Under the pieces are notes generated by a model, which did not search any database, was not told where the DNA came from, and saw nothing but the letters and a program-made list of their open reading frames with translations. A DNA stretch of 64,000 bases, taken from Candidatus Saccharimonadota bacterium. GTDB taxonomy: Bacteria > Patescibacteriota > Saccharimonadia > Saccharimonadales > Saccharimonadaceae. Positions within the stretch are counted from its first letter, which is position 1. The number at the start of each line of letters is the position of its first letter. Of the stretch, positions 1-64,000 are shown in pieces. The position numbers and the translations under genes are program-made. The DNA is taken from NCBI GenBank assembly GCA_030530425.1, contig JAUMVA010000001.1, forward strand, positions 16,132-80,131, in the 5' to 3' direction.

Positions 1-287
1 GTAATTACTTTTAAAACAAATTCTTTTTCTAGCATCTTTAAATCTGGAAAATGTTCTACCGACTGCTGATGTCGCAATGAAATCCAACTCTCATCGAGTC
101 CCTCATATAAAAAATCTGAGTTACGTTCGACCTTACGTGATTTATCTTTTTTAGAAATTATTGGCGGTTTGTTATGTACATTGTCTGGCTGTGACTCTTC
201 CGTTTCAATGTGTTTTGGTACACGTTGATACAATGGGTTGCCTTGTTCATCATTACCCACCATTTTATATTCGTATTCTTGGCTCAT
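1..287 (-). CDS. Hypothetical protein, N-terminal 95 codons only; gene continues beyond the window start. ATG at 287-285, preceded by AGGAG 7 nt upstream
   Basis: Manual minus-strand translation from ATG 287 gives MSQEYEYKMVGNDEQGNPLYQRVPKHIETEESQ...EKEFVLKVI with no stop to position 1. Strong SD lies inside the ruvB 3' end. Not in the ORF track, presumably because it is truncated by the window edge. Function not recognised. Confidence 0.4.
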   Translation of the reverse strand, partial: MSQEYEYKMVGNDEQGNPLYQRVPKHIETEESQPDNVHNKPPIISKKDKSRKVERNSDFLYEGLDESWISLRHQQSVEHFPDLKMLEKEFVLKVI

Positions 288-290
288 TGA

Positions 291-1298
291 TTATTTCTCC
301 TCTGTTATTTTTAGGTGTTTAACGGCTTTTGGGGTAATTTTTCGACCACGTGGTGTCCGTTCCAAAAAACCTAGTTGTAGCAAAAATGGTTCATAAAAAT
401 CCTCAATCGTAGTTGTTTCATCACCAGTTAAAGCCGAGATTGTATTTAAACCGACTGGACGGTAATTATAATTCTCATAGATTTTTACTAATAGACTACG
501 ATCAGCTGGATCAAGCCCAAGTTCATCAATTTCTAATAATTGCATTGCTTGATCAACCAATGGTTGGTCGATTATACCATCACCATTAACATCAGCATAA
601 TCTCGAACTCGTTTCAGAAGGCGGTTAGCAATACGCGGCGTTAAGCGCGAACGATTTGCTAGTGATAAGGCTGCTATATCTTGAATTTGGCAATGCAAAA
701 TCCCAGCCGACCGCCGAATAATTTGGCTAAGCTCTTGGTCAGTATAGAACTCGACTCGATAAATATGACCAAATCGATCCCGCAGTGGCGCAGCCAAGCT
801 ACCAGTACGGGTAGTTGCTCCAATTACTGTGAAACGCGGCAAATCTAATCGCACACTACGCGCCGCAGGACCCTTACCAATCATAATATCAAGTTTAAAA
901 TCTTCCATTGCTGAATACAGCACTTCTTCAACAGCCCGATTCAATCGATGAATTTCATCAATAAACAAAATATCACCATCTTTTAAATTAGTAATAATAC
1001 TTGCTAAATCCCCTGCTCGCTCAATTGCCGGACCAGAAGTAACTCGCAAATCAGCACCCATCTCATTTGCGATCACACTCGCCATAGTCGTCTTACCTAG
1101 TCCAGGCGGTCCAAATAACAAAATATGATCAAGTGGCTCGCCGCGTTTTTTAGCTGCTTCAATTGCTAATTTTAAATTACGTTTCAAACGCTCCTGACCA
1201 ATATATTCCGTAAAACGCTGTGGTCGTAAACTAGTCTCGAACTGCTGTTCAGACTCATCCTCGTGCATGCTAGTGTCAATCACTCGCTCAATTGCCAT
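291..1298 (-). CDS. ruvB: Holliday junction branch migration ATPase RuvB
   Basis: 335 aa; Walker [13 protein letters not shown]+ RuvB N-domain; C-terminal winged-helix region; typical RuvB length. Confidence 0.95.
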
Positions 1299-1404
1299 AT
1301 TACTCTCATTCTATCATAATTTTAATAAAAGCTAAACTGTTAGACGCTAACAAACTCTAGTTTTTTGAAAGCATTTATGGTATAAATTTATATAGGAAAC
1401 TACA

Positions 1405-2088
1405 ATGGATTTAAGTATCGGACTATTGATTATTACTAGTGTTTTTTGCGCCAGTCTAGGACTGAATCTTAGTAGTATCACCTTAATGAGTGGACATGCA
1501 CTTAGCCAGCGTAGCTCACAACAACAATTACGTCATTTATTAATTTGTTTTTCTTTTGGAGCAATGGCAGCCATATTTTTATTGACCTCAACTATATTGC
1601 TATTGCGTTGGCAAATACCACATATTACTTATTATCCGACTTTAATTATTTTACTAATTATTCAAACGTTAATTATGCTACTGATAAAAGTTTTTCAGGC
1701 TTCCGATAATCTAAATCCGTGGACGCTTCGACAAGTGCGTAAATTTATTCAACAACGTTGCATCAAAACTAATTCTGGCGCTGAAGCAATTAGTCTTGGT
1801 ATCTTTAGTGTTTTATCGAATATTTGGCTATTATTTTTACCGCTGTTTAACCTGGCAGGTGCGTTTAGTGTTAACCAATTTATATTACCAATTATTACGA
1901 TTATCAGTTTTATCACCACTTTACCATTTTTGGGTATTAGTTTGGTAATTGTTTTGCAAGTTCAAATTAGTCGCGTTCACCGCTTCCTGATTTCAAACGC
2001 TACTTTTTTACATATTGTTTCCTTATTAAGTTTAATTTTAGCTTGCTGGCAAACCGTTAGCTTGATATTTTATGGAGAATTGCGATGA
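1405..2088 (+). CDS. Polytopic membrane protein, function unknown
   Basis: 227 aa, about 6 hydrophobic helices; divergent from ruvB; stop overlaps the next start (ATGA). Confidence 0.5.
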   Translation: MDLSIGLLIITSVFCASLGLNLSSITLMSGHALSQRSSQQQLRHLLICFSFGAMAAIFLLTSTILLLRWQIPHITYYPTLIILLIIQTLIMLLIKVFQASDNLNPWTLRQVRKFIQQRCIKTNSGAEAISLGIFSVLSNIWLLFLPLFNLAGAFSVNQFILPIITIISFITTLPFLGISLVIVLQVQISRVHRFLISNATFLHIVSLLSLILACWQTVSLIFYGELR

Positions 2089-2357
2089 CTCATTCGATTT
2101 TAAAAGCCAATGGTCAAACTGAAACATTCTCAAAGCAAAAGTTTATCAACAGTATCCAAACTAGTTGTATTGCTGTTGGCTGTGGAACTGGTGAAGCTGA
2201 ATTATTTGCCGAACAAGTTTATAGACAAATCGCTAAATGGATCGAAAACAAACCAGAATTTACTAGCTCTGACTTACGACTCCAAACTTATCAAATTTTA
2301 ACAGTTTATAATCCAGAAGCAGCTTTTTTTTATCGAACATATAAACAAATAATTTGA
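2085..2357 (+). CDS. Standalone ATP-cone domain protein
   Basis: 90 aa; ILKANGQTETFSKQKFINSI...AELFAEQVYRQI...YRTYKQ matches the ATP-cone fold pattern (NrdR / RNR N-terminal type); SD GGAGAA 6 nt upstream. Confidence 0.6.
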   Translation: MTHSILKANGQTETFSKQKFINSIQTSCIAVGCGTGEAELFAEQVYRQIAKWIENKPEFTSSDLRLQTYQILTVYNPEAAFFYRTYKQII

Positions 2358-2366
2358 GGATATCGG

Positions 2367-3743
2367 GTGGGTAAACAACAAACTAAACAAGCTTTTGATC
2401 TAATTATTATCGGTGGTGGTTCAGCCGGTATTCAAGCTGCTTTAAGCGCGCGTCAAAATGGTTTAGCGGTAGCAATTTTCGAAGATAATACCTTTGGCGG
2501 TGATAGTTTAAATTATTCTGATTTACCATTGTCATTTATTCGACAAGCTGCAAAAAATTATTATCAAATTCAACATCAATCTGATTTTTATGGTTTACAC
2601 AATCGATTTGCAAGTTTTAACTATCCAAAAATCAATTCTACCGCTAAATACATTGTTCGTAACGCTTACATTAATAATAAAGAATTCTGCCAAAGTCAAG
2701 GTATTCAAATCATTAATCAACGAGCTTATTTTTTAAGCCCAAATCAAATTAGCGCTGGCGGGCAACGTTATACCGCTAAACATTTTCTAATCACAACTGG
2801 CGCTAGCTGGCAACCGCCAAAGTTTTCTGGCTTATCTGAAATTAATTATTATACACCACGTGACTTTTTAGAAATCGACAATTTACCAAAATCAATTTTT
2901 ATCGTTGGTGGTCACCAAATCGCATTAGTTTTAGCTCAATTATTAGCAATTTTTGGCGTAAAAGTTTATTTTTGTAGCAAAAACAGTGATTTATTACCAA
3001 ATTTTGATAATGAAATCAGTCAATTTATTGAAAAGACCTTAGCTAATGATTTTGATATTAATATTTCTACAAGTAGTCGGTTAGCTGAGATATCACAATC
3101 TCGTTTAACAAAGAACTTAACCTTCATTCATGCAGGCATTGAACGCCAACTCCAAACCGACGAGCTGCTAATTGCCGAATCATTAAGTCCGAATCTTGAT
3201 CTTGGTTTGTCAAATGCCGTAGTCAACTACACAGACGTGGGAATTAGCGTTAATCAATATCTTCAAACCACCAACCAGCGAATTTTTGCAGCCGGTGATA
3301 TATTGAGTACCAGCAAGTTAGATCATAGCGCTACTATTGAAGCAGAAACGGCCATTCGTAATTTAACTAAACATCGAATGCGATCTGTTAATTATAATGG
3401 ATTAATGGAGACTATCCCGTTGATTTATCCAGCAATTAAAATTGGTCAATCCGAAGCTGATTGTCATCAAAATAACATCAAGTTTCAATCGACCACTGCT
3501 CTATTTAGTGAATTACCACGTCAGATTATTGCACCACCGGTTAAAGGCATTTTGAAGTTAATTATCAATTCACAACAACAGCTAATCGGTGCTCAAGTTT
3601 TTGGTCCAGAATCCGAAGCAATTGCTCAGCAGCTAGCTTTAGCGATCCGCAATCATTTCACAGTCAATCAATTATTAGAATTGCCACAAACTTATTTGTC
3701 TTGGCAAGAAATTATTAACACTGCAGTTAACAAGTTTAATTAA
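2367..3743 (+). CDS. Class-I pyridine nucleotide-disulfide oxidoreductase family flavoprotein (Lpd/MerA/Gor-like fold), redox-active CxxxxC absent; GTG start
   Basis: 458 aa; FAD fingerprint DLIIIGGGSAGIQAA. The position of GGTCLNVGCIPSK reads GGDSLNYSDLPLS. C-terminal dimerisation-domain similarity (GAQVFGPESEAIAQQLALAI). SD GAGGA 8 nt before the GTG. Confidence 0.75.
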   Translation: MGKQQTKQAFDLIIIGGGSAGIQAALSARQNGLAVAIFEDNTFGGDSLNYSDLPLSFIRQAAKNYYQIQHQSDFYGLHNRFASFNYPKINSTAKYIVRNAYINNKEFCQSQGIQIINQRAYFLSPNQISAGGQRYTAKHFLITTGASWQPPKFSGLSEINYYTPRDFLEIDNLPKSIFIVGGHQIALVLAQLLAIFGVKVYFCSKNSDLLPNFDNEISQFIEKTLANDFDINISTSSRLAEISQSRLTKNLTFIHAGIERQLQTDELLIAESLSPNLDLGLSNAVVNYTDVGISVNQYLQTTNQRIFAAGDILSTSKLDHSATIEAETAIRNLTKHRMRSVNYNGLMETIPLIYPAIKIGQSEADCHQNNIKFQSTTALFSELPRQIIAPPVKGILKLIINSQQQLIGAQVFGPESEAIAQQLALAIRNHFTVNQLLELPQTYLSWQEIINTAVNKFN

Positions 3744-3751
3744 ATCAAAAT

Positions 3752-3780
3752 AAAACTCCCACTTGTGTGAGAATCTTATT
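3752..3780. terminator. Bidirectional rho-independent terminator-like hairpin between the flavoprotein gene (+) and tRNA (-)
   Basis: CTCCCAC-ttg-GTGTGAG imperfect stem (6/7 bp) flanked by A-run upstream and T-run downstream, so it reads as stem+U-tract on both strands. Confidence 0.4.
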
Positions 3781-3781
3781 T

Positions 3782-3859
3782 TGGTAGCGGGGGTTGGATT
3801 TGAACCAACGACCTCTTGGTTATGAGCCAAGCAAGCTAACCAGGCTGCTCTACCCCGCG
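3782..3859 (-). tRNA. tRNA with CAT anticodon (Met, or Ile2 if lysidinylated), encoded CCA
   Basis: Minus-strand cloverleaf: CGCGGGG-TA-GAGC...GCTT-G-CTTGG-CTCATAA-CCAAG-AGGTC-GTTGG-TTCAAAT-CCAAC-CCCCGCT-A-CCA. Anticodon CAT; A11:U24. Position 1:72 is C:U, which is unpaired. Explains spurious ORF 3675..3863. Confidence 0.8.
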
Positions 3860-3934
3860 TCATTTAAACATGTTATACTTTCATTATAGCACGTTTATCA
3901 TTAAAAAGCAAGCTTGCTGTGATTTTTTATTTTA

Positions 3935-4381
3935 TTAATGGCGATTACTACCAAAGAAAAAGTTAATCCATTGATTAAAAATACTAATTTTCATCGGCGT
4001 AGTATCAATTTGCCGATTATATTCAGCTTGTTTTTGTCTTACCCAGGTTGAGTACTTCGGTAAAATTAAAACTTTTTCGCCATCATTAACTAAACCAAGT
4101 GATTGACGAGCTGCTAATTCCTGATATTCTTCAGTACGATAATAATCAAGTTCTATTTCTGCAGTTGCCGTTTCTAATTTTAACAATGCTAATTGTTGTT
4201 TTTTTACGTCAACTCGCTTTTGCAAATCATAATTACGTCTCATCGTTGCAGTTGCTGACAAAACACAAATAATTGCTACCATTACCACGGCTATTAAAAA
4301 TAGGTTTTGAGGTATTAGCCACTGATGGCGAATTTGATATAAAATCTGACGGATTTTCTGCTTAAACTTAAACATTTTCAA
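3935..4381 (-). CDS. FtsB/DivIC-like septum formation initiator (single-pass membrane coiled-coil protein)
   Basis: 148 aa; N-terminal TM (LFLIAVVMVAIICVL), coiled coil (QKRVDVKKQQLALLKLETATAEIEL), then YYRTEEYQELAARQSLGLVNDGEKVL typical of the DivIC/FtsB family. Confidence 0.55.
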   Translation of the reverse strand: MKMFKFKQKIRQILYQIRHQWLIPQNLFLIAVVMVAIICVLSATATMRRNYDLQKRVDVKKQQLALLKLETATAEIELDYYRTEEYQELAARQSLGLVNDGEKVLILPKYSTWVRQKQAEYNRQIDTTPMKISIFNQWINFFFGSNRH

Positions 4382-4434
4382 CTTATATTATATCATGAAA
4401 TTTTAATCATATTCCGACCTGATGCGTAAACTAA

Positions 4435-4463
4435 TTGAGTAAAAATATATTTTGTGCTAAAAT
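4435..4463 (+). promoter_or_regulatory. Sigma70-like promoter for the downstream tRNA-CAT
   Basis: TTGAGT -35 (4435-4440), 17-nt spacer, TAAAAT -10 (4458-4463); tRNA 5' end at 4475. Confidence 0.45.
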
Positions 4464-4474
4464 ATTACCGTCGT

Positions 4475-4550
4475 GGGGGCGTAGCTCAGGGGTCAGAGCA
4501 GCGGGCTCATAACCTGTTGGTCGCTGGTTCAAATCCAGCCGCCCCCACCA
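4475..4550 (+). tRNA. tRNA-Met (CAT anticodon), encoded CCA
   Basis: GGGGGCG-TA-GCTC-AGGGGTCA-GAGC-A-GCGGG-CTCATAA-CCTGT-TGGTC-GCTGG-TTCAAAT-CCAGC-CGCCCCC-A-CCA. Perfect 7-bp acceptor stem; G-rich anticodon stem (GGG at 29-31); anticodon CAT. Explains spurious ORF 4454..4870. Confidence 0.85.
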
Positions 4551-4595
4551 CTTCAGAATATAAACTAATACCGTCCATTTGGGCGATATTTTGTT

Positions 4596-4640
4596 ATAAA
4601 AAACAGATACTCACCTTTATGAGCGAGTATCTGTGGCACC
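4596..4640. terminator. Bidirectional rho-independent terminator (serves tRNA on + and the 68-aa gene on -)
   Basis: Perfect 10-bp inverted repeat ACAGATACTC (4603-4612) / GAGTATCTGT (4625-4634) with a 12-nt loop; A6 run upstream (U-tract for the minus transcript) and T-rich tract downstream. Confidence 0.55.
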
Positions 4641-4710
4641 CTGTTGTATTGTTTATTTATAGTTATTATACAAACAAAGTGCTTATGGTACAACTAAAAA
4701 GTGTTGTAAT

Positions 4711-4917
4711 TTATGCCTTTTTGGCAACTACCAAGAAACCATTGCGAACGTTTTCTTTAACAATTCGATCTGCAGGTAAATCGCATGGAGTACCTTTTGG
4801 ACCTTTAGCTTCTTTTGAGAAGAAGAAAATTGTTTGCTTTTTACCACCGCGAAGTGTTACTTCCATTTGATGAAGATAAAAAGTTACACCTTTAGAATTT
4901 TTATGACTATAAGCCAT
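4711..4917 (-). CDS. Small basic hypothetical protein (68 aa)
   Basis: MAYSHKNSKGVTFYLHQMEVTLRGGKKQTIFFFSKEAKGPKGTPCDLPADRIVKENVRNGFLVVAKKA. Compact, with its own perfect terminator downstream; sits antisense to the spurious 4454..4870 ORF. No family recognised. Confidence 0.55.
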   Translation of the reverse strand: MAYSHKNSKGVTFYLHQMEVTLRGGKKQTIFFFSKEAKGPKGTPCDLPADRIVKENVRNGFLVVAKKA

Positions 4918-4974
4918 GTTATTCCTTTCCCTTATTTAGTTACTCTATTAACTTAACGCAAAAAAACCTAGATG

Positions 4975-5589
4975 TCAACTATTTTTCGCAATAATTATCC
5001 TCAAGACAACCCAAGAGATTAATCTGATAACTAAATTCATAAGCATAATTGCCCAAATTAATACCGCAAAGCCAGCCCAGTCTGGCGACCAATTTGGTGC
5101 CGCGTAAGAATGAGTAAATAACATTGGATCTAAATTCTTAATCTCCAGTGGCTGCGCAACTGTCGTAGTGCTTTTATTAACCTCGCTCAAAAAACATTGT
5201 GCATAGGCTGAGGTATAGCCAGAGAATTTACGATCACAAATCTCGGCCGCAGTTTTATAGGCATTTTGTTCAGGATTTGATGACAATGATTTTTTTGCGT
5301 CATCGACTAGTCGCTGAACTCGAGCTAAGTAAGTTTTTTCTAAAAAAATCGTTCCAGTTGACGTATTCATATGAGCAAACACAAAATCTCGCAAATCATA
5401 CAATCGCTCCTCAACTAAACCTAGATCTTTTGATTTATCGGCTTCCAAAACTGAATTAAGACGTCTTGACATTTGAACATTATTGATGCGTAATAAGGTC
5501 GCTGTCACTACTGACATCAAGATAAATAAAATTATCATCTGCCAAGTTGCCAATTGAATTTTTTGAAATTGCTTTGACTGAAAAACCAT
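4975..5589 (-). CDS. Membrane protein with N- and C-terminal TM helices, function unknown
   Basis: 204 aa; TM near the N-terminus (IILFILMSVVTATLL) and C-terminus (FAVLIWAIMLMNLVIRLISWVVL); soluble middle domain. Family not recognised. Confidence 0.5.
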   Translation of the reverse strand: MVFQSKQFQKIQLATWQMIILFILMSVVTATLLRINNVQMSRRLNSVLEADKSKDLGLVEERLYDLRDFVFAHMNTSTGTIFLEKTYLARVQRLVDDAKKSLSSNPEQNAYKTAAEICDRKFSGYTSAYAQCFLSEVNKSTTTVAQPLEIKNLDPMLFTHSYAAPNWSPDWAGFAVLIWAIMLMNLVIRLISWVVLRIIIAKNS

Positions 5590-5601
5590 ATGCTTATTAT
5601 A

Positions 5602-6840
5602 TCACGCAATATCAGCTTGATGATATTTATACGCTCGAAAAATTGGAAAATTAGAAAAGGCAAAAATTAAATTAGCAAATCCACAAATTACAAAAAATAC
5701 GATAAATGCCATTCTCTGATCAGGAATTAAACGCAAGCATGCCAACAAGATTAGTCCAGCCATAACCGCACTAATTCCACTTACGATCGTCATCATTAGC
5801 TCCATTAGCACCCTTGAACCAGATTGATCAGCCGCATCATATCGTGCTTTAGTGTATGGAATATGATACAAGATTGTACCAATTGAATAGATTATTTCAC
5901 TAATTATTGCACCAGGAAGTGTCAACAACAAAGGTTGAAAAATAAACGAACACGAGGTAAGCACCACACCCAAACGAAAGCTTCTTGTTGTCATCCTGTG
6001 CTGTTTATCCAACGCTCGACCCAAAAAAAATGCCAACATAAATATCACAAAAGCATCTAATGATTTTAGACTGCCCACTATACCATAGGTAGCCGCACCA
6101 GACAGAATAAAAATCGCCACAAATAACGACCAAAAGTCAGCCGCCACAGCGTCAAAACCGCGACCAAATTGACCAAAAAAAATGCTTCGATAGGATCGCC
6201 AAGGAAAAGTTTTAAAATTAAGATTGTGATGTCGTTTTGATTGAGCCGGTGTTTTAACAAACGAAATCGCCGCAATTAAATACAAAATTGCCGCAAAAAA
6301 CATTGATGATTCGGCACCGAAGTAACTTGCCAACCATCCACCTAAAAAGGGTGAGATAATACCAGCAATTTTTTGAAAAATTAGCATGTAGCTAATTTCT
6401 TTACCAGAGTTTTGTGCATTTTTAACTTCAGAAAATAACACATTATAAGATGTTCGATGAATCTCACTCGCAAAAGCAATCAATAAGCCACCCAAAGCCA
6501 CTGCCAACTCACCCCATTGATCGAATATGGCAAACATTAACAATGACGGGACATAGAAAAAATTACCAACTATTAGACACTTTTTTGCACCAAAAAAAGC
6601 AACCAAAAACATTGAAAAGACACCAAAAATTAGCATCATTAATCGATGATAAATAGCAAATGTCGCCAAATAGAATAACGAGTATCCCTTCGTAAACAAA
6701 AAAGCATAAATAAACACCATTGCTAAATTTTTAGCAATTTCACGCATTAATTCCGATACATAAAGCGCTGACAATTCATTAAAAGTTGCCCGACGCCAAA
6801 AGTGTCGTTGTCTTAATCGATCAATTATTAGTTGAAACAT
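5602..6840 (-). CDS. Major facilitator superfamily transporter
   Basis: 412 aa, about 12 TM helices, MFS-like topology; substrate unknown. Confidence 0.7.
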   Translation of the reverse strand: MFQLIIDRLRQRHFWRRATFNELSALYVSELMREIAKNLAMVFIYAFLFTKGYSLFYLATFAIYHRLMMLIFGVFSMFLVAFFGAKKCLIVGNFFYVPSLLMFAIFDQWGELAVALGGLLIAFASEIHRTSYNVLFSEVKNAQNSGKEISYMLIFQKIAGIISPFLGGWLASYFGAESSMFFAAILYLIAAISFVKTPAQSKRHHNLNFKTFPWRSYRSIFFGQFGRGFDAVAADFWSLFVAIFILSGAATYGIVGSLKSLDAFVIFMLAFFLGRALDKQHRMTTRSFRLGVVLTSCSFIFQPLLLTLPGAIISEIIYSIGTILYHIPYTKARYDAADQSGSRVLMELMMTIVSGISAVMAGLILLACLRLIPDQRMAFIVFFVICGFANLIFAFSNFPIFRAYKYHQADIA

Positions 6841-6902
6841 TGTCCCACCATATTGACTATAATTTAACCATAAAAAAATAGATTTTTCAATTTAAAACTG
6901 AT

Positions 6903-8192
6903 ATGATATACATAATGAAGCACAAAATGAGTATGCGAATTTATTTCTCTGGCATCGGCGGATCAGCTTTAGCACCACTGGCCGAATTATCACTTGATGC
7001 TGGCTATAATGTCGTAGGTAGTGATCAACAGGTAAACCAGAATACTGACCATTTACGTGAGCGAGGCGTCAATTCTTCAACTGATCAATCAGGCGATTTC
7101 TTACGTTATTGTCATCAACAGCAAGCAATTGATTGGATGATTTACACTTCTGCGCTGCCCAATAACCATCCTGAATTAGAGACCGCTCGTCAATTAGGTA
7201 TTCAAACAACCAAACGCGATCAATTCATTCCTTGGTTTATTCAACAGCATCAGTTTAAATTAATTGCAGTGGCTGGAGCTCATGGTAAAACCAGCACTAC
7301 CACAATGTTAATTTGGCTAATGCGAGAGCTTGGTATACCAATTAGCTATCTAGTTGGTAGCACTTTACCATTCGCTGAATCTGGAAAATTTGATCCAGCA
7401 AGTCGATATTTCATTTACGAATGCGATGAATATGACCGTAATTTTCTGCACTACCAACCAGATTTTAGCCTAATTCCAGCCGTTGATTATGATCATATTG
7501 ATATTTATCCAACCTTAACTGATTATCAAACTGCTTTCGTTCAATTTTTTAGCCAATCAAAAAAAGTTTTTATGTGGCAAAAAGATCTATTTCCAACCGC
7601 CGAAAAATTAACCAACCTTCATTTTGCTAGCAAGATAAATCCTGACTTAACCATTCTTGGCCAACATAACCGTGCCAACGCCCAACTAATTCTAGATTTA
7701 TTACCCCATCTAACCGATTTAAATATCAACCAACAACAAGCTATCGAAATTCTCAATCATGCGCCGCGAGCTGGACGAAGGTTTGAAGTTCTCGAACCGC
7801 ATAATCTAGTGAGTGATTATGCACACCATCCCGCTGAGATCAGCGCCACATTAGAATTAGCACGTGAATATGCAGACCAACAATCTTTTGAACAAATTAT
7901 AGCAGTCTATGAACCGCATCAGAACGATCGACAATGTCAATTTCGTGATGACTATCCCAATGCCTTTAAACAAGCTGACCAAATTTATTGGTTACCGACC
8001 TACGTTGCCCGTGATCACCACGAAAATATTCTGTCACCGACTGAATTAGTTGCCAATATTCCACAAGCTTCACCTGCTGATTTTAATGATAAGTTAATAA
8101 ACAGCCTGAAACAACACTTACGACAAAACCACCTTGTGGTTTTAATGACCGCTGGTAAACTTGATAGTTTTGTTCGTCATAATCTCTTATGA
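6903..8192 (+). CDS. murC: Mur ligase family protein, UDP-N-acetylmuramate--L-alanine ligase-like (MurC/Mpl type)
   Basis: 429 aa; N-terminal Rossmann motif IYFSGIGGSALAPLAELSLDAGYNVVGSD; Mur-ligase P-loop AVAGAHGKTSTTTM; C-terminal Mur ligase domain. The true start is probably at the internal MSMRIYF. MurC versus Mpl not resolved. Confidence 0.7.
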   Translation: MIYIMKHKMSMRIYFSGIGGSALAPLAELSLDAGYNVVGSDQQVNQNTDHLRERGVNSSTDQSGDFLRYCHQQQAIDWMIYTSALPNNHPELETARQLGIQTTKRDQFIPWFIQQHQFKLIAVAGAHGKTSTTTMLIWLMRELGIPISYLVGSTLPFAESGKFDPASRYFIYECDEYDRNFLHYQPDFSLIPAVDYDHIDIYPTLTDYQTAFVQFFSQSKKVFMWQKDLFPTAEKLTNLHFASKINPDLTILGQHNRANAQLILDLLPHLTDLNINQQQAIEILNHAPRAGRRFEVLEPHNLVSDYAHHPAEISATLELAREYADQQSFEQIIAVYEPHQNDRQCQFRDDYPNAFKQADQIYWLPTYVARDHHENILSPTELVANIPQASPADFNDKLINSLKQHLRQNHLVVLMTAGKLDSFVRHNLL

Positions 8193-8193
8193 T

Positions 8194-8577
8194 TCATTCC
8201 TTGGTTTCTAGTTTGACCGTAGGCGCTTGTTCAGCTGGCGCAATAATACCCAAGGTTTCGTCGCTCATTGCTCGATCAGCAAATGGCTCATCAACCGTTT
8301 GACGTAAATAATAATCTAAAGCTCGATCAACTTCTTTAATAAAATCGAGATTTATTACACCATCAGATTTAACTCGTAAACGATCATTTTCCGAAGTATA
8401 ATTAATGTCTGATTGTGCTGAACTATAACCTGGACGGCTCAAGTCCAAAGCATATGAACCGCTAGCTCGATAAATATACAGACCTAAAGCACCTAAAATT
8501 AACGCTAATAACGTTGCACCGCATAGGAATATCTTTAATGGATTATATGAGATGGATAATTTATTTCTGAAGTTCAT
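8194..8577 (-). CDS. Membrane-anchored hypothetical protein
   Basis: 127 aa; N-terminal TM (IFLCGATLLALILGALGLYIY); overlaps the upstream gene by 17 nt. Confidence 0.45.
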   Translation of the reverse strand: MNFRNKLSISYNPLKIFLCGATLLALILGALGLYIYRASGSYALDLSRPGYSSAQSDINYTSENDRLRVKSDGVINLDFIKEVDRALDYYLRQTVDEPFADRAMSDETLGIIAPAEQAPTVKLETKE

Positions 8578-9085
8578 TGACGTTCATCTTTCGAATCATT
8601 GTTTGATACTGTCGAGCCAGACTATCAACTTGTTTTAATAATGCAGCATTTTGTTGTCGCAGTTGACGCACTTCAGTTAATTTTTGATAGAAACCGCGTG
8701 GATCACTTTGGCAATCATTTTTTACTAGAATTGACAGCTTTTCCTCATAAACTAAATAGTTACGACGAAATTGATTTAAATTACGATCATAGTCACTGCT
8801 TAAAACAATTAGATCAACTGGCTTGATACCATTGGTTACTAAACGAGTGTTCGATGGCGTAATAACATTAAGATTGATCGACTCATAAATCTGACCATAA
8901 TTCACGCGAGACAAAGCATCACTCACTTGTAGTTGTCGTAAACGAATTTTTATTTGATTGCAATTAGTTTTAACATTATTAACAAGTTGATCGTCAATTG
9001 AGTTTTCTTCAGCCAACGCCAAGTTAATATTGCCAAAATTTAGCAAAATTATCGTAACTATCAAGCCTGTTAAAATCTGTTTCAT
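8561..9085 (-). CDS. Secreted coiled-coil hypothetical protein
   Basis: 174 aa; signal peptide (MKQILTGLIVTIILLNFGNINLALA); two Cys; coiled-coil C-terminus. Confidence 0.5.
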   Translation of the reverse strand: MKQILTGLIVTIILLNFGNINLALAEENSIDDQLVNNVKTNCNQIKIRLRQLQVSDALSRVNYGQIYESINLNVITPSNTRLVTNGIKPVDLIVLSSDYDRNLNQFRRNYLVYEEKLSILVKNDCQSDPRGFYQKLTEVRQLRQQNAALLKQVDSLARQYQTMIRKMNVNELQK

Positions 9086-9110
9086 TAATTATATTGTATC
9101 ACAAACTATT

Positions 9111-10430
9111 TTATGGATTTAAACGGTTAATATCGCGTGGAAATAGACAAGCTTCTTTAACATTCTTTAAACCAATAATTTTTTGAACAATTCGATCAAC
9201 GCCCATACCACAACCACCATGCGGTGGCAAACCAAATTGAAAGGCTTGCAAATAATATTTAAAACCAGGCGCAGTAACATCGATACCAGCCGTTTTCATT
9301 TGATCAATCATTGTTTGATAATTTTCTTCACGCAATGGACAAGTAGCAATCTCCACGCCACGGAAAATTAAATCTGCCCAGTAGACTACATTTTTATTAC
9401 GATTTATTTTATGATAAAACTTTGCCGCTTCGATTGGAAATTCTGTTGCAAAAACCAGATCAGACCCGAACTGCTTACGAGCGTATTCCGCAATAAATCG
9501 TTCCTCGTCAGGAGTTAAATCTTTTTCATGAGTTAAATCAAGTTTGTTATATTTTAAATATAATTCATGAATTTCAGTAATTGTAAAACGTGGAATTTCA
9601 ATTGGCGAAGCTGGTAATTTTAGCTCTGGCGCATTTAATGATTTTAATTCTGCCGCCATATCACGATAAACATTATCAACGGCTGTCATTACTAGACCAC
9701 CAATCATATTTAAAATCTCATCGTGATCCTTAACAAAACCCATTTCTATATCTAACATAGTCAGTTCAGTCAAATGTCGACTAGTGGCGCTGGGCTCAGC
9801 ACGATATGAATGCCCCATTTCAAACACTCGCTCATAAGCGCCAACCATAATTTGTTTATAAAATTGCGGCGATTGAGCCAGAGTGGCTTCTTTACCAAAA
9901 TAATCAAGCTTAAATACTTCTGCACCGCCTTCGGTTGCGCCAGCTAAAAGTTTTGGCGTGTCTATTTCAATAAACTCATTTTGCACCAAATAATTACGCA
10001 TTTCTTGCATCACACGTGCTCGAATCTTAAAAATATTTTGTTCTTGAATATTACGAACATTTAATACTCGGTGCTCAAACAAAGTATCAAGATTTTCTGA
10101 TTTATGTAAAATTGGTTTGTCAATTTCAATAAGCGGCTCATCAATCACCGGCACCATTATTTCAACAGCTACTTCATGCAATTCTACCCCACCTGGCGCC
10201 CGCTCATCGGCCACCACCGTACCAACAAACTGCACAACCGTTCCTAACTGCATACCACGCAGCTTTTCAATTTGATCTTTATCTTCAATCAAATTTTGTA
10301 CAATACCACTACGATCACGTACTGTAATAAAGTTTAGGCCACCAAGTAAACGCTTTTTGTGCAGCCAACCCTGAATCATTACTTTTTGACCAACAAAAGC
10401 AGCCAAATCCCGAATTAATTTTCGTTCCAT
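9111..10430 (-). CDS. Class IIb aminoacyl-tRNA ligase: aspartate--tRNA ligase (archaeal/short type) or asparagine--tRNA ligase
   Basis: 439 aa; OB-fold N-domain; class II motifs FRNE-type, QSPQFYKQ, and motif 3 GGCGMGVDRIV...FPRD. AspRS versus AsnRS not resolved from sequence alone. Confidence 0.85.
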   Translation of the reverse strand: MERKLIRDLAAFVGQKVMIQGWLHKKRLLGGLNFITVRDRSGIVQNLIEDKDQIEKLRGMQLGTVVQFVGTVVADERAPGGVELHEVAVEIMVPVIDEPLIEIDKPILHKSENLDTLFEHRVLNVRNIQEQNIFKIRARVMQEMRNYLVQNEFIEIDTPKLLAGATEGGAEVFKLDYFGKEATLAQSPQFYKQIMVGAYERVFEMGHSYRAEPSATSRHLTELTMLDIEMGFVKDHDEILNMIGGLVMTAVDNVYRDMAAELKSLNAPELKLPASPIEIPRFTITEIHELYLKYNKLDLTHEKDLTPDEERFIAEYARKQFGSDLVFATEFPIEAAKFYHKINRNKNVVYWADLIFRGVEIATCPLREENYQTMIDQMKTAGIDVTAPGFKYYLQAFQFGLPPHGGCGMGVDRIVQKIIGLKNVKEACLFPRDINRLNP

Positions 10431-10454
10431 TTTGTTCTCCTCGCTAATATTTTA

Positions 10455-11375
10455 TCACAAATTAGTTATTTTAAGCTGTTTTAGGATTGTTTCTAGCTCA
10501 ATAATTCCTAAATAACTATTTTTATCTACCACGAGAGCTATCATTGTTTGATGTTCAATCATTTTGTGAATCACCGTATTAAGTTTATCATTAGTCTGTA
10601 CTTCTAAATAATCTTGCCGGGCCAATTCTTTAGCCTGAAAAGTTTTACCAGATTTTAAATCAACTAAATCTTCCAGACTAATCAAACCAAGCACTTTATG
10701 CTTTTCGTAGACCACAAATAATTTTTCACCAGTTTCATATAATTCGTTAATTGCTAATGGTCCTAATAAATCAGATGCCTTAACTTGACATAAATCAGAT
10801 ATCTTAACCATTAAATCTTCAGCTACCATTTCTGTAAAATCATGTGCTGACATCACAATCTGCCGCTCAGATTCAGTTATTATTCGCTGGTCGTGAGTCA
10901 ATAAATAATCTAATTCAGCCCGCGAGGCTAATTTTGGCTCTTTTATACTCAATTGCTGAAACATATTGAGTTTTAACCAACTAATTTTTAATAAAAAAGG
11001 TGTGATTTTTGATTCGATTTTAGCAAATAAATTTTGTGACTGATAACGCATTAATTTATTTTTACTTATCAAAAATGCTAAACTAATCACCGTCAACCAA
11101 ATAATAATCACTTGCCACCATTTTTCAAATATCTGTTGTAATAAAAACAACATTATACCAGTAGCAATTATCATTTTTAGTACCAAGATGGTGATCAAAA
11201 TTGGATAAATTTGTCGACGCACAAGCTCTTGTTTGTTTTTAAAATTGCCAGAGTTGCGTTTACGATATTCATCCCAAGAAGAAGTCGGTTCGAAATCTAG
11301 TCGCCACGCCATTACCAAGATCAGTCCGATTTCTATTATCAGCAATAGCATCCACCAGATAACTTTCATATTCAT
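10455..11375 (-). CDS. CNNM/CorC/HlyC-family membrane protein (DUF21 + CBS pair)
   Basis: 306 aa; N-terminal multi-TM DUF21-like domain; C-terminal tandem CBS domains (…GLISLEDLVD…, …LGIIELETIL…). Confidence 0.75.
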   Translation of the reverse strand: MNMKVIWWMLLLIIEIGLILVMAWRLDFEPTSSWDEYRKRNSGNFKNKQELVRRQIYPILITILVLKMIIATGIMLFLLQQIFEKWWQVIIIWLTVISLAFLISKNKLMRYQSQNLFAKIESKITPFLLKISWLKLNMFQQLSIKEPKLASRAELDYLLTHDQRIITESERQIVMSAHDFTEMVAEDLMVKISDLCQVKASDLLGPLAINELYETGEKLFVVYEKHKVLGLISLEDLVDLKSGKTFQAKELARQDYLEVQTNDKLNTVIHKMIEHQTMIALVVDKNSYLGIIELETILKQLKITNL

Positions 11376-11468
11376 ATTTTAACATAATTAATTTTGATTC
11401 AATAATAATTTGCAAACATTAGCTTTTTACGTTAAAATATGCTCATTAATTAGGAGTCAGAAGATTTT

Positions 11469-12146
11469 ATGCAAGAAGACAAAAAATGGCTATTTTTTCG
11501 TATTGGTTTAGTAATTGCTTTTATTAGTTTGATATTTTATGGTATCTATATTAATAATCTAAACAAGCTTGATCTTAGTAAATATAATAAAGATCAAATC
11601 ATTACCAGCACCGCCGATAATGGTGGATTTGGTGATTTAGTATTAGGCAATCCAAATGCTAAAGTTGTCATAATCGAATATGGTGATTACCAGTGCCCAG
11701 CCTGCGGTAGTTATCGCGAAAAGTTTGAGAAATTAGTTACAACTTATCCTGACAAAGTAGCACTAGTATTTCGACAATACATCATACCGGGTCATACCGA
11801 TGCTAGAGCAGCCAGTGCCACAGCTTTAGCAGCTGCCCGTCAAGGTAAATTCTGGCAAATGCACAATAAGTTATTTTCTAGTCTAGCAGAGTGGAACGGC
11901 AAAAGTAACCAACGAGCGAAAATTTTCGAAAATTACGCTAGAGATTTAGGTTTAGATATTGACAAGTACCATCAGGATTTAGAGTCCGAGGATATTACTA
12001 AAAAAATCTCTTTTGATATGACGCTTGGCAAAGCGCATCAGTTAGAAGCTACTCCAACTATTGTTGTCAACGGTGAAAAAGTTGACTATGAAATTTGGTC
12101 AAAGGATGATAAATTTGCAAATTTCTTAACAGAAAAATTAAAATAA
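11469..12146 (+). CDS. DsbA-family thiol:disulfide oxidoreductase (membrane-anchored)
   Basis: 225 aa; N-terminal TM; thioredoxin-fold active site CPAC (GDYQCPACGSY); DsbA/BdbD-like length. Confidence 0.8.
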   Translation: MQEDKKWLFFRIGLVIAFISLIFYGIYINNLNKLDLSKYNKDQIITSTADNGGFGDLVLGNPNAKVVIIEYGDYQCPACGSYREKFEKLVTTYPDKVALVFRQYIIPGHTDARAASATALAAARQGKFWQMHNKLFSSLAEWNGKSNQRAKIFENYARDLGLDIDKYHQDLESEDITKKISFDMTLGKAHQLEATPTIVVNGEKVDYEIWSKDDKFANFLTEKLK

Positions 12147-12151
12147 TTTAA

Positions 12152-12190
12152 TTTAAAAATAAAATCGCCCCGGTGCCTTGGGACGATTTT
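12152..12190 (+). terminator. Rho-independent terminator after the dsbA-like gene
   Basis: AAAATCGcc-ccggtgccttgg-gaCGATTTT: inverted repeat AAAATCG/CGATTTT around a GC-rich core, then T-rich tract. Confidence 0.45.
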
Positions 12191-12557
12191 ATATATCATT
12201 TTATTTATGCTCTAATCAACAAGATAGAGCTGCCATTCGGCAGGCACCACGTCTACTGCAATCTTTTTACTCCGCGAAGGAGCAAATTCGACGGCTATTG
12301 ACATGGATTTCTCCTCTTTTAATTGTCTGTCTTTTGCGTTTTCGACCATTAGTCACGTTATTATCAAAAGACATGACAAGTATTCTATCAAATTTTTACT
12401 GAAATGTCAATACCATAAGCATAATTATTGTGTAAAAAGTTGCCTAATCTGTGGAAAACCAATAGAAAATAGCGCTAAATAGATAATTTCGCATCTGTTA
12501 GCGCTACTTTGCTATATTTTAAATCAAAATGTGGTCTTTTTTGTTTTATTATTTTTA

Positions 12558-13556
12558 TTAAGCAGATATTTTAGTTCCAGTTGCTCCATTTAGCGCATCC
12601 AGGGCTCGTTCCGGGGTAGTAATAATTGCCTGTCGGTCAACAGAGGTTTTAACAAATTTAATTGATGCTTCAACTTTTGGTAGCATACTACCCGGCGCAA
12701 ATTGCTGATCAGCAATATGTTTTTCAGCCTCAGCAACTGTCATTTCTGACAACGACTGTTCATTTTCCTTACCATAGTTAATTTTAACCGCATCCACCGC
12801 TGTTAAGATCATTAATATATCAGCATTAACAATTTCTGCCAATTTAGCAGCTGCAAAATCTTTATCGATTACTGCCTCAAGACCAATTAATTTATCATCT
12901 TTGTAATACACTGGTATGCCACCACCACCAGCTGCGACTAGCACCGCCTGATTATCAAGTGCCATTTTAACTAAATCTGCTTCGATAATGTCAATTGGTT
13001 TTGGTGATGGAACGACCTTACGCCAACCACGACCAGCATCTTCTTTAACTGTAAAACCACGCTCAACTGACAAGCGCTTGGCTTCTTCTTCGGTATAAAA
13101 TGGTCCAATCGGTTTGCTTGGATTAGCAAAAGCCGGATCATCTGCGTCAACTAAAACCTGCGTCACTAATGAAGCTACTGGTTTATTAATTCCAGATTGA
13201 CGGAAATTGTTGAAAAAAGCATTCTGTAACCAATAACCAATTTGACCTTGACTCATCGCTCCACAAGTATCAACTGGCATAGTTGGCGTCTTGTCGGTAT
13301 TAATTGCCTCTTCATGTAAAATAATATTGCCAATTTGTGGACCGTTACCATGAACTATTGCTAATTCATAGCCCGCTTCAATTAATTTAGTTAATTGTGA
13401 TGCGGTTTGTTCAGCCACTAGCTGTTGATCTTGCGCGGTGGCCTTGCCATCAAGTGATAAAGCATTACCTCCTAAAGCCACCACAATGCGTTTAGCCCGT
13501 TTTTTTGTACCAAAATTAAAAAATCGATGTTGTTTTTGTATCATTTTGTTCTCCAT
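12558..13556 (-). CDS. arcC: Carbamate kinase
   Basis: 332 aa; amino-acid kinase family, IVVALGGNAL N-terminal motif; 3' gene of the arc operon. Confidence 0.9.
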   Translation of the reverse strand: MENKMIQKQHRFFNFGTKKRAKRIVVALGGNALSLDGKATAQDQQLVAEQTASQLTKLIEAGYELAIVHGNGPQIGNIILHEEAINTDKTPTMPVDTCGAMSQGQIGYWLQNAFFNNFRQSGINKPVASLVTQVLVDADDPAFANPSKPIGPFYTEEEAKRLSVERGFTVKEDAGRGWRKVVPSPKPIDIIEADLVKMALDNQAVLVAAGGGGIPVYYKDDKLIGLEAVIDKDFAAAKLAEIVNADILMILTAVDAVKINYGKENEQSLSEMTVAEAEKHIADQQFAPGSMLPKVEASIKFVKTSVDRQAIITTPERALDALNGATGTKISA

Positions 13557-13654
13557 TAATTGACTAATTGCTTATACTATATAATAAGTCATTCTTGAAA
13601 TAATTTGAGCAAGCTCTGTTTTTTCTCGAATATTCATAATTATAGCATAAACAT

Positions 13655-13690
13655 TTAAAAATAACAGCGCTATCAAAGCGCTGTTATTTA
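13655..13690 (-). terminator. Intra-operon rho-independent terminator between arcD and arcC
   Basis: Perfect 12-bp inverted repeat AATAACAGCGCT (13660-13671) / AGCGCTGTTATT (13677-13688), 5-nt loop. On the minus strand it is followed by TTATTTTTAAAT. Confidence 0.55.
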
Positions 13691-13704
13691 AATTCAGCTA
13701 TAAA

Positions 13705-15336
13705 TTAGAATAGCGAAATTATCACCAACACAGTAATAGAAGCTACGGCTAATGATAGCATTAGTTTCCAGGTACGCTTGAGGTACTTACCATAAGATAA
13801 GCCACAGATTACTAGACCACCCATTAATGAACCAACGGTTGGAGCCATCATCTGGACTAATCCTGAAGCTGCTGTAAATGAAGTCACAATTACATCTTTA
13901 CCAAGTCCAACAAAACCTGATAGCGGTGCTAGAATTGGCATCGTAGCGGTTGCTAAACCAGAAGTTGATGGAATCAAGAATGACATTGGGATATATAAAA
14001 TATATGATAGAACTGCAAAGAAAGCCCCTGATGTACCACGCAACGCTTCTTCACCCCAGTGAATAATAGTTGCATCAATATGCGACGCATTCATAATAAC
14101 AGTAATGCCACGGGCAACACCGATAATCAAAGCGACAGCTAGAATATCTTTACATCCTTCAATGAAATAATCAATAAAGGTATGTTGATCAATCTTATTA
14201 ATCAGGCCGATAATAATTGCACCGATTAAGAATAGAGCTGCGGTTTCAATAAACCACCAGTCGCCAAATGCTGGAATATTACCAAGTAATGCACGCAATG
14301 GTCCGACAGAGGTAATTGCATTGGTAATATCAGCAAAGAAAGTGATGTTAAACTTATATTCCCATGGAATTACACTCAAGATCAAGAAAACAAAGGCTAA
14401 GATATAAACTAATACGGTTGCAACTTGACGACCGGTCATATTTTTAGTCAGTGATGGGTCGATTTCACCGTATTGAAGCTTTTTATCATTAACTGAATCT
14501 TCAGCGTATTTGCCGGCTTTAACGCCTTTAGCATAATTTACAACAAAAACCACACCAATGATGTAACAAACTGCCAACAAAATTAAGCGAGGTATTACGC
14601 CATCGATAATTGAACTATCAGCAAAACCAGCCGCAATTCCAGTTGCAAACGGGTTAATAGTTCCACCGATCAGACCAATGGTTGAGCCACCAACAATCAC
14701 CATAATAGCAGTCATAGCATTATAACCAGCTGCTAGCAATAGTGGCACAATCAATGGATAAAAAGCCACTGTTTCTTCTTGCATGCCATAAATAGTACCA
14801 CCAGCTGCAAAGACTAACATCATAATTGGAATAATCATGATTTCACGACCCTTGAGCTTGCGGATTAAGCTAGCAAAAGCAGTTTGCAATGACTTAGTTC
14901 TAGCTTCAATTGCTAAGAAACCACCGATTACTAACACAAACAAAATGATCTCAATGCCATCTTTAAACCCATTAATTGGGGCCGTAAAGACATTCCACAG
15001 ACCCTGTTTATTAGTTAAAGCTTCAGCATCAGCTTGTGCTTTTAAAGCTTCTTGCAATTCGGCATTGTCTTTTGCCTCATCTGATTTGACATCAGTAATA
15101 CCGTCTCGTATTTTGATTTCTTCCACTTTTGCAGTAGTTTCCTTAACAGCTTGCTCGGCTGTTTGGTAAGTACCAGCAATTGGAGCATTATCATTATCTG
15201 GGTCTGTTTGGTAACGACCAGCTGGTACGACCCAAGTCAACAATGCCATGATAGTAACTAGTACCATCAAAATTGTAAAGGCTGATGGCATACGCTTAGT
15301 GCGTTTTTTATCAGTACCTTTTATTTTTTCTTCCAT
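13705..15336 (-). CDS. arcD: Arginine/ornithine antiporter of the YfcC/ArcD (TC 2.A.118-like) family
   Basis: 543 aa polytopic protein; N-terminus MEEKIKGTDKKRTKRMPSAFTILMVLVTIMALLTWVVPAGRYQ typical of YfcC-type basic amino acid antiporters found in ADI operons. Carries an acidic/lysine-rich extracytoplasmic insertion (about residues 55-110). Confidence 0.7.
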   Translation of the reverse strand: MEEKIKGTDKKRTKRMPSAFTILMVLVTIMALLTWVVPAGRYQTDPDNDNAPIAGTYQTAEQAVKETTAKVEEIKIRDGITDVKSDEAKDNAELQEALKAQADAEALTNKQGLWNVFTAPINGFKDGIEIILFVLVIGGFLAIEARTKSLQTAFASLIRKLKGREIMIIPIMMLVFAAGGTIYGMQEETVAFYPLIVPLLLAAGYNAMTAIMVIVGGSTIGLIGGTINPFATGIAAGFADSSIIDGVIPRLILLAVCYIIGVVFVVNYAKGVKAGKYAEDSVNDKKLQYGEIDPSLTKNMTGRQVATVLVYILAFVFLILSVIPWEYKFNITFFADITNAITSVGPLRALLGNIPAFGDWWFIETAALFLIGAIIIGLINKIDQHTFIDYFIEGCKDILAVALIIGVARGITVIMNASHIDATIIHWGEEALRGTSGAFFAVLSYILYIPMSFLIPSTSGLATATMPILAPLSGFVGLGKDVIVTSFTAASGLVQMMAPTVGSLMGGLVICGLSYGKYLKRTWKLMLSLAVASITVLVIISLF

Positions 15337-15372
15337 ACACCTTTCCTTTTGGTTAATAGTTTATGCGTAATT

Positions 15373-16365
15373 TTAAAGTGTTAACGCCATCACTGCTTCA
15401 ATCGTATAAGTACGATTCTCAGCTTGATCAAACACTACACTTGCTGGACCGTTAAAGACTTCGTCAGTAACTTCCATTGACTCAAGTCCGTGTTGTTCAT
15501 AAATTTGCTTACCAAAAACCGTCTCTTTATCATGAAAAGCCGGCAAACAATGCAAAAACTTAACATCAGCATTGCCAGTTGCCTGAAGCAATTCACGATT
15601 AACTTGATAGGCTTTTAGTAAACTAATTCGTTCGGCGAACTTATCTTCTTCGCCCATAGATACCCACACGTCCGTGTAGATTACATCAACACCAGCCACC
15701 GCCTCGGTTGGACTTTCAGTTATCGTAATTGTAGCACCGGTCTGATATTTATTGATTAAGGCTCGAGCCTCATCTATTAATGCTTGCTCTGGAGATAGTG
15801 AACGAGGAGTGCCGATGCGAAAATCTAGCCCCATCAAGGCAGCCGCAAACATTAAAGTATTAGCGACATTATTACGTCCATCACCAACATAAGCTAAGCG
15901 TGCACCCTTTAAAAATCCTAGATGTTCTTCAATCGTCATTAAATCAGCCAATCCTTGAGTTGGATGAAACTTATCAGTTAAACCATTCCAAACAGGTACG
16001 CCAGCATATTTCGCTAGTTCTTCAACAGTTTGATGTGAAAAACCACGAAATTCAATTCCGTCAAACATTCGACCGAGCACTTTAGCTGTGTCAGCGACTG
16101 ATTCTTTTTTACCTAGCTGAATGTCATCTTTACCGAGATACTCCGCATGCATACCAAGGTCACGAGCTCCGTTAACGAACGCACAACGCGTACGAGTCGA
16201 CGGTTTTTCGAATAGTAGAGCAATTGTCTTACCATCATGAATCCGATTTTTAACACCAGCATACTTATTTTTTTTGAATTGCAAAGCAGAATTTAACATT
16301 GCTCGGATTTCAGTTGGCGTAAAATCCTTGAGGGCTAAAAATGATCGTCCTTTTAAGTTTAGCAT
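15373..16365 (-). CDS. arcB: Ornithine carbamoyltransferase (catabolic)
   Basis: 330 aa; STRTR carbamoyl-phosphate motif, HCLP motif; 1-nt overlap with arcA. Confidence 0.9.
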
Positions 16366-17600
16366 TAGATCTCCTCTCGTACTAATGGCATTGACATACA
16401 GCGTGGACCACCTCGTCCTCGGCCAAGTTCCGAACCAACAATTTCAATAACCTTAACACCTGCTCGACGCAAAGCCTCATTAGTAACGTAGTTACGATCA
16501 TAAGTTACCACTACACCAGGAGCAATAGCTAGAGTGTTTGAGCCATCATTCCATTGTTCACGAGCAGCAGCGATAGGATCACCGTCACCACACTGAATCA
16601 ACTTGATATCCGCAACACCAAGTACATCTTGTAAAGCTTGCTTAATGTCATGACGATAGACAATATGATAGCCAATTTGGTTTTCAGCTTTTTCTAAGAT
16701 ATAAATATCCATCTTGCCATCTTCTGACAAAATTTCTGGATGGATCGAAAACTTATCATAATCAATCATCGTAAATACTGTATCAAGATGCATAAATGCA
16801 CGTTTTGACGGAATTCGAATTGCCATTACCCGTTTAAAATTTGACTCACGTAATAATTTTGAGGCAATTTTTTCAATTGCTTCAACTTCTGTACGCTCAC
16901 TAATACCAATAGCTAAAGTTTCTTTATTCAAAACTAGTTCATCGCCACCTTCAACTGAGAAGCGATTATTGCGATTATACCAAACTGGTACATTCGCATC
17001 ACGGAATCGTGGATGATAATTGATAATGTATTCCATAAATAACGATTCACGACGACGTGCTGGCCAGTGCATCTTATTAATGCTTAAACCATTACCAATC
17101 GAAGCCGCTGGATCGCGTGTAAAGTACAAATTAGGCATCGGATCAAGATAGAATGGATAATCATCAACCATGTAGTGATGAAGTTGCTTGTTTTCTGGTT
17201 CAGTCACACTAACTTCACTCTTCTTTACGCCAGCCATAACCTTACGAATCATCGTTAAGGTATCCATATTGCCCAGATAGTTAACGATAGCTTCTGTTGA
17301 ATAGGTATCACCCTGCTTTGAAGCACGTACCATCTCTTTGACAAATTGCCACTTAATTTCTTCAGTATATAAAGCTTCAGCAGCTAATTGATCAAGGTAT
17401 AACACTTCAACGCCATTGTCACGTAAAACTTGCGCAAAAGCATCATGTTCTTTTTGTGCCATTTCCAAAAAAGGAACGTCATCAAATAACATTCGCTCCA
17501 TATAATCAGGTGTTAAAGCTTCTAATTCTTTACCAGGCCGATGAAGTAAAACGGTTTTTAGGCGCCCAATTTCAGAATTAACTTGAATAGGTTGATCCAT
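16365..17600 (-). CDS. arcA: Arginine deiminase
   Basis: ADI family ([27 protein letters not shown]..., C-terminal catalytic Cys region [10 protein letters not shown]). The ORF track extends to 17636, but the ATG at 17600 has SD AGGGAG 10 nt upstream and the upstream ATG has none. Confidence 0.9.
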
Positions 17601-17641
17601 TTTTGTCTCTTTCTCCCTCTTTTTTAAAATATACATTTATA

Positions 17642-17670
17642 TTTATAGCATAAGCGAAAATAAAAGACAA
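17642..17670 (-). promoter_or_regulatory. Putative sigma70-like promoter of the arc operon
   Basis: Minus strand: TTGTCT (-35), 17-nt spacer, TATAAA (-10), about 35 nt upstream of the arcA SD. Confidence 0.4.
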
Positions 17671-17671
17671 A

Positions 17672-27951: not shown

Positions 27952-29070
27952 TTAAAGACTCACGTCTACGACGCTACCAAATTTTAGGTATTCTAAACTT
28001 CGTTTATCTAGATCATTTTTATAATCTTGGCAAATTTGCGTAACAATTGAATCATTAAGTCGCAGATTAGTTTTCTTAAATAATCTTATTGCTCGCTCAA
28101 CCGCTAATGTATCAATCTTACCTAGTGCGTAATCCATCCTAGTCTTGTAATAACGACGAACGATTTCTTGTCGTGCAGCTGACATTACAATTTCGTCATC
28201 AATAATACCGCTCGCCACCATATTAACCCCCATATCAGTTGGTGAGCTATAGATTTCATGACCATAGATTTTAGTAAAAATTTCTCTTAAAACTGGAAAA
28301 GTTTCAATATCACGATTATAATTTACCGCTTCAATACCATATTTTGTTAAGTGATACGGATCAATCATGTTTTCATCAGCCAAGTCTAAAGTTGCCGCCT
28401 CATATGCTAGATTAACTGGATGATTTAACGGTAAATTCCACACCGGAAAAGTTTCGTATTTTGCATACCCAGCTCGTTTTCCATGTAAAAACTCATGATA
28501 AATCTGACTTAAACAGGTCGCCATTTTTCCACTCGATGGACCAGGAGCGGTCACTATTACAATTGGTCGTTTGGTTTTAATAAAACTATTCTTACCATAA
28601 CCATTTTGGCTGACTACGCGATCAACATTATTTGGATAACCATCAGTTCTAGAATGAATAGAAACCTCTAATTGATCTTGCTCAAATAGTTTAATGAATT
28701 TTTGAACTACATTTTTTTGATCACACAATGTGATAATTAAATTATTCACCAAAAAATCATTTTTTCGAAAAAATCGTACGATCCGCAAAGTTTCTTCAGT
28801 ATAACTAATCCCGGCATCACCACGCACTTTGCCGCTAATTAAATCTCTAGCTGAAACACAAACGATTATTTCAATTTGCTCGCGTAATTGTTGCAAAACT
28901 TTAATTTTTGCTCCAGCATCAAAACCAGGCAATACCCGAGCTGCGTGCAAATCATCAACAATTTTTCCACCAACTTCAAGATAAAGTTTATCAAATTGTT
29001 TAACGCGCTTCATAATTTCTGTTGTTTGCAATTGCAAATACAAATCCGCATCAAATCCATTTTTTGCCAT
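27952..29070 (-). CDS. DUF1846 (UPF0371) family protein, short form
   Basis: 372 aa. MAKNGFDADLYLQLQTTEIMKRVKQFDKLYLEVGGKI...HAARVLPGF...IVIVTAPGPSSGKMATC...YAKYETFPVWNLPLNHPVNLAYEAAT...DMGVNMV recalled as matching the conserved UPF0371 core. Lacks the C-terminal about 130 aa of Firmicutes homologs. Confidence 0.55.
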   Translation of the reverse strand: MAKNGFDADLYLQLQTTEIMKRVKQFDKLYLEVGGKIVDDLHAARVLPGFDAGAKIKVLQQLREQIEIIVCVSARDLISGKVRGDAGISYTEETLRIVRFFRKNDFLVNNLIITLCDQKNVVQKFIKLFEQDQLEVSIHSRTDGYPNNVDRVVSQNGYGKNSFIKTKRPIVIVTAPGPSSGKMATCLSQIYHEFLHGKRAGYAKYETFPVWNLPLNHPVNLAYEAATLDLADENMIDPYHLTKYGIEAVNYNRDIETFPVLREIFTKIYGHEIYSSPTDMGVNMVASGIIDDEIVMSAARQEIVRRYYKTRMDYALGKIDTLAVERAIRLFKKTNLRLNDSIVTQICQDYKNDLDKRSLEYLKFGSVVDVSL

Positions 29071-29255
29071 TTTGTCTCCCTTTTTCCAAATTAGGCAATC
29101 ATAACTCTTATGATTATTATACTTGTTTATTTTTTAAAATACAAAGCTTTATACTAAAATTACAACACTTTTAATAAAAGGTATTACTTATAAATCATTG
29201 GTTTATAATAACCGATTCTATAATTTGCTTTAAACATCTAATAATTAGGTTAAAA

Positions 29256-29290
29256 CAAAAAACTCTGGTTTTAACACTAGAGTTTTCTTT
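29256..29290. terminator. Bidirectional terminator-like hairpin downstream of tRNA-Asn
   Basis: AACTCTGGT-tttaac-ACTAGAGTT (8/9 bp) flanked by A6 upstream and TTTTCTTT downstream. Confidence 0.45.
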
Positions 29291-29321
29291 ATAAATTCGT
29301 TCTTACTTTAAATAGTTAACC

Positions 29322-29396
29322 TGGCTCTGGCGGCTGGGCTCGAACCAGCGACCCATTGGTTAACAGCCAATTGCTCTACCACTGAGCTACGCCAGA
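29322..29396 (-). tRNA. tRNA-Asn (GTT anticodon), encoded CCA
   Basis: Minus strand: TCTGGCG-TA-GCTC-AGTGGTA-GAGC-A-ATTGG-CTGTTAA-CCAAT-GGGTC-GCTGG-TTCGAGC-CCAGC-CGCCAGA-G-CCA. Perfect cloverleaf. Confidence 0.9.
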
Positions 29397-29407
29397 GTAC
29401 ATGGTTT

Positions 29408-29436
29408 ATTATAAAAAATATCTTAATAAAAGTCAA
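29408..29436 (-). promoter_or_regulatory. Consensus sigma70 promoter for tRNA-Asn
   Basis: Minus strand: TTGACT (-35), 17-nt spacer, TATAAT (-10), then about 11 nt to the tRNA 5' end. Confidence 0.55.
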
Positions 29437-29465
29437 TATTTTTATTAGTTACTATCAGTCTAGAT

Positions 29466-31013
29466 TTATTTTTTACTTTTTGCTAAAAATTTATTACTAA
29501 AATGTTTTATAAATAGGTCTTGCAATACTTTCCATTCACTAGTTCTGCCAAAAATAATCAAGAAAATAATTGTTATATAAAACGCACTAAACATCATACT
29601 AATCATCACACCCACAATTCCATCTTTTACTAAAATTGACATTGTCCAATAGTTTAATAAACAACCGCTTATAATTGCTATAAAATATTCTATTCTCATT
29701 AATAGATAACCAGCATATTTTTTCTTAAATACAGTTTTATGCAATAATAATGGTTCTAACCAATACACTGTTATTAACCGTGATACTAAAGTAGCAAGTA
29801 ATACACCACCAAATCCGAACCATACTGCAAACACAATTGATAATATAATATTAATAATTGCCATATAAAAACCAACATATTTTACTTCACGAAAAGCTCC
29901 TGATCCATCACGAAATGACCATAATGGAGCAGCTGTTGTTTGAAAATAAAATATTGCAATAATAACAACCATCACCCATATCGGAAACAACATTTTTTCT
30001 CCTAACCATAATTTTATAATTGGATTCAAACTTACTACTAACCAACTCACAATTATGCCGACCACTAAAAAAGTAATTAAATTAATTATTTTAAAGATTT
30101 GATATTGTTTATTATTATCCTTTGAAAGTGTTAAATTACCAATCGATGCCGTTAAAGACGATAATAGCGATTGAAAAAAAGTGCTAATTGTTCCGACCAC
30201 CATGTAATAATTAGAATAAATACCAACAGCAACTGCACTCGTAAACATTGAACCAATTATGTTATCTGATGTATTTATTACAACACCAGATACTTTATAT
30301 AAAAATAGTGATTTAACATCCTTAACAATTTCTTGACGATCTTTTTTAGATAATTGACCAGGTTTTTGTTTTAGGAATGGATACATTTTGTTAGCAACAA
30401 GTACCAAAATAATATTCATTCCAACCACTGATACTAGATGAATAATTAACCAACCAATATAACTTTTCCAAATTAAAAGCACACCAATCTGGATTATTGT
30501 TCGCATAATTACAAAAAGTGTATTGTAAACTTTTATAACGTAATTTTTTTGATCAGCTGTAATAATAATCGTTTTATAAATTAATAAATATGACAAACTA
30601 GTTGATAATAATAATAGTACATAATAAATTATTAACTCTGTAAAAGGAATAGTACTTTTTGTAAAAAATGGAATTAACGGAATTATCGCTATTCCACAAA
30701 TAAAAATAATTAAGGCCAGATAATTATAAATCTTCGCATAAAAACCCATTAAATCTACTATTTTTTTCTGGTTATTATCCGCTAAAGGCTTATATAAACT
30801 ATATGCAATTGCTGTCCCAAAGCCTAGGTCTAACAGAGACAAAGCTGTTAAAATGCTCTCAAACAGAGCATTAATGCCTAAGATTTCCACACCTAGAATC
30901 TTAATAAAAACCATTCGCGCAATGAATAATAAAATAAAATTAATTATTTGCGTAATTGATCCTACTATCACATTTCGAATTGAGTAGTCAGTGCGTGATA
31001 ATTGTTTAGTCAT
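29466..31013 (-). CDS. Polysaccharide biosynthesis protein / Wzx-type flippase (MOP superfamily)
   Basis: 515 aa, about 12-14 TM helices, Wzx-like organisation; first gene position of a glycan cluster. Confidence 0.7.
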   Translation of the reverse strand: MTKQLSRTDYSIRNVIVGSITQIINFILLFIARMVFIKILGVEILGINALFESILTALSLLDLGFGTAIAYSLYKPLADNNQKKIVDLMGFYAKIYNYLALIIFICGIAIIPLIPFFTKSTIPFTELIIYYVLLLLSTSLSYLLIYKTIIITADQKNYVIKVYNTLFVIMRTIIQIGVLLIWKSYIGWLIIHLVSVVGMNIILVLVANKMYPFLKQKPGQLSKKDRQEIVKDVKSLFLYKVSGVVINTSDNIIGSMFTSAVAVGIYSNYYMVVGTISTFFQSLLSSLTASIGNLTLSKDNNKQYQIFKIINLITFLVVGIIVSWLVVSLNPIIKLWLGEKMLFPIWVMVVIIAIFYFQTTAAPLWSFRDGSGAFREVKYVGFYMAIINIILSIVFAVWFGFGGVLLATLVSRLITVYWLEPLLLHKTVFKKKYAGYLLMRIEYFIAIISGCLLNYWTMSILVKDGIVGVMISMMFSAFYITIIFLIIFGRTSEWKVLQDLFIKHFSNKFLAKSKK

Positions 31014-32140
31014 TAATTATATATTCCTTACTAATTTTAAATTCGGCATCTAATCCAGTAACTTTTTTGACAATATAATTTACATCTTTTTGTAGTTGAG
31101 TTGATTTGATTAATTTTATTCTTTCAATTTCTTCAATTGGTATTACACGCGCTAAACCATCGACAATATGATTTTTAAAAATTGAAAAACTAACTTTTTG
31201 AATTTTTACTTTGTTATTAATTTTATCAATATCAACATTTAGCATGATAGAATATTCGGCCTTTAGGTTCCTAACTGCTTTAATCGGTAAGCTTTCGGAA
31301 TCAGAATGATAAATAAAATTACCTAATGACATCGCACAAATAGAGTTATTTTTATAAGTTACGATTGGGTGAATGACATGTTCATGACAAGCGGCAACAA
31401 TGTCAGCCCCAGCTCGAACCAATTTATTAGCTACCCATTTAGTATAAGTTTCTGGCATAATATTGTATTGACCACCAACATGAAGATTCATTGCTATAAT
31501 TTGAGCACCAGCTCGACGACATTTTTTTACTTCATTTAGCATTTTAAACATCTTAATTGGTGCCCTCAAACAAAAAACCCTTTGCTGTATTTTATTTATT
31601 AGCCTTCGCCCAATTTGCCATTTTTTTTAATATTCGCTCTTGATGATTAAAAATATTAACCAAATTCTTATTATTTTTATTAAGTTTAACTTGATTTACT
31701 TGATAGTTAGTACCATAGGTATACGATAAAAATCCAACTTTTATATCTTTTATGTTATAGATTTTAAACTTTGGCGATTGTTGTGATAAGTTAATACCTA
31801 AATTATCTAATTTAATATCATTCAAAGCTTGCACAGTAGCCCTTACACCATCTGTTCCTCGATCTAAACAGTGATTATTTGCTAACGAAACCAAATTAAA
31901 ACCTGCCTTTTTAATTGCCTGAACAAATTCAATTGGTGAATTAAATGACCATTTATGATCAGTAATTCCTGCGTCTTTTCCAGCTACTGGTGATTCCAAA
32001 TTACCTACCAAAAAATCACTCTCAGTTAATTTATCGTTTGCAAAACTAAAAATTGTATCAAAAGTAGCATCAGCTTTTTTGATAGAATTAATATGCTCTT
32101 TACTACACATTAAATCACCGACAAACGATATTCTAATCAT
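31006..32140 (-). pseudogene. CapA/PGA_cap-family metallophosphatase-like protein split into two ORFs (N-half 31592..32140, C-half 31006..31569) in different frames
   Basis: N-half MIRISFVGDLMC...GFNLVSLANNHCLDRGTDG and C-half ...AQIIAMNLHVGGQY...DIVAACHEHVIHP together form one CapA-like protein (about 370 aa). The frames differ by 1. The junction is A/T-rich (AATAAATAAAATACAGCAAAGGGTTTTTTTG). The C-half would need a TTG start. Confidence 0.55.
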
Positions 32141-33427
32141 TTAATTACCTTTTATAATATTTTTAATTTTTCGTGGAATTAATTTTCGCATCGTTTTATC
32201 AATAATTGTAATACGATGTTTAATTTGTTTACTAAACTTGTTATTAATTTTATTAAAATCAACTTCTTTTAACCAGTTGATGTTATCGGATTTGCGTTTA
32301 AATTGCGGGTCATTTTTGATCAAACTAGCTTGAGCGCCAGTCCAATCAGCCCTTAAATTTTCAGTCAACCAAAATTTATTAATAATAAAATCTTTTGCAT
32401 AATTACCATCGAATTTTTCTAAAGATAACCCTACTACGTCACCACCTTCGGCTAAAAACTCACAAGCTGTTCTCATACATTTTTCACATTTGCCGCAATT
32501 CTTTGCACCCTGACTTTTCCAACAAACTTTTATCGGTAAATTGCCAATTTCTGGATGATTATTTTTAAAGCAATAAATATTTTTGACTTTAGCTTGACGA
32601 GTTTTGTCATAGCCATTGTGTACGGTTCTATTTCCAGCAATAGTAAAGTGTTCGTCAATAGTTGGGTCGGATGCGCAAGGGACAGTGTTACCATAAGTAA
32701 AGCTAGCTGCAATATGAAGTTCCGCAATATTATACTTAAAAATCAATGGTGCTGCATGACCAAGAATGCCAATGCCATGCTGAAAACCATGCCACCACAT
32801 ATCTCCAGCCGACTTTTCCACTAAACTATCTAAAACGCTCTCATTAATAAAAGTTCTGAAATTACTTTTTATCAAGGAATACTTCAGTTGAAACAAATCT
32901 GCAACATATTTAGTGTGATTTGATTTTTCTGTCCAACCATCAACATCATCAAGTTTTACATCAGCCCCCCATAAGGTTATCAGTCTTGGTGACATTTGAT
33001 TATCCAGCATAGTAATTAATGATGATGTTGCATCAACTCCACCACTAAAGAGTAACGCCGATTCAGAACAATTATCAGCTAGTTTATTTTTTATAATATT
33101 TTTAGCTATTAATTTACCACCAAATTTTATCTTTGGATACATTTGTTGGTATCCATGTTTAATATCTTTTAATTGATTTAAAAAATCTTCATCAATTTCA
33201 TCAACTTCAATTATCGCATCATAGACCCAGGCAATTGGTAAGATATTTGTCAAAAATGGTATCACCGCGATTGATTTAGGCGCAGTCGAAATATCTTCAA
33301 AATAATCAATTTGCATTTTTTGACTACGAAATACTTCAGCTACTTTACCGGTAACTTGATAATCATAAAGTATTTTTGAATTATCAAGTTTAATATTTTT
33401 AACAACGATTGAGTTATTTTTTAACAT
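32141..33427 (-). CDS. PP-loop ATPase-type protein, putative N-acetyl sugar amidotransferase-like (WbuX/WbpG-like)
   Basis: 428 aa; SGGVDATSSL PP-loop-like motif and C-terminal CGKCEKCMRTACEF Cys cluster; sits in the glycan cluster. Family assignment tentative. Confidence 0.4.
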   Translation of the reverse strand: MLKNNSIVVKNIKLDNSKILYDYQVTGKVAEVFRSQKMQIDYFEDISTAPKSIAVIPFLTNILPIAWVYDAIIEVDEIDEDFLNQLKDIKHGYQQMYPKIKFGGKLIAKNIIKNKLADNCSESALLFSGGVDATSSLITMLDNQMSPRLITLWGADVKLDDVDGWTEKSNHTKYVADLFQLKYSLIKSNFRTFINESVLDSLVEKSAGDMWWHGFQHGIGILGHAAPLIFKYNIAELHIAASFTYGNTVPCASDPTIDEHFTIAGNRTVHNGYDKTRQAKVKNIYCFKNNHPEIGNLPIKVCWKSQGAKNCGKCEKCMRTACEFLAEGGDVVGLSLEKFDGNYAKDFIINKFWLTENLRADWTGAQASLIKNDPQFKRKSDNINWLKEVDFNKINNKFSKQIKHRITIIDKTMRKLIPRKIKNIIKGN

Positions 33428-34470
33428 TTTATTTTTTCTTTCAAATTATTCCATTTACCACTTAAATCTACTAAATCCTGTTTAGTATTCACTACTTTAT
33501 TAATTTTAGACTTTAGTTGATCTATATCTTCACAAAATTCAATAAATTTAGTTTGTTTGATCCATTCATAAGTTCCGCTAACTTTATAATTATAGTTTGA
33601 AAAGACTACACATGGGGTTTTTGTTAACCAAGCAAAAACCATACCATGTAAGCGATCAGTTACGACTATCTCTGCTTGAGAAAATTGTCGCCATTTTCGA
33701 TAAAGCAAAATTATTCTATCCCAATTAGTTAAAATAATTTTATAATTTGACATCGTATCAGATATATTTACTTTCTTAAACTTTTTCTGAAGTAAATCAA
33801 TAATTTGCCGATCATTAACGTTTTTGGTTTTTTCAACATCACTTCGTAAACACGTCATTGCACCACAACGTTGTTCGTTTATTGATAAATTAGTCATTGA
33901 TAAAACAATATCTGGCGTCAATAAAACTTCATTAGCTTTAAAATATTCTTTCATTAACTGATATGTTTTTTGTTCACGGGCGATTAAAGTTAAATCCTTG
34001 TGATATGAATATTGTTTAATTGTTTGTTTTAACATTTTTTGAGCCTGAACAGTGTCTCTAAAAAACATTGTTTGCGGAAAAATTATAATTTTATTATTAG
34101 GAAAATTTTTTATAATTTCCCTTCTAGCTAACTCTTCATTAGGGTACTGATCACCCATATTACCACCACCATGACCAAAAATTATATCATTAGATTGAAT
34201 ATATTTTTTTATTTTTTTTAAACTATGAGCAAATAAAACTCCACCAGATAGATTTAAACAAATCACTTTAGCTTTTTGTGCATTTCGTTTTAAGAATTTA
34301 ATTTCTGCTACTGCAATAGCTTGATCACCAAGATTATTGTGAATTGGGATACCAGCAATTAAAAAAATTCGCTTTTTAAATAAACGTGCAATTTTAATTT
34401 GTAAAATTATGATTGTCGTTTCATATAATAAGATTATTTTCCAAAAAAGTTTTAACATCAATGATCTCAT
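33421..34470 (-). CDS. Polysaccharide pyruvyl transferase family protein
   Basis: 349 aa; GIPIHNNLGDQAI..., GGGNMGDQYP, VVTDRLHGMVFAWLTKTPCV motifs typical of CsaB/WcaK-like pyruvyl transferases. Confidence 0.65.
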   Translation of the reverse strand: MRSLMLKLFWKIILLYETTIIILQIKIARLFKKRIFLIAGIPIHNNLGDQAIAVAEIKFLKRNAQKAKVICLNLSGGVLFAHSLKKIKKYIQSNDIIFGHGGGNMGDQYPNEELARREIIKNFPNNKIIIFPQTMFFRDTVQAQKMLKQTIKQYSYHKDLTLIAREQKTYQLMKEYFKANEVLLTPDIVLSMTNLSINEQRCGAMTCLRSDVEKTKNVNDRQIIDLLQKKFKKVNISDTMSNYKIILTNWDRIILLYRKWRQFSQAEIVVTDRLHGMVFAWLTKTPCVVFSNYNYKVSGTYEWIKQTKFIEFCEDIDQLKSKINKVVNTKQDLVDLSGKWNNLKEKIKC

Positions 34471-34472
34471 TT

Positions 34473-35519
34473 TTATCCTACTCGTTTCTTAATTTTAATA
34501 AAAGTTTCATCCATTATTCTATATAGTCCAGGAAAAAACGATAATTTTAGTCGCAGTCTATCTTTAAAACGTAAATATTGATTATTGGTTATATTTGAAT
34601 TTAAAAAATGTAAATCCTGCATTGCTTTTGACCATATTTTTTTATATTTGATAACTGAATTACTAGCATGCAAACGATTTAATAAAGTAATATAGCTCAT
34701 CATTAAATTATATTCCGCTGCATCAACTATTTCTGGCATTTTACGTCTAATAAAATCTAGACTTTGTTTTGCTGCCTCAACTGCGTCTAAACGTTTCTCA
34801 CTAAATTTTTCTGCCATAATACTATTATCTCGTTGAAAATAATTATAAAGCGGTTGATTAATATAAACAATTTTTTTCGCATAGAAATAAGTTTTATAGG
34901 TTGTAAAATTATCTTCATGAATCTTACCTTTTGGAAAACAAATTTGATGTTTTTGAAATAACTTAGTTTTATAAATTTTATTCCAAGTCATTACTTTACC
35001 ATATTGTTGATAAGTTAGAAGATCTATTAGAGCTTGTCGATTGCTCATGATTTTTTGATCTTCATTAGTTAAAACCGGCTGCAATCGGCCATCTGGATAC
35101 ACATATTTAAACGAACAAATTGCAATATCAGCATCATTATTTTGTGCTGCGGATAACAACCTTTCAATATAATCTGATTCCAGCCAATCATCACCGTCTA
35201 CAAACACAATCCACTCACCATTAGCAACTTTTAAACCAGCGTTACGAGCATCTGATAAACCACCATTCTGCTTATTTATCATATTAATTCGAGCGTCATG
35301 TTTAGCATATTCATAACAAATTGCTGAAGAATTATCTGGTGACTCATCATCAACTAAAATAATCTCAAGATCTTTATAAGTCTGATTAATTATACTATCA
35401 ATACATCTTGATAAGATTTTTTCAATATTATAAATTGGAACAACTACACTGACCATTTTCTTTTTACCAATGATATTTTTCTTGCGATCGAGCAGGCGCA
35501 GGCAAATACGAACTAGCAA
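34473..35519 (-). CDS. Family 2 glycosyltransferase
   Basis: VSVVVPIYNIEKILSRCIDSIINQTYKDLEIILVDDESPDNS...VDGDDW. The true start is probably the internal MVSVVVP (about 35456), which removes the overlap with the wzy-like gene. Confidence 0.85.
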   Translation of the reverse strand: MLVRICLRLLDRKKNIIGKKKMVSVVVPIYNIEKILSRCIDSIINQTYKDLEIILVDDESPDNSSAICYEYAKHDARINMINKQNGGLSDARNAGLKVANGEWIVFVDGDDWLESDYIERLLSAAQNNDADIAICSFKYVYPDGRLQPVLTNEDQKIMSNRQALIDLLTYQQYGKVMTWNKIYKTKLFQKHQICFPKGKIHEDNFTTYKTYFYAKKIVYINQPLYNYFQRDNSIMAEKFSEKRLDAVEAAKQSLDFIRRKMPEIVDAAEYNLMMSYITLLNRLHASNSVIKYKKIWSKAMQDLHFLNSNITNNQYLRFKDRLRLKLSFFPGLYRIMDETFIKIKKRVG

Positions 35520-36780
35520 CGATCATTAAGCTTATTACAAAACCAGAGTTAGCCATAATTGCCCTAGCTTTGATTTGAAAAATTAACAATGCTAAAATCA
35601 TAAAAATTACTATTGATATCATTCTTTTATCCATCATCGCAATTTTACTAAATATAAAGATTACTATACTACTCAAGAAGGCAAAACCTATTCCTCCTAA
35701 TAACCATATATCATTTACATAACCAACATCAGAATGCTTATAACCAGGTACTTGATAAATACTATGGCCACTGCCAAATACTAATTCTTTTCCAGATGGC
35801 AAAAACCAAAATCTATCACTAAATAAATTATTTGCGGTATTATCTTTGACTATAGTTTTACCATTATCTCCAAAAAATTTTATCATTATTGAATAAAAAT
35901 CATGATACAACCAATAATATGTTACTGGCTGTTTAGCCTTTAAGAAATTTAAACTTAACGGCGTCATCAAAGCTATAGCAATCGCAACAGCAACAGCGAT
36001 AAGTTTTAATTTTTTACTACCAGTGATAACCATCCAACCTAAAACAATAATTACTCCTAAAATTCCAATAAAAATACCTGTTCTCGCATTAAAAAATGCT
36101 AAAACTAAAAATCCAGGAATTAAAATCAACATCTGGTATTTTTTCCGCATAAAAGCTATAAATGCGGCTAAACCAGTTGCAATACCAACACCATAGCCAA
36201 AAGTATCTAATAAGTTGTTAGCAAAGCCATAAAATCTTCGCTCAACATGATATCTATTAAGCAATACAGCATCACCAGTATTCATATACATAACAGTTAC
36301 TAAATATTGTTTAAAAGCTGGGATTATAATTGCTAAAATACAAATTATTAACTGAATAATAAAGGCCCATATTATCAATTCCAAAAAATCGAACTTAGTT
36401 AAGAAATGCTTTTTAGCAAATAATATTAAATAAGTTATATAGATTCCAACACAACCTAAAATACCAAAACGATATATTGTAATTAGATAATCTTTCCAGA
36501 ATATAAAACCGTTTGAAATAATTGATGCGATAATTATTGTTATTAAATAAAACATAAAAACGATTATTATCATTAAAAACCACCATGGAATTTGTTTAAT
36601 TAAACTAACGAAGTCTTTTCTATATTTAGCAAATATTAATATTCCGAGTATTAAAGATACCGGTATTATAATATTGATTTGAGGAATTATTGGTGGAGCA
36701 AAAATCAAGATGAACATTAAAAATACTAGCCATAGTTGACTCTTAAATTTATCTCTGACTTTTAATTTGAAAAAACTCAT
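35464..36780 (-). CDS. Wzy-type polymerase / O-antigen ligase-like polytopic membrane protein
   Basis: 438 aa, about 10-12 TM helices with a large loop near the C-terminal third; context between glycosyltransferases. Confidence 0.55.
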   Translation of the reverse strand: MSFFKLKVRDKFKSQLWLVFLMFILIFAPPIIPQINIIIPVSLILGILIFAKYRKDFVSLIKQIPWWFLMIIIVFMFYLITIIIASIISNGFIFWKDYLITIYRFGILGCVGIYITYLILFAKKHFLTKFDFLELIIWAFIIQLIICILAIIIPAFKQYLVTVMYMNTGDAVLLNRYHVERRFYGFANNLLDTFGYGVGIATGLAAFIAFMRKKYQMLILIPGFLVLAFFNARTGIFIGILGVIIVLGWMVITGSKKLKLIAVAVAIAIALMTPLSLNFLKAKQPVTYYWLYHDFYSIMIKFFGDNGKTIVKDNTANNLFSDRFWFLPSGKELVFGSGHSIYQVPGYKHSDVGYVNDIWLLGGIGFAFLSSIVIFIFSKIAMMDKRMISIVIFMILALLIFQIKARAIMANSGFVISLMIVASSYLPAPARSQEKYHW

Positions 36781-37580
36781 TTTAACCTCGCTTTAATTAA
36801 TGATAATTGCCATCTAAATAATAATAAACTTTTTAAAATCCAATTAATTAAATTTTGATTTTCTGTAACCATTTGATTTAAGGCATTACGACGTTGATTT
36901 CGATAAAATTGATTCTTGCGATTATTAAAAGCCGTTCCTCGTGGTGAATAATTATATTGGTATAGAGCTTGATCTATCATTGTTAAACTGTTAATTTTAG
37001 TAATATAATTCATTACAAAAATTGTATCTTCACCATATTTTACCTTAGTATCAAATTTAAGTTTCATTTGATTAATAATATTTCGTTTAAATAACTTACA
37101 GTATGGCCCATAAAATATATTTTGTTTTAATAAAGATCGCAGAACGTAACGAATAATTTTATTATTTTTTAAAATTACTCTTTGTTTAGGAATAATCTTT
37201 TTATTATTCAATTTCATCCCGCACACTACCATATCTGAGTTATTTTTTTGTTGTTTATTAATCATTGTTTTAATAATATTGTGCTTAAAGTCATCGTCAG
37301 CATCAAAAAACATTACGAAATCACCAGTCGACTTTTTTAAACCAAAATTGCGTGCCGCACTAGGACCTTGATTTTTCTGAGTAATTATTTTAGCCCGTTG
37401 ATCATCACCAACTGTAAGTTTAATCTTTTGAAGACTGTTATCAGTTGAACCATCATTAATAATAATTAATTCGATATTTTGATAAGTTTGCTTTAATAAT
37501 TTGATAATAATTTTATCGATAGTTGATTCAGCATTATAAACTGGGATAATTATACTAATAAGTGGTGATTGCTGTTTCAT
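36777..37580 (-). CDS. Family 2 glycosyltransferase
   Basis: 267 aa; ISIIIPVYNAESTIDKII...INDGSTDNS...FFDADDD motifs. Confidence 0.8.
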   Translation of the reverse strand: MKQQSPLISIIIPVYNAESTIDKIIIKLLKQTYQNIELIIINDGSTDNSLQKIKLTVGDDQRAKIITQKNQGPSAARNFGLKKSTGDFVMFFDADDDFKHNIIKTMINKQQKNNSDMVVCGMKLNNKKIIPKQRVILKNNKIIRYVLRSLLKQNIFYGPYCKLFKRNIINQMKLKFDTKVKYGEDTIFVMNYITKINSLTMIDQALYQYNYSPRGTAFNNRKNQFYRNQRRNALNQMVTENQNLINWILKSLLLFRWQLSLIKARLK

Positions 37581-37581
37581 C

Positions 37582-38358
37582 TTAAAATCTCCTCATAATC
37601 GCATCAAAAACATAAAAATACATATGATATAAGCTTCTAAAAAAGCCTAGTTTTTCAAATTCATAATAAATCGACCACCGTGCCAAAGCTGCTTCTTTTT
37701 TGTTTGAACTCAAAGTTTTATCTTTATTTGTTCGCCAATAAAATGCCAAATTTTTTTGAACACCAATAACTTTATGACCAGCTTTTAAAATACTTAACCA
37801 TAAAATTAAATCTTCGCCAATTTTAATATCTGGCATTCTTATTTGATTTCTATCGATTTTTTTAGTATCAATTAAAACCGTTCCAGTCCAAATTCGACTT
37901 CTTTTAAGAAGTTGTCGATAAGTAGTAGTTATTGGCACAACAACTCTTTTTAGAATAATTTTTAAACCATTCTCGGTTAATGAAGTAAATGAATAATTAC
38001 CATAACATAAAGTTGCAGCTGATTTATTTATAACTTTAATTTGAATTTGCAATTTATCTTTTTCCCACCAATCATCAGAATCCAAAAAAGCAATATATCG
38101 ACCAATTGAATTTTAAATACCAATATTACGCGATATTGCAGCACCAAGATTGTTTTTATTAACAATTAACTTAATTTGTTTATTTTTAGACACCCATTTT
38201 TTAGCAATTTTTAAAGAATTATCAGTTGATTTATCATCAATTAAAATAATTTCCCAATCAGTGTAAGTTTGATTAACAACTGACTCAATTGCTCTATTTA
38301 AATAAGCCTCACTATTATAAAACGGAATTATAACACTAACTGTCTGATTTTTAGCCAT
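37582..38358 (-). pseudogene. Family 2 glycosyltransferase interrupted by a single in-frame TAA (38113-38115)
   Basis: ORFs 38113..38358 and 37582..38085 are in the same frame. The read-through translation is ...AAISRNIGI*NSIGRYIAFLDSDDWWEKDK..., a continuous GT2 N-terminal motif block (DxD follows the stop). Confidence 0.65.
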
Positions 38359-38511
38359 ATATTACTCCATAAACAGACAGCGAGAAATTAACTTTTTTAA
38401 AAGCAATTTTAACTAGATAGTGTTTTTCACCTAAAAAATTCATCTCGTATTTTAACTCTAATTTATTCTATTTTATTATATCATATTTTATTTAAAAATA
38501 CAATACTTATA

Positions 38512-39648
38512 CTATAATTCCAATACTTTTAAAATTTTATTATGAGCATTTTGAATTGAGTAATCACTCAAAACATACATATATAATTCATATCCAGGCA
38601 TTGCAAATGACGGTAAACCACCAGTTTGTCCATAACCCTCAAGACTTAATGATTCCATATGCCAATTACCATTTATGGTTTGTTTGTTAATAATTTCAAT
38701 TAAACTATCCGCTGAAAGATTAGTCTGAACGGAATCACTAATCGCATTAAAAATTTCTTGGTAATTTGATAGTGATTTTTCTTGAACCATTTTATTAAAA
38801 ACTGCTTCAATCACTCGTTGTTGATTTTTGCCCCGTTCGACATCACCACCAGACAAACTTTTGCGTTCACGCGTAAACGACAAAGCTTCTTTACCATTTA
38901 GAACTATTTTGCCTACAGGAAAATGTTTTTTATCAAAGCTATCAAACGCCACTGGGTTATTGACTTCTACTCCGCCTAAAATATCAATAATTTTAATAAA
39001 CGATGAAAAATTGACTTTAATATAAATTGGTATCTTGATATTTAATAAGTTCTCAACCGTTTTAACAGAACTCTCGATACCATAATTGCCAGCATGAGTT
39101 AATTTATCTTTCTGATTTTGACCACCCAAAGCAATTGGCACATATGAATCACGTGGAATAGTTGTTAACAATAATTGCTTTTTTGTTAAATTAATTGTTG
39201 CTACAATGTTAACATCTGATCGTGAAACAGTATTAATTTCGCCATAGGTATCAATTCCACTGATATAAACATTAAACGCTATATCTGATGGTTTAATTTT
39301 AGTACTTTCAATCGAATTATTTGTTATAGCAACTTTATTAATTAAATTGATACTATCGTTTAAAATATTCATCAAGTAGCTAAAACAAACAATACTAAAG
39401 ATTAAAACATATAAACCAATAAATTTTAAAATATTGTTTTTTTGAGTAACTAATATACCAACTAAAACTGTTAAAAACAAAATGATACCAATAATAGTAA
39501 ATTGATATTTAATATTGATTAACTTGTTTATTACAACAAAAAATACCGCAACAATTGCTAAAATTATTAATATGATTATTACAGACCAAAAATATATTTT
39601 TTGCTTTGAACTTTTTTTTGACTTTAAATTAATCTTATTATGTATCAT
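38512..39648 (-). CDS. LytR-CpsA-Psr (LCP) family glycopolymer-to-peptidoglycan ligase
   Basis: 378 aa; N-terminal TM helices, LCP core (…NVYISGIDTYGEINTVSRSDVNIVATINLTKKQLLLTTIPRDSYV…). Confidence 0.85.
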   Translation of the reverse strand: MIHNKINLKSKKSSKQKIYFWSVIIILIILAIVAVFFVVINKLINIKYQFTIIGIILFLTVLVGILVTQKNNILKFIGLYVLIFSIVCFSYLMNILNDSINLINKVAITNNSIESTKIKPSDIAFNVYISGIDTYGEINTVSRSDVNIVATINLTKKQLLLTTIPRDSYVPIALGGQNQKDKLTHAGNYGIESSVKTVENLLNIKIPIYIKVNFSSFIKIIDILGGVEVNNPVAFDSFDKKHFPVGKIVLNGKEALSFTRERKSLSGGDVERGKNQQRVIEAVFNKMVQEKSLSNYQEIFNAISDSVQTNLSADSLIEIINKQTINGNWHMESLSLEGYGQTGGLPSFAMPGYELYMYVLSDYSIQNAHNKILKVLEL

Positions 39649-39805
39649 ATCACATAAATCCTTTAATACTTCAATGATTATTTAATCACACTTTAAATAT
39701 ATCAATAATTATAAAAGATTTATTATAAAAAGTCAATTACTAAAATATTAGTTTTATTTTTATGCTTGTTAATATAGTTTTCATAGACGATATTAAACTG
39801 ATAAT

Positions 39806-40162
39806 TTAATTTAATAAATTTTGGAGTTCATCAATATTTAAAATTCGAAATGCCTTGCGAACGGTATTTAATTCTAATTCATCGAGTTGTTGCAAGCGAA
39901 TATTAATTTGATCTTTTAATTCCAGCGGCTGATAATGATCAGTGTTTTTTACAATTTCTAATGATCTTGCTGAACCATCAACTTTGCGTAAATAATTCAT
40001 CATTACTAAATTATTCACATGTTCAGCTACGGTTGCAATTGATTTATAACCTAATGCTTCAGCAATTTCACGATAACTTGGACTAAACCCCTGCCCTATT
40101 ACAAAACCATCAATATAATCTAATAAAACTTTTTGCTTTTTAGATATTTTTTGACGTTCCAT
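39806..40162 (-). CDS. LexA-type winged-helix DNA-binding domain protein lacking the S24 peptidase domain
   Basis: 118 aa. KISKKQKVLLDYIDGFVIGQGFSPSYREIAEALGYKSIATVAEHVNNLVMMNYLRK matches the LexA N-terminal DNA-binding domain. No Ser/Lys peptidase domain follows. Confidence 0.55.
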   Translation of the reverse strand: MERQKISKKQKVLLDYIDGFVIGQGFSPSYREIAEALGYKSIATVAEHVNNLVMMNYLRKVDGSARSLEIVKNTDHYQPLELKDQINIRLQQLDELELNTVRKAFRILNIDELQNLLN

Positions 40163-40169
40163 CTATAAC

Positions 40170-40631
40170 TTATTCTTTAATTTTAGAGATAATTAATCGG
40201 CGATCTTCACCTTCACCGACTGAATGAGTTGAAATCGTTGAATAATCTTGTGCTAATTTATGAACAATTCGACGATCTGCTGGTGACAATTTTACAATAT
40301 AATCTTCACCAGTTTGACGAACTTTTTCAATCCATTTTTCAGCTTTTTCAATTAATTTATTATTTTTATGTTTCTTATAATCAGCAATATCTAAATTAAT
40401 TCGATAATATTCTGATCCCTTAAGACGTAAAGTAGCTGAAATTAAGCTTTGAATTGCACGTAAATTATCAGCATCTTTACCAATTAAAATTGCATTAGCT
40501 TCAGTTGATGGAACTGATAATTCAATTACATCATCTTCGCATGTCGAACTAACAGCGATATTTAGACCGAAAAAACTTAATAAATCTTCAGTAAATTTTG
40601 TTGCGTAAATAATTGCTTCTTCTTTGTTCAT
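40170..40631 (-). CDS. Jag/KhpB-type RNA-binding protein (KH + R3H domains)
   Basis: 153 aa; KH-like and R3H (…RRIVHKLAQDY…GEGEDRRLII) segments; conserved position after yidC. Confidence 0.8.
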   Translation of the reverse strand: MNKEEAIIYATKFTEDLLSFFGLNIAVSSTCEDDVIELSVPSTEANAILIGKDADNLRAIQSLISATLRLKGSEYYRINLDIADYKKHKNNKLIEKAEKWIEKVRQTGEDYIVKLSPADRRIVHKLAQDYSTISTHSVGEGEDRRLIISKIKE

Positions 40632-40650
40632 TTTTTTCCTTTCTCAAAAC

Positions 40651-41580
40651 TCATTTCTTGCGTGATTTTTTTAACGCAGAAAGTTGTTTTTGACGGTTTT
40701 GAAGAATAATTTCAGCAGTTTTAGCACGTTTTAAACGTTCCTCAACGTCAGAATTATCAACAGGTTTAACTTCAGTTTGAATAATTTTTGATAAAATAAT
40801 TTTGCGTTGAATAATTGAAATTAAGCCAGAAACAAATTGATAAAAACCAATCGCACCATAAATCGCACCAAAGCTAACTAAAATAATAATTGGCATAATT
40901 TTATTCATTTTAACCATCATTAGATTATTAATTTCCGATTGATCAGGCTCTTTACCTTCACTAGCTTCAGCTAAAATATCACGTATTCGACGCTTGTCAG
41001 GATTTTTAATAGCACTAGCTGCATTAATTAAATAATATTGTGTCCAAGCTGCACCAACAACAAATAGGGTTGTAAAAAAAGTATGCATTCCAGCATTAAA
41101 TTGAAATGGGATTACACTTAAATCAACAATATTTAGAAGCATTGGTTTGAAGCTAGTATGATCAGTAATTAAAGCCTGAATTGGCGCTAAAGTTTTAACA
41201 AAATTATAAGCTAAATTAGTAATCGCCTCAGGATTACTAATCATAGTTCTTACCACTGTAAACATAGCAATTAATATTGGTAATTGAATTAAAGTAGTAA
41301 AAAATGAGGCCGACATTTTAATACCATTTTGTTTATATAAACTCATGGTCATAATATATTCTAATTGCTTGTTATTCTTTGTTTTAGCACGAATTTTTTT
41401 CAGCTCAGGTTGAATATCCTGCATTTTTTTCATCTGAATAGTTTGTGACTTCAATAATGGAAAAATTAAGATTTTAACAATAATTGTAAACAAAATCACT
41501 GCTAAACCAAAGTCACCCACTAGACTATAGAGTACTAATAAAAGATTTAGAATCGGTCGAAAAATTAACTCATTAAACAT
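40651..41580 (-). CDS. yidC: Membrane protein insertase YidC/Oxa1 family
   Basis: 309 aa; 5-TM YidC core; C-terminal basic tail; conserved rnpA-yidC synteny. Confidence 0.85.
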   Translation of the reverse strand: MFNELIFRPILNLLLVLYSLVGDFGLAVILFTIIVKILIFPLLKSQTIQMKKMQDIQPELKKIRAKTKNNKQLEYIMTMSLYKQNGIKMSASFFTTLIQLPILIAMFTVVRTMISNPEAITNLAYNFVKTLAPIQALITDHTSFKPMLLNIVDLSVIPFQFNAGMHTFFTTLFVVGAAWTQYYLINAASAIKNPDKRRIRDILAEASEGKEPDQSEINNLMMVKMNKIMPIIILVSFGAIYGAIGFYQFVSGLISIIQRKIILSKIIQTEVKPVDNSDVEERLKRAKTAEIILQNRQKQLSALKKSRKK

Positions 41581-41631
41581 AGTTATTGATATTATATCAC
41601 TTTTAAGGTTTTTTGTTTAATTTACAGATGA

Positions 41632-41979
41632 TTATTTAATAATTTGAGCTTGTTGCAATTCATTCGTTATTTTTTGCTCAAGTTCACTAAAATTAATTTC
41701 CGCTAATTCCAGAGAATGAGCAATAAAAATTAGATCATAATTTTTCGTAAATTGCGATATTTTTGGATGTAATAAACTATAAACCCGACGACGAACAAAA
41801 TTACGCTTTACAGCATGCTTTGCCACTTTTTTTGATATTACTACCGCAATACGAGAAAATCGCTTTCGTGGATTTGGACAAAATTTAATTGTGAATAATT
41901 TTGTTCTGATAGTTTGACCATTTTTATAGGTAAACGTCAAACTATTATGTCCATGAAAGCGATTTTTAAAAGGTATCAT
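41632..41979 (-). CDS. rnpA: Ribonuclease P protein component
   Basis: 115 aa, basic, RNR-like motif region (…VKRNFVRRRVYSL…); follows rpmH. Confidence 0.85.
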   Translation of the reverse strand: MIPFKNRFHGHNSLTFTYKNGQTIRTKLFTIKFCPNPRKRFSRIAVVISKKVAKHAVKRNFVRRRVYSLLHPKISQFTKNYDLIFIAHSLELAEINFSELEQKITNELQQAQIIK

Positions 41980-42010
41980 ACAATTATTTTACTGTAATTT
42001 ATCTAAAAAA

Positions 42011-42148
42011 TTAAGCAGTTAATTGTTTGCGTCCTTTTATGCGACGACGAGCTAAAACTTTACGACCATTTTTAGTGGCATTTTTAGCACGAAATCCGCT
42101 AACTTTAGCACGCTGTCGCTTATGTGGTTGATAGGTTCTTTTCGGCAT
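42011..42148 (-). CDS. rpmH: 50S ribosomal protein L34
   Basis: Manual minus-strand translation gives [45 protein letters not shown] (45 aa), a textbook L34. Below the 60-aa ORF-track cutoff. Confidence 0.9.
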
Positions 42149-42249
42149 AATAACTTTCTTATTATATTAGTAATATTTTATTTTGCAACATTAAGATTTG
42201 CAATTATTTTTTAAATCTTTTTTAGTATATATCATTTATCCCCAATTTT

Positions 42250-42365
42250 CAAGACTTTATCCACATGTTTTAAAGTGTTAATACTAGCTGTGGAAAACTC
42301 TACCCCTTTATTTACATTTTTATTATAAAACAAGTGTTGTAAAAATTTATCTTGTGGAAAACTTT
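42250..42365. promoter_or_regulatory. oriC-like DnaA-box cluster and AT-rich unwinding region upstream of dnaA
   Basis: Perfect TTATCCACA at 42257-42265; TGTGGAAAA (complement of TTTTCCACA) at 42289-42297 and 42353-42361; AT-rich stretch 42305-42350 between them. Confidence 0.6.
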
Positions 42366-42417
42366 TTTTTAGCTTACAATATATGTAAGTTTTTAAATAT
42401 TTTAAGGGGAATTATAA

Positions 42418-43830
42418 ATGGAAAGAAAAATCTGGCAAAGTGTGCTTGGAGAAATTGAGTTGACAGTGCCAGAGACTACTTTTAAAACCGTCTTTAAAGG
42501 TTTAAGTCTAATTGGAATTCATGATAACCAAGTTGAGATTGGTTTTACGGGTATTTTTATTAAAGGTTTTTTAACTGGCCAATATAAGGAATTGATAACT
42601 AAAACTTTTGAAAAAAATGGTATTAAAAATCCAGAAATTATTTATAAACAAGTAAATAAAAATACTCAAACTTTAAAATCAGTTTTAGAAAAAAAAGCTG
42701 AAGTTTACAAAAGACGTGAAAGTATTAATTTAAAATCTATTAAAAATCAACAAAATTTAAATAATATTTCTTCTGCTTCGGTAACTTCTCAGTCGTCACT
42801 TTCAGAAACATTACCGAGTAATCTTAATCCAAAATACACCTTTGAAAATTTTATTGTTGGCTCATGTAATGATTTAGCTTATTCAGCCGCTCAAGCCGTG
42901 GCTAATGATCCAGGCATTAAATATAATCCCCTATTTCTTTATTCAGGAGTAGGTTTAGGTAAAACTCATTTAATGCAGGCAATTGGCAATGAAATAATCA
43001 GAAAAAATCCAGAAGCTAGAGTAGTTTATATGTCAATTGAAAATTTTGTGCAAGATTTTTTAGATTCAATTCGCTTTAAAAAAGCTGGTTTTTCTGATAA
43101 GTATCGCAATGTTGATGTATTAATTATTGATGATATTCAATTTATTCATGGTAAAGAAAAAACTCAAGAGGAATTTTTTCATACTTTTAATACCCTACAT
43201 CAAAATAATAAACAAATTATCATTGCTAGTGATCGACCGCCAAAAAGCATTCCAACATTAAGTGAACGTTTACGTAGTCGCTTTGAATGGGGTATGACAA
43301 TTGATATTCAAATGCCAGATTTTGAAACTCGCTGTGCAATCATCGATGCAAAAGCCAGCTTGTCTGGTATTAAACTTGATATGGAAACTACTGAATTTTT
43401 AGCTAATAATTTTCGAACTAATATTCGCGAATTAGAAGGTGATCTTAATTATTTATTGGCTTCAGTTGATATGCGTGGTTTAGAATTAAATGTAGATACG
43501 GCTCGTAACCTCTTAACTAACATTAAATCAACTAGACCACAACATTTAACCCCAAAACAAATTATCAATAAAACTGCACATTTTTTTCAAATCGATGCTG
43601 ATGAAATTTGTAGCGCTAAACGATCAAAACATATTGTTGTACCCCGTCAAATCGCAATGTATTTACTACGTAGTGAATTGCATATGAGTTTTCCAAAGAT
43701 TTCTAAAGAACTTGGTCGTAAAGATCATACTACTGCTATGCATTCAATTGAAAAAATCGATGACGATTTAAAATCAAACTCTATTTTAAGAGAAAATATT
43801 GCTAATATTCGAGATAGCTTATATAGTTAA
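42418..43830 (+). CDS. dnaA: Chromosomal replication initiator protein DnaA
   Basis: 470 aa; AAA+ Walker A GVGLGKTHL; C-terminal DnaA-box binding domain (…VPRQIAMYLLR…HTTAMHS…). Confidence 0.95.
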   Translation: MERKIWQSVLGEIELTVPETTFKTVFKGLSLIGIHDNQVEIGFTGIFIKGFLTGQYKELITKTFEKNGIKNPEIIYKQVNKNTQTLKSVLEKKAEVYKRRESINLKSIKNQQNLNNISSASVTSQSSLSETLPSNLNPKYTFENFIVGSCNDLAYSAAQAVANDPGIKYNPLFLYSGVGLGKTHLMQAIGNEIIRKNPEARVVYMSIENFVQDFLDSIRFKKAGFSDKYRNVDVLIIDDIQFIHGKEKTQEEFFHTFNTLHQNNKQIIIASDRPPKSIPTLSERLRSRFEWGMTIDIQMPDFETRCAIIDAKASLSGIKLDMETTEFLANNFRTNIRELEGDLNYLLASVDMRGLELNVDTARNLLTNIKSTRPQHLTPKQIINKTAHFFQIDADEICSAKRSKHIVVPRQIAMYLLRSELHMSFPKISKELGRKDHTTAMHSIEKIDDDLKSNSILRENIANIRDSLYS

Positions 43831-43839
43831 TTATGTCCT

Positions 43840-44070
43840 AATATCTGTGGATAAGTTGTGTAAAAGCTGTGCTTTATTTAAAAATATTAGTGAATAAATT
43901 GTGATTAACTATTAACTTTTGCACATTATTATATTTTTAAAAAGCCGTCTTGTGGTTAAAAACTATATTTTACACATTTAAAACACAGCTTTTAACCAAT
44001 ATTATCAACAACTTATTTATAGCTTTGACAGATGATACTTATAGTTTTACACAATTTCCACAACCCTTAC
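43840..44070. promoter_or_regulatory. Second DnaA-box cluster between dnaA and dnaN
   Basis: TGTGGATAA (43846-43854, perfect), TGTGGTTAA (43951-43959), TTTTACACA/TTTCCACAA (44046-44062); AT-rich. Confidence 0.55.
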
Positions 44071-44112
44071 TAATATGTCTAATATATGTTAAAATATAAA
44101 TAAGGAATAATT

Positions 44113-45210
44113 ATGGAATTAAAAGTAACTCAAGAAAATCTATCTAAAGCACTTAATATTGTGTCAAAAATTGCAAATATGAAAACACAAATGCCAATTT
44201 TAGACAATATTTTATTAAGAACTAATGACAATCGTTTACAAGTAGCAGCAACTAATCTAGAAATTGCCTCGACTCAGTTTATTGGTGCAAAAATTACTAA
44301 AGGTGGTGAAATTACTATTCCAGCTAAAGTTGTTACTGATTTTGTTAATAATTTACCAAGTGGTGTTATTGATATGTTAGTAACTGATAATCATTTAAAA
44401 ATTACCTCAGGAAAGTTTACATCAATTATTAATGGGATTATTAACGAAGAATTTCCAGAGTTGCCAACAATTGATGAAACATCAGCTATTAAAATTGAGC
44501 TAGCGACTGAAGATTTTAAACAGGCAGCTAGTCAAACAATTATTGCTACTAGTAATGATATGGCTCGCCCAATTCTAACTGGTGTATTATGGCAAATGCG
44601 AGATAATTTTTTGTATTTAGCAGCAACTGACAGTTATCGTTTAGCTGAACGTAAAATGATCGCCTTTAATCAGCCGTTGTCGGTAATTGTACCTGCTCAG
44701 ACTATGCAAGAAGTTTTACGCGCTATTAGTGAAGAAGATGAAGTAATCGAAGTATTATTCAGTGAATCACAAGTTCGTTTTCGAGTTGGCGATACTGAAA
44801 TCATATCGCAATTAATTGATGGTCGTTTTCCTGACTATACTCAATTAATACCAAAAGATAATGATGTTAAAATAAAAGTTAATAAGTCAGAATTCTCGAA
44901 AGTGGTAAAAATATCCGGTTTTTTTGCCTTGCATTCATCTAGTGGTATTACCTTAACGGCTAATAGTGAGAATCAAAATCTATTGCTTAAATCAATTGCT
45001 TCAGAAATTGGTGAAAATATATCAGAAGTTGAAGCTAATGTTAATGGTGATGGAAAAATTACTCTTAATTCACGATATTTGAGTGATGCTTTGAATACTA
45101 TAAATGATGATATGATTGATTTTCAATTTAAGGGCAAGCTAGCGCCATGTATTTTACGACCTGTTAAGCAAAATAATTATTTACATATTATCATGCCGTT
45201 GAAAAGCTAA
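44113..45210 (+). CDS. dnaN: DNA polymerase III beta sliding clamp
   Basis: 365 aa; three-domain DnaN architecture; synteny dnaA-dnaN-recF. Confidence 0.95.
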   Translation: MELKVTQENLSKALNIVSKIANMKTQMPILDNILLRTNDNRLQVAATNLEIASTQFIGAKITKGGEITIPAKVVTDFVNNLPSGVIDMLVTDNHLKITSGKFTSIINGIINEEFPELPTIDETSAIKIELATEDFKQAASQTIIATSNDMARPILTGVLWQMRDNFLYLAATDSYRLAERKMIAFNQPLSVIVPAQTMQEVLRAISEEDEVIEVLFSESQVRFRVGDTEIISQLIDGRFPDYTQLIPKDNDVKIKVNKSEFSKVVKISGFFALHSSSGITLTANSENQNLLLKSIASEIGENISEVEANVNGDGKITLNSRYLSDALNTINDDMIDFQFKGKLAPCILRPVKQNNYLHIIMPLKS

Positions 45211-45217
45211 ATAAAAT

Positions 45218-46270
45218 ATGATTATTTCACAGCTTAAAGTCCAAAATTTTCGGTGTCATCAAGCTTATCAACTTAATATTAAGTCTCAAAAATTAGCGAT
45301 TATCGGTCATAATGGTGTCGGAAAGACTAGTTTATTAGAAGCGATTTATTTATTATCTCAAGGGAAATCTTTTAAAGATAGCGATATTGATTTAATTAAA
45401 CAAAATCAATCATGGGCGCGAATTGACGGCATAATATTAACCCAAAATACACATCAGCGAACGATAAAACTCCAACAAGATAATACAAAAAATATTAAAA
45501 TAATCGAAATAAATCAGAAAAAATATCATCGTCTGCCACAAAATTATAAAATCCCAGTGGTAGTTTTCGAACCAGATGAATTAAATTTAATTATAGGCTC
45601 TCCGACTCGCCGACGACGCTATCTTGATTTGTTAATTTCACAAATAGTTCCAGTCTATTCTCGCCTATTAAGTCGTTATACAAAAACTTTAAAACAACGT
45701 AATGATTTGATAAAACAGATGTTAGATTATGGTCAAATTAGTCAAGAGCAATTATTTTCTTGGAATGTGTTATTAAGTCAATATGGCGGTCAAATTATTA
45801 AATATCGTTTAGAAATTACTAACCAGCTTAATCAATTAATTAATCAATTTTATCAACAAATTACTGGTGTTAATGATGATATTAAATTTAAATATCAATT
45901 CGAATCTGGCGCAATTAATTTTTTAGAACAAAAAATCTTTAATGAATTATCAAATCAGCGTAATTTTTATCAAGGAACGGTAGTTGGTCCACATCGTCAT
46001 GATTTAGAAATTTATTTTAATCAGAAAATGGCTAATAAATGTGCGTCACGTGGTGAAACTCGTTCAATTATTTTAGCGATGAAATTAATTGAAATTGAAA
46101 TTATTAAACAAAGATTAAGATTAAACCCTTTAGTATTGCTCGATGATGTAATGAGCGAGCTTGATCATCAGCGACAATTAGCTTTAATGCAATTTACAAA
46201 CCAATCACAAATTATTCTTACCTCAACTGAAGTTAAAAATCTAACTGATTATCAAATTGAACAACTGTAA
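45218..46270 (+). CDS. recF: DNA replication and repair protein RecF
   Basis: 350 aa; Walker A GHNGVGKTSLLEAI; SMC-like signature region; C-terminal Walker B LLLDDVMSELD. Confidence 0.9.
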   Translation: MIISQLKVQNFRCHQAYQLNIKSQKLAIIGHNGVGKTSLLEAIYLLSQGKSFKDSDIDLIKQNQSWARIDGIILTQNTHQRTIKLQQDNTKNIKIIEINQKKYHRLPQNYKIPVVVFEPDELNLIIGSPTRRRRYLDLLISQIVPVYSRLLSRYTKTLKQRNDLIKQMLDYGQISQEQLFSWNVLLSQYGGQIIKYRLEITNQLNQLINQFYQQITGVNDDIKFKYQFESGAINFLEQKIFNELSNQRNFYQGTVVGPHRHDLEIYFNQKMANKCASRGETRSIILAMKLIEIEIIKQRLRLNPLVLLDDVMSELDHQRQLALMQFTNQSQIILTSTEVKNLTDYQIEQL

Positions 46271-46274
46271 AATA

Positions 46275-48074
46275 TTAAGTTGTAATTAAGCCTTCTTCAG
46301 TCGGTGAAGCATGAATTTGAATGTGAACATGATTTTGTCCTGCAAAAAATAAACCTTGCCCAACTGGAAAATTAGCTAAACGTTTCTTTTCTTCGTCAGT
46401 TAATTTAAATACTTCACTTAACACATCAACTGAAGAAGTAGATTGTTTTAATAATAATTGCATTGAAGAGTTAGCAACAATTGCTCGCCCCATTTTAGTA
46501 CCCATAAAATCTTCAACATCTTGAGTAATAGTAGTTAATCCAAGCTTATATTTACGGGCTCGTTTAGCTAAACTAAACAAAAAGTTGGCTGAGTCAGAAT
46601 ATTTCATTAATTGCCAAGCTTCATCAACAATAAGCATACGATGTCTTTGATCAGCTCGTGTCAAATTCCAAATATGGCTTAAAACAATATACATTGCAAC
46701 CGGACGTAACTCATCTTCAAGATCTCGAATATTAAAAACAACCATTGAATTATTAATCTCAACGTTACTTTGTTGGGAAAAAATACCAGCAAAAGTACCA
46801 GTAGTATATTTACGCAAACGCTGTGCTAGTTGTGGGCCAGTGCCGCCCATATGTAATAAAGTGTCATATAAATTAGCGATAGTTGGTGGAGTTGATTGAT
46901 GAGTTAATGGGTCGCTCGTAATACCAGCTCGTGAATAAGTATCAATTAAAGCTTGATCAAGATCGGCTTCTTCGGCTGGTGATAAGCCCATTGCTTGTAC
47001 TCCCTCGTTTGCTGTAGCTGCAGTTGACGAAAGTATTAAGCGAAATAATCCGTGTAAATTAACCAAATTTGATCGTAGAGTATCATTTGCTTCTTTTGAA
47101 TCAACCGTTTTTGGTAAATCAAATGGATTAATTCGAGTGACTGAGTTTAAGCTTAATCGAATATAACTGCCACCAACAGCATCGCAAAGTTTATGATATT
47201 CATTTTCAGGATCAATAATTATAACTTCCGTACCAATCATCATCGAGCGTAAAGCTTCTAGTTTAACAGTAAATGATTTACCAGCACCAGACTTTGCAAA
47301 AACTACCATATTAGCATTTTCTAAAGAAAAGCGATCAAAGATAACTAGGCCAGAATTATGCATATTAATACCATATAATACGCCTTGATCTTGTGATAGA
47401 TCGGCACTAGTGAATGGAAAAGTTGTTGATAATGCACCAGTATTTAAATTATGACGAATTTTTAGTTGATCGTAAAGTTGTGGTGCAGTACAATTAATCC
47501 CCTGCTCTTGTTGAGAAGAAGCAACTTTTGAAAAAACTAATTGTTGACCAAAAATTGTTTCAATCTTGTTTTGAACATAACGTAATTCTTCTAAACTATC
47601 AGCATACATTGTGACATATAAGCCAAATCGGAAAAAACGTTCAGCGCCAATCTGTAATTGATCACGTAATTGCTCAGCATCCATAATTGCTGCTTCAAGA
47701 GCTGGGTCACGAGTTTTTCCTTTTTCAGCGTTAATTGAAATACTAGCTTCCAGCTGGGTAACTTTTTTAGTTAAATTTTTTAAAATAGTTTGGGTATCAA
47801 CTGGATAAATAAACATGCTAATATCAACTACTTCATCAATATTAATTAGCGGGCTGAGCCAACCAGTATGAACCTCGCGTGGGTAACCATAGACGTAAAT
47901 AGTCCGTCCAAACTTCGCTCCAAGTCGGAAATAGTCAGAAAAAATTTCAATGCTACTTGGTGCAATTAAATCACGCAATGTTGTCATGCCTGCTAAGTAA
48001 GCTTGCTCAATACGTTGTTCTTCAGTTAAGGTTTGAACTTGTTGGTTTGATTGTTTTTTATTAAAAAGTCCCAT
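46275..48074 (-). CDS. virB4: Type IV secretion/conjugation ATPase, VirB4/TrbE/CagE family (ATPase core, lacks the usual N-terminal domain)
   Basis: 599 aa; Walker A VVFAKSGAGKSF, Walker B MLIVDEAWQLM; VirB4-like C-terminal region. Start overlaps the upstream ORF stop (TAATG). Confidence 0.85.
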   Translation of the reverse strand: MGLFNKKQSNQQVQTLTEEQRIEQAYLAGMTTLRDLIAPSSIEIFSDYFRLGAKFGRTIYVYGYPREVHTGWLSPLINIDEVVDISMFIYPVDTQTILKNLTKKVTQLEASISINAEKGKTRDPALEAAIMDAEQLRDQLQIGAERFFRFGLYVTMYADSLEELRYVQNKIETIFGQQLVFSKVASSQQEQGINCTAPQLYDQLKIRHNLNTGALSTTFPFTSADLSQDQGVLYGINMHNSGLVIFDRFSLENANMVVFAKSGAGKSFTVKLEALRSMMIGTEVIIIDPENEYHKLCDAVGGSYIRLSLNSVTRINPFDLPKTVDSKEANDTLRSNLVNLHGLFRLILSSTAATANEGVQAMGLSPAEEADLDQALIDTYSRAGITSDPLTHQSTPPTIANLYDTLLHMGGTGPQLAQRLRKYTTGTFAGIFSQQSNVEINNSMVVFNIRDLEDELRPVAMYIVLSHIWNLTRADQRHRMLIVDEAWQLMKYSDSANFLFSLAKRARKYKLGLTTITQDVEDFMGTKMGRAIVANSSMQLLLKQSTSSVDVLSEVFKLTDEEKKRLANFPVGQGLFFAGQNHVHIQIHASPTEEGLITT

Positions 48075-49036
48075 TATAGATCTCCTGCTGGTTGATCATT
48101 AGCCTTGCGAGTGTAAACCGTTGATATTTGATCAAAATTTACCAACGCTTCGCGTGCTGAAATATCAGGATTATAAAAATTATAAAATAGTTGACTTAAT
48201 TGTGCGGTGTTTAGCTGCTTTGCCTGTACGCCGACTTGTGATAAGCCACTGATAACTACATCAACGCGGTTTTGTATTTCTTCTTTAGCTTTTAAATAAG
48301 TTTGATTATTGATTTTAACTGGTTGGCTTGGATTTTTATTTGATGAAAATAAGCTTGTGAGGATATTTTGTGATTGTTTTTTAATATCATTAAATGATTC
48401 GGTAGTTGAATAATATGGTATTACCACATAAAAAGATTTATCCATAATATTAGCTTCTTGAGCTAACATTTCAATATAGTTTAAATAATCATCCATTAAT
48501 ACATTTAATAACATATTATCTTGTTCAGAGCGAATTTTGAGCAGTTTTTCTAAATAAGGACCTATGTCGACTTTATTAGATCGAATTAAAATTTGAATTG
48601 GAAAATAAAGTGAATTTAAGAATCCCTGATAACCATATTCGATACCTTCTCGCTCACGATAACTCATTAAATCGAAGTTAATTGATTTACAAACGACAAC
48701 AGCTTTGTAGCTGCCATCTTTCATAATTAAGATTCCTTCTTTAATTTCGGCAATTTGAAGTGTATTTTGAGTTGAATTAGGATTATTTGGCTGCGAAGAA
48801 GTTTTTTGAGTTGAAATATTAGCTTTGCCAGAATCTTTAATTGTTGGTGGTTGTGACTGATTTATTGTTGGCGATGTATTAGTTTGAATATCAGTTGGTT
48901 GGATTTGCGACATTGGCACAGATTGTTCTGACTTGACTGGTTGAGCAAAGTTTGGATTATTTACTGAATAATTGCCATTATTGACTGGCTGTGATTGTGG
49001 GCCGGGATTGGATTGGTTGTACTGATTTGGGTTCAT
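48074..49036 (-). CDS. VirB4 N-terminal-domain-like protein with Pro/Gln/Asn-rich N-terminal low-complexity region
   Basis: 320 aa. C-terminal 200 aa (…IKEGILIMKDGSYKAVVVCKSINFDLMS..EREGIEYGYQGFLNSLYFPIQILIRSNKVD…) resembles the N-terminal domain of Gram-positive-type VirB4/TraE ATPases. First about 100 aa are a P/Q/N/S/T-rich disordered segment. Translationally coupled to the ATPase ORF. Confidence 0.5.
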   Translation of the reverse strand: MNPNQYNQSNPGPQSQPVNNGNYSVNNPNFAQPVKSEQSVPMSQIQPTDIQTNTSPTINQSQPPTIKDSGKANISTQKTSSQPNNPNSTQNTLQIAEIKEGILIMKDGSYKAVVVCKSINFDLMSYREREGIEYGYQGFLNSLYFPIQILIRSNKVDIGPYLEKLLKIRSEQDNMLLNVLMDDYLNYIEMLAQEANIMDKSFYVVIPYYSTTESFNDIKKQSQNILTSLFSSNKNPSQPVKINNQTYLKAKEEIQNRVDVVISGLSQVGVQAKQLNTAQLSQLFYNFYNPDISAREALVNFDQISTVYTRKANDQPAGDL

Positions 49037-49037
49037 A

Positions 49038-50042
49038 TTATTTTAATGAAATGACGACTTCTTCATTTTCTCCATCAATTAATTTACGTCGTTGGTTAAT
49101 TTTTTTAGCTTCAGCAGCTATAGTTTGAATTGATAAATTGTCATTATTTGCTAAGTTTATTATATCAGGTGTGGGTGAAAAAGTATAAGTATTTTGTGAA
49201 TGCTGTGATGATTGATCAATAGTTGGTTGTTCTGATTGTATTGGTTCTATAATTGTTGTTGATTGATTAGTATCCAAAACTGCAGCTTGTTCTTTATTAA
49301 CTGTCTGTTGAGATTGAGACATATTTTGTAATGACTTATAGTCTGATGATGAAATATTAATATTGATTTCTTTTTGATAGTCTTGAATATTTTGAAAGTT
49401 GTTTGTTATACCTAAAGAAACATTTGGTGTAATGTGATTATCTTGTTGTTGGGAACTTTGTTGCAGTTGATTAATGATTTGTTGACGTTGAGTTTGTTGT
49501 TGCTGATTAATAATTTGATCAAAATTTTGATTTACGCTAGCATATTCATCATGAATATCTTCGACTTGTGTTGATTCAGCTAAAACTTCTGATTGAATAC
49601 TTGGATTTGTGATTAATTGATTGCGAATAATCATACCATTCGAGTCGACTACTCCCGAAAGAAAACTAATTTGTTGTTTGGCTTGTTCAAATGAAATATC
49701 TGGTCCAACCGATTGTTCTTGGGGTAGATCATTAGTAAATTCAACTAAACTAATAATGCCATCCTGCTCCCAAATTTTGCGACGTGGTTTAAAATAAAAT
49801 GATAATAAAGCTGCAATATAAATCTCCATTGGTTGATCTTTTTTTAGTGGCAGTGATAATACTAAGAAAATAATTGCAAACGGCGCTGGAATGATTACCA
49901 GCGGTACGAAAATTAACGCCAAAAAATATCCTAGCCCACCAAACATTATAGCAACAACTAAATAAATGAATTGCCTAAAGCTCAATGGTCCAAGCAATTT
50001 ATCTTCGGCTTCGACATCTTGCGGAACTTTATAGCTTGCCAT
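49038..50042 (-). CDS. PrgI/VirB3-like two-TM membrane protein with long Q/N-rich C-terminal tail
   Basis: 334 aa. N-terminal about 90 aa with a TM hairpin (FRQFIYLVVAIMFGGLGYFLALIFVPLVIIPAPFAIIFLVLSL) sits directly upstream of virB4-like genes, as for PrgI/TcpE/VirB3. Remainder is Q/N-rich (QQQQTQRQQIINQLQQSSQQQ…). Confidence 0.45.
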   Translation of the reverse strand: MASYKVPQDVEAEDKLLGPLSFRQFIYLVVAIMFGGLGYFLALIFVPLVIIPAPFAIIFLVLSLPLKKDQPMEIYIAALLSFYFKPRRKIWEQDGIISLVEFTNDLPQEQSVGPDISFEQAKQQISFLSGVVDSNGMIIRNQLITNPSIQSEVLAESTQVEDIHDEYASVNQNFDQIINQQQQTQRQQIINQLQQSSQQQDNHITPNVSLGITNNFQNIQDYQKEININISSSDYKSLQNMSQSQQTVNKEQAAVLDTNQSTTIIEPIQSEQPTIDQSSQHSQNTYTFSPTPDIINLANNDNLSIQTIAAEAKKINQRRKLIDGENEEVVISLK

Positions 50043-50078
50043 TAGATATATTATATCAAAAAGCGTAAAAAATATAAA

Positions 50079-50555
50079 CTAATAATAAACGTGGTTATCT
50101 GTACTGTCTATTTTTTGTGTGTTGAAATAAATATTCACTAATGTATTATTATAATCTAAAACAATCTTATATTTTTCGTTACTATCATTAATTGTAAGTA
50201 TAAAACTAGCCATATCGGTGTTAGTTGACTTATTATATTCTGAATTTATGTCACTGATTGTAGCTTCTTTATAATCAAATTCGCCATGCAATGAAATGAG
50301 ATGATTAACGATGGCTTTTGTAATAAAATTCTGCCATCTTAAACTAGTCATTTCACCGATTGAAAAACCATTTTTGGCAGTTTTTTCCCAGCCAAATATA
50401 ATAATGGTATTTTTTTCTGGAACACCAGACCCACCAGTTTGTCGTGAATTATTTGACTGATTATTGATAAATATATATATTAAACTAATAATTACAAATA
50501 GACCTAATAAAACTGATAATAAGATTAAAATTCGTTTTTTATTTAAATCTCTCAT
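50079..50555 (-). CDS. Small single-pass membrane protein, T4SS cluster-associated, unknown function
   Basis: ATG at 50555 with SD GGGAGG 8 nt upstream; ATGA overlap with the upstream hydrolase gene. The ORF track starts at an upstream TTG (50570). N-terminal TM (ILILLSVLLGLFVIISLIYIF). Confidence 0.45.
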   Translation of the reverse strand: MRDLNKKRILILLSVLLGLFVIISLIYIFINNQSNNSRQTGGSGVPEKNTIIIFGWEKTAKNGFSIGEMTSLRWQNFITKAIVNHLISLHGEFDYKEATISDINSEYNKSTNTDMASFILTINDSNEKYKIVLDYNNTLVNIYFNTQKIDSTDNHVYY

Positions 50556-52531
50556 CGTGATACCTCCCAATAATTTTTAGAAGCTGCTTGTATTTGAGCT
50601 TGAGTAAACGATGATTTAGTCTTTTGTTCGCTAGCCGGATCTATAATTTTTATTTTTCCATCGTTATCGAGACCTCTTAAAGCCATTATATGTCCACTTG
50701 TAGTAAAATCTCCAGGACCTTGTGAATTTATTACCCAACTGCCTCTTTTTAAAGCTTCTACTGCTTTTGAAGAATCATTCTCTAATTTTGTTACTTTTAA
50801 ATTAAATTTAGCTGGTACGCTAGTAAAAGAACCCCATGATATACCCACGTTTGCAAAACTAGATAATTCAGCGATTGTTTCTGGAGTAACTGATTGATTA
50901 CAAGTCAAATTTGCTATTATTATAGCCAGCGTGGTTGGACCGCAACCAAAATCAACAATTTTTTGACCAACTTGTTTTATTGTTTTATTTTTCCAAGGTT
51001 CTTGGTATTGATAATAAGCTAATAATCCGTCAACTACTTGAGTTCCTGGTTCACCATTTGTTTTCCAATTACCACAAGTTCCGGTATTAATAGTTGATGA
51101 AACACAATTATTGTTAGAATTGAATTCAACGCTCGATCCTAATTGTTCTGCATCAATTGCATCACCAGCTAAAGCGTAAATTTCGTTAGTCCATTGAGTA
51201 ACATGATCAACATATAATTTTTCGTTATTACCATCTGAACTTGGTGCATACTTATGGATAAATTCTGGAAGTGTTAAATCCGAACCGTAAATTCGATTCA
51301 CATAAATAAACATATTATCTGCATCTTTTCCAAATATACTATCTCTAAATGAGTTCCATTTATACCAATAACCGCTTTTAGCTGTAATTATATGTGGTTG
51401 GCTTTTTGTAGCTCTTCGTCCAAAACTATTTTTTCCATCTTTAACTTTGGCGGTATTGGCAGTGCCTAAGCTACTTTCTTGTCTTGCCAAAGTATAAACT
51501 ATGACCGGATTAATTCCTTCTGCCATACCACCAGCCACAATATCTTTACCAAGACCTCTGAATGGTGAATCGGGATGACTTTGTTCAGTCCACTTATCAA
51601 TGGCTTCTGCTAATCTATTAACGTCATTAATTTTCATTAATTTAAATGGTTTTTGATTATTATCACGTTGACCAATTGACTGATTTGAGTTTGATCCGCT
51701 AGAAGCCGTTGATGAGTTACTGTTTGAACCACCACCTTGCTTCATTAAATAGTTATAAATTAGAAATGCGCCTGGTCGTGAGTCTTTATGGCCACATTCA
51801 AAACCATGTTTTTTAGCTTGTTCGCAATATCCTTGATGATCTAAATAACCATTGTTAGAATAATTTGTAGAATAATTTAATAAATAGCCAAAATCGCGCC
51901 ATGTTAGATTAGCTCGTTCATAAAGAAAACCTCGACCCCATCCTAAAAACATATTGCCAATATTATCGATTGTCCAATTGGTGGTAGATTTAAGACTAAA
52001 ACCACTTCTTTCAGCCCATCCTTGAAGATGTTCTAAACCAACTTTTAAATCGTCGAAGTAATTTTTTCCAGGTGCATTTTTATCTAATGAGGCTTCTGCG
52101 GATGTTCCAAAACTATTACCACCGTTGAGGATTGTTTTATCTGTTCCAAATCCACGCTCTCTAAAATCAACCATTGCTAAAAAGATCCAAGTTTCTTCAA
52201 CGAATCCAATTTCTTTTGCAGCTTCGATATATAATTGTTTTCTAGTTTTATTATCGTAAACGATCTCTTTATTTACCTTGTTATTAATCACTGACTCGCC
52301 GTTTTTTTCGAGCCAATTTTTACCTTCTTCGTTCGGTACTATATCGTCAAAACTAGTAAGTGCACCGAGACCACCATTCGTATTATTGCATTCACCATTT
52401 GGATTATAAAAACGAATATCGTTGCGAATACCAAATAATTCACTAAATTCAAAGGCATAAACAGTATAAGAAGAAATGATTGAACAACAAAAAATTATAC
52501 TAAAAATAATAGCTATTTTACGTCTTTTCAT
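50552..52531 (-). CDS. Secreted peptidoglycan hydrolase: GH73 glucosaminidase-like domain + C-terminal papain-like (peptidase C39-like/CHAP-like) Cys-His domain
   Basis: 659 aa. Signal peptide; central …TLARQESSLGTANTAKVKDGKNSFGRRAT… resembles the GH73/FlgJ glucosaminidase catalytic motif (ESGWG…NNLFGIKA). C-terminal …DFGCGPTTLAII…TSGHIMALRG… fits a Cys/His peptidase of the C39-like type. Confidence 0.55.
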   Translation of the reverse strand: MKRRKIAIIFSIIFCCSIISSYTVYAFEFSELFGIRNDIRFYNPNGECNNTNGGLGALTSFDDIVPNEEGKNWLEKNGESVINNKVNKEIVYDNKTRKQLYIEAAKEIGFVEETWIFLAMVDFRERGFGTDKTILNGGNSFGTSAEASLDKNAPGKNYFDDLKVGLEHLQGWAERSGFSLKSTTNWTIDNIGNMFLGWGRGFLYERANLTWRDFGYLLNYSTNYSNNGYLDHQGYCEQAKKHGFECGHKDSRPGAFLIYNYLMKQGGGSNSNSSTASSGSNSNQSIGQRDNNQKPFKLMKINDVNRLAEAIDKWTEQSHPDSPFRGLGKDIVAGGMAEGINPVIVYTLARQESSLGTANTAKVKDGKNSFGRRATKSQPHIITAKSGYWYKWNSFRDSIFGKDADNMFIYVNRIYGSDLTLPEFIHKYAPSSDGNNEKLYVDHVTQWTNEIYALAGDAIDAEQLGSSVEFNSNNNCVSSTINTGTCGNWKTNGEPGTQVVDGLLAYYQYQEPWKNKTIKQVGQKIVDFGCGPTTLAIIIANLTCNQSVTPETIAELSSFANVGISWGSFTSVPAKFNLKVTKLENDSSKAVEALKRGSWVINSQGPGDFTTSGHIMALRGLDNDGKIKIIDPASEQKTKSSFTQAQIQAASKNYWEVSR

Positions 52532-52567
52532 ACTTAAATTATAAACTAAACAAAAAACTTTAGCAAA

Positions 52568-54769
52568 TTACAGAAGTGGTAGTTGATTAAAAATTTGTTG
52601 TAAACGATTATCAATAAAATAGATTGCATAGAGTGCTTTTTGTTCAGAGTTTTGTAGACAACTCGCTCCATCGTCAAAACCATTTTCACTATTACCGATC
52701 GGCAAATTGCCTCGATTAACACAATTTTTTTCATAATCAGCTAAACCATTTTGTCTGACTAATTGACAATCGGAAGTACAATTTGGATCAGCTAAAGCTA
52801 AATCTCCACTGGCGATTAATCGATTGATTACTTCTTCGGTTGACAAATTTAAATGTGTCGTTGAGGTGCCATAAACTGGATTGCAAAAGACATCAAGAGC
52901 AATTTCTTCACCATTGGTTAAATATTGATTTAATTTTGCATAAGTTGAATCTTGACAGTTGCTTAAACTATTATAAGTTTTAGTCGATGATGTAGCTTGA
53001 GAAATTGGATTAATTGTCGCTAAACTATAATTGACTGATTTTAAGAAGTTGGCGCTAAAAGTTAATAATGATGAAACCTGCGATAATAACGATAAATTAT
53101 GATAAACGATACTACCAAGAAAAGTGTATTTGGAGCTAGTATCAAATGGATTAAGATTTTTTTGATCAATTTTAGCTTGCATAGCTAAACGCTTATCTTG
53201 TTCATTTAAAAAAGCTACAGCTTGTCGTTTAGTCAAAACACCACTACCGCCACGTGCAGCATTACGACCTAAAAAGGCTCCAAATCCAGCCGCTGCGGCA
53301 TTACCAAAATCCTCCCCTGCTGTTTCGGAATCAACATGTCGATTAGACATTGCAGCTAAAGTGTTTTCAGTAAGTTTGCGACTACTATTGTTATCAAAAT
53401 TAGTTGATAAATTTAACTTGAATGGATTAAGAAAATTAAGAATATTGGCAAAGAAATTACTGAGAAATGATGTCTGGGATTGGCTATTACAATGTTGTTG
53501 ATTGGTATCGGAAATTAATTGATTAGTGGTCGGAGTTGCACCGAGGATATAACGCTCAGTATTGTCATCTGGAATAACTGCATCACCATAGGCTGCATAT
53601 TTATAACCAATTGAATCAGTGGCGGCTTTTGTTTTTATAATTGTGCCATCGTTTTTGACAGTCTGAAAAGTTTTAGTTAAACGATTACCATAATATTCAA
53701 CAGCTTCTGGTGTAGCAACTCCAGCTTTAATTTTATCTGATTCAATTGCTAAATTAAGTGCGAATTTAGCTTGTTGACTAGCTTGTTTAGTTTTAGCATA
53801 ATCCTGCAAAAAAATACTGTTTTGATAAGCTCCACAAGCGCTTTGATTTGAAATAAAATCAGTTTCAACTAATTTTAAATTATCAAATTTTTGTTGAAAT
53901 GGTGTTTGATTTTTTTCTGATAATTTATCTGCTTGCTGATTAATATAAGTTAAATTATTAGTTAATGATCTTAACAAGTTTGCGTTTGGGGTATCAATCT
54001 CATGTTCATTCCCCTGTTCATCTTTAGTAGTCGGAATGGTAGTATTAAAACGTAAGCCATATTCATTAATTTTTGTTAAATCATTTTCTTGTTTGCGATA
54101 GTCTTCTATAATTTTTTGATGATCACTTGACTCTGGTTTTTTAAAGCCAGCTTTTGACAAACCTAGGTTATTAGCATTATGTTGCCAAGCTTGATCTTGA
54201 AATACGATTCGTTTACTTAAAAAAGCCACATTTTTCGCTTCATTGATAGCAACGTTAGTTTGAAGCTGATTCAAAAAATCTGCTTTATTAATTGGTTGAT
54301 TTTTAAACCAAACTGCTCGAATTTGTTTATTTTGAATATCAAAATGAAAACCTTGGCTTTCAAGGTTTTTAATTAAATTATCGGAAATTTGGCGACGTTG
54401 GTTAATCTCAGCATAGCGACTATTGGTTGGTTGAGATGTAAATAAATTATCAAGCATTAAATTTGCTCGAGCGTTTAAACTAGTTTGATCAGTATCATAA
54501 CGATCAACAAAAGTTTGAACAAAATGATTAATTAATAATCCTGGTAATGACACTATTAAAACCGCAATTCCAGCTAACAGCAATAGCATTGATAAGCTAA
54601 TTATTGGGATGATTTTTTTGAAATTTTTTGGTTTTGATCCTGGTTTAAAACGAAAATAATTAGTTGATTTTTTTCTAGTTTGATTAACATCATTATCGGT
54701 ATCATCGCTAATTTGTGAGCGATTTTCCCAGAAACGTAATTGGTCTAAAGATTGATAATAATCAGTCAT
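52568..54769 (-). CDS. Membrane-anchored large extracytoplasmic protein, T4SS cluster-associated, unknown function
   Basis: 733 aa; cytoplasmic N-terminal about 50 aa, one TM (IPIISLSMLLLLAGIAVLIVSL), then about 650 aa S/T/N/Q-rich extracellular region with 10 Cys. Confidence 0.5.
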   Translation of the reverse strand: MTDYYQSLDQLRFWENRSQISDDTDNDVNQTRKKSTNYFRFKPGSKPKNFKKIIPIISLSMLLLLAGIAVLIVSLPGLLINHFVQTFVDRYDTDQTSLNARANLMLDNLFTSQPTNSRYAEINQRRQISDNLIKNLESQGFHFDIQNKQIRAVWFKNQPINKADFLNQLQTNVAINEAKNVAFLSKRIVFQDQAWQHNANNLGLSKAGFKKPESSDHQKIIEDYRKQENDLTKINEYGLRFNTTIPTTKDEQGNEHEIDTPNANLLRSLTNNLTYINQQADKLSEKNQTPFQQKFDNLKLVETDFISNQSACGAYQNSIFLQDYAKTKQASQQAKFALNLAIESDKIKAGVATPEAVEYYGNRLTKTFQTVKNDGTIIKTKAATDSIGYKYAAYGDAVIPDDNTERYILGATPTTNQLISDTNQQHCNSQSQTSFLSNFFANILNFLNPFKLNLSTNFDNNSSRKLTENTLAAMSNRHVDSETAGEDFGNAAAAGFGAFLGRNAARGGSGVLTKRQAVAFLNEQDKRLAMQAKIDQKNLNPFDTSSKYTFLGSIVYHNLSLLSQVSSLLTFSANFLKSVNYSLATINPISQATSSTKTYNSLSNCQDSTYAKLNQYLTNGEEIALDVFCNPVYGTSTTHLNLSTEEVINRLIASGDLALADPNCTSDCQLVRQNGLADYEKNCVNRGNLPIGNSENGFDDGASCLQNSEQKALYAIYFIDNRLQQIFNQLPLL

Positions 54770-54825
54770 AATATAATATTAAATTACTCTTATATTATAT
54801 CATATTTAGTTAATTTTCTCAATAA

Positions 54826-57800
54826 CTAACGGAATGAATCAAGATATTTCAGACCTTTTTGACTAGTCACAGTTTTGCAAATTCGATCAATTTGTTGATC
54901 GCGAACTGGACCGCTATGAAAACCAGCTATAAATTGTTTAAAGGCAACATCTTCCAGACTTCCACTAGCGTAACCTTTAAATTTCATCCAATTGGTGCGA
55001 TCAGCGAATGAATCGCTGATGATGTTAATCCGATTATTTTCTAGATCAGTTTTGTTAATGGTAGACGTTTCTTTCACAAAATTCATTTCATTACCTGGCG
55101 CTGCTGTTGTATGAGTTTCACCATTTAAAGCCTGTTCTAAAGTTGCACCATTAGTTTTTTCAACGCGTTTGTAAAGTTGACGAACTAGAGAAGCTGGAGC
55201 TTGTTTGTCTTCTTTTTCATACATTTTGTCGATAGTTTTAAAAGTTGCTTTTAATAGCTCACTATCACCGCCTCTATTAAGATAAATTTGCGAAGCTCGA
55301 CGAATATCATCAAAATCACCATGACCATTATCAGCCATTGAAACCATTGACGATAAAATAATATTAGGATTACTTTTAATACTATTCAAGAAAGTGCTAG
55401 TTTGATCATTTTCAGCAGTGGTCATACTACTTGAATTAACATAGCTTAAATCACTACTAAAACTATTATCATGTACAAAATCAGGATCACTAGTAATTAA
55501 ATTTTTAATTATACTTTGAGCAACGTTCTCACCTAATAAAGTTTGATCCTTGCCTAAATTTAATACTTCAGTAAAAGCTTTTTCGTCAATTTCAGGAATG
55601 GTTGATTTATAATCAAAATAATCACCTTGATTAAATTTAAAACCTTTATTTCTGAGCATAGCTTCTGGAGTAAGATTATGCAAATTTCCAACTACTCCAG
55701 TTCCAAAATTACTAATTTGGCGACGAACTTTTTGTAAAGGAGTTTTAGAACCACGTTGCATTTGTCGTTGACGATTGAGATGGGCTTGTTGAACTTGCTG
55801 ATGAAAATTAGTTTTTTCATATTTTTCGCGAGCTGATTGAGGTATTGAACTAGCCAAACTGCCAACTTTACTACCAATTAGAGGTATACTATTAATCATA
55901 GTAAGTAATAATTTAGGCAGGGCTAAATAAGACGCAATAATTGGTAGTGGTGATAAGATAACTACTACTCCGCCACTTTGATACATAATTTTTGCTACAA
56001 ATCCGGCTGCTCCAATTAAGGCACTAGCCATCGGATAAAACATTAAAATAGAGGTCATAGTTTTTGACCATAATGAAAATAATTTGTTTGAACTAGCTGT
56101 GATCAAGCTTGCTAAAGCAATCGGCATGATTAAGACTAAAATTACAAAAACAGCATCACGAACTGCTAACATTACAAAAGCTATTAAAACCGTTAAGAAA
56201 ACTACAATTATAATTGGAATGAATATTGCGGCTGTAAAAACAGCTGAACCAAATAATAAGAAAAGACTACTACCGGCTAGAATCTCAGCACCTAATGTAA
56301 TTAAAAAACTACCGTAATCCACGCTACCAAGTTTAGCTAATAAAGCTGCTAGTGAGTCGCCGACGATATTACTCATATCAGCTGCGCCCGCAATTAAGAA
56401 GTAAGATAAATTAATTAATAATGCAAAAATTGCCAATCGTGGCAATAAACGACGAAAATGATAATTACCATTACGAAAATTAGTAATGGTTCCAAAAATC
56501 ATTATGATAAAAACTAGAATTAAGATAATGTTTGAAAAATTACGAAAAAATTTCCAGGCATCATGCAAAATAACTGAGCCAGTTTTTTTTGAAGTTTTTA
56601 CAAAAATTTCAGTTTTTAGACGTAATGCATCGCCGACTATTTTCATTCCACCAGTGGCGGTATTGGTCATGAATCTAGTTGGTGCACAGATAAACAAAGC
56701 TGTTACTCCTCTGAATAAACAAGCTGATGAAGTTTTATAGTATTGATTGGCTGTATCAGCTGGATTAGCAAAAGCGTTCTCAGAGTTAAAGAAAAAATTC
56801 ATCTCATAGGCGTTAAACGGCAGCCAACGTTTGATAATATCAATATCGCGTCTATGATCAAGTATTTTTCTTACATTATCTGGGTTACTCATCATGGTCG
56901 TTAAGAACAAACCAAGTTTATAATCAACTTTTATAAAATCACTTTGTGGGTCAGTTGTACCATTAGTACCGTTATCATCAATATTAGGTGCTTCAAATAA
57001 TGATAAATTTATCAAGTCCTGACCGCTTGCATTAACTAATGCATGAATTGATAGGGCTTTATTATCATTACCTTCGCTATATTTGCAACCAATATTATCT
57101 AAAAAATCTGTTAATTTTTTATCCGCTTCCGCTTCATTTCCAGATTCTATAAAAAATCTTTTCCACTTATATTGTAAAATATGTTCGTTTTCATCTTTAC
57201 ATAATTCGCTTAGATTGTCTGGCATTTTTGGTGCTGGATCGGATTGATATTGACCAATTTTTTGTCCCCAAATAATAGTCTCCGGGTCGATGCCGTTATT
57301 TAAATGACCAATGCGCTCATAAAGAATATCGTCTTCTTCTTTATTGGCAGTTGCGTGAAGAATTCGTGCGGCTAAAATATTATATTTAGTATAAAAAATA
57401 TTATTTTCGTCTAATTTTGGCGTATAAAATTCAGGATATGCTCCTGTGTTTGTATCCCCACTTGCTGAATTATCAATAATTCTAACAAAATCAGGATTAT
57501 TTTTAGTTTCAGTCTCAACAAGTTTAGTATCAATATAAGAAGCTAAAAAAGCTAAAAATGCAAGTCGAATGCGCTCGGCTTCAAAAATATTTGGACAATA
57601 AACTACATCATTTTTAAAATCTTTAGTCGTTGGTCCTTTGCAGTTTTCTAGTTCTTGATAAAGATATTTTGCAAATATAACAATTTGATCGATGGTTTCT
57701 TCTTTGCTTAACTTATTGCTTTTAGGATATTGTGTATCAATATTAAATTTTTCATATTTAATACTAGCGTTAGCTTGTGCTGTTATAGATAATGTCATTA

Positions 57801-57852
57801 ATATTGTGATAAAAAAAATGCTGATAAAATGTCGAAATTTTGAAGATATCAT
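54826..57852 (-). CDS. VirB6/TrbL-like polytopic T4SS membrane protein, paralog 4 of 4, with large N-terminal (about 400 aa) and C-terminal (about 330 aa) extracytoplasmic extensions
   Basis: 1008 aa. Signal peptide; central polytopic core (…IILILVFIIMIFGTITNFRNGNYHFRRLLPRLAIFALLINLSYFLIAGAADMSNIVGDSLAALL…VRDAVFVILVLIMPIALASLI…) is alignable to the three upstream paralogs. Confidence 0.6.
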   Translation of the reverse strand: MISSKFRHFISIFFITILMTLSITAQANASIKYEKFNIDTQYPKSNKLSKEETIDQIVIFAKYLYQELENCKGPTTKDFKNDVVYCPNIFEAERIRLAFLAFLASYIDTKLVETETKNNPDFVRIIDNSASGDTNTGAYPEFYTPKLDENNIFYTKYNILAARILHATANKEEDDILYERIGHLNNGIDPETIIWGQKIGQYQSDPAPKMPDNLSELCKDENEHILQYKWKRFFIESGNEAEADKKLTDFLDNIGCKYSEGNDNKALSIHALVNASGQDLINLSLFEAPNIDDNGTNGTTDPQSDFIKVDYKLGLFLTTMMSNPDNVRKILDHRRDIDIIKRWLPFNAYEMNFFFNSENAFANPADTANQYYKTSSACLFRGVTALFICAPTRFMTNTATGGMKIVGDALRLKTEIFVKTSKKTGSVILHDAWKFFRNFSNIILILVFIIMIFGTITNFRNGNYHFRRLLPRLAIFALLINLSYFLIAGAADMSNIVGDSLAALLAKLGSVDYGSFLITLGAEILAGSSLFLLFGSAVFTAAIFIPIIIVVFLTVLIAFVMLAVRDAVFVILVLIMPIALASLITASSNKLFSLWSKTMTSILMFYPMASALIGAAGFVAKIMYQSGGVVVILSPLPIIASYLALPKLLLTMINSIPLIGSKVGSLASSIPQSAREKYEKTNFHQQVQQAHLNRQRQMQRGSKTPLQKVRRQISNFGTGVVGNLHNLTPEAMLRNKGFKFNQGDYFDYKSTIPEIDEKAFTEVLNLGKDQTLLGENVAQSIIKNLITSDPDFVHDNSFSSDLSYVNSSSMTTAENDQTSTFLNSIKSNPNIILSSMVSMADNGHGDFDDIRRASQIYLNRGGDSELLKATFKTIDKMYEKEDKQAPASLVRQLYKRVEKTNGATLEQALNGETHTTAAPGNEMNFVKETSTINKTDLENNRINIISDSFADRTNWMKFKGYASGSLEDVAFKQFIAGFHSGPVRDQQIDRICKTVTSQKGLKYLDSFR

Positions 57853-59789
57853 TTTGCATTCTCCATTGCGCGACTAGTACGAGCACTCATTTCAGCGTTA
57901 GCTTGTGCAGTTTTAACAGTGTTGGCAAATAGCGGTTCACTATGATAAAGAGCTTTAAAGACAGCTTGACCATCACTACCGTTATCAAGAGTCTTATAAT
58001 TCATAATAACTAAATCATCAGAATTTAGTTTTTCAAATCCTTCTTTCATGTAAGTTTGTCGGTTCGCATTTCGCGTAGCCATATTAGAGTCAAGCTGATT
58101 GTTTTTTTGCAATCCAGCAATATAAGACGAAGTATCGTAACGACCTTTATTACTCGAAGCAACACGAATCTTTTCAGATAAATCACTAATAGATGATTTA
58201 GTAACGCCACCATTTTTGCTTGCGTATAACATTGCTTCATCATAGCTTCTACTATCTAAACTACCGCGTTTAGCTGAACCTAATGCTCCGGCCATAGCTA
58301 ATTGTGACATATCATTACCAGTTAAACCAGCTGCAGCAATTGCTTGTCGTGCACTAGCAGATAATCCCGTAGTATTAATTGAACTATTACCTGCTGCAAT
58401 GGCGGCTTGAATTGCTACAGAATCACTCTCACTTAATCGATCACTCAAAGAGTCAATTTGAGAGTTTGCTCGCTGATTTATCTCATCTAGCCGAGCTTGG
58501 CCAGTCAATGTTTTGTTTGATATAACGCCTTGTAATTTACTATTACCGCGCAAAAAAATATTTTTACCTCTGTATTGACCAGAATTCACTTGATCAGTAC
58601 GAAATTGATCACGTTTTTTACGCATAGTCATATAACCGCTATTATTGAATTTTTTATTACTCCAATTTTGAAATTTACCAAGTGTGTTGCTAATTTTAGA
58701 ACCGACTAATGGCATTGACGCAATGGCACTTTTGACTAAATTTGGTGCAAAAACCATTGGCATAGCTGACATAATAAAGGCTAGAGCTTGGGTAATAATA
58801 CCATTATTACTACGAGCTAATATTGCACTAACAAGGCTGGAAGCACCAAATAACATGCCCATAATTGGAAACATCATACAAACAACTGTCATGCCCTTTT
58901 TCCAGGTTTTATAAATATTCTCAGCGTTTGGAAAAATTAATGCTAAGAAGGCAATTGGCGACATAATAATTAAAATGACAGCAATCGCTTCTCGAGCAAT
59001 TAAAAAGAGTAGTGTTATTATTACAGTAATAATAAATGCGAATAACATTGTAAATATTGTAGTTAATAATCGTGTTTGTAGAGAAGCTATCGCAATCGAA
59101 AAAACTGCTGCAATTAAAATTGCTGCTCCAACACCACCTTTTGTACCACCTTCAGCGAGTAGTACATTTTCAAAAGTCTTAAACAAAGACGCGATACTAG
59201 TACCAATAATATTTGATAAGTCAATTAAAATTAATGATAGATAAAATGATAAATTAATCAAAACTGCTGCCATAATAACTTTTGGTAAAGCTTTTTTAAT
59301 ACTGTAATTATTTAGCCCATAGCCTGTTAATTGGCTAAAAATCATGACTAAAAAGAAAATTACTAATCCAGAATTGGCTAAATTGCGAACTTGCCCCCAA
59401 CTTGCTCGGTTTGATTTTTGAGAAACGTTTTCAGGATTAATATAGAAGAAAGTTTGTAAAAAACTAAAAGATGAATCAGCTATATTACCAACTAATTCAA
59501 AAAGTGGACAAATTAGCCAACCTAATAAACCAACATTACACTTTGTATTATTGCTACAGACTTCAGTTGCAGATTTTTTTTCTTCTTCAGAAGGGTTTTT
59601 CTTGTCTTTAAGATATATTTTAACACATTCATCGATATTATTTTGAGTGTCTATACTATCTTTGAAAGGTCCAGATGTCGCTTCGGCTTGATTAGAAAAA
59701 AAATTAACAATTAATAAACAACTTAATAATATAAAACTAATAAACTTTAGCTTTTTAAACATAGTATCATTATACAATATTAAGTTCAT
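57849..59789 (-). CDS. VirB6/TrbL-like polytopic T4SS membrane protein, paralog 3 of 4
   Basis: 646 aa. Signal peptide, Cys-rich N-domain, core …VIFFLVMIFSQLTGYGLNNYSIKKALPKVIMAAVLINLSFYLSLILIDLSNIIGTSIASLF… and …AREAIAVILIIMSPIAFLALIFPNAENIYKTWKKG…; Ala/Ser-rich C-terminal domain. ATGA-coupled to flanking paralogs. Confidence 0.6.
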   Translation of the reverse strand: MNLILYNDTMFKKLKFISFILLSCLLIVNFFSNQAEATSGPFKDSIDTQNNIDECVKIYLKDKKNPSEEEKKSATEVCSNNTKCNVGLLGWLICPLFELVGNIADSSFSFLQTFFYINPENVSQKSNRASWGQVRNLANSGLVIFFLVMIFSQLTGYGLNNYSIKKALPKVIMAAVLINLSFYLSLILIDLSNIIGTSIASLFKTFENVLLAEGGTKGGVGAAILIAAVFSIAIASLQTRLLTTIFTMLFAFIITVIITLLFLIAREAIAVILIIMSPIAFLALIFPNAENIYKTWKKGMTVVCMMFPIMGMLFGASSLVSAILARSNNGIITQALAFIMSAMPMVFAPNLVKSAIASMPLVGSKISNTLGKFQNWSNKKFNNSGYMTMRKKRDQFRTDQVNSGQYRGKNIFLRGNSKLQGVISNKTLTGQARLDEINQRANSQIDSLSDRLSESDSVAIQAAIAAGNSSINTTGLSASARQAIAAAGLTGNDMSQLAMAGALGSAKRGSLDSRSYDEAMLYASKNGGVTKSSISDLSEKIRVASSNKGRYDTSSYIAGLQKNNQLDSNMATRNANRQTYMKEGFEKLNSDDLVIMNYKTLDNGSDGQAVFKALYHSEPLFANTVKTAQANAEMSARTSRAMENAK

Positions 59790-62722
59790 AATGTGACTCC
59801 GTTGTTTTTTGCGATTTGTTCGACGATTCGCTTGCGCATAGATTGATTTACTACGGAATTAATTGGATGAGTGCTTCTTAATGAATTTAATAAATCAGTA
59901 TCAAAACAGAGAATTTTTTTCGTTTCTTCGTCTAATTCGTCATAATTATCAATAAAGGTATCACGCATATTTTCATCATTGTATAGTTCCTCAATAAATA
60001 CGTGATTAGCAACTGTATTTCTTTCGACATATTGGGCGCGTAATTTTGCCACAAAATTCTCTGATTTACTTGGCGTGGCTTGAACGAGAGAACGTAGCCC
60101 AATTTTAGTTTGTTCCTTAATTTCAGATTGCAAATTAAAATTAGGATCAGTGACGCTGAGTGGAGTAGATGATTCGGCTTTATCAATATTGTCTAGATTA
60201 AAGCCAGCATAATGATTAGTTTGATTTCGATGAGCATTCATGATACCGATAGTACGAAAATCTCCCATCGATTGTAAGTTATTAACTGTTGTATCAAAAC
60301 GATCTTTAGCCTGAACAGAGTCTTCAGGTAATGAATTATTTGCGTCTTGAATATCTCGACTAATATCTCTAGAAAAATTACGTACTCCTTGAATTGCTTG
60401 CTGTAATTTATTGCCGCTTGGGGTAATATTAGGTTGTGCGCCAGATGCAGCATTTAAGCTGCGTAAAATATCTTTGGTCGAATGCTGAGTGGTCAGATTA
60501 GAAGTTTTCTTATCTTTAATAGTTTGCTGTTGAACATTTGCCATAACTCGTCCAATTTGTTGTGGTGTGAATTGACGTCGCAATAAATTATACTGTTGCT
60601 GACCATTAGCGGACAAATCAGCTGGTTCTTTGCCATCGTGAATTGCTTGAATAATTTTATCTGCATCACTCGGAATAAATAATTTGGCTTTAGCTTCTAA
60701 TTTTTTATCTAGTTGCTGCTGTGCAGCTAAAGCGTTATGAACACTAAATTTTCCTAATGATTTAGCTTCACGTTCTAATTTACGATTAGTTTTTAGTTCC
60801 TGTTTCATTTTATAGCCAACACTGTTTTTATAACGATTTAAAGAACCCGTAACTATTGCCAACGGCATAACTGACGGTATTTTATTAACTATCGGCATAT
60901 TGGATAGTACTTTGATATTTGATATAGCTCTTAAAGCAACATAAGGCGATGCGATTAAAGAGCCAGAAAAGGCTAGTTTTGCTAAGATAAATTGAATATT
61001 TTTGTCCAAACCAGAACCGCTAGTAGCACTGACTAAAATATTATGTGCTAGCTTTCCCCCGCCAATTAACATTGCCATACAAACAAAAATTGTTAACGTT
61101 GCGAATAACGCTCGCCACCAAATTTGACTTACGCGATTAGTATTTGGAAAAATCATTGATGCAAATGCTAGAGGCGAAGTTATAACTAAAATTATTATTA
61201 GGGCATTTCGTATAGTTAATAAAATAACATTGATTAGACCAGCTAGAACGGTTAAAATCATTGCTAAAATTAACATCAGCAATGAGACTAAATGAGCTAA
61301 AAACGCTCCAGTGCTGGCGTTAGCTCTGGATACAAAAGTAGCCGAACTTTCGAGTTCGCTACCGGCAAATAAAGAATAAACTCCCTGTCCTAAAATATTA
61401 GAAAAATCAATAAATATTTGTGAAAAATAGAATGACAAATTGATCACAATTGCTGCCAAAATTAATTTTGGCAACGCGCTTTTAATGCCATAATTTGACA
61501 ATCCGAAGTTAGTTAATTGAGAAAAAACGATAACCAAAAAAGCAATAATCATCATCGCATTTGCTATGTTGCGAAATTGTTTCCAAATTGGTTTAACAAT
61601 TGCATCTTTTGTTGTTTGGGTGGTAATTGGCAGAAAATCGTGATTGAGCACCTCGAATATGCCATCACTGGCTTTGGCTAAAAAATCACCAACAGTAGTC
61701 AGCAGCCAGCTTAAAGGTCCGAGTGAACCCTTCTTATATTCTCCTATTATATTTTTATCGTCAGCGCCATAATCTAATAAGTTAAATTGTTTATTAGCTG
61801 CTTTTTCAATGACATCATTCATTTTTATGAGTTGTTCTTCATTAATTGCCGATAAAACTGCATTTATTTCGGCGCTTGTTGTAACTCCGTTATCAATTAC
61901 ATTCCAAGCCATTTGTCGTAAATAAACCGGCAATAATTTTTCATTTTTGAATATGCTGTCACTTTTGTCTGCTTTAGTGTTTAAGACATCGCTACAAACG
62001 TTTAATGCCTTTTTGTTATTTAATAACGAAGGTAATTTTTCGCATGAGTTTATAAAAGCAGTTACAAAAAGTGGTAAATCATTTTTTAAGCCAGTGATAT
62101 TCTCACTAATAAACATTAAGCGTTTTTTTGGATCCTCATGATAAGACTTTAGTTTTTCAGACATCTCTTGATCAGTCTTTTTTGCTTTTTCATTACTGAT
62201 TACTCGCCAATAAAAACTTTCACTTTCGTTTCCAATTTTTACAATGTCATTAGAAAACCATTTTGGGGAATTATGTGTGTAAATAGTACCAACTCCTTGC
62301 CCAATATGCTCACTAGTAATATAATCTAGAGAACAACCTGGCAAATCGTAATCCAACATATCGTCTGGTTTGTCGGAACTATGTCGAGAATATTGTGAAA
62401 AACTGCCAAATAAATAAAGCTGAAAAATTAATTTTAGATACTTTTTAGTTTGTTCTAGATTATCATCATTGCAGATTGAGTCTGGTTTTATTTGACCATA
62501 ACATAATGAGTAATAAGCATGTGTATATTTTGCAACTGTATATAAGGTGTCAGTATCAATATCTTTGTTATGTTTTTTAAATTTATTAACAAGGTCGTTT
62601 TTTATTTTTTCAACCACATTTTTAGCAGAACCAGTAGCTTTAGCTGGCTGATTTACAGAAAAAAACATGTTTCCAAAACATAGAATTACGAAGTATAAAA
62701 TTAAAAGTAATTTCTTTTTCAT
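59786..62722 (-). CDS. VirB6/TrbL-like polytopic T4SS membrane protein, paralog 2 of 4, with about 380-aa N-terminal and about 400-aa C-terminal extensions
   Basis: 978 aa. Core …IIAFLVIVFSQLTNFGLSNYGIKSALPKLILAAIVINLSFYFSQIFIDFSNILGQGVYSLF… is nearly colinear with paralog 3. …IRNALIIILVITSPLAFASMIFPNTNRVSQIWWRA… is also shared. Confidence 0.6.
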   Translation of the reverse strand: MKKKLLLILYFVILCFGNMFFSVNQPAKATGSAKNVVEKIKNDLVNKFKKHNKDIDTDTLYTVAKYTHAYYSLCYGQIKPDSICNDDNLEQTKKYLKLIFQLYLFGSFSQYSRHSSDKPDDMLDYDLPGCSLDYITSEHIGQGVGTIYTHNSPKWFSNDIVKIGNESESFYWRVISNEKAKKTDQEMSEKLKSYHEDPKKRLMFISENITGLKNDLPLFVTAFINSCEKLPSLLNNKKALNVCSDVLNTKADKSDSIFKNEKLLPVYLRQMAWNVIDNGVTTSAEINAVLSAINEEQLIKMNDVIEKAANKQFNLLDYGADDKNIIGEYKKGSLGPLSWLLTTVGDFLAKASDGIFEVLNHDFLPITTQTTKDAIVKPIWKQFRNIANAMMIIAFLVIVFSQLTNFGLSNYGIKSALPKLILAAIVINLSFYFSQIFIDFSNILGQGVYSLFAGSELESSATFVSRANASTGAFLAHLVSLLMLILAMILTVLAGLINVILLTIRNALIIILVITSPLAFASMIFPNTNRVSQIWWRALFATLTIFVCMAMLIGGGKLAHNILVSATSGSGLDKNIQFILAKLAFSGSLIASPYVALRAISNIKVLSNMPIVNKIPSVMPLAIVTGSLNRYKNSVGYKMKQELKTNRKLEREAKSLGKFSVHNALAAQQQLDKKLEAKAKLFIPSDADKIIQAIHDGKEPADLSANGQQQYNLLRRQFTPQQIGRVMANVQQQTIKDKKTSNLTTQHSTKDILRSLNAASGAQPNITPSGNKLQQAIQGVRNFSRDISRDIQDANNSLPEDSVQAKDRFDTTVNNLQSMGDFRTIGIMNAHRNQTNHYAGFNLDNIDKAESSTPLSVTDPNFNLQSEIKEQTKIGLRSLVQATPSKSENFVAKLRAQYVERNTVANHVFIEELYNDENMRDTFIDNYDELDEETKKILCFDTDLLNSLRSTHPINSVVNQSMRKRIVEQIAKNNGVTL

Positions 62723-64000
62723 TTTTTTCTCCCAATTTCGATGTTTTTTATGGCTTCTTGGGCAGTTCGAGAAACATTTGAGCTGTAGGTATTAGCAACG
62801 CCTATAATAATTTTTCCGACCACTTTCTGAGTCTCTGGATTCATAAAATCAAAATTTCGACCGAGTGACTCAGTATATGTTCCATGCCAAGTCAGATTTC
62901 CTGAAGCATAGCTTAAATCATCATTTGCTATACGAGTCAATGCCTCTTCTACAATTGAGTAAGTTGGAGCTGGATGACGATCGGTAGCAATAAAGTTAGT
63001 ACTGTTAAAATTATCAGCCTTAATCGATGTACTTGGTGTTTTTTGCAAAACACTAACAGTCTCATTTAAGAGTTGTTCATGATCAATTGGTGCGCTCATA
63101 GCTGATGTAAGTGAAGATTTAGTTGCTGTATTGGCATCATAATTTAATAAGGCGGCTGTTGAAACTTGTCCTGACTTGCGTGCCATAGCAGCTGCTCCAC
63201 GCATTTGAGCTATAATAGTGCCGTCATCAGAACCAGTTTTTTCAGCTCCAGTAACAATTTTTCGTAATAAGGTTTGGTCGGTAAAACCGTGCTTGCCGAC
63301 TGTATTAACCGCGCTGAAATAAAATAAATTATCTTTTCTTGCCCCTAGGTTAGTTAGCATTTTGAATTTTTGTTGTTGGGCGTTGTCTAAACCAGTGTCG
63401 CTATTATCGATAAAAGCCTGTAATAATTGGCGATCATTTCCGATAATATTACTATATTGTTGCTGAACCTGTGCATCTTTGCATAATTGTTGTTGCATTA
63501 AACGTTGACCAGCTCCGGCTGTTAAAAAGTTAAATGTTCGGCTTTTTAATATTTTTTTTGAAAAACGACTTTTGCTTACTTTAGAGTCAAAAGCTCGTTG
63601 TAAATTGCCTGAAATATTTTTATTAATCGTTGACTCACGACCTATTTTAGTGGTCATTTTAGTTCCTAATTTGCCAGCTGAAGTCAATTTATTTTTTATT
63701 AATTCTAATCCATTTAAGCTAGTAATTAAGACAAATGGTGCCAAACAAGTAGTCAAAACGGGCATAATTAAAGCAAGTAGGCGCAGGATTGTGTCCCCGC
63801 TTATTGCTAGCAGAAGCGACTTCAACAGAACACCTGACCCTACTAATAAACACATAATTGGATAAACGAGTAGTACGTTAGTAAAATTCTTTCTCCATGT
63901 GTCAAATAATCTTTCAGTAAAAGGAAATAATAATGACACAAAAACTATTGGCATCAGGACTACTAATAAAATCATCAAAGCTTGTCGAAAAGCTAATAAC
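62719..64000 (-). CDS. VirB6/TrbL-like polytopic T4SS membrane protein, paralog 1 of 4 (3' part only; ORF stays open to the window edge)
   Basis: The minus-strand frame stays open upstream of the ORF-track TTG (…LLAFRQALMILLVVLMPIVFVSLLFPFTERLFDTWRKN…). This aligns with AREAIAVILIIMSPIAFLALIFPNAENIYKTWKKG of paralog 3, which is mid-protein, so the N-terminal part lies outside the window. Confidence 0.55.
   Translation of the reverse strand, partial: LLAFRQALMILLVVLMPIVFVSLLFPFTERLFDTWRKNFTNVLLVYPIMCLLVGSGVLLKSLLLAISGDTILRLLALIMPVLTTCLAPFVLITSLNGLELIKNKLTSAGKLGTKMTTKIGRESTINKNISGNLQRAFDSKVSKSRFSKKILKSRTFNFLTAGAGQRLMQQQLCKDAQVQQQYSNIIGNDRQLLQAFIDNSDTGLDNAQQQKFKMLTNLGARKDNLFYFSAVNTVGKHGFTDQTLLRKIVTGAEKTGSDDGTIIAQMRGAAAMARKSGQVSTAALLNYDANTATKSSLTSAMSAPIDHEQLLNETVSVLQKTPSTSIKADNFNSTNFIATDRHPAPTYSIVEEALTRIANDDLSYASGNLTWHGTYTESLGRNFDFMNPETQKVVGKIIIGVANTYSSNVSRTAQEAIKNIEIGRKK

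Follow-up and report, generated by a model that had tools for sequence, protein, structure and literature searches.

A five-gene array encoding divergent VirB6-like proteins in the origin-adjacent type IV secretion locus of a Saccharibacteria genome

Four consecutive minus-strand genes at one end of a 64,000-nucleotide stretch of Candidatus Saccharimonadota DNA (GenBank assembly GCA_030530425.1, contig JAUMVA010000001.1; hereafter, the window) encode divergent, extended VirB6-like subunits of a type IV secretion system (T4SS), and are the last four of five tandem virB6-like genes. [quoted passage not shown] On the whole, we lean towards the explanation that these are five old VirB6-like copies in the origin-adjacent Saccharibacteria T4SS, with a role in its platform and with mixed assembly as the favoured arrangement. 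The T4SS itself is already known; what is new here is only the expansion to five copies, which was not found described for Saccharibacteria in the literature.

The copies are numbered from the upstream end of the array. Copy 2 is cut by the window edge, so that positions 62719..64000 (minus strand; in-frame translation from 63999) encode only its C-terminal 426 aa, comprising the last part of the transmembrane (TM) core (~63526-63999) and the C-tail (62719-63525). Copy 3 (978 aa; 59786..62722, minus strand) consists of a signal peptide, a 355-aa orphan N-domain, a TM core (~60743-61780) and a 378-aa C-tail. Copy 4 (646 aa; 57849..59789, minus strand), the most compact, has a signal peptide, a 97-aa N-domain with a conserved Cys pair and a GWLICP helix, a TM core (~58560-59615) and a 296-aa helical C-tail, and copy 5 (1008 aa; 54826..57852, minus strand), the most divergent, has a signal peptide, a 404-aa N-domain, a TM core (~55723-56784) and a 357-aa C-tail. 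Copies 2 to 5 are connected by ATGA stop/start overlaps (gaps of -4 and -4), and a GGAG-like Shine-Dalgarno motif lies ahead of each start among these copies. In copy 5, GGAG is located 11 nt upstream of the 1008-aa start; public gene calls shorten this protein to 990 aa and thereby truncate its signal peptide. The four reading frames, the overlaps and the peptide blocks quoted in the first-pass annotation of this DNA proved exact. Its count of four paralogs, the first partial at >419 aa, holds for the window, but the array comprises five: the search beyond position 64,000 that it suggested recovered, on an identical Logan contig (L081, 2809-6102), the full 1097 aa of copy 2 and, 60 bp upstream and outside the window, copy 1 (894 aa; NCBI tag Q3996_00400).

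In pairwise BLASTP comparisons among the copies, the shared cores are 25-35% identical, with E-values of 1e-28 to 1e-53 over 260-417 aa (1e-28 to 1e-43 for the core of copy 3 against the others). Such similarity is far beyond chance, and the polytopic cores can be regarded as clearly homologous, as proposed in the first-pass annotation. The sequence evidence for VirB6/TrbL membership is weak. The suggested search with the Pfam TrbL profile gave 24.1 bits for the window part of copy 2, against a cut-off of 25.9, and Pfam returned no match for copies 3, 4 and 5, three of the four window copies; TrbL was matched at E<=0.01 in 11 of 38 family members. Neither solved VirB6 sequences nor plasmid VirB6 genes matched the array proteins at the sequence level. 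Alignment to TrwI with hhalign gave an E-value of 7e-4, with an SPxAF...P-N-T...W motif region common to both, and TrwI chains were the top Foldseek matches for models of two different paralogs. For copy 5, modelled without its N-domain, the core reached an AF2 pLDDT of 80-93 and the top four matches were TrwI chains; the modelled cores of copies 4 and 5 are of high confidence and have the same fold. Some database names point elsewhere, to unrelated polytopic proteins that are not T4SS parts: the NCBI name of the 646-aa copy is 'O-antigen polymerase', and KEGG assigns K01992 (ABC-2 type permease) to the S. epibionticum homologs SEML1_0011 and SEML1_0013. That these names are right is highly improbable, and this non-T4SS reading is close to refuted, given that no Wzy/O-antigen or ABC-2 family was matched at E<=0.1 in Pfam or NCBIfam, that TrbL/VirB6 is the only recurrent Pfam family, that VirB6 and DotA are the best fold matches of the shared core, and that the array genes invariably occur together with PrgI and VirB4. 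The VirB6/TrbL-like identity originally proposed, against which an unrelated transporter family had been set as the refuting case, is thus retained.

Sequence rules predict a common layout for the array proteins: a cleavable signal peptide for the Sec pathway, an exported, Cys-containing N-domain of 97-507 aa that is specific to each paralog, a common hydrophobic helical core of ~220-350 aa with the VirB6 fold, and a paralog-specific helical C-tail of 296-478 aa. AXA-type signal peptides are present in all five copies, and the N-domains contain 2-20 Cys (20 in copy 2) versus 0-1 in the tails. As far as BLASTP can detect, each N-domain and C-tail has matches among positional orthologs only, never in another paralog, in line with the earlier observation that each paralog carries a different pair. 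Among 1.84 billion representatives, only 4 are related to the N-domain of copy 3, and that of copy 5 has 2 database relatives. A DsbA-like gene is located elsewhere within the window. The tails, previously described as Ala/Ser/Gln-rich, are instead Ser/Ala/Asn/Thr/Lys-rich and predicted to be helical. Both extensions had been taken as extracytoplasmic, which fits the signal-peptide-led N-domains, but the C-tails are probably cytoplasmic: the charge pattern over 35 members fits seven TM segments in an N-out/C-in orientation, and the first 50 tail residues have a net charge of +7. Their location is uncertain; they could lie outside, because the structure of the R388 system places just two N-proximal helices of VirB6 within the membrane and the remainder of the protein in the periplasm (PMC12857230).

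The array is followed on the minus strand by further components of the secretion locus. A 733-aa bitopic membrane protein of unassigned family (52568..54769) is conserved, with 732-aa counterparts encoded at this point of the locus in the nearest relatives, L001 and L002; it yielded only chance-level Pfam matches (E>=0.02, well under the cut-off) and no NCBIfam or PHROG match. The 659-aa product of the next gene (50552..52531) is a secreted cell-wall hydrolase candidate, with a possible VirB1-like role, that contains a C39-like cysteine peptidase domain (Pfam Peptidase_C39_2, 7.5e-10) and a weak glucosaminidase/peptidoglycan-hydrolase region (Pfam Glucosaminidase, 0.003; NCBIfam peptidoglycan hydrolase, 1.4e-6). 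A small bitopic membrane protein of 158-163 aa (50079..50570), with an N-terminal hydrophobic segment and weak Pfam matches to DUF6438 and ODV-E18 under the cut-off, is a possible VirB8-like component. The remaining three genes encode a 334-aa PrgI/VirB3-like protein (49038..50042; Pfam PrgI 3.1e-12, 47.3 bits against a 27-bit cut-off), a 320-aa TrsD-like protein related to the VirB4 N-terminus (48074..49036; NCBIfam TrsD 7.7e-4, weak TraC_F_IV), and a 599-aa VirB4-like ATPase of the CD1110/MPF_FATA type (46275..48074; NF045971, 354 bits against a 325-bit cut-off; TraG P-loop, 1e-27). A TrsD-like gene adjoining VirB4 has been described for Patescibacteria (PMC12102498). The first-pass annotation had the whole series, from the array through VirB4, co-translated as one operon. 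The ATGA junctions of copies 2 to 5 are in line with this for the array, but the 56-bp gap that follows copy 5 contains a strong promoter-like site, and the genes downstream of it may be transcribed separately; that one operon extends as far as VirB4 is no more than plausible.

The cluster is chromosomal and adjoins the replication origin. It is convergent with dnaA, dnaN and recF (42418..46270, plus strand; Pfam DnaA and DNA pol III beta, and a RecF-like sequence), the end of recF lying 4 bp from that of VirB4, with rnpA, yidC and jag (40170-41979) on the far side of dnaA. A dnaA-adjacent T4SS location has been published for Patescibacteria (PMC12102498). As noted in the first-pass annotation, no relaxase, coupling protein or integrase was found within the window. 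These genes could lie outside it if the cluster supplied the transfer functions of an integrative conjugative element; the conjugative type of the VirB4 would suit such an element, and the available contig of this genome stops 63 bp upstream of copy 1. We consider this extremely improbable: the cluster abuts the origin genes, the remainder of the window consists of housekeeping genes, and in a published survey only 15 Patescibacteria genomes had a relaxase near virB4. Vertical inheritance is indicated because the cluster occupies the same place in L001 and L002, and 80 Saccharibacteria species genomes encode a VirB4 with 77-89% identity to the present one. On the upstream side of the array, where the genes of an ordinary conjugative element would have weakened the first-pass reading, relatives carry a divergent array of VirB2-like pilins and, beyond it, housekeeping genes (HSP20, phosphoribosyltransferase, GroES/EL); no pilin array was seen in the present genome, whose contig ends before that point.

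The closest known system is the T4SS of S. epibionticum (SEML1_0006-0019) and N. lyticus TM7x, the latter with virB6 genes TM7x_00055 and TM7x_00060 (PMC10633639, Wang et al. 2023; PMC12102498, Quinonero-Coronel et al. 2025; the two TM7x genes are also reported in bioRxiv 10.1101/2022.03.25.485537). It belongs to the same phylum and has in common with the present locus the MPF_FATA VirB4, TrsD-like, PrgI/VirB3 and large VirB6-like proteins, the dnaA-adjacent position, the absence of a relaxase and coupling protein nearby, and the divergent VirB2-like pilin array (here in relatives); copy 1 is the ortholog of its mainstream VirB6-like gene. The architecture, previously judged unusual for such a genome, is accordingly that of the conserved oriC-adjacent Saccharibacteria T4SS. 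The differences are that five tandem VirB6-like genes are found here and two there, that the 733-aa protein and the hydrolase are inserted here between the array and PrgI, and that copies 2 to 5 are clade-specific and divergent enough for standard HMMs to miss.

Across 80 Saccharibacteria loci, one or two copies are present within 10 kb upstream of VirB4, and Nanosynbacter has two. The five-gene array recurs in L084, L085, L093 and L094, and L083 has at least four copies. In the tree, each window copy clusters with its own positional orthologs, and orthology holds at each position for the N-domains and tails as well. Because 1:1 positional orthologs of each copy exist in relatives down to 33-47% core identity (those of copy 3, for example, in L083 and L084), the five copies are old duplications, stably retained across a small clade, not a recently variable array, which weakens the earlier idea that the array provides antigenic or host-range variation.

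Tandem virB6 paralogs also occur in Rickettsiales. Rickettsia has five rvhB6 paralogs, RvhB6a-e (PMC8035066), which makes the parallel drawn in the first-pass annotation an apt one, and Ehrlichia and Anaplasma have four (PMC8035066; Bao et al. 2009). These, too, are reduced-genome organisms with obligate host dependence, for which the same two models, mixed or alternative complexes, have been discussed. However, the rvh T4SS belongs to an unrelated lineage and envelope: it is a P-type system of diderms, includes VirB8/9/10/11 and VirD4, and acts on eukaryotic cells, whereas the system described here is monoderm and MPF_FATA-derived, lacks those parts within the window, and targets bacteria. 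The resemblance is most likely convergent, since, in the libraries searched, no characterised domain family resembles the extensions in sequence. R388 TrwI/VirB6 and Legionella DotA (7O3V, 8RT9, 9NGY; pentameric platform/protochannel) match the shared core best in structure and are alone in matching it strongly; their genes, like the array, lie near VirB3 and VirB4. Nevertheless, sequence identity is ~8-18%, TrwI is a 342-aa protein without extensions, a VirB5/IcmX partner is not recognisable here, and TrwI and DotA form homo-pentamers from one gene, against five genes in the array. Extended VirB6 proteins are also known from Gram-positive elements, for example, Tn916 Orf15 and ICEBs1 ConG. 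As a class, the extended MPF_FA proteins, of 700-900 aa, share with the array proteins the monoderm context and a polytopic core with additional large domains (PMC12857230) but, unlike the array, are single-copy and reside on conjugative elements equipped with a relaxase and T4CP; no profile similarity to the array proteins was detected for pCF10 PrgH.

By homology and published work, the VirB6 core would form a platform, or protochannel, at the centre of the machine above the VirB3/VirB4 motor, and VirB2-like pilins would be assembled on this platform, as in solved T4SSs. VirB6 and DotA platforms are pentameric (PMC12857230). We tentatively propose that the five copies are co-expressed from translationally coupled genes and might co-assemble into one mixed VirB6 platform, for example, a heteropentamer, in which each subunit would bring an exported N-domain and a tail of its own. 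The main alternative is that the paralogs serve as alternative subunits of separate, probably homo-oligomeric platforms, each used at one life-cycle stage or with one host bacterium. The stages would be the free swarmer, initial encounter and stable attachment, and the exchange of subunits would tune pilus or substrate specificity. Alternative use is favoured over co-assembly by TM7x, because its two virB6 genes respond differently, shifting in opposite directions as initial encounter gives way to stable symbiosis (bioRxiv 10.1101/2022.03.25.485537). The paralog-specific N-domains and tails, and evolution far faster than that of VirB4, as expected of host-facing parts, would also suit it, and the same alternative has been discussed for Rickettsia rvhB6. 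We nonetheless regard it as unlikely. The ATGA overlaps at copies 2 to 5 leave no space for separate promoters, which argues for joint, roughly equimolar synthesis; similar overlaps occur at most of these junctions in relatives (at 2/3 and 3/4 in L083, and at two of the three junctions in L084), and both S. epibionticum copies, SEML1_0011 and SEML1_0013, are essential in Tn-seq under a single co-culture condition.

A further reading restricts platform function to copy 1, with copies 2 to 5 neofunctionalised. Copy 1 alone clusters in the tree with the widely conserved Saccharibacteria type, sharing its N-domain and tail, and copies 2 to 5 form clade-specific branches; the orphan N-domains of copies 3 and 5 and the Cys-rich one of copy 2 are in keeping with this. 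Extended VirB6 proteins with exported or processed domains do exist, as in F TraG and Ehrlichia VirB6-2. The VirB6-like module would here be an anchor or export signal, and the N-domains or tails would be adhesins, host-envelope-binding proteins, or processed or translocated effectors. This appears improbable given that, in alignments without copy 2, copies 3, 4 and 5 retain, as does copy 1, the 12 residues that are invariant in the core (W, N, Y, P, N, S, D, G, R, P, A, W), and that the confidently modelled common fold of copies 4 and 5 suggests platform function under selection in both.

The published role of relaxase-less Patescibacteria T4SSs is non-conjugative, in host interaction (PMC10633639, PMC12102498), and the host-contact role suggested in the first-pass annotation agrees with this view. 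In a cultured relative, the T4SS is essential for epibiotic growth. The Saccharibacteria machine would act in the epibiotic interaction with the host bacterium, which is essential, and not in conjugation, and the divergence of copies 2 to 5 may explain why surveys report one virB6 or none.

The four minus-strand open reading frames proposed in the first-pass annotation were recovered at 54826-57852 (copy 5, 1008 aa), 57849-59789 (copy 4, 646 aa), 59786-62722 (copy 3, 978 aa), and from 62719 to the window end (copy 2, in frame from 63999, 426 aa within the window). The predicted ATGA overlaps between them are present, and a GGAG-like ribosome-binding motif lies 8-11 nt upstream of each start. 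For copy 5, this motif favors the 1008-aa start; the 990-aa public gene call would trim the signal peptide. All peptide blocks quoted in support of paralogy were found, and pairwise BLASTP yielded 25-35% identity (E 1e-28 to 1e-53) over a core of 260-417 aa, so that, as judged from these alignments, the paralogy is real and not an effect of composition.

An array of four is nevertheless an underestimate, because the 26.5-kb Logan contig L081, which is identical to the window end, reaches past it and brings the count to five. On this contig, the cut gene, copy 2, encodes 1097 aa, and a fifth paralog (copy 1; 894 aa, NCBI tag Q3996_00400) is located 60 bp upstream of copy 2. L081 stops 63 bp before copy 1, and the flank beyond this gene was inferred from relatives. 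VirB2-like pilin genes diverge from copy 1 in L083 (core orthologs 70-76% identical), and in L084-L086, five or six pilin genes beyond copy 1 are followed by genes for HSP20, a phosphoribosyltransferase and GroES/EL. Overall, a divergently transcribed VirB2-like pilin array adjoins copy 1 in the relatives L083 to L087, with none in the window. Together, L081 and the flanks of the relatives indicate that the array begins at the 894-aa gene. No relaxase, coupling protein or integrase was detected beyond copy 1, at least in these relatives.

Downstream of the array, the minus strand encodes a 733-aa bitopic protein of no recognized family (52568-54769); a C39-like peptidase/peptidoglycan hydrolase; a small bitopic protein; PrgI/VirB3 (about 4.8 kb downstream of the array; Pfam PrgI, 47 bits, above the cut-off); a TrsD-like protein, weakly matched (19 bits) and in the expected position; and a CD1110-type VirB4 (about 6.8 kb downstream of the array; NF045971, 354 bits against a cut-off of 325). 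Directly after VirB4, on the opposite strand, come recF, dnaN and dnaA (42418-46270), and then rnpA, yidC and jag, which places the cluster at the replication origin. The array is linked to PrgI and VirB4 in relatives too, and the same locus is origin-adjacent in the closest ones, L001 and L002. A Candidatus Saccharibacteria MAG encodes proteins identical to those of the window; VirB4 is 77-89% identical across the 80 closest Saccharibacteria species genomes, with more than 570 relatives found.

The cluster is the published chromosomal type IV secretion system (T4SS) of Patescibacteria, which is derived from MPF_FATA, located near dnaA, relaxase-less and accompanied by VirB2-like pilin arrays (PMC12102498). 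This T4SS is essential for the epibiotic growth of Southlakia epibionticum (PMC10633639) and was highlighted in a recent review (PMC12857230). Thus, the first-pass annotation erred in presenting the cluster as an unusual find. Its non-conjugative reading, however, holds: relaxase, T4CP and integrase are absent from all window ORFs scanned, and pilins and housekeeping genes lie upstream in relatives. An integrative conjugative element was considered and rejected, given the lack of relaxase, coupling protein and integrase in the window and the origin-adjacent location in the closest relatives.

The 732/733-aa bitopic protein encoded between the VirB6 array and PrgI also occurs in L001 (2897-5095) and L002 (5868-8066). 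Pfam gave no significant match to this protein, and NCBIfam and PHROGs gave no match at all. It is retained only in the clade with five copies and may be an additional T4SS component specific to that clade. The 56-bp gap between copy 5 and this gene contains the best promoter-like site of the region (54794-54822, minus strand; TTGAGA, 17-nt spacer, TATAAT with extended TG, 11/12 matches), so the downstream T4SS genes may have their own promoter; overall, the promoter and terminator scans stayed at background level.

The rest of the window is housekeeping; an operon for arginine deiminase and a polysaccharide island of low GC content are part of it. The arginine deiminase system is typical of mammal-associated Saccharibacteria. 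Here it is complete (12558-17636, minus strand), with genes for carbamate kinase (12558-13556), a DcuC-type carrier (13705-15336), ornithine carbamoyltransferase (15373-16365) and arginine deiminase (16365-17636), all on the minus strand. The system has been reported as essential in S. epibionticum (PMC10633639). Adjoining the operon, a 571-aa protein (17672-19387, minus strand) combines a ConA-like lectin domain (Laminin_G_3) with a domain resembling the N-terminal receptor-binding domain of clostridial neurotoxins, and is a candidate surface or host-binding protein. The low-GC island (29400-39650; 26-30% GC compared to 32-39% elsewhere) carries polysaccharide biosynthesis genes, namely, those for a flippase, a pyruvyl transferase, two GT2 glycosyltransferases and LytR-CpsA-Psr. 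The PGA_cap gene of this island falls into two ORFs (31592-32140 and 31006-31569), representing either a frameshift or pseudogene, or a genuine split.

The array proteins are filed here as extended VirB6-like proteins, in agreement with the first-pass annotation, an assignment supported reasonably well by the predicted fold and only weakly by sequence. Hydropathy analysis predicts that each of the five copies is polytopic, with about seven hydrophobic helices downstream of its signal peptide, five or more being expected for VirB6/TrbL. Against Pfam TrbL (PF04610), the family suggested in the first-pass annotation, partial copy 2 scored 24.1 bits and missed the gathering cut-off of 25.9, and the three other window copies had no match; however, TrbL recurs at E<=0.01 in 11 of 38 family members (best E 8.9e-6) as the sole Pfam family recurring among relatives, for which precomputed matches to PF19590 (TrbL_3) are also recorded. 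Using hhalign, the SPxAF...PNT...W block was aligned with TrwI, the VirB6 of R388 (E 7e-4), whereas comparison with PrgH of pCF10 gave nothing. A search of the family profile against all PDB sequences returned low-complexity noise only and no VirB6; the core, searched by tblastn in 72,556 plasmids, gave nothing significant, and the NCBIfam and PHROG scans of the paralogs were empty.

In the AlphaFold2 model of the 646-aa copy 4, the core reaches pLDDT 85-95 (80-95 for the helical cores of copies 4 and 5 overall), and Foldseek ranked TrwI chains first for this model as well as for the independently modelled, most divergent copy 5. The predicted core fold thus resembles that of the solved VirB6 proteins, TrwI or its Legionella Dot/Icm counterpart DotA, and the genes neighbor those for VirB3 and VirB4. 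The database labels O-antigen polymerase (NCBI) and ABC-2 permease (K01992, KEGG) were rejected, since no copy matched a Wzy/O-antigen or ABC-2 model of Pfam or NCBIfam at E<=0.1. Having no Pfam or NCBIfam model behind it, the 'O-antigen polymerase' label of copy 4 (57849-59789) looks like a misannotation.

A hydrophobic leader with a terminal AXA-type site (AQA, AEA, AKA, VQA or VLA) opens every copy and is followed by a paralog-specific N-domain of 97-507 aa with 2-20 cysteines, the maximum of 20 being in copy 2. Ahead of the core, which comprises about seven hydrophobic helices, lie a conserved cysteine pair and a GWLICP helix. Invariant positions in the core number 12 and include several polar residues (N, N, S, D, R) inside hydrophobic helices. 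The C-tail (296-478 aa) is predicted to be helical and has 0-1 cysteines. As proposed, each paralog has its own N-domain: in BLASTP searches, the N-domains match their positional orthologs alone. That of copy 3 has four relatives among 1.84 billion representative proteins, and for copy 5, only two relatives exist in the databases, which accounts for the pLDDT of 30-55 in the AlphaFold2 model of its N-domain. A DsbA-like thioredoxin with an N-terminal extension is encoded elsewhere in the window (11469-12146, plus strand) and would fit disulfide formation in the cysteine-rich exported N-domains.

The designation of the extensions as extracytoplasmic probably fails for the tails. Loop charges alternate as expected for an N-out/C-in topology (35 family members), and the first 50 tail residues carry a net charge of +7, suggesting that the C-tails are probably cytoplasmic. 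By analogy with the R388 structure, in which just two VirB6 helices, both N-proximal, lie in the membrane (PMC12857230), the C-tail may instead be exported.

A distance tree built from the cores joins every window copy to its positional counterpart in L083 and L084, and places copy 1 with the VirB6-like gene that is mainstream in Saccharibacteria, for example, an 844-aa Nanosynbacter protein. The same position-by-position orthology extends to the N-domains and tails. The full five-gene array is present in L085, L093 and L094 as well; L001 and L002, the closest relatives by VirB4, share copies 4 and 5, the 732-aa gene and the origin-side layout. A metagenome scan with copy-3 orthologs identified four loci, two with the complete five-gene array and a third with four copies on a contig that stops inside the array. 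This one-to-one positional orthology indicates old duplications with retention of all five genes, which argues for non-redundant roles and against a recently duplicated, variable array, a reading that was rejected; the suggested antigenic variation is weakened accordingly. The proteins change fast: VirB6 core identity falls to 33-44% between genomes that share 88-89% identity in VirB4, and the orthologs are too divergent for dN/dS, with synonymous sites saturated.

Outside this clade, Nanosynbacter has two tandem copies, and among 78 further species loci, at most two copies were detected within 10 kb upstream of VirB4, with none where the contig was too short. We found no description of more than two VirB6 genes in Patescibacteria in the literature searched. 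A published survey detected 480 VirB6 homologs in about 2,470 virB4-positive genomes and ascribed the shortfall to divergence (PMC12102498); given that three of the four window copies lack a Pfam match, standard HMM surveys appear to under-count VirB6 in Patescibacteria. The T4SS itself is already known; what is new here is the five-copy, stably inherited array.

Several variations on this architecture were observed. In Candidatus Microsaccharimonas sossegonensis, a second copy, an 889-aa VirB6-like gene of the copy-1 ortholog type (L088, 10001-12670), lies far from the T4SS cluster, between rpsO and truB among housekeeping genes. Giant VirB6-like proteins with a single core in some Saccharibacteria (1328-1672 aa; L009, 818-5833; L059, 3-4205; L015, 3987-7970) indicate that extension size varies about five-fold across the phylum. 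In L086 (6980-10266), copy 2 is split into ORFs of 692 and 407 aa and the other four copies are intact, reflecting either incipient loss of the paralog or an assembly error.

By homology, the VirB6 cores would sit above VirB3/VirB4 as the central platform or protochannel, and VirB2-like pilins would be assembled on it, as proposed for R388 and Dot/Icm (PMC12857230); the machine would, as the literature suggests, act in epibiotic contact with the bacterial host rather than in conjugation. We tentatively favor co-assembly of the five copies in this machine, because copies 2-5 are translationally coupled by their ATGA overlaps (also seen at most copy 2-5 junctions in L083 and L084), and because in a two-copy species, S. 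epibionticum, the syntenic homologs SEML1_0013 and SEML1_0011 are both essential by Tn-seq, that is, required simultaneously. The main rival explanation is that the copies are alternative subunits specific to a stage or a host, a view supported by expression data for Nanosynbacter lyticus TM7x, where the two annotated virB6 genes are differently regulated (bioRxiv 10.1101/2022.03.25.485537). Alternatively, copy 1 alone would form the platform, with copies 2-5 neofunctionalised as anchors for exported domains.

Within the favored co-assembly, the five paralogs might be the five protomers of a single hetero-pentameric platform. The R388 TrwI and DotA assemblies are pentameric (PMC12857230), and exactly five one-to-one orthologous genes are kept, four of them translationally coupled; even so, we consider this specific arrangement unlikely.

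The likeness to Rickettsiales noted in the first-pass annotation is borne out, as Rickettsia carries five RvhB6 (PMC8035066). The rvh T4SS, however, is a diderm P-type system with VirB8, VirB9, VirB10, VirB11 and VirD4 and duplicated subunits, and none of these families was detected in the cluster or the window. With only the VirB6 expansion in common, the likeness is one of analogy, not of membership.

Among T4SSs, that of Saccharibacteria was the first found to be required for its carrier bacterium to grow; the duplicated, fastest-evolving part of this system is VirB6, the central platform/protochannel subunit. Five distinct copies are fixed in one host-associated clade, and the same number arose independently in Rickettsia, providing a second system, with a bacterial host, for asking why obligate symbionts multiply VirB6. 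The five-copy array also supplies a concrete, testable stoichiometric hypothesis. If it is true, one copy of each paralog would give the T4SS an asymmetric center in which every protomer carries a different exported N-domain and tail. VirB6 would then be hetero-oligomeric for the first time, in a convergent parallel to the five RvhB6 of Rickettsia.
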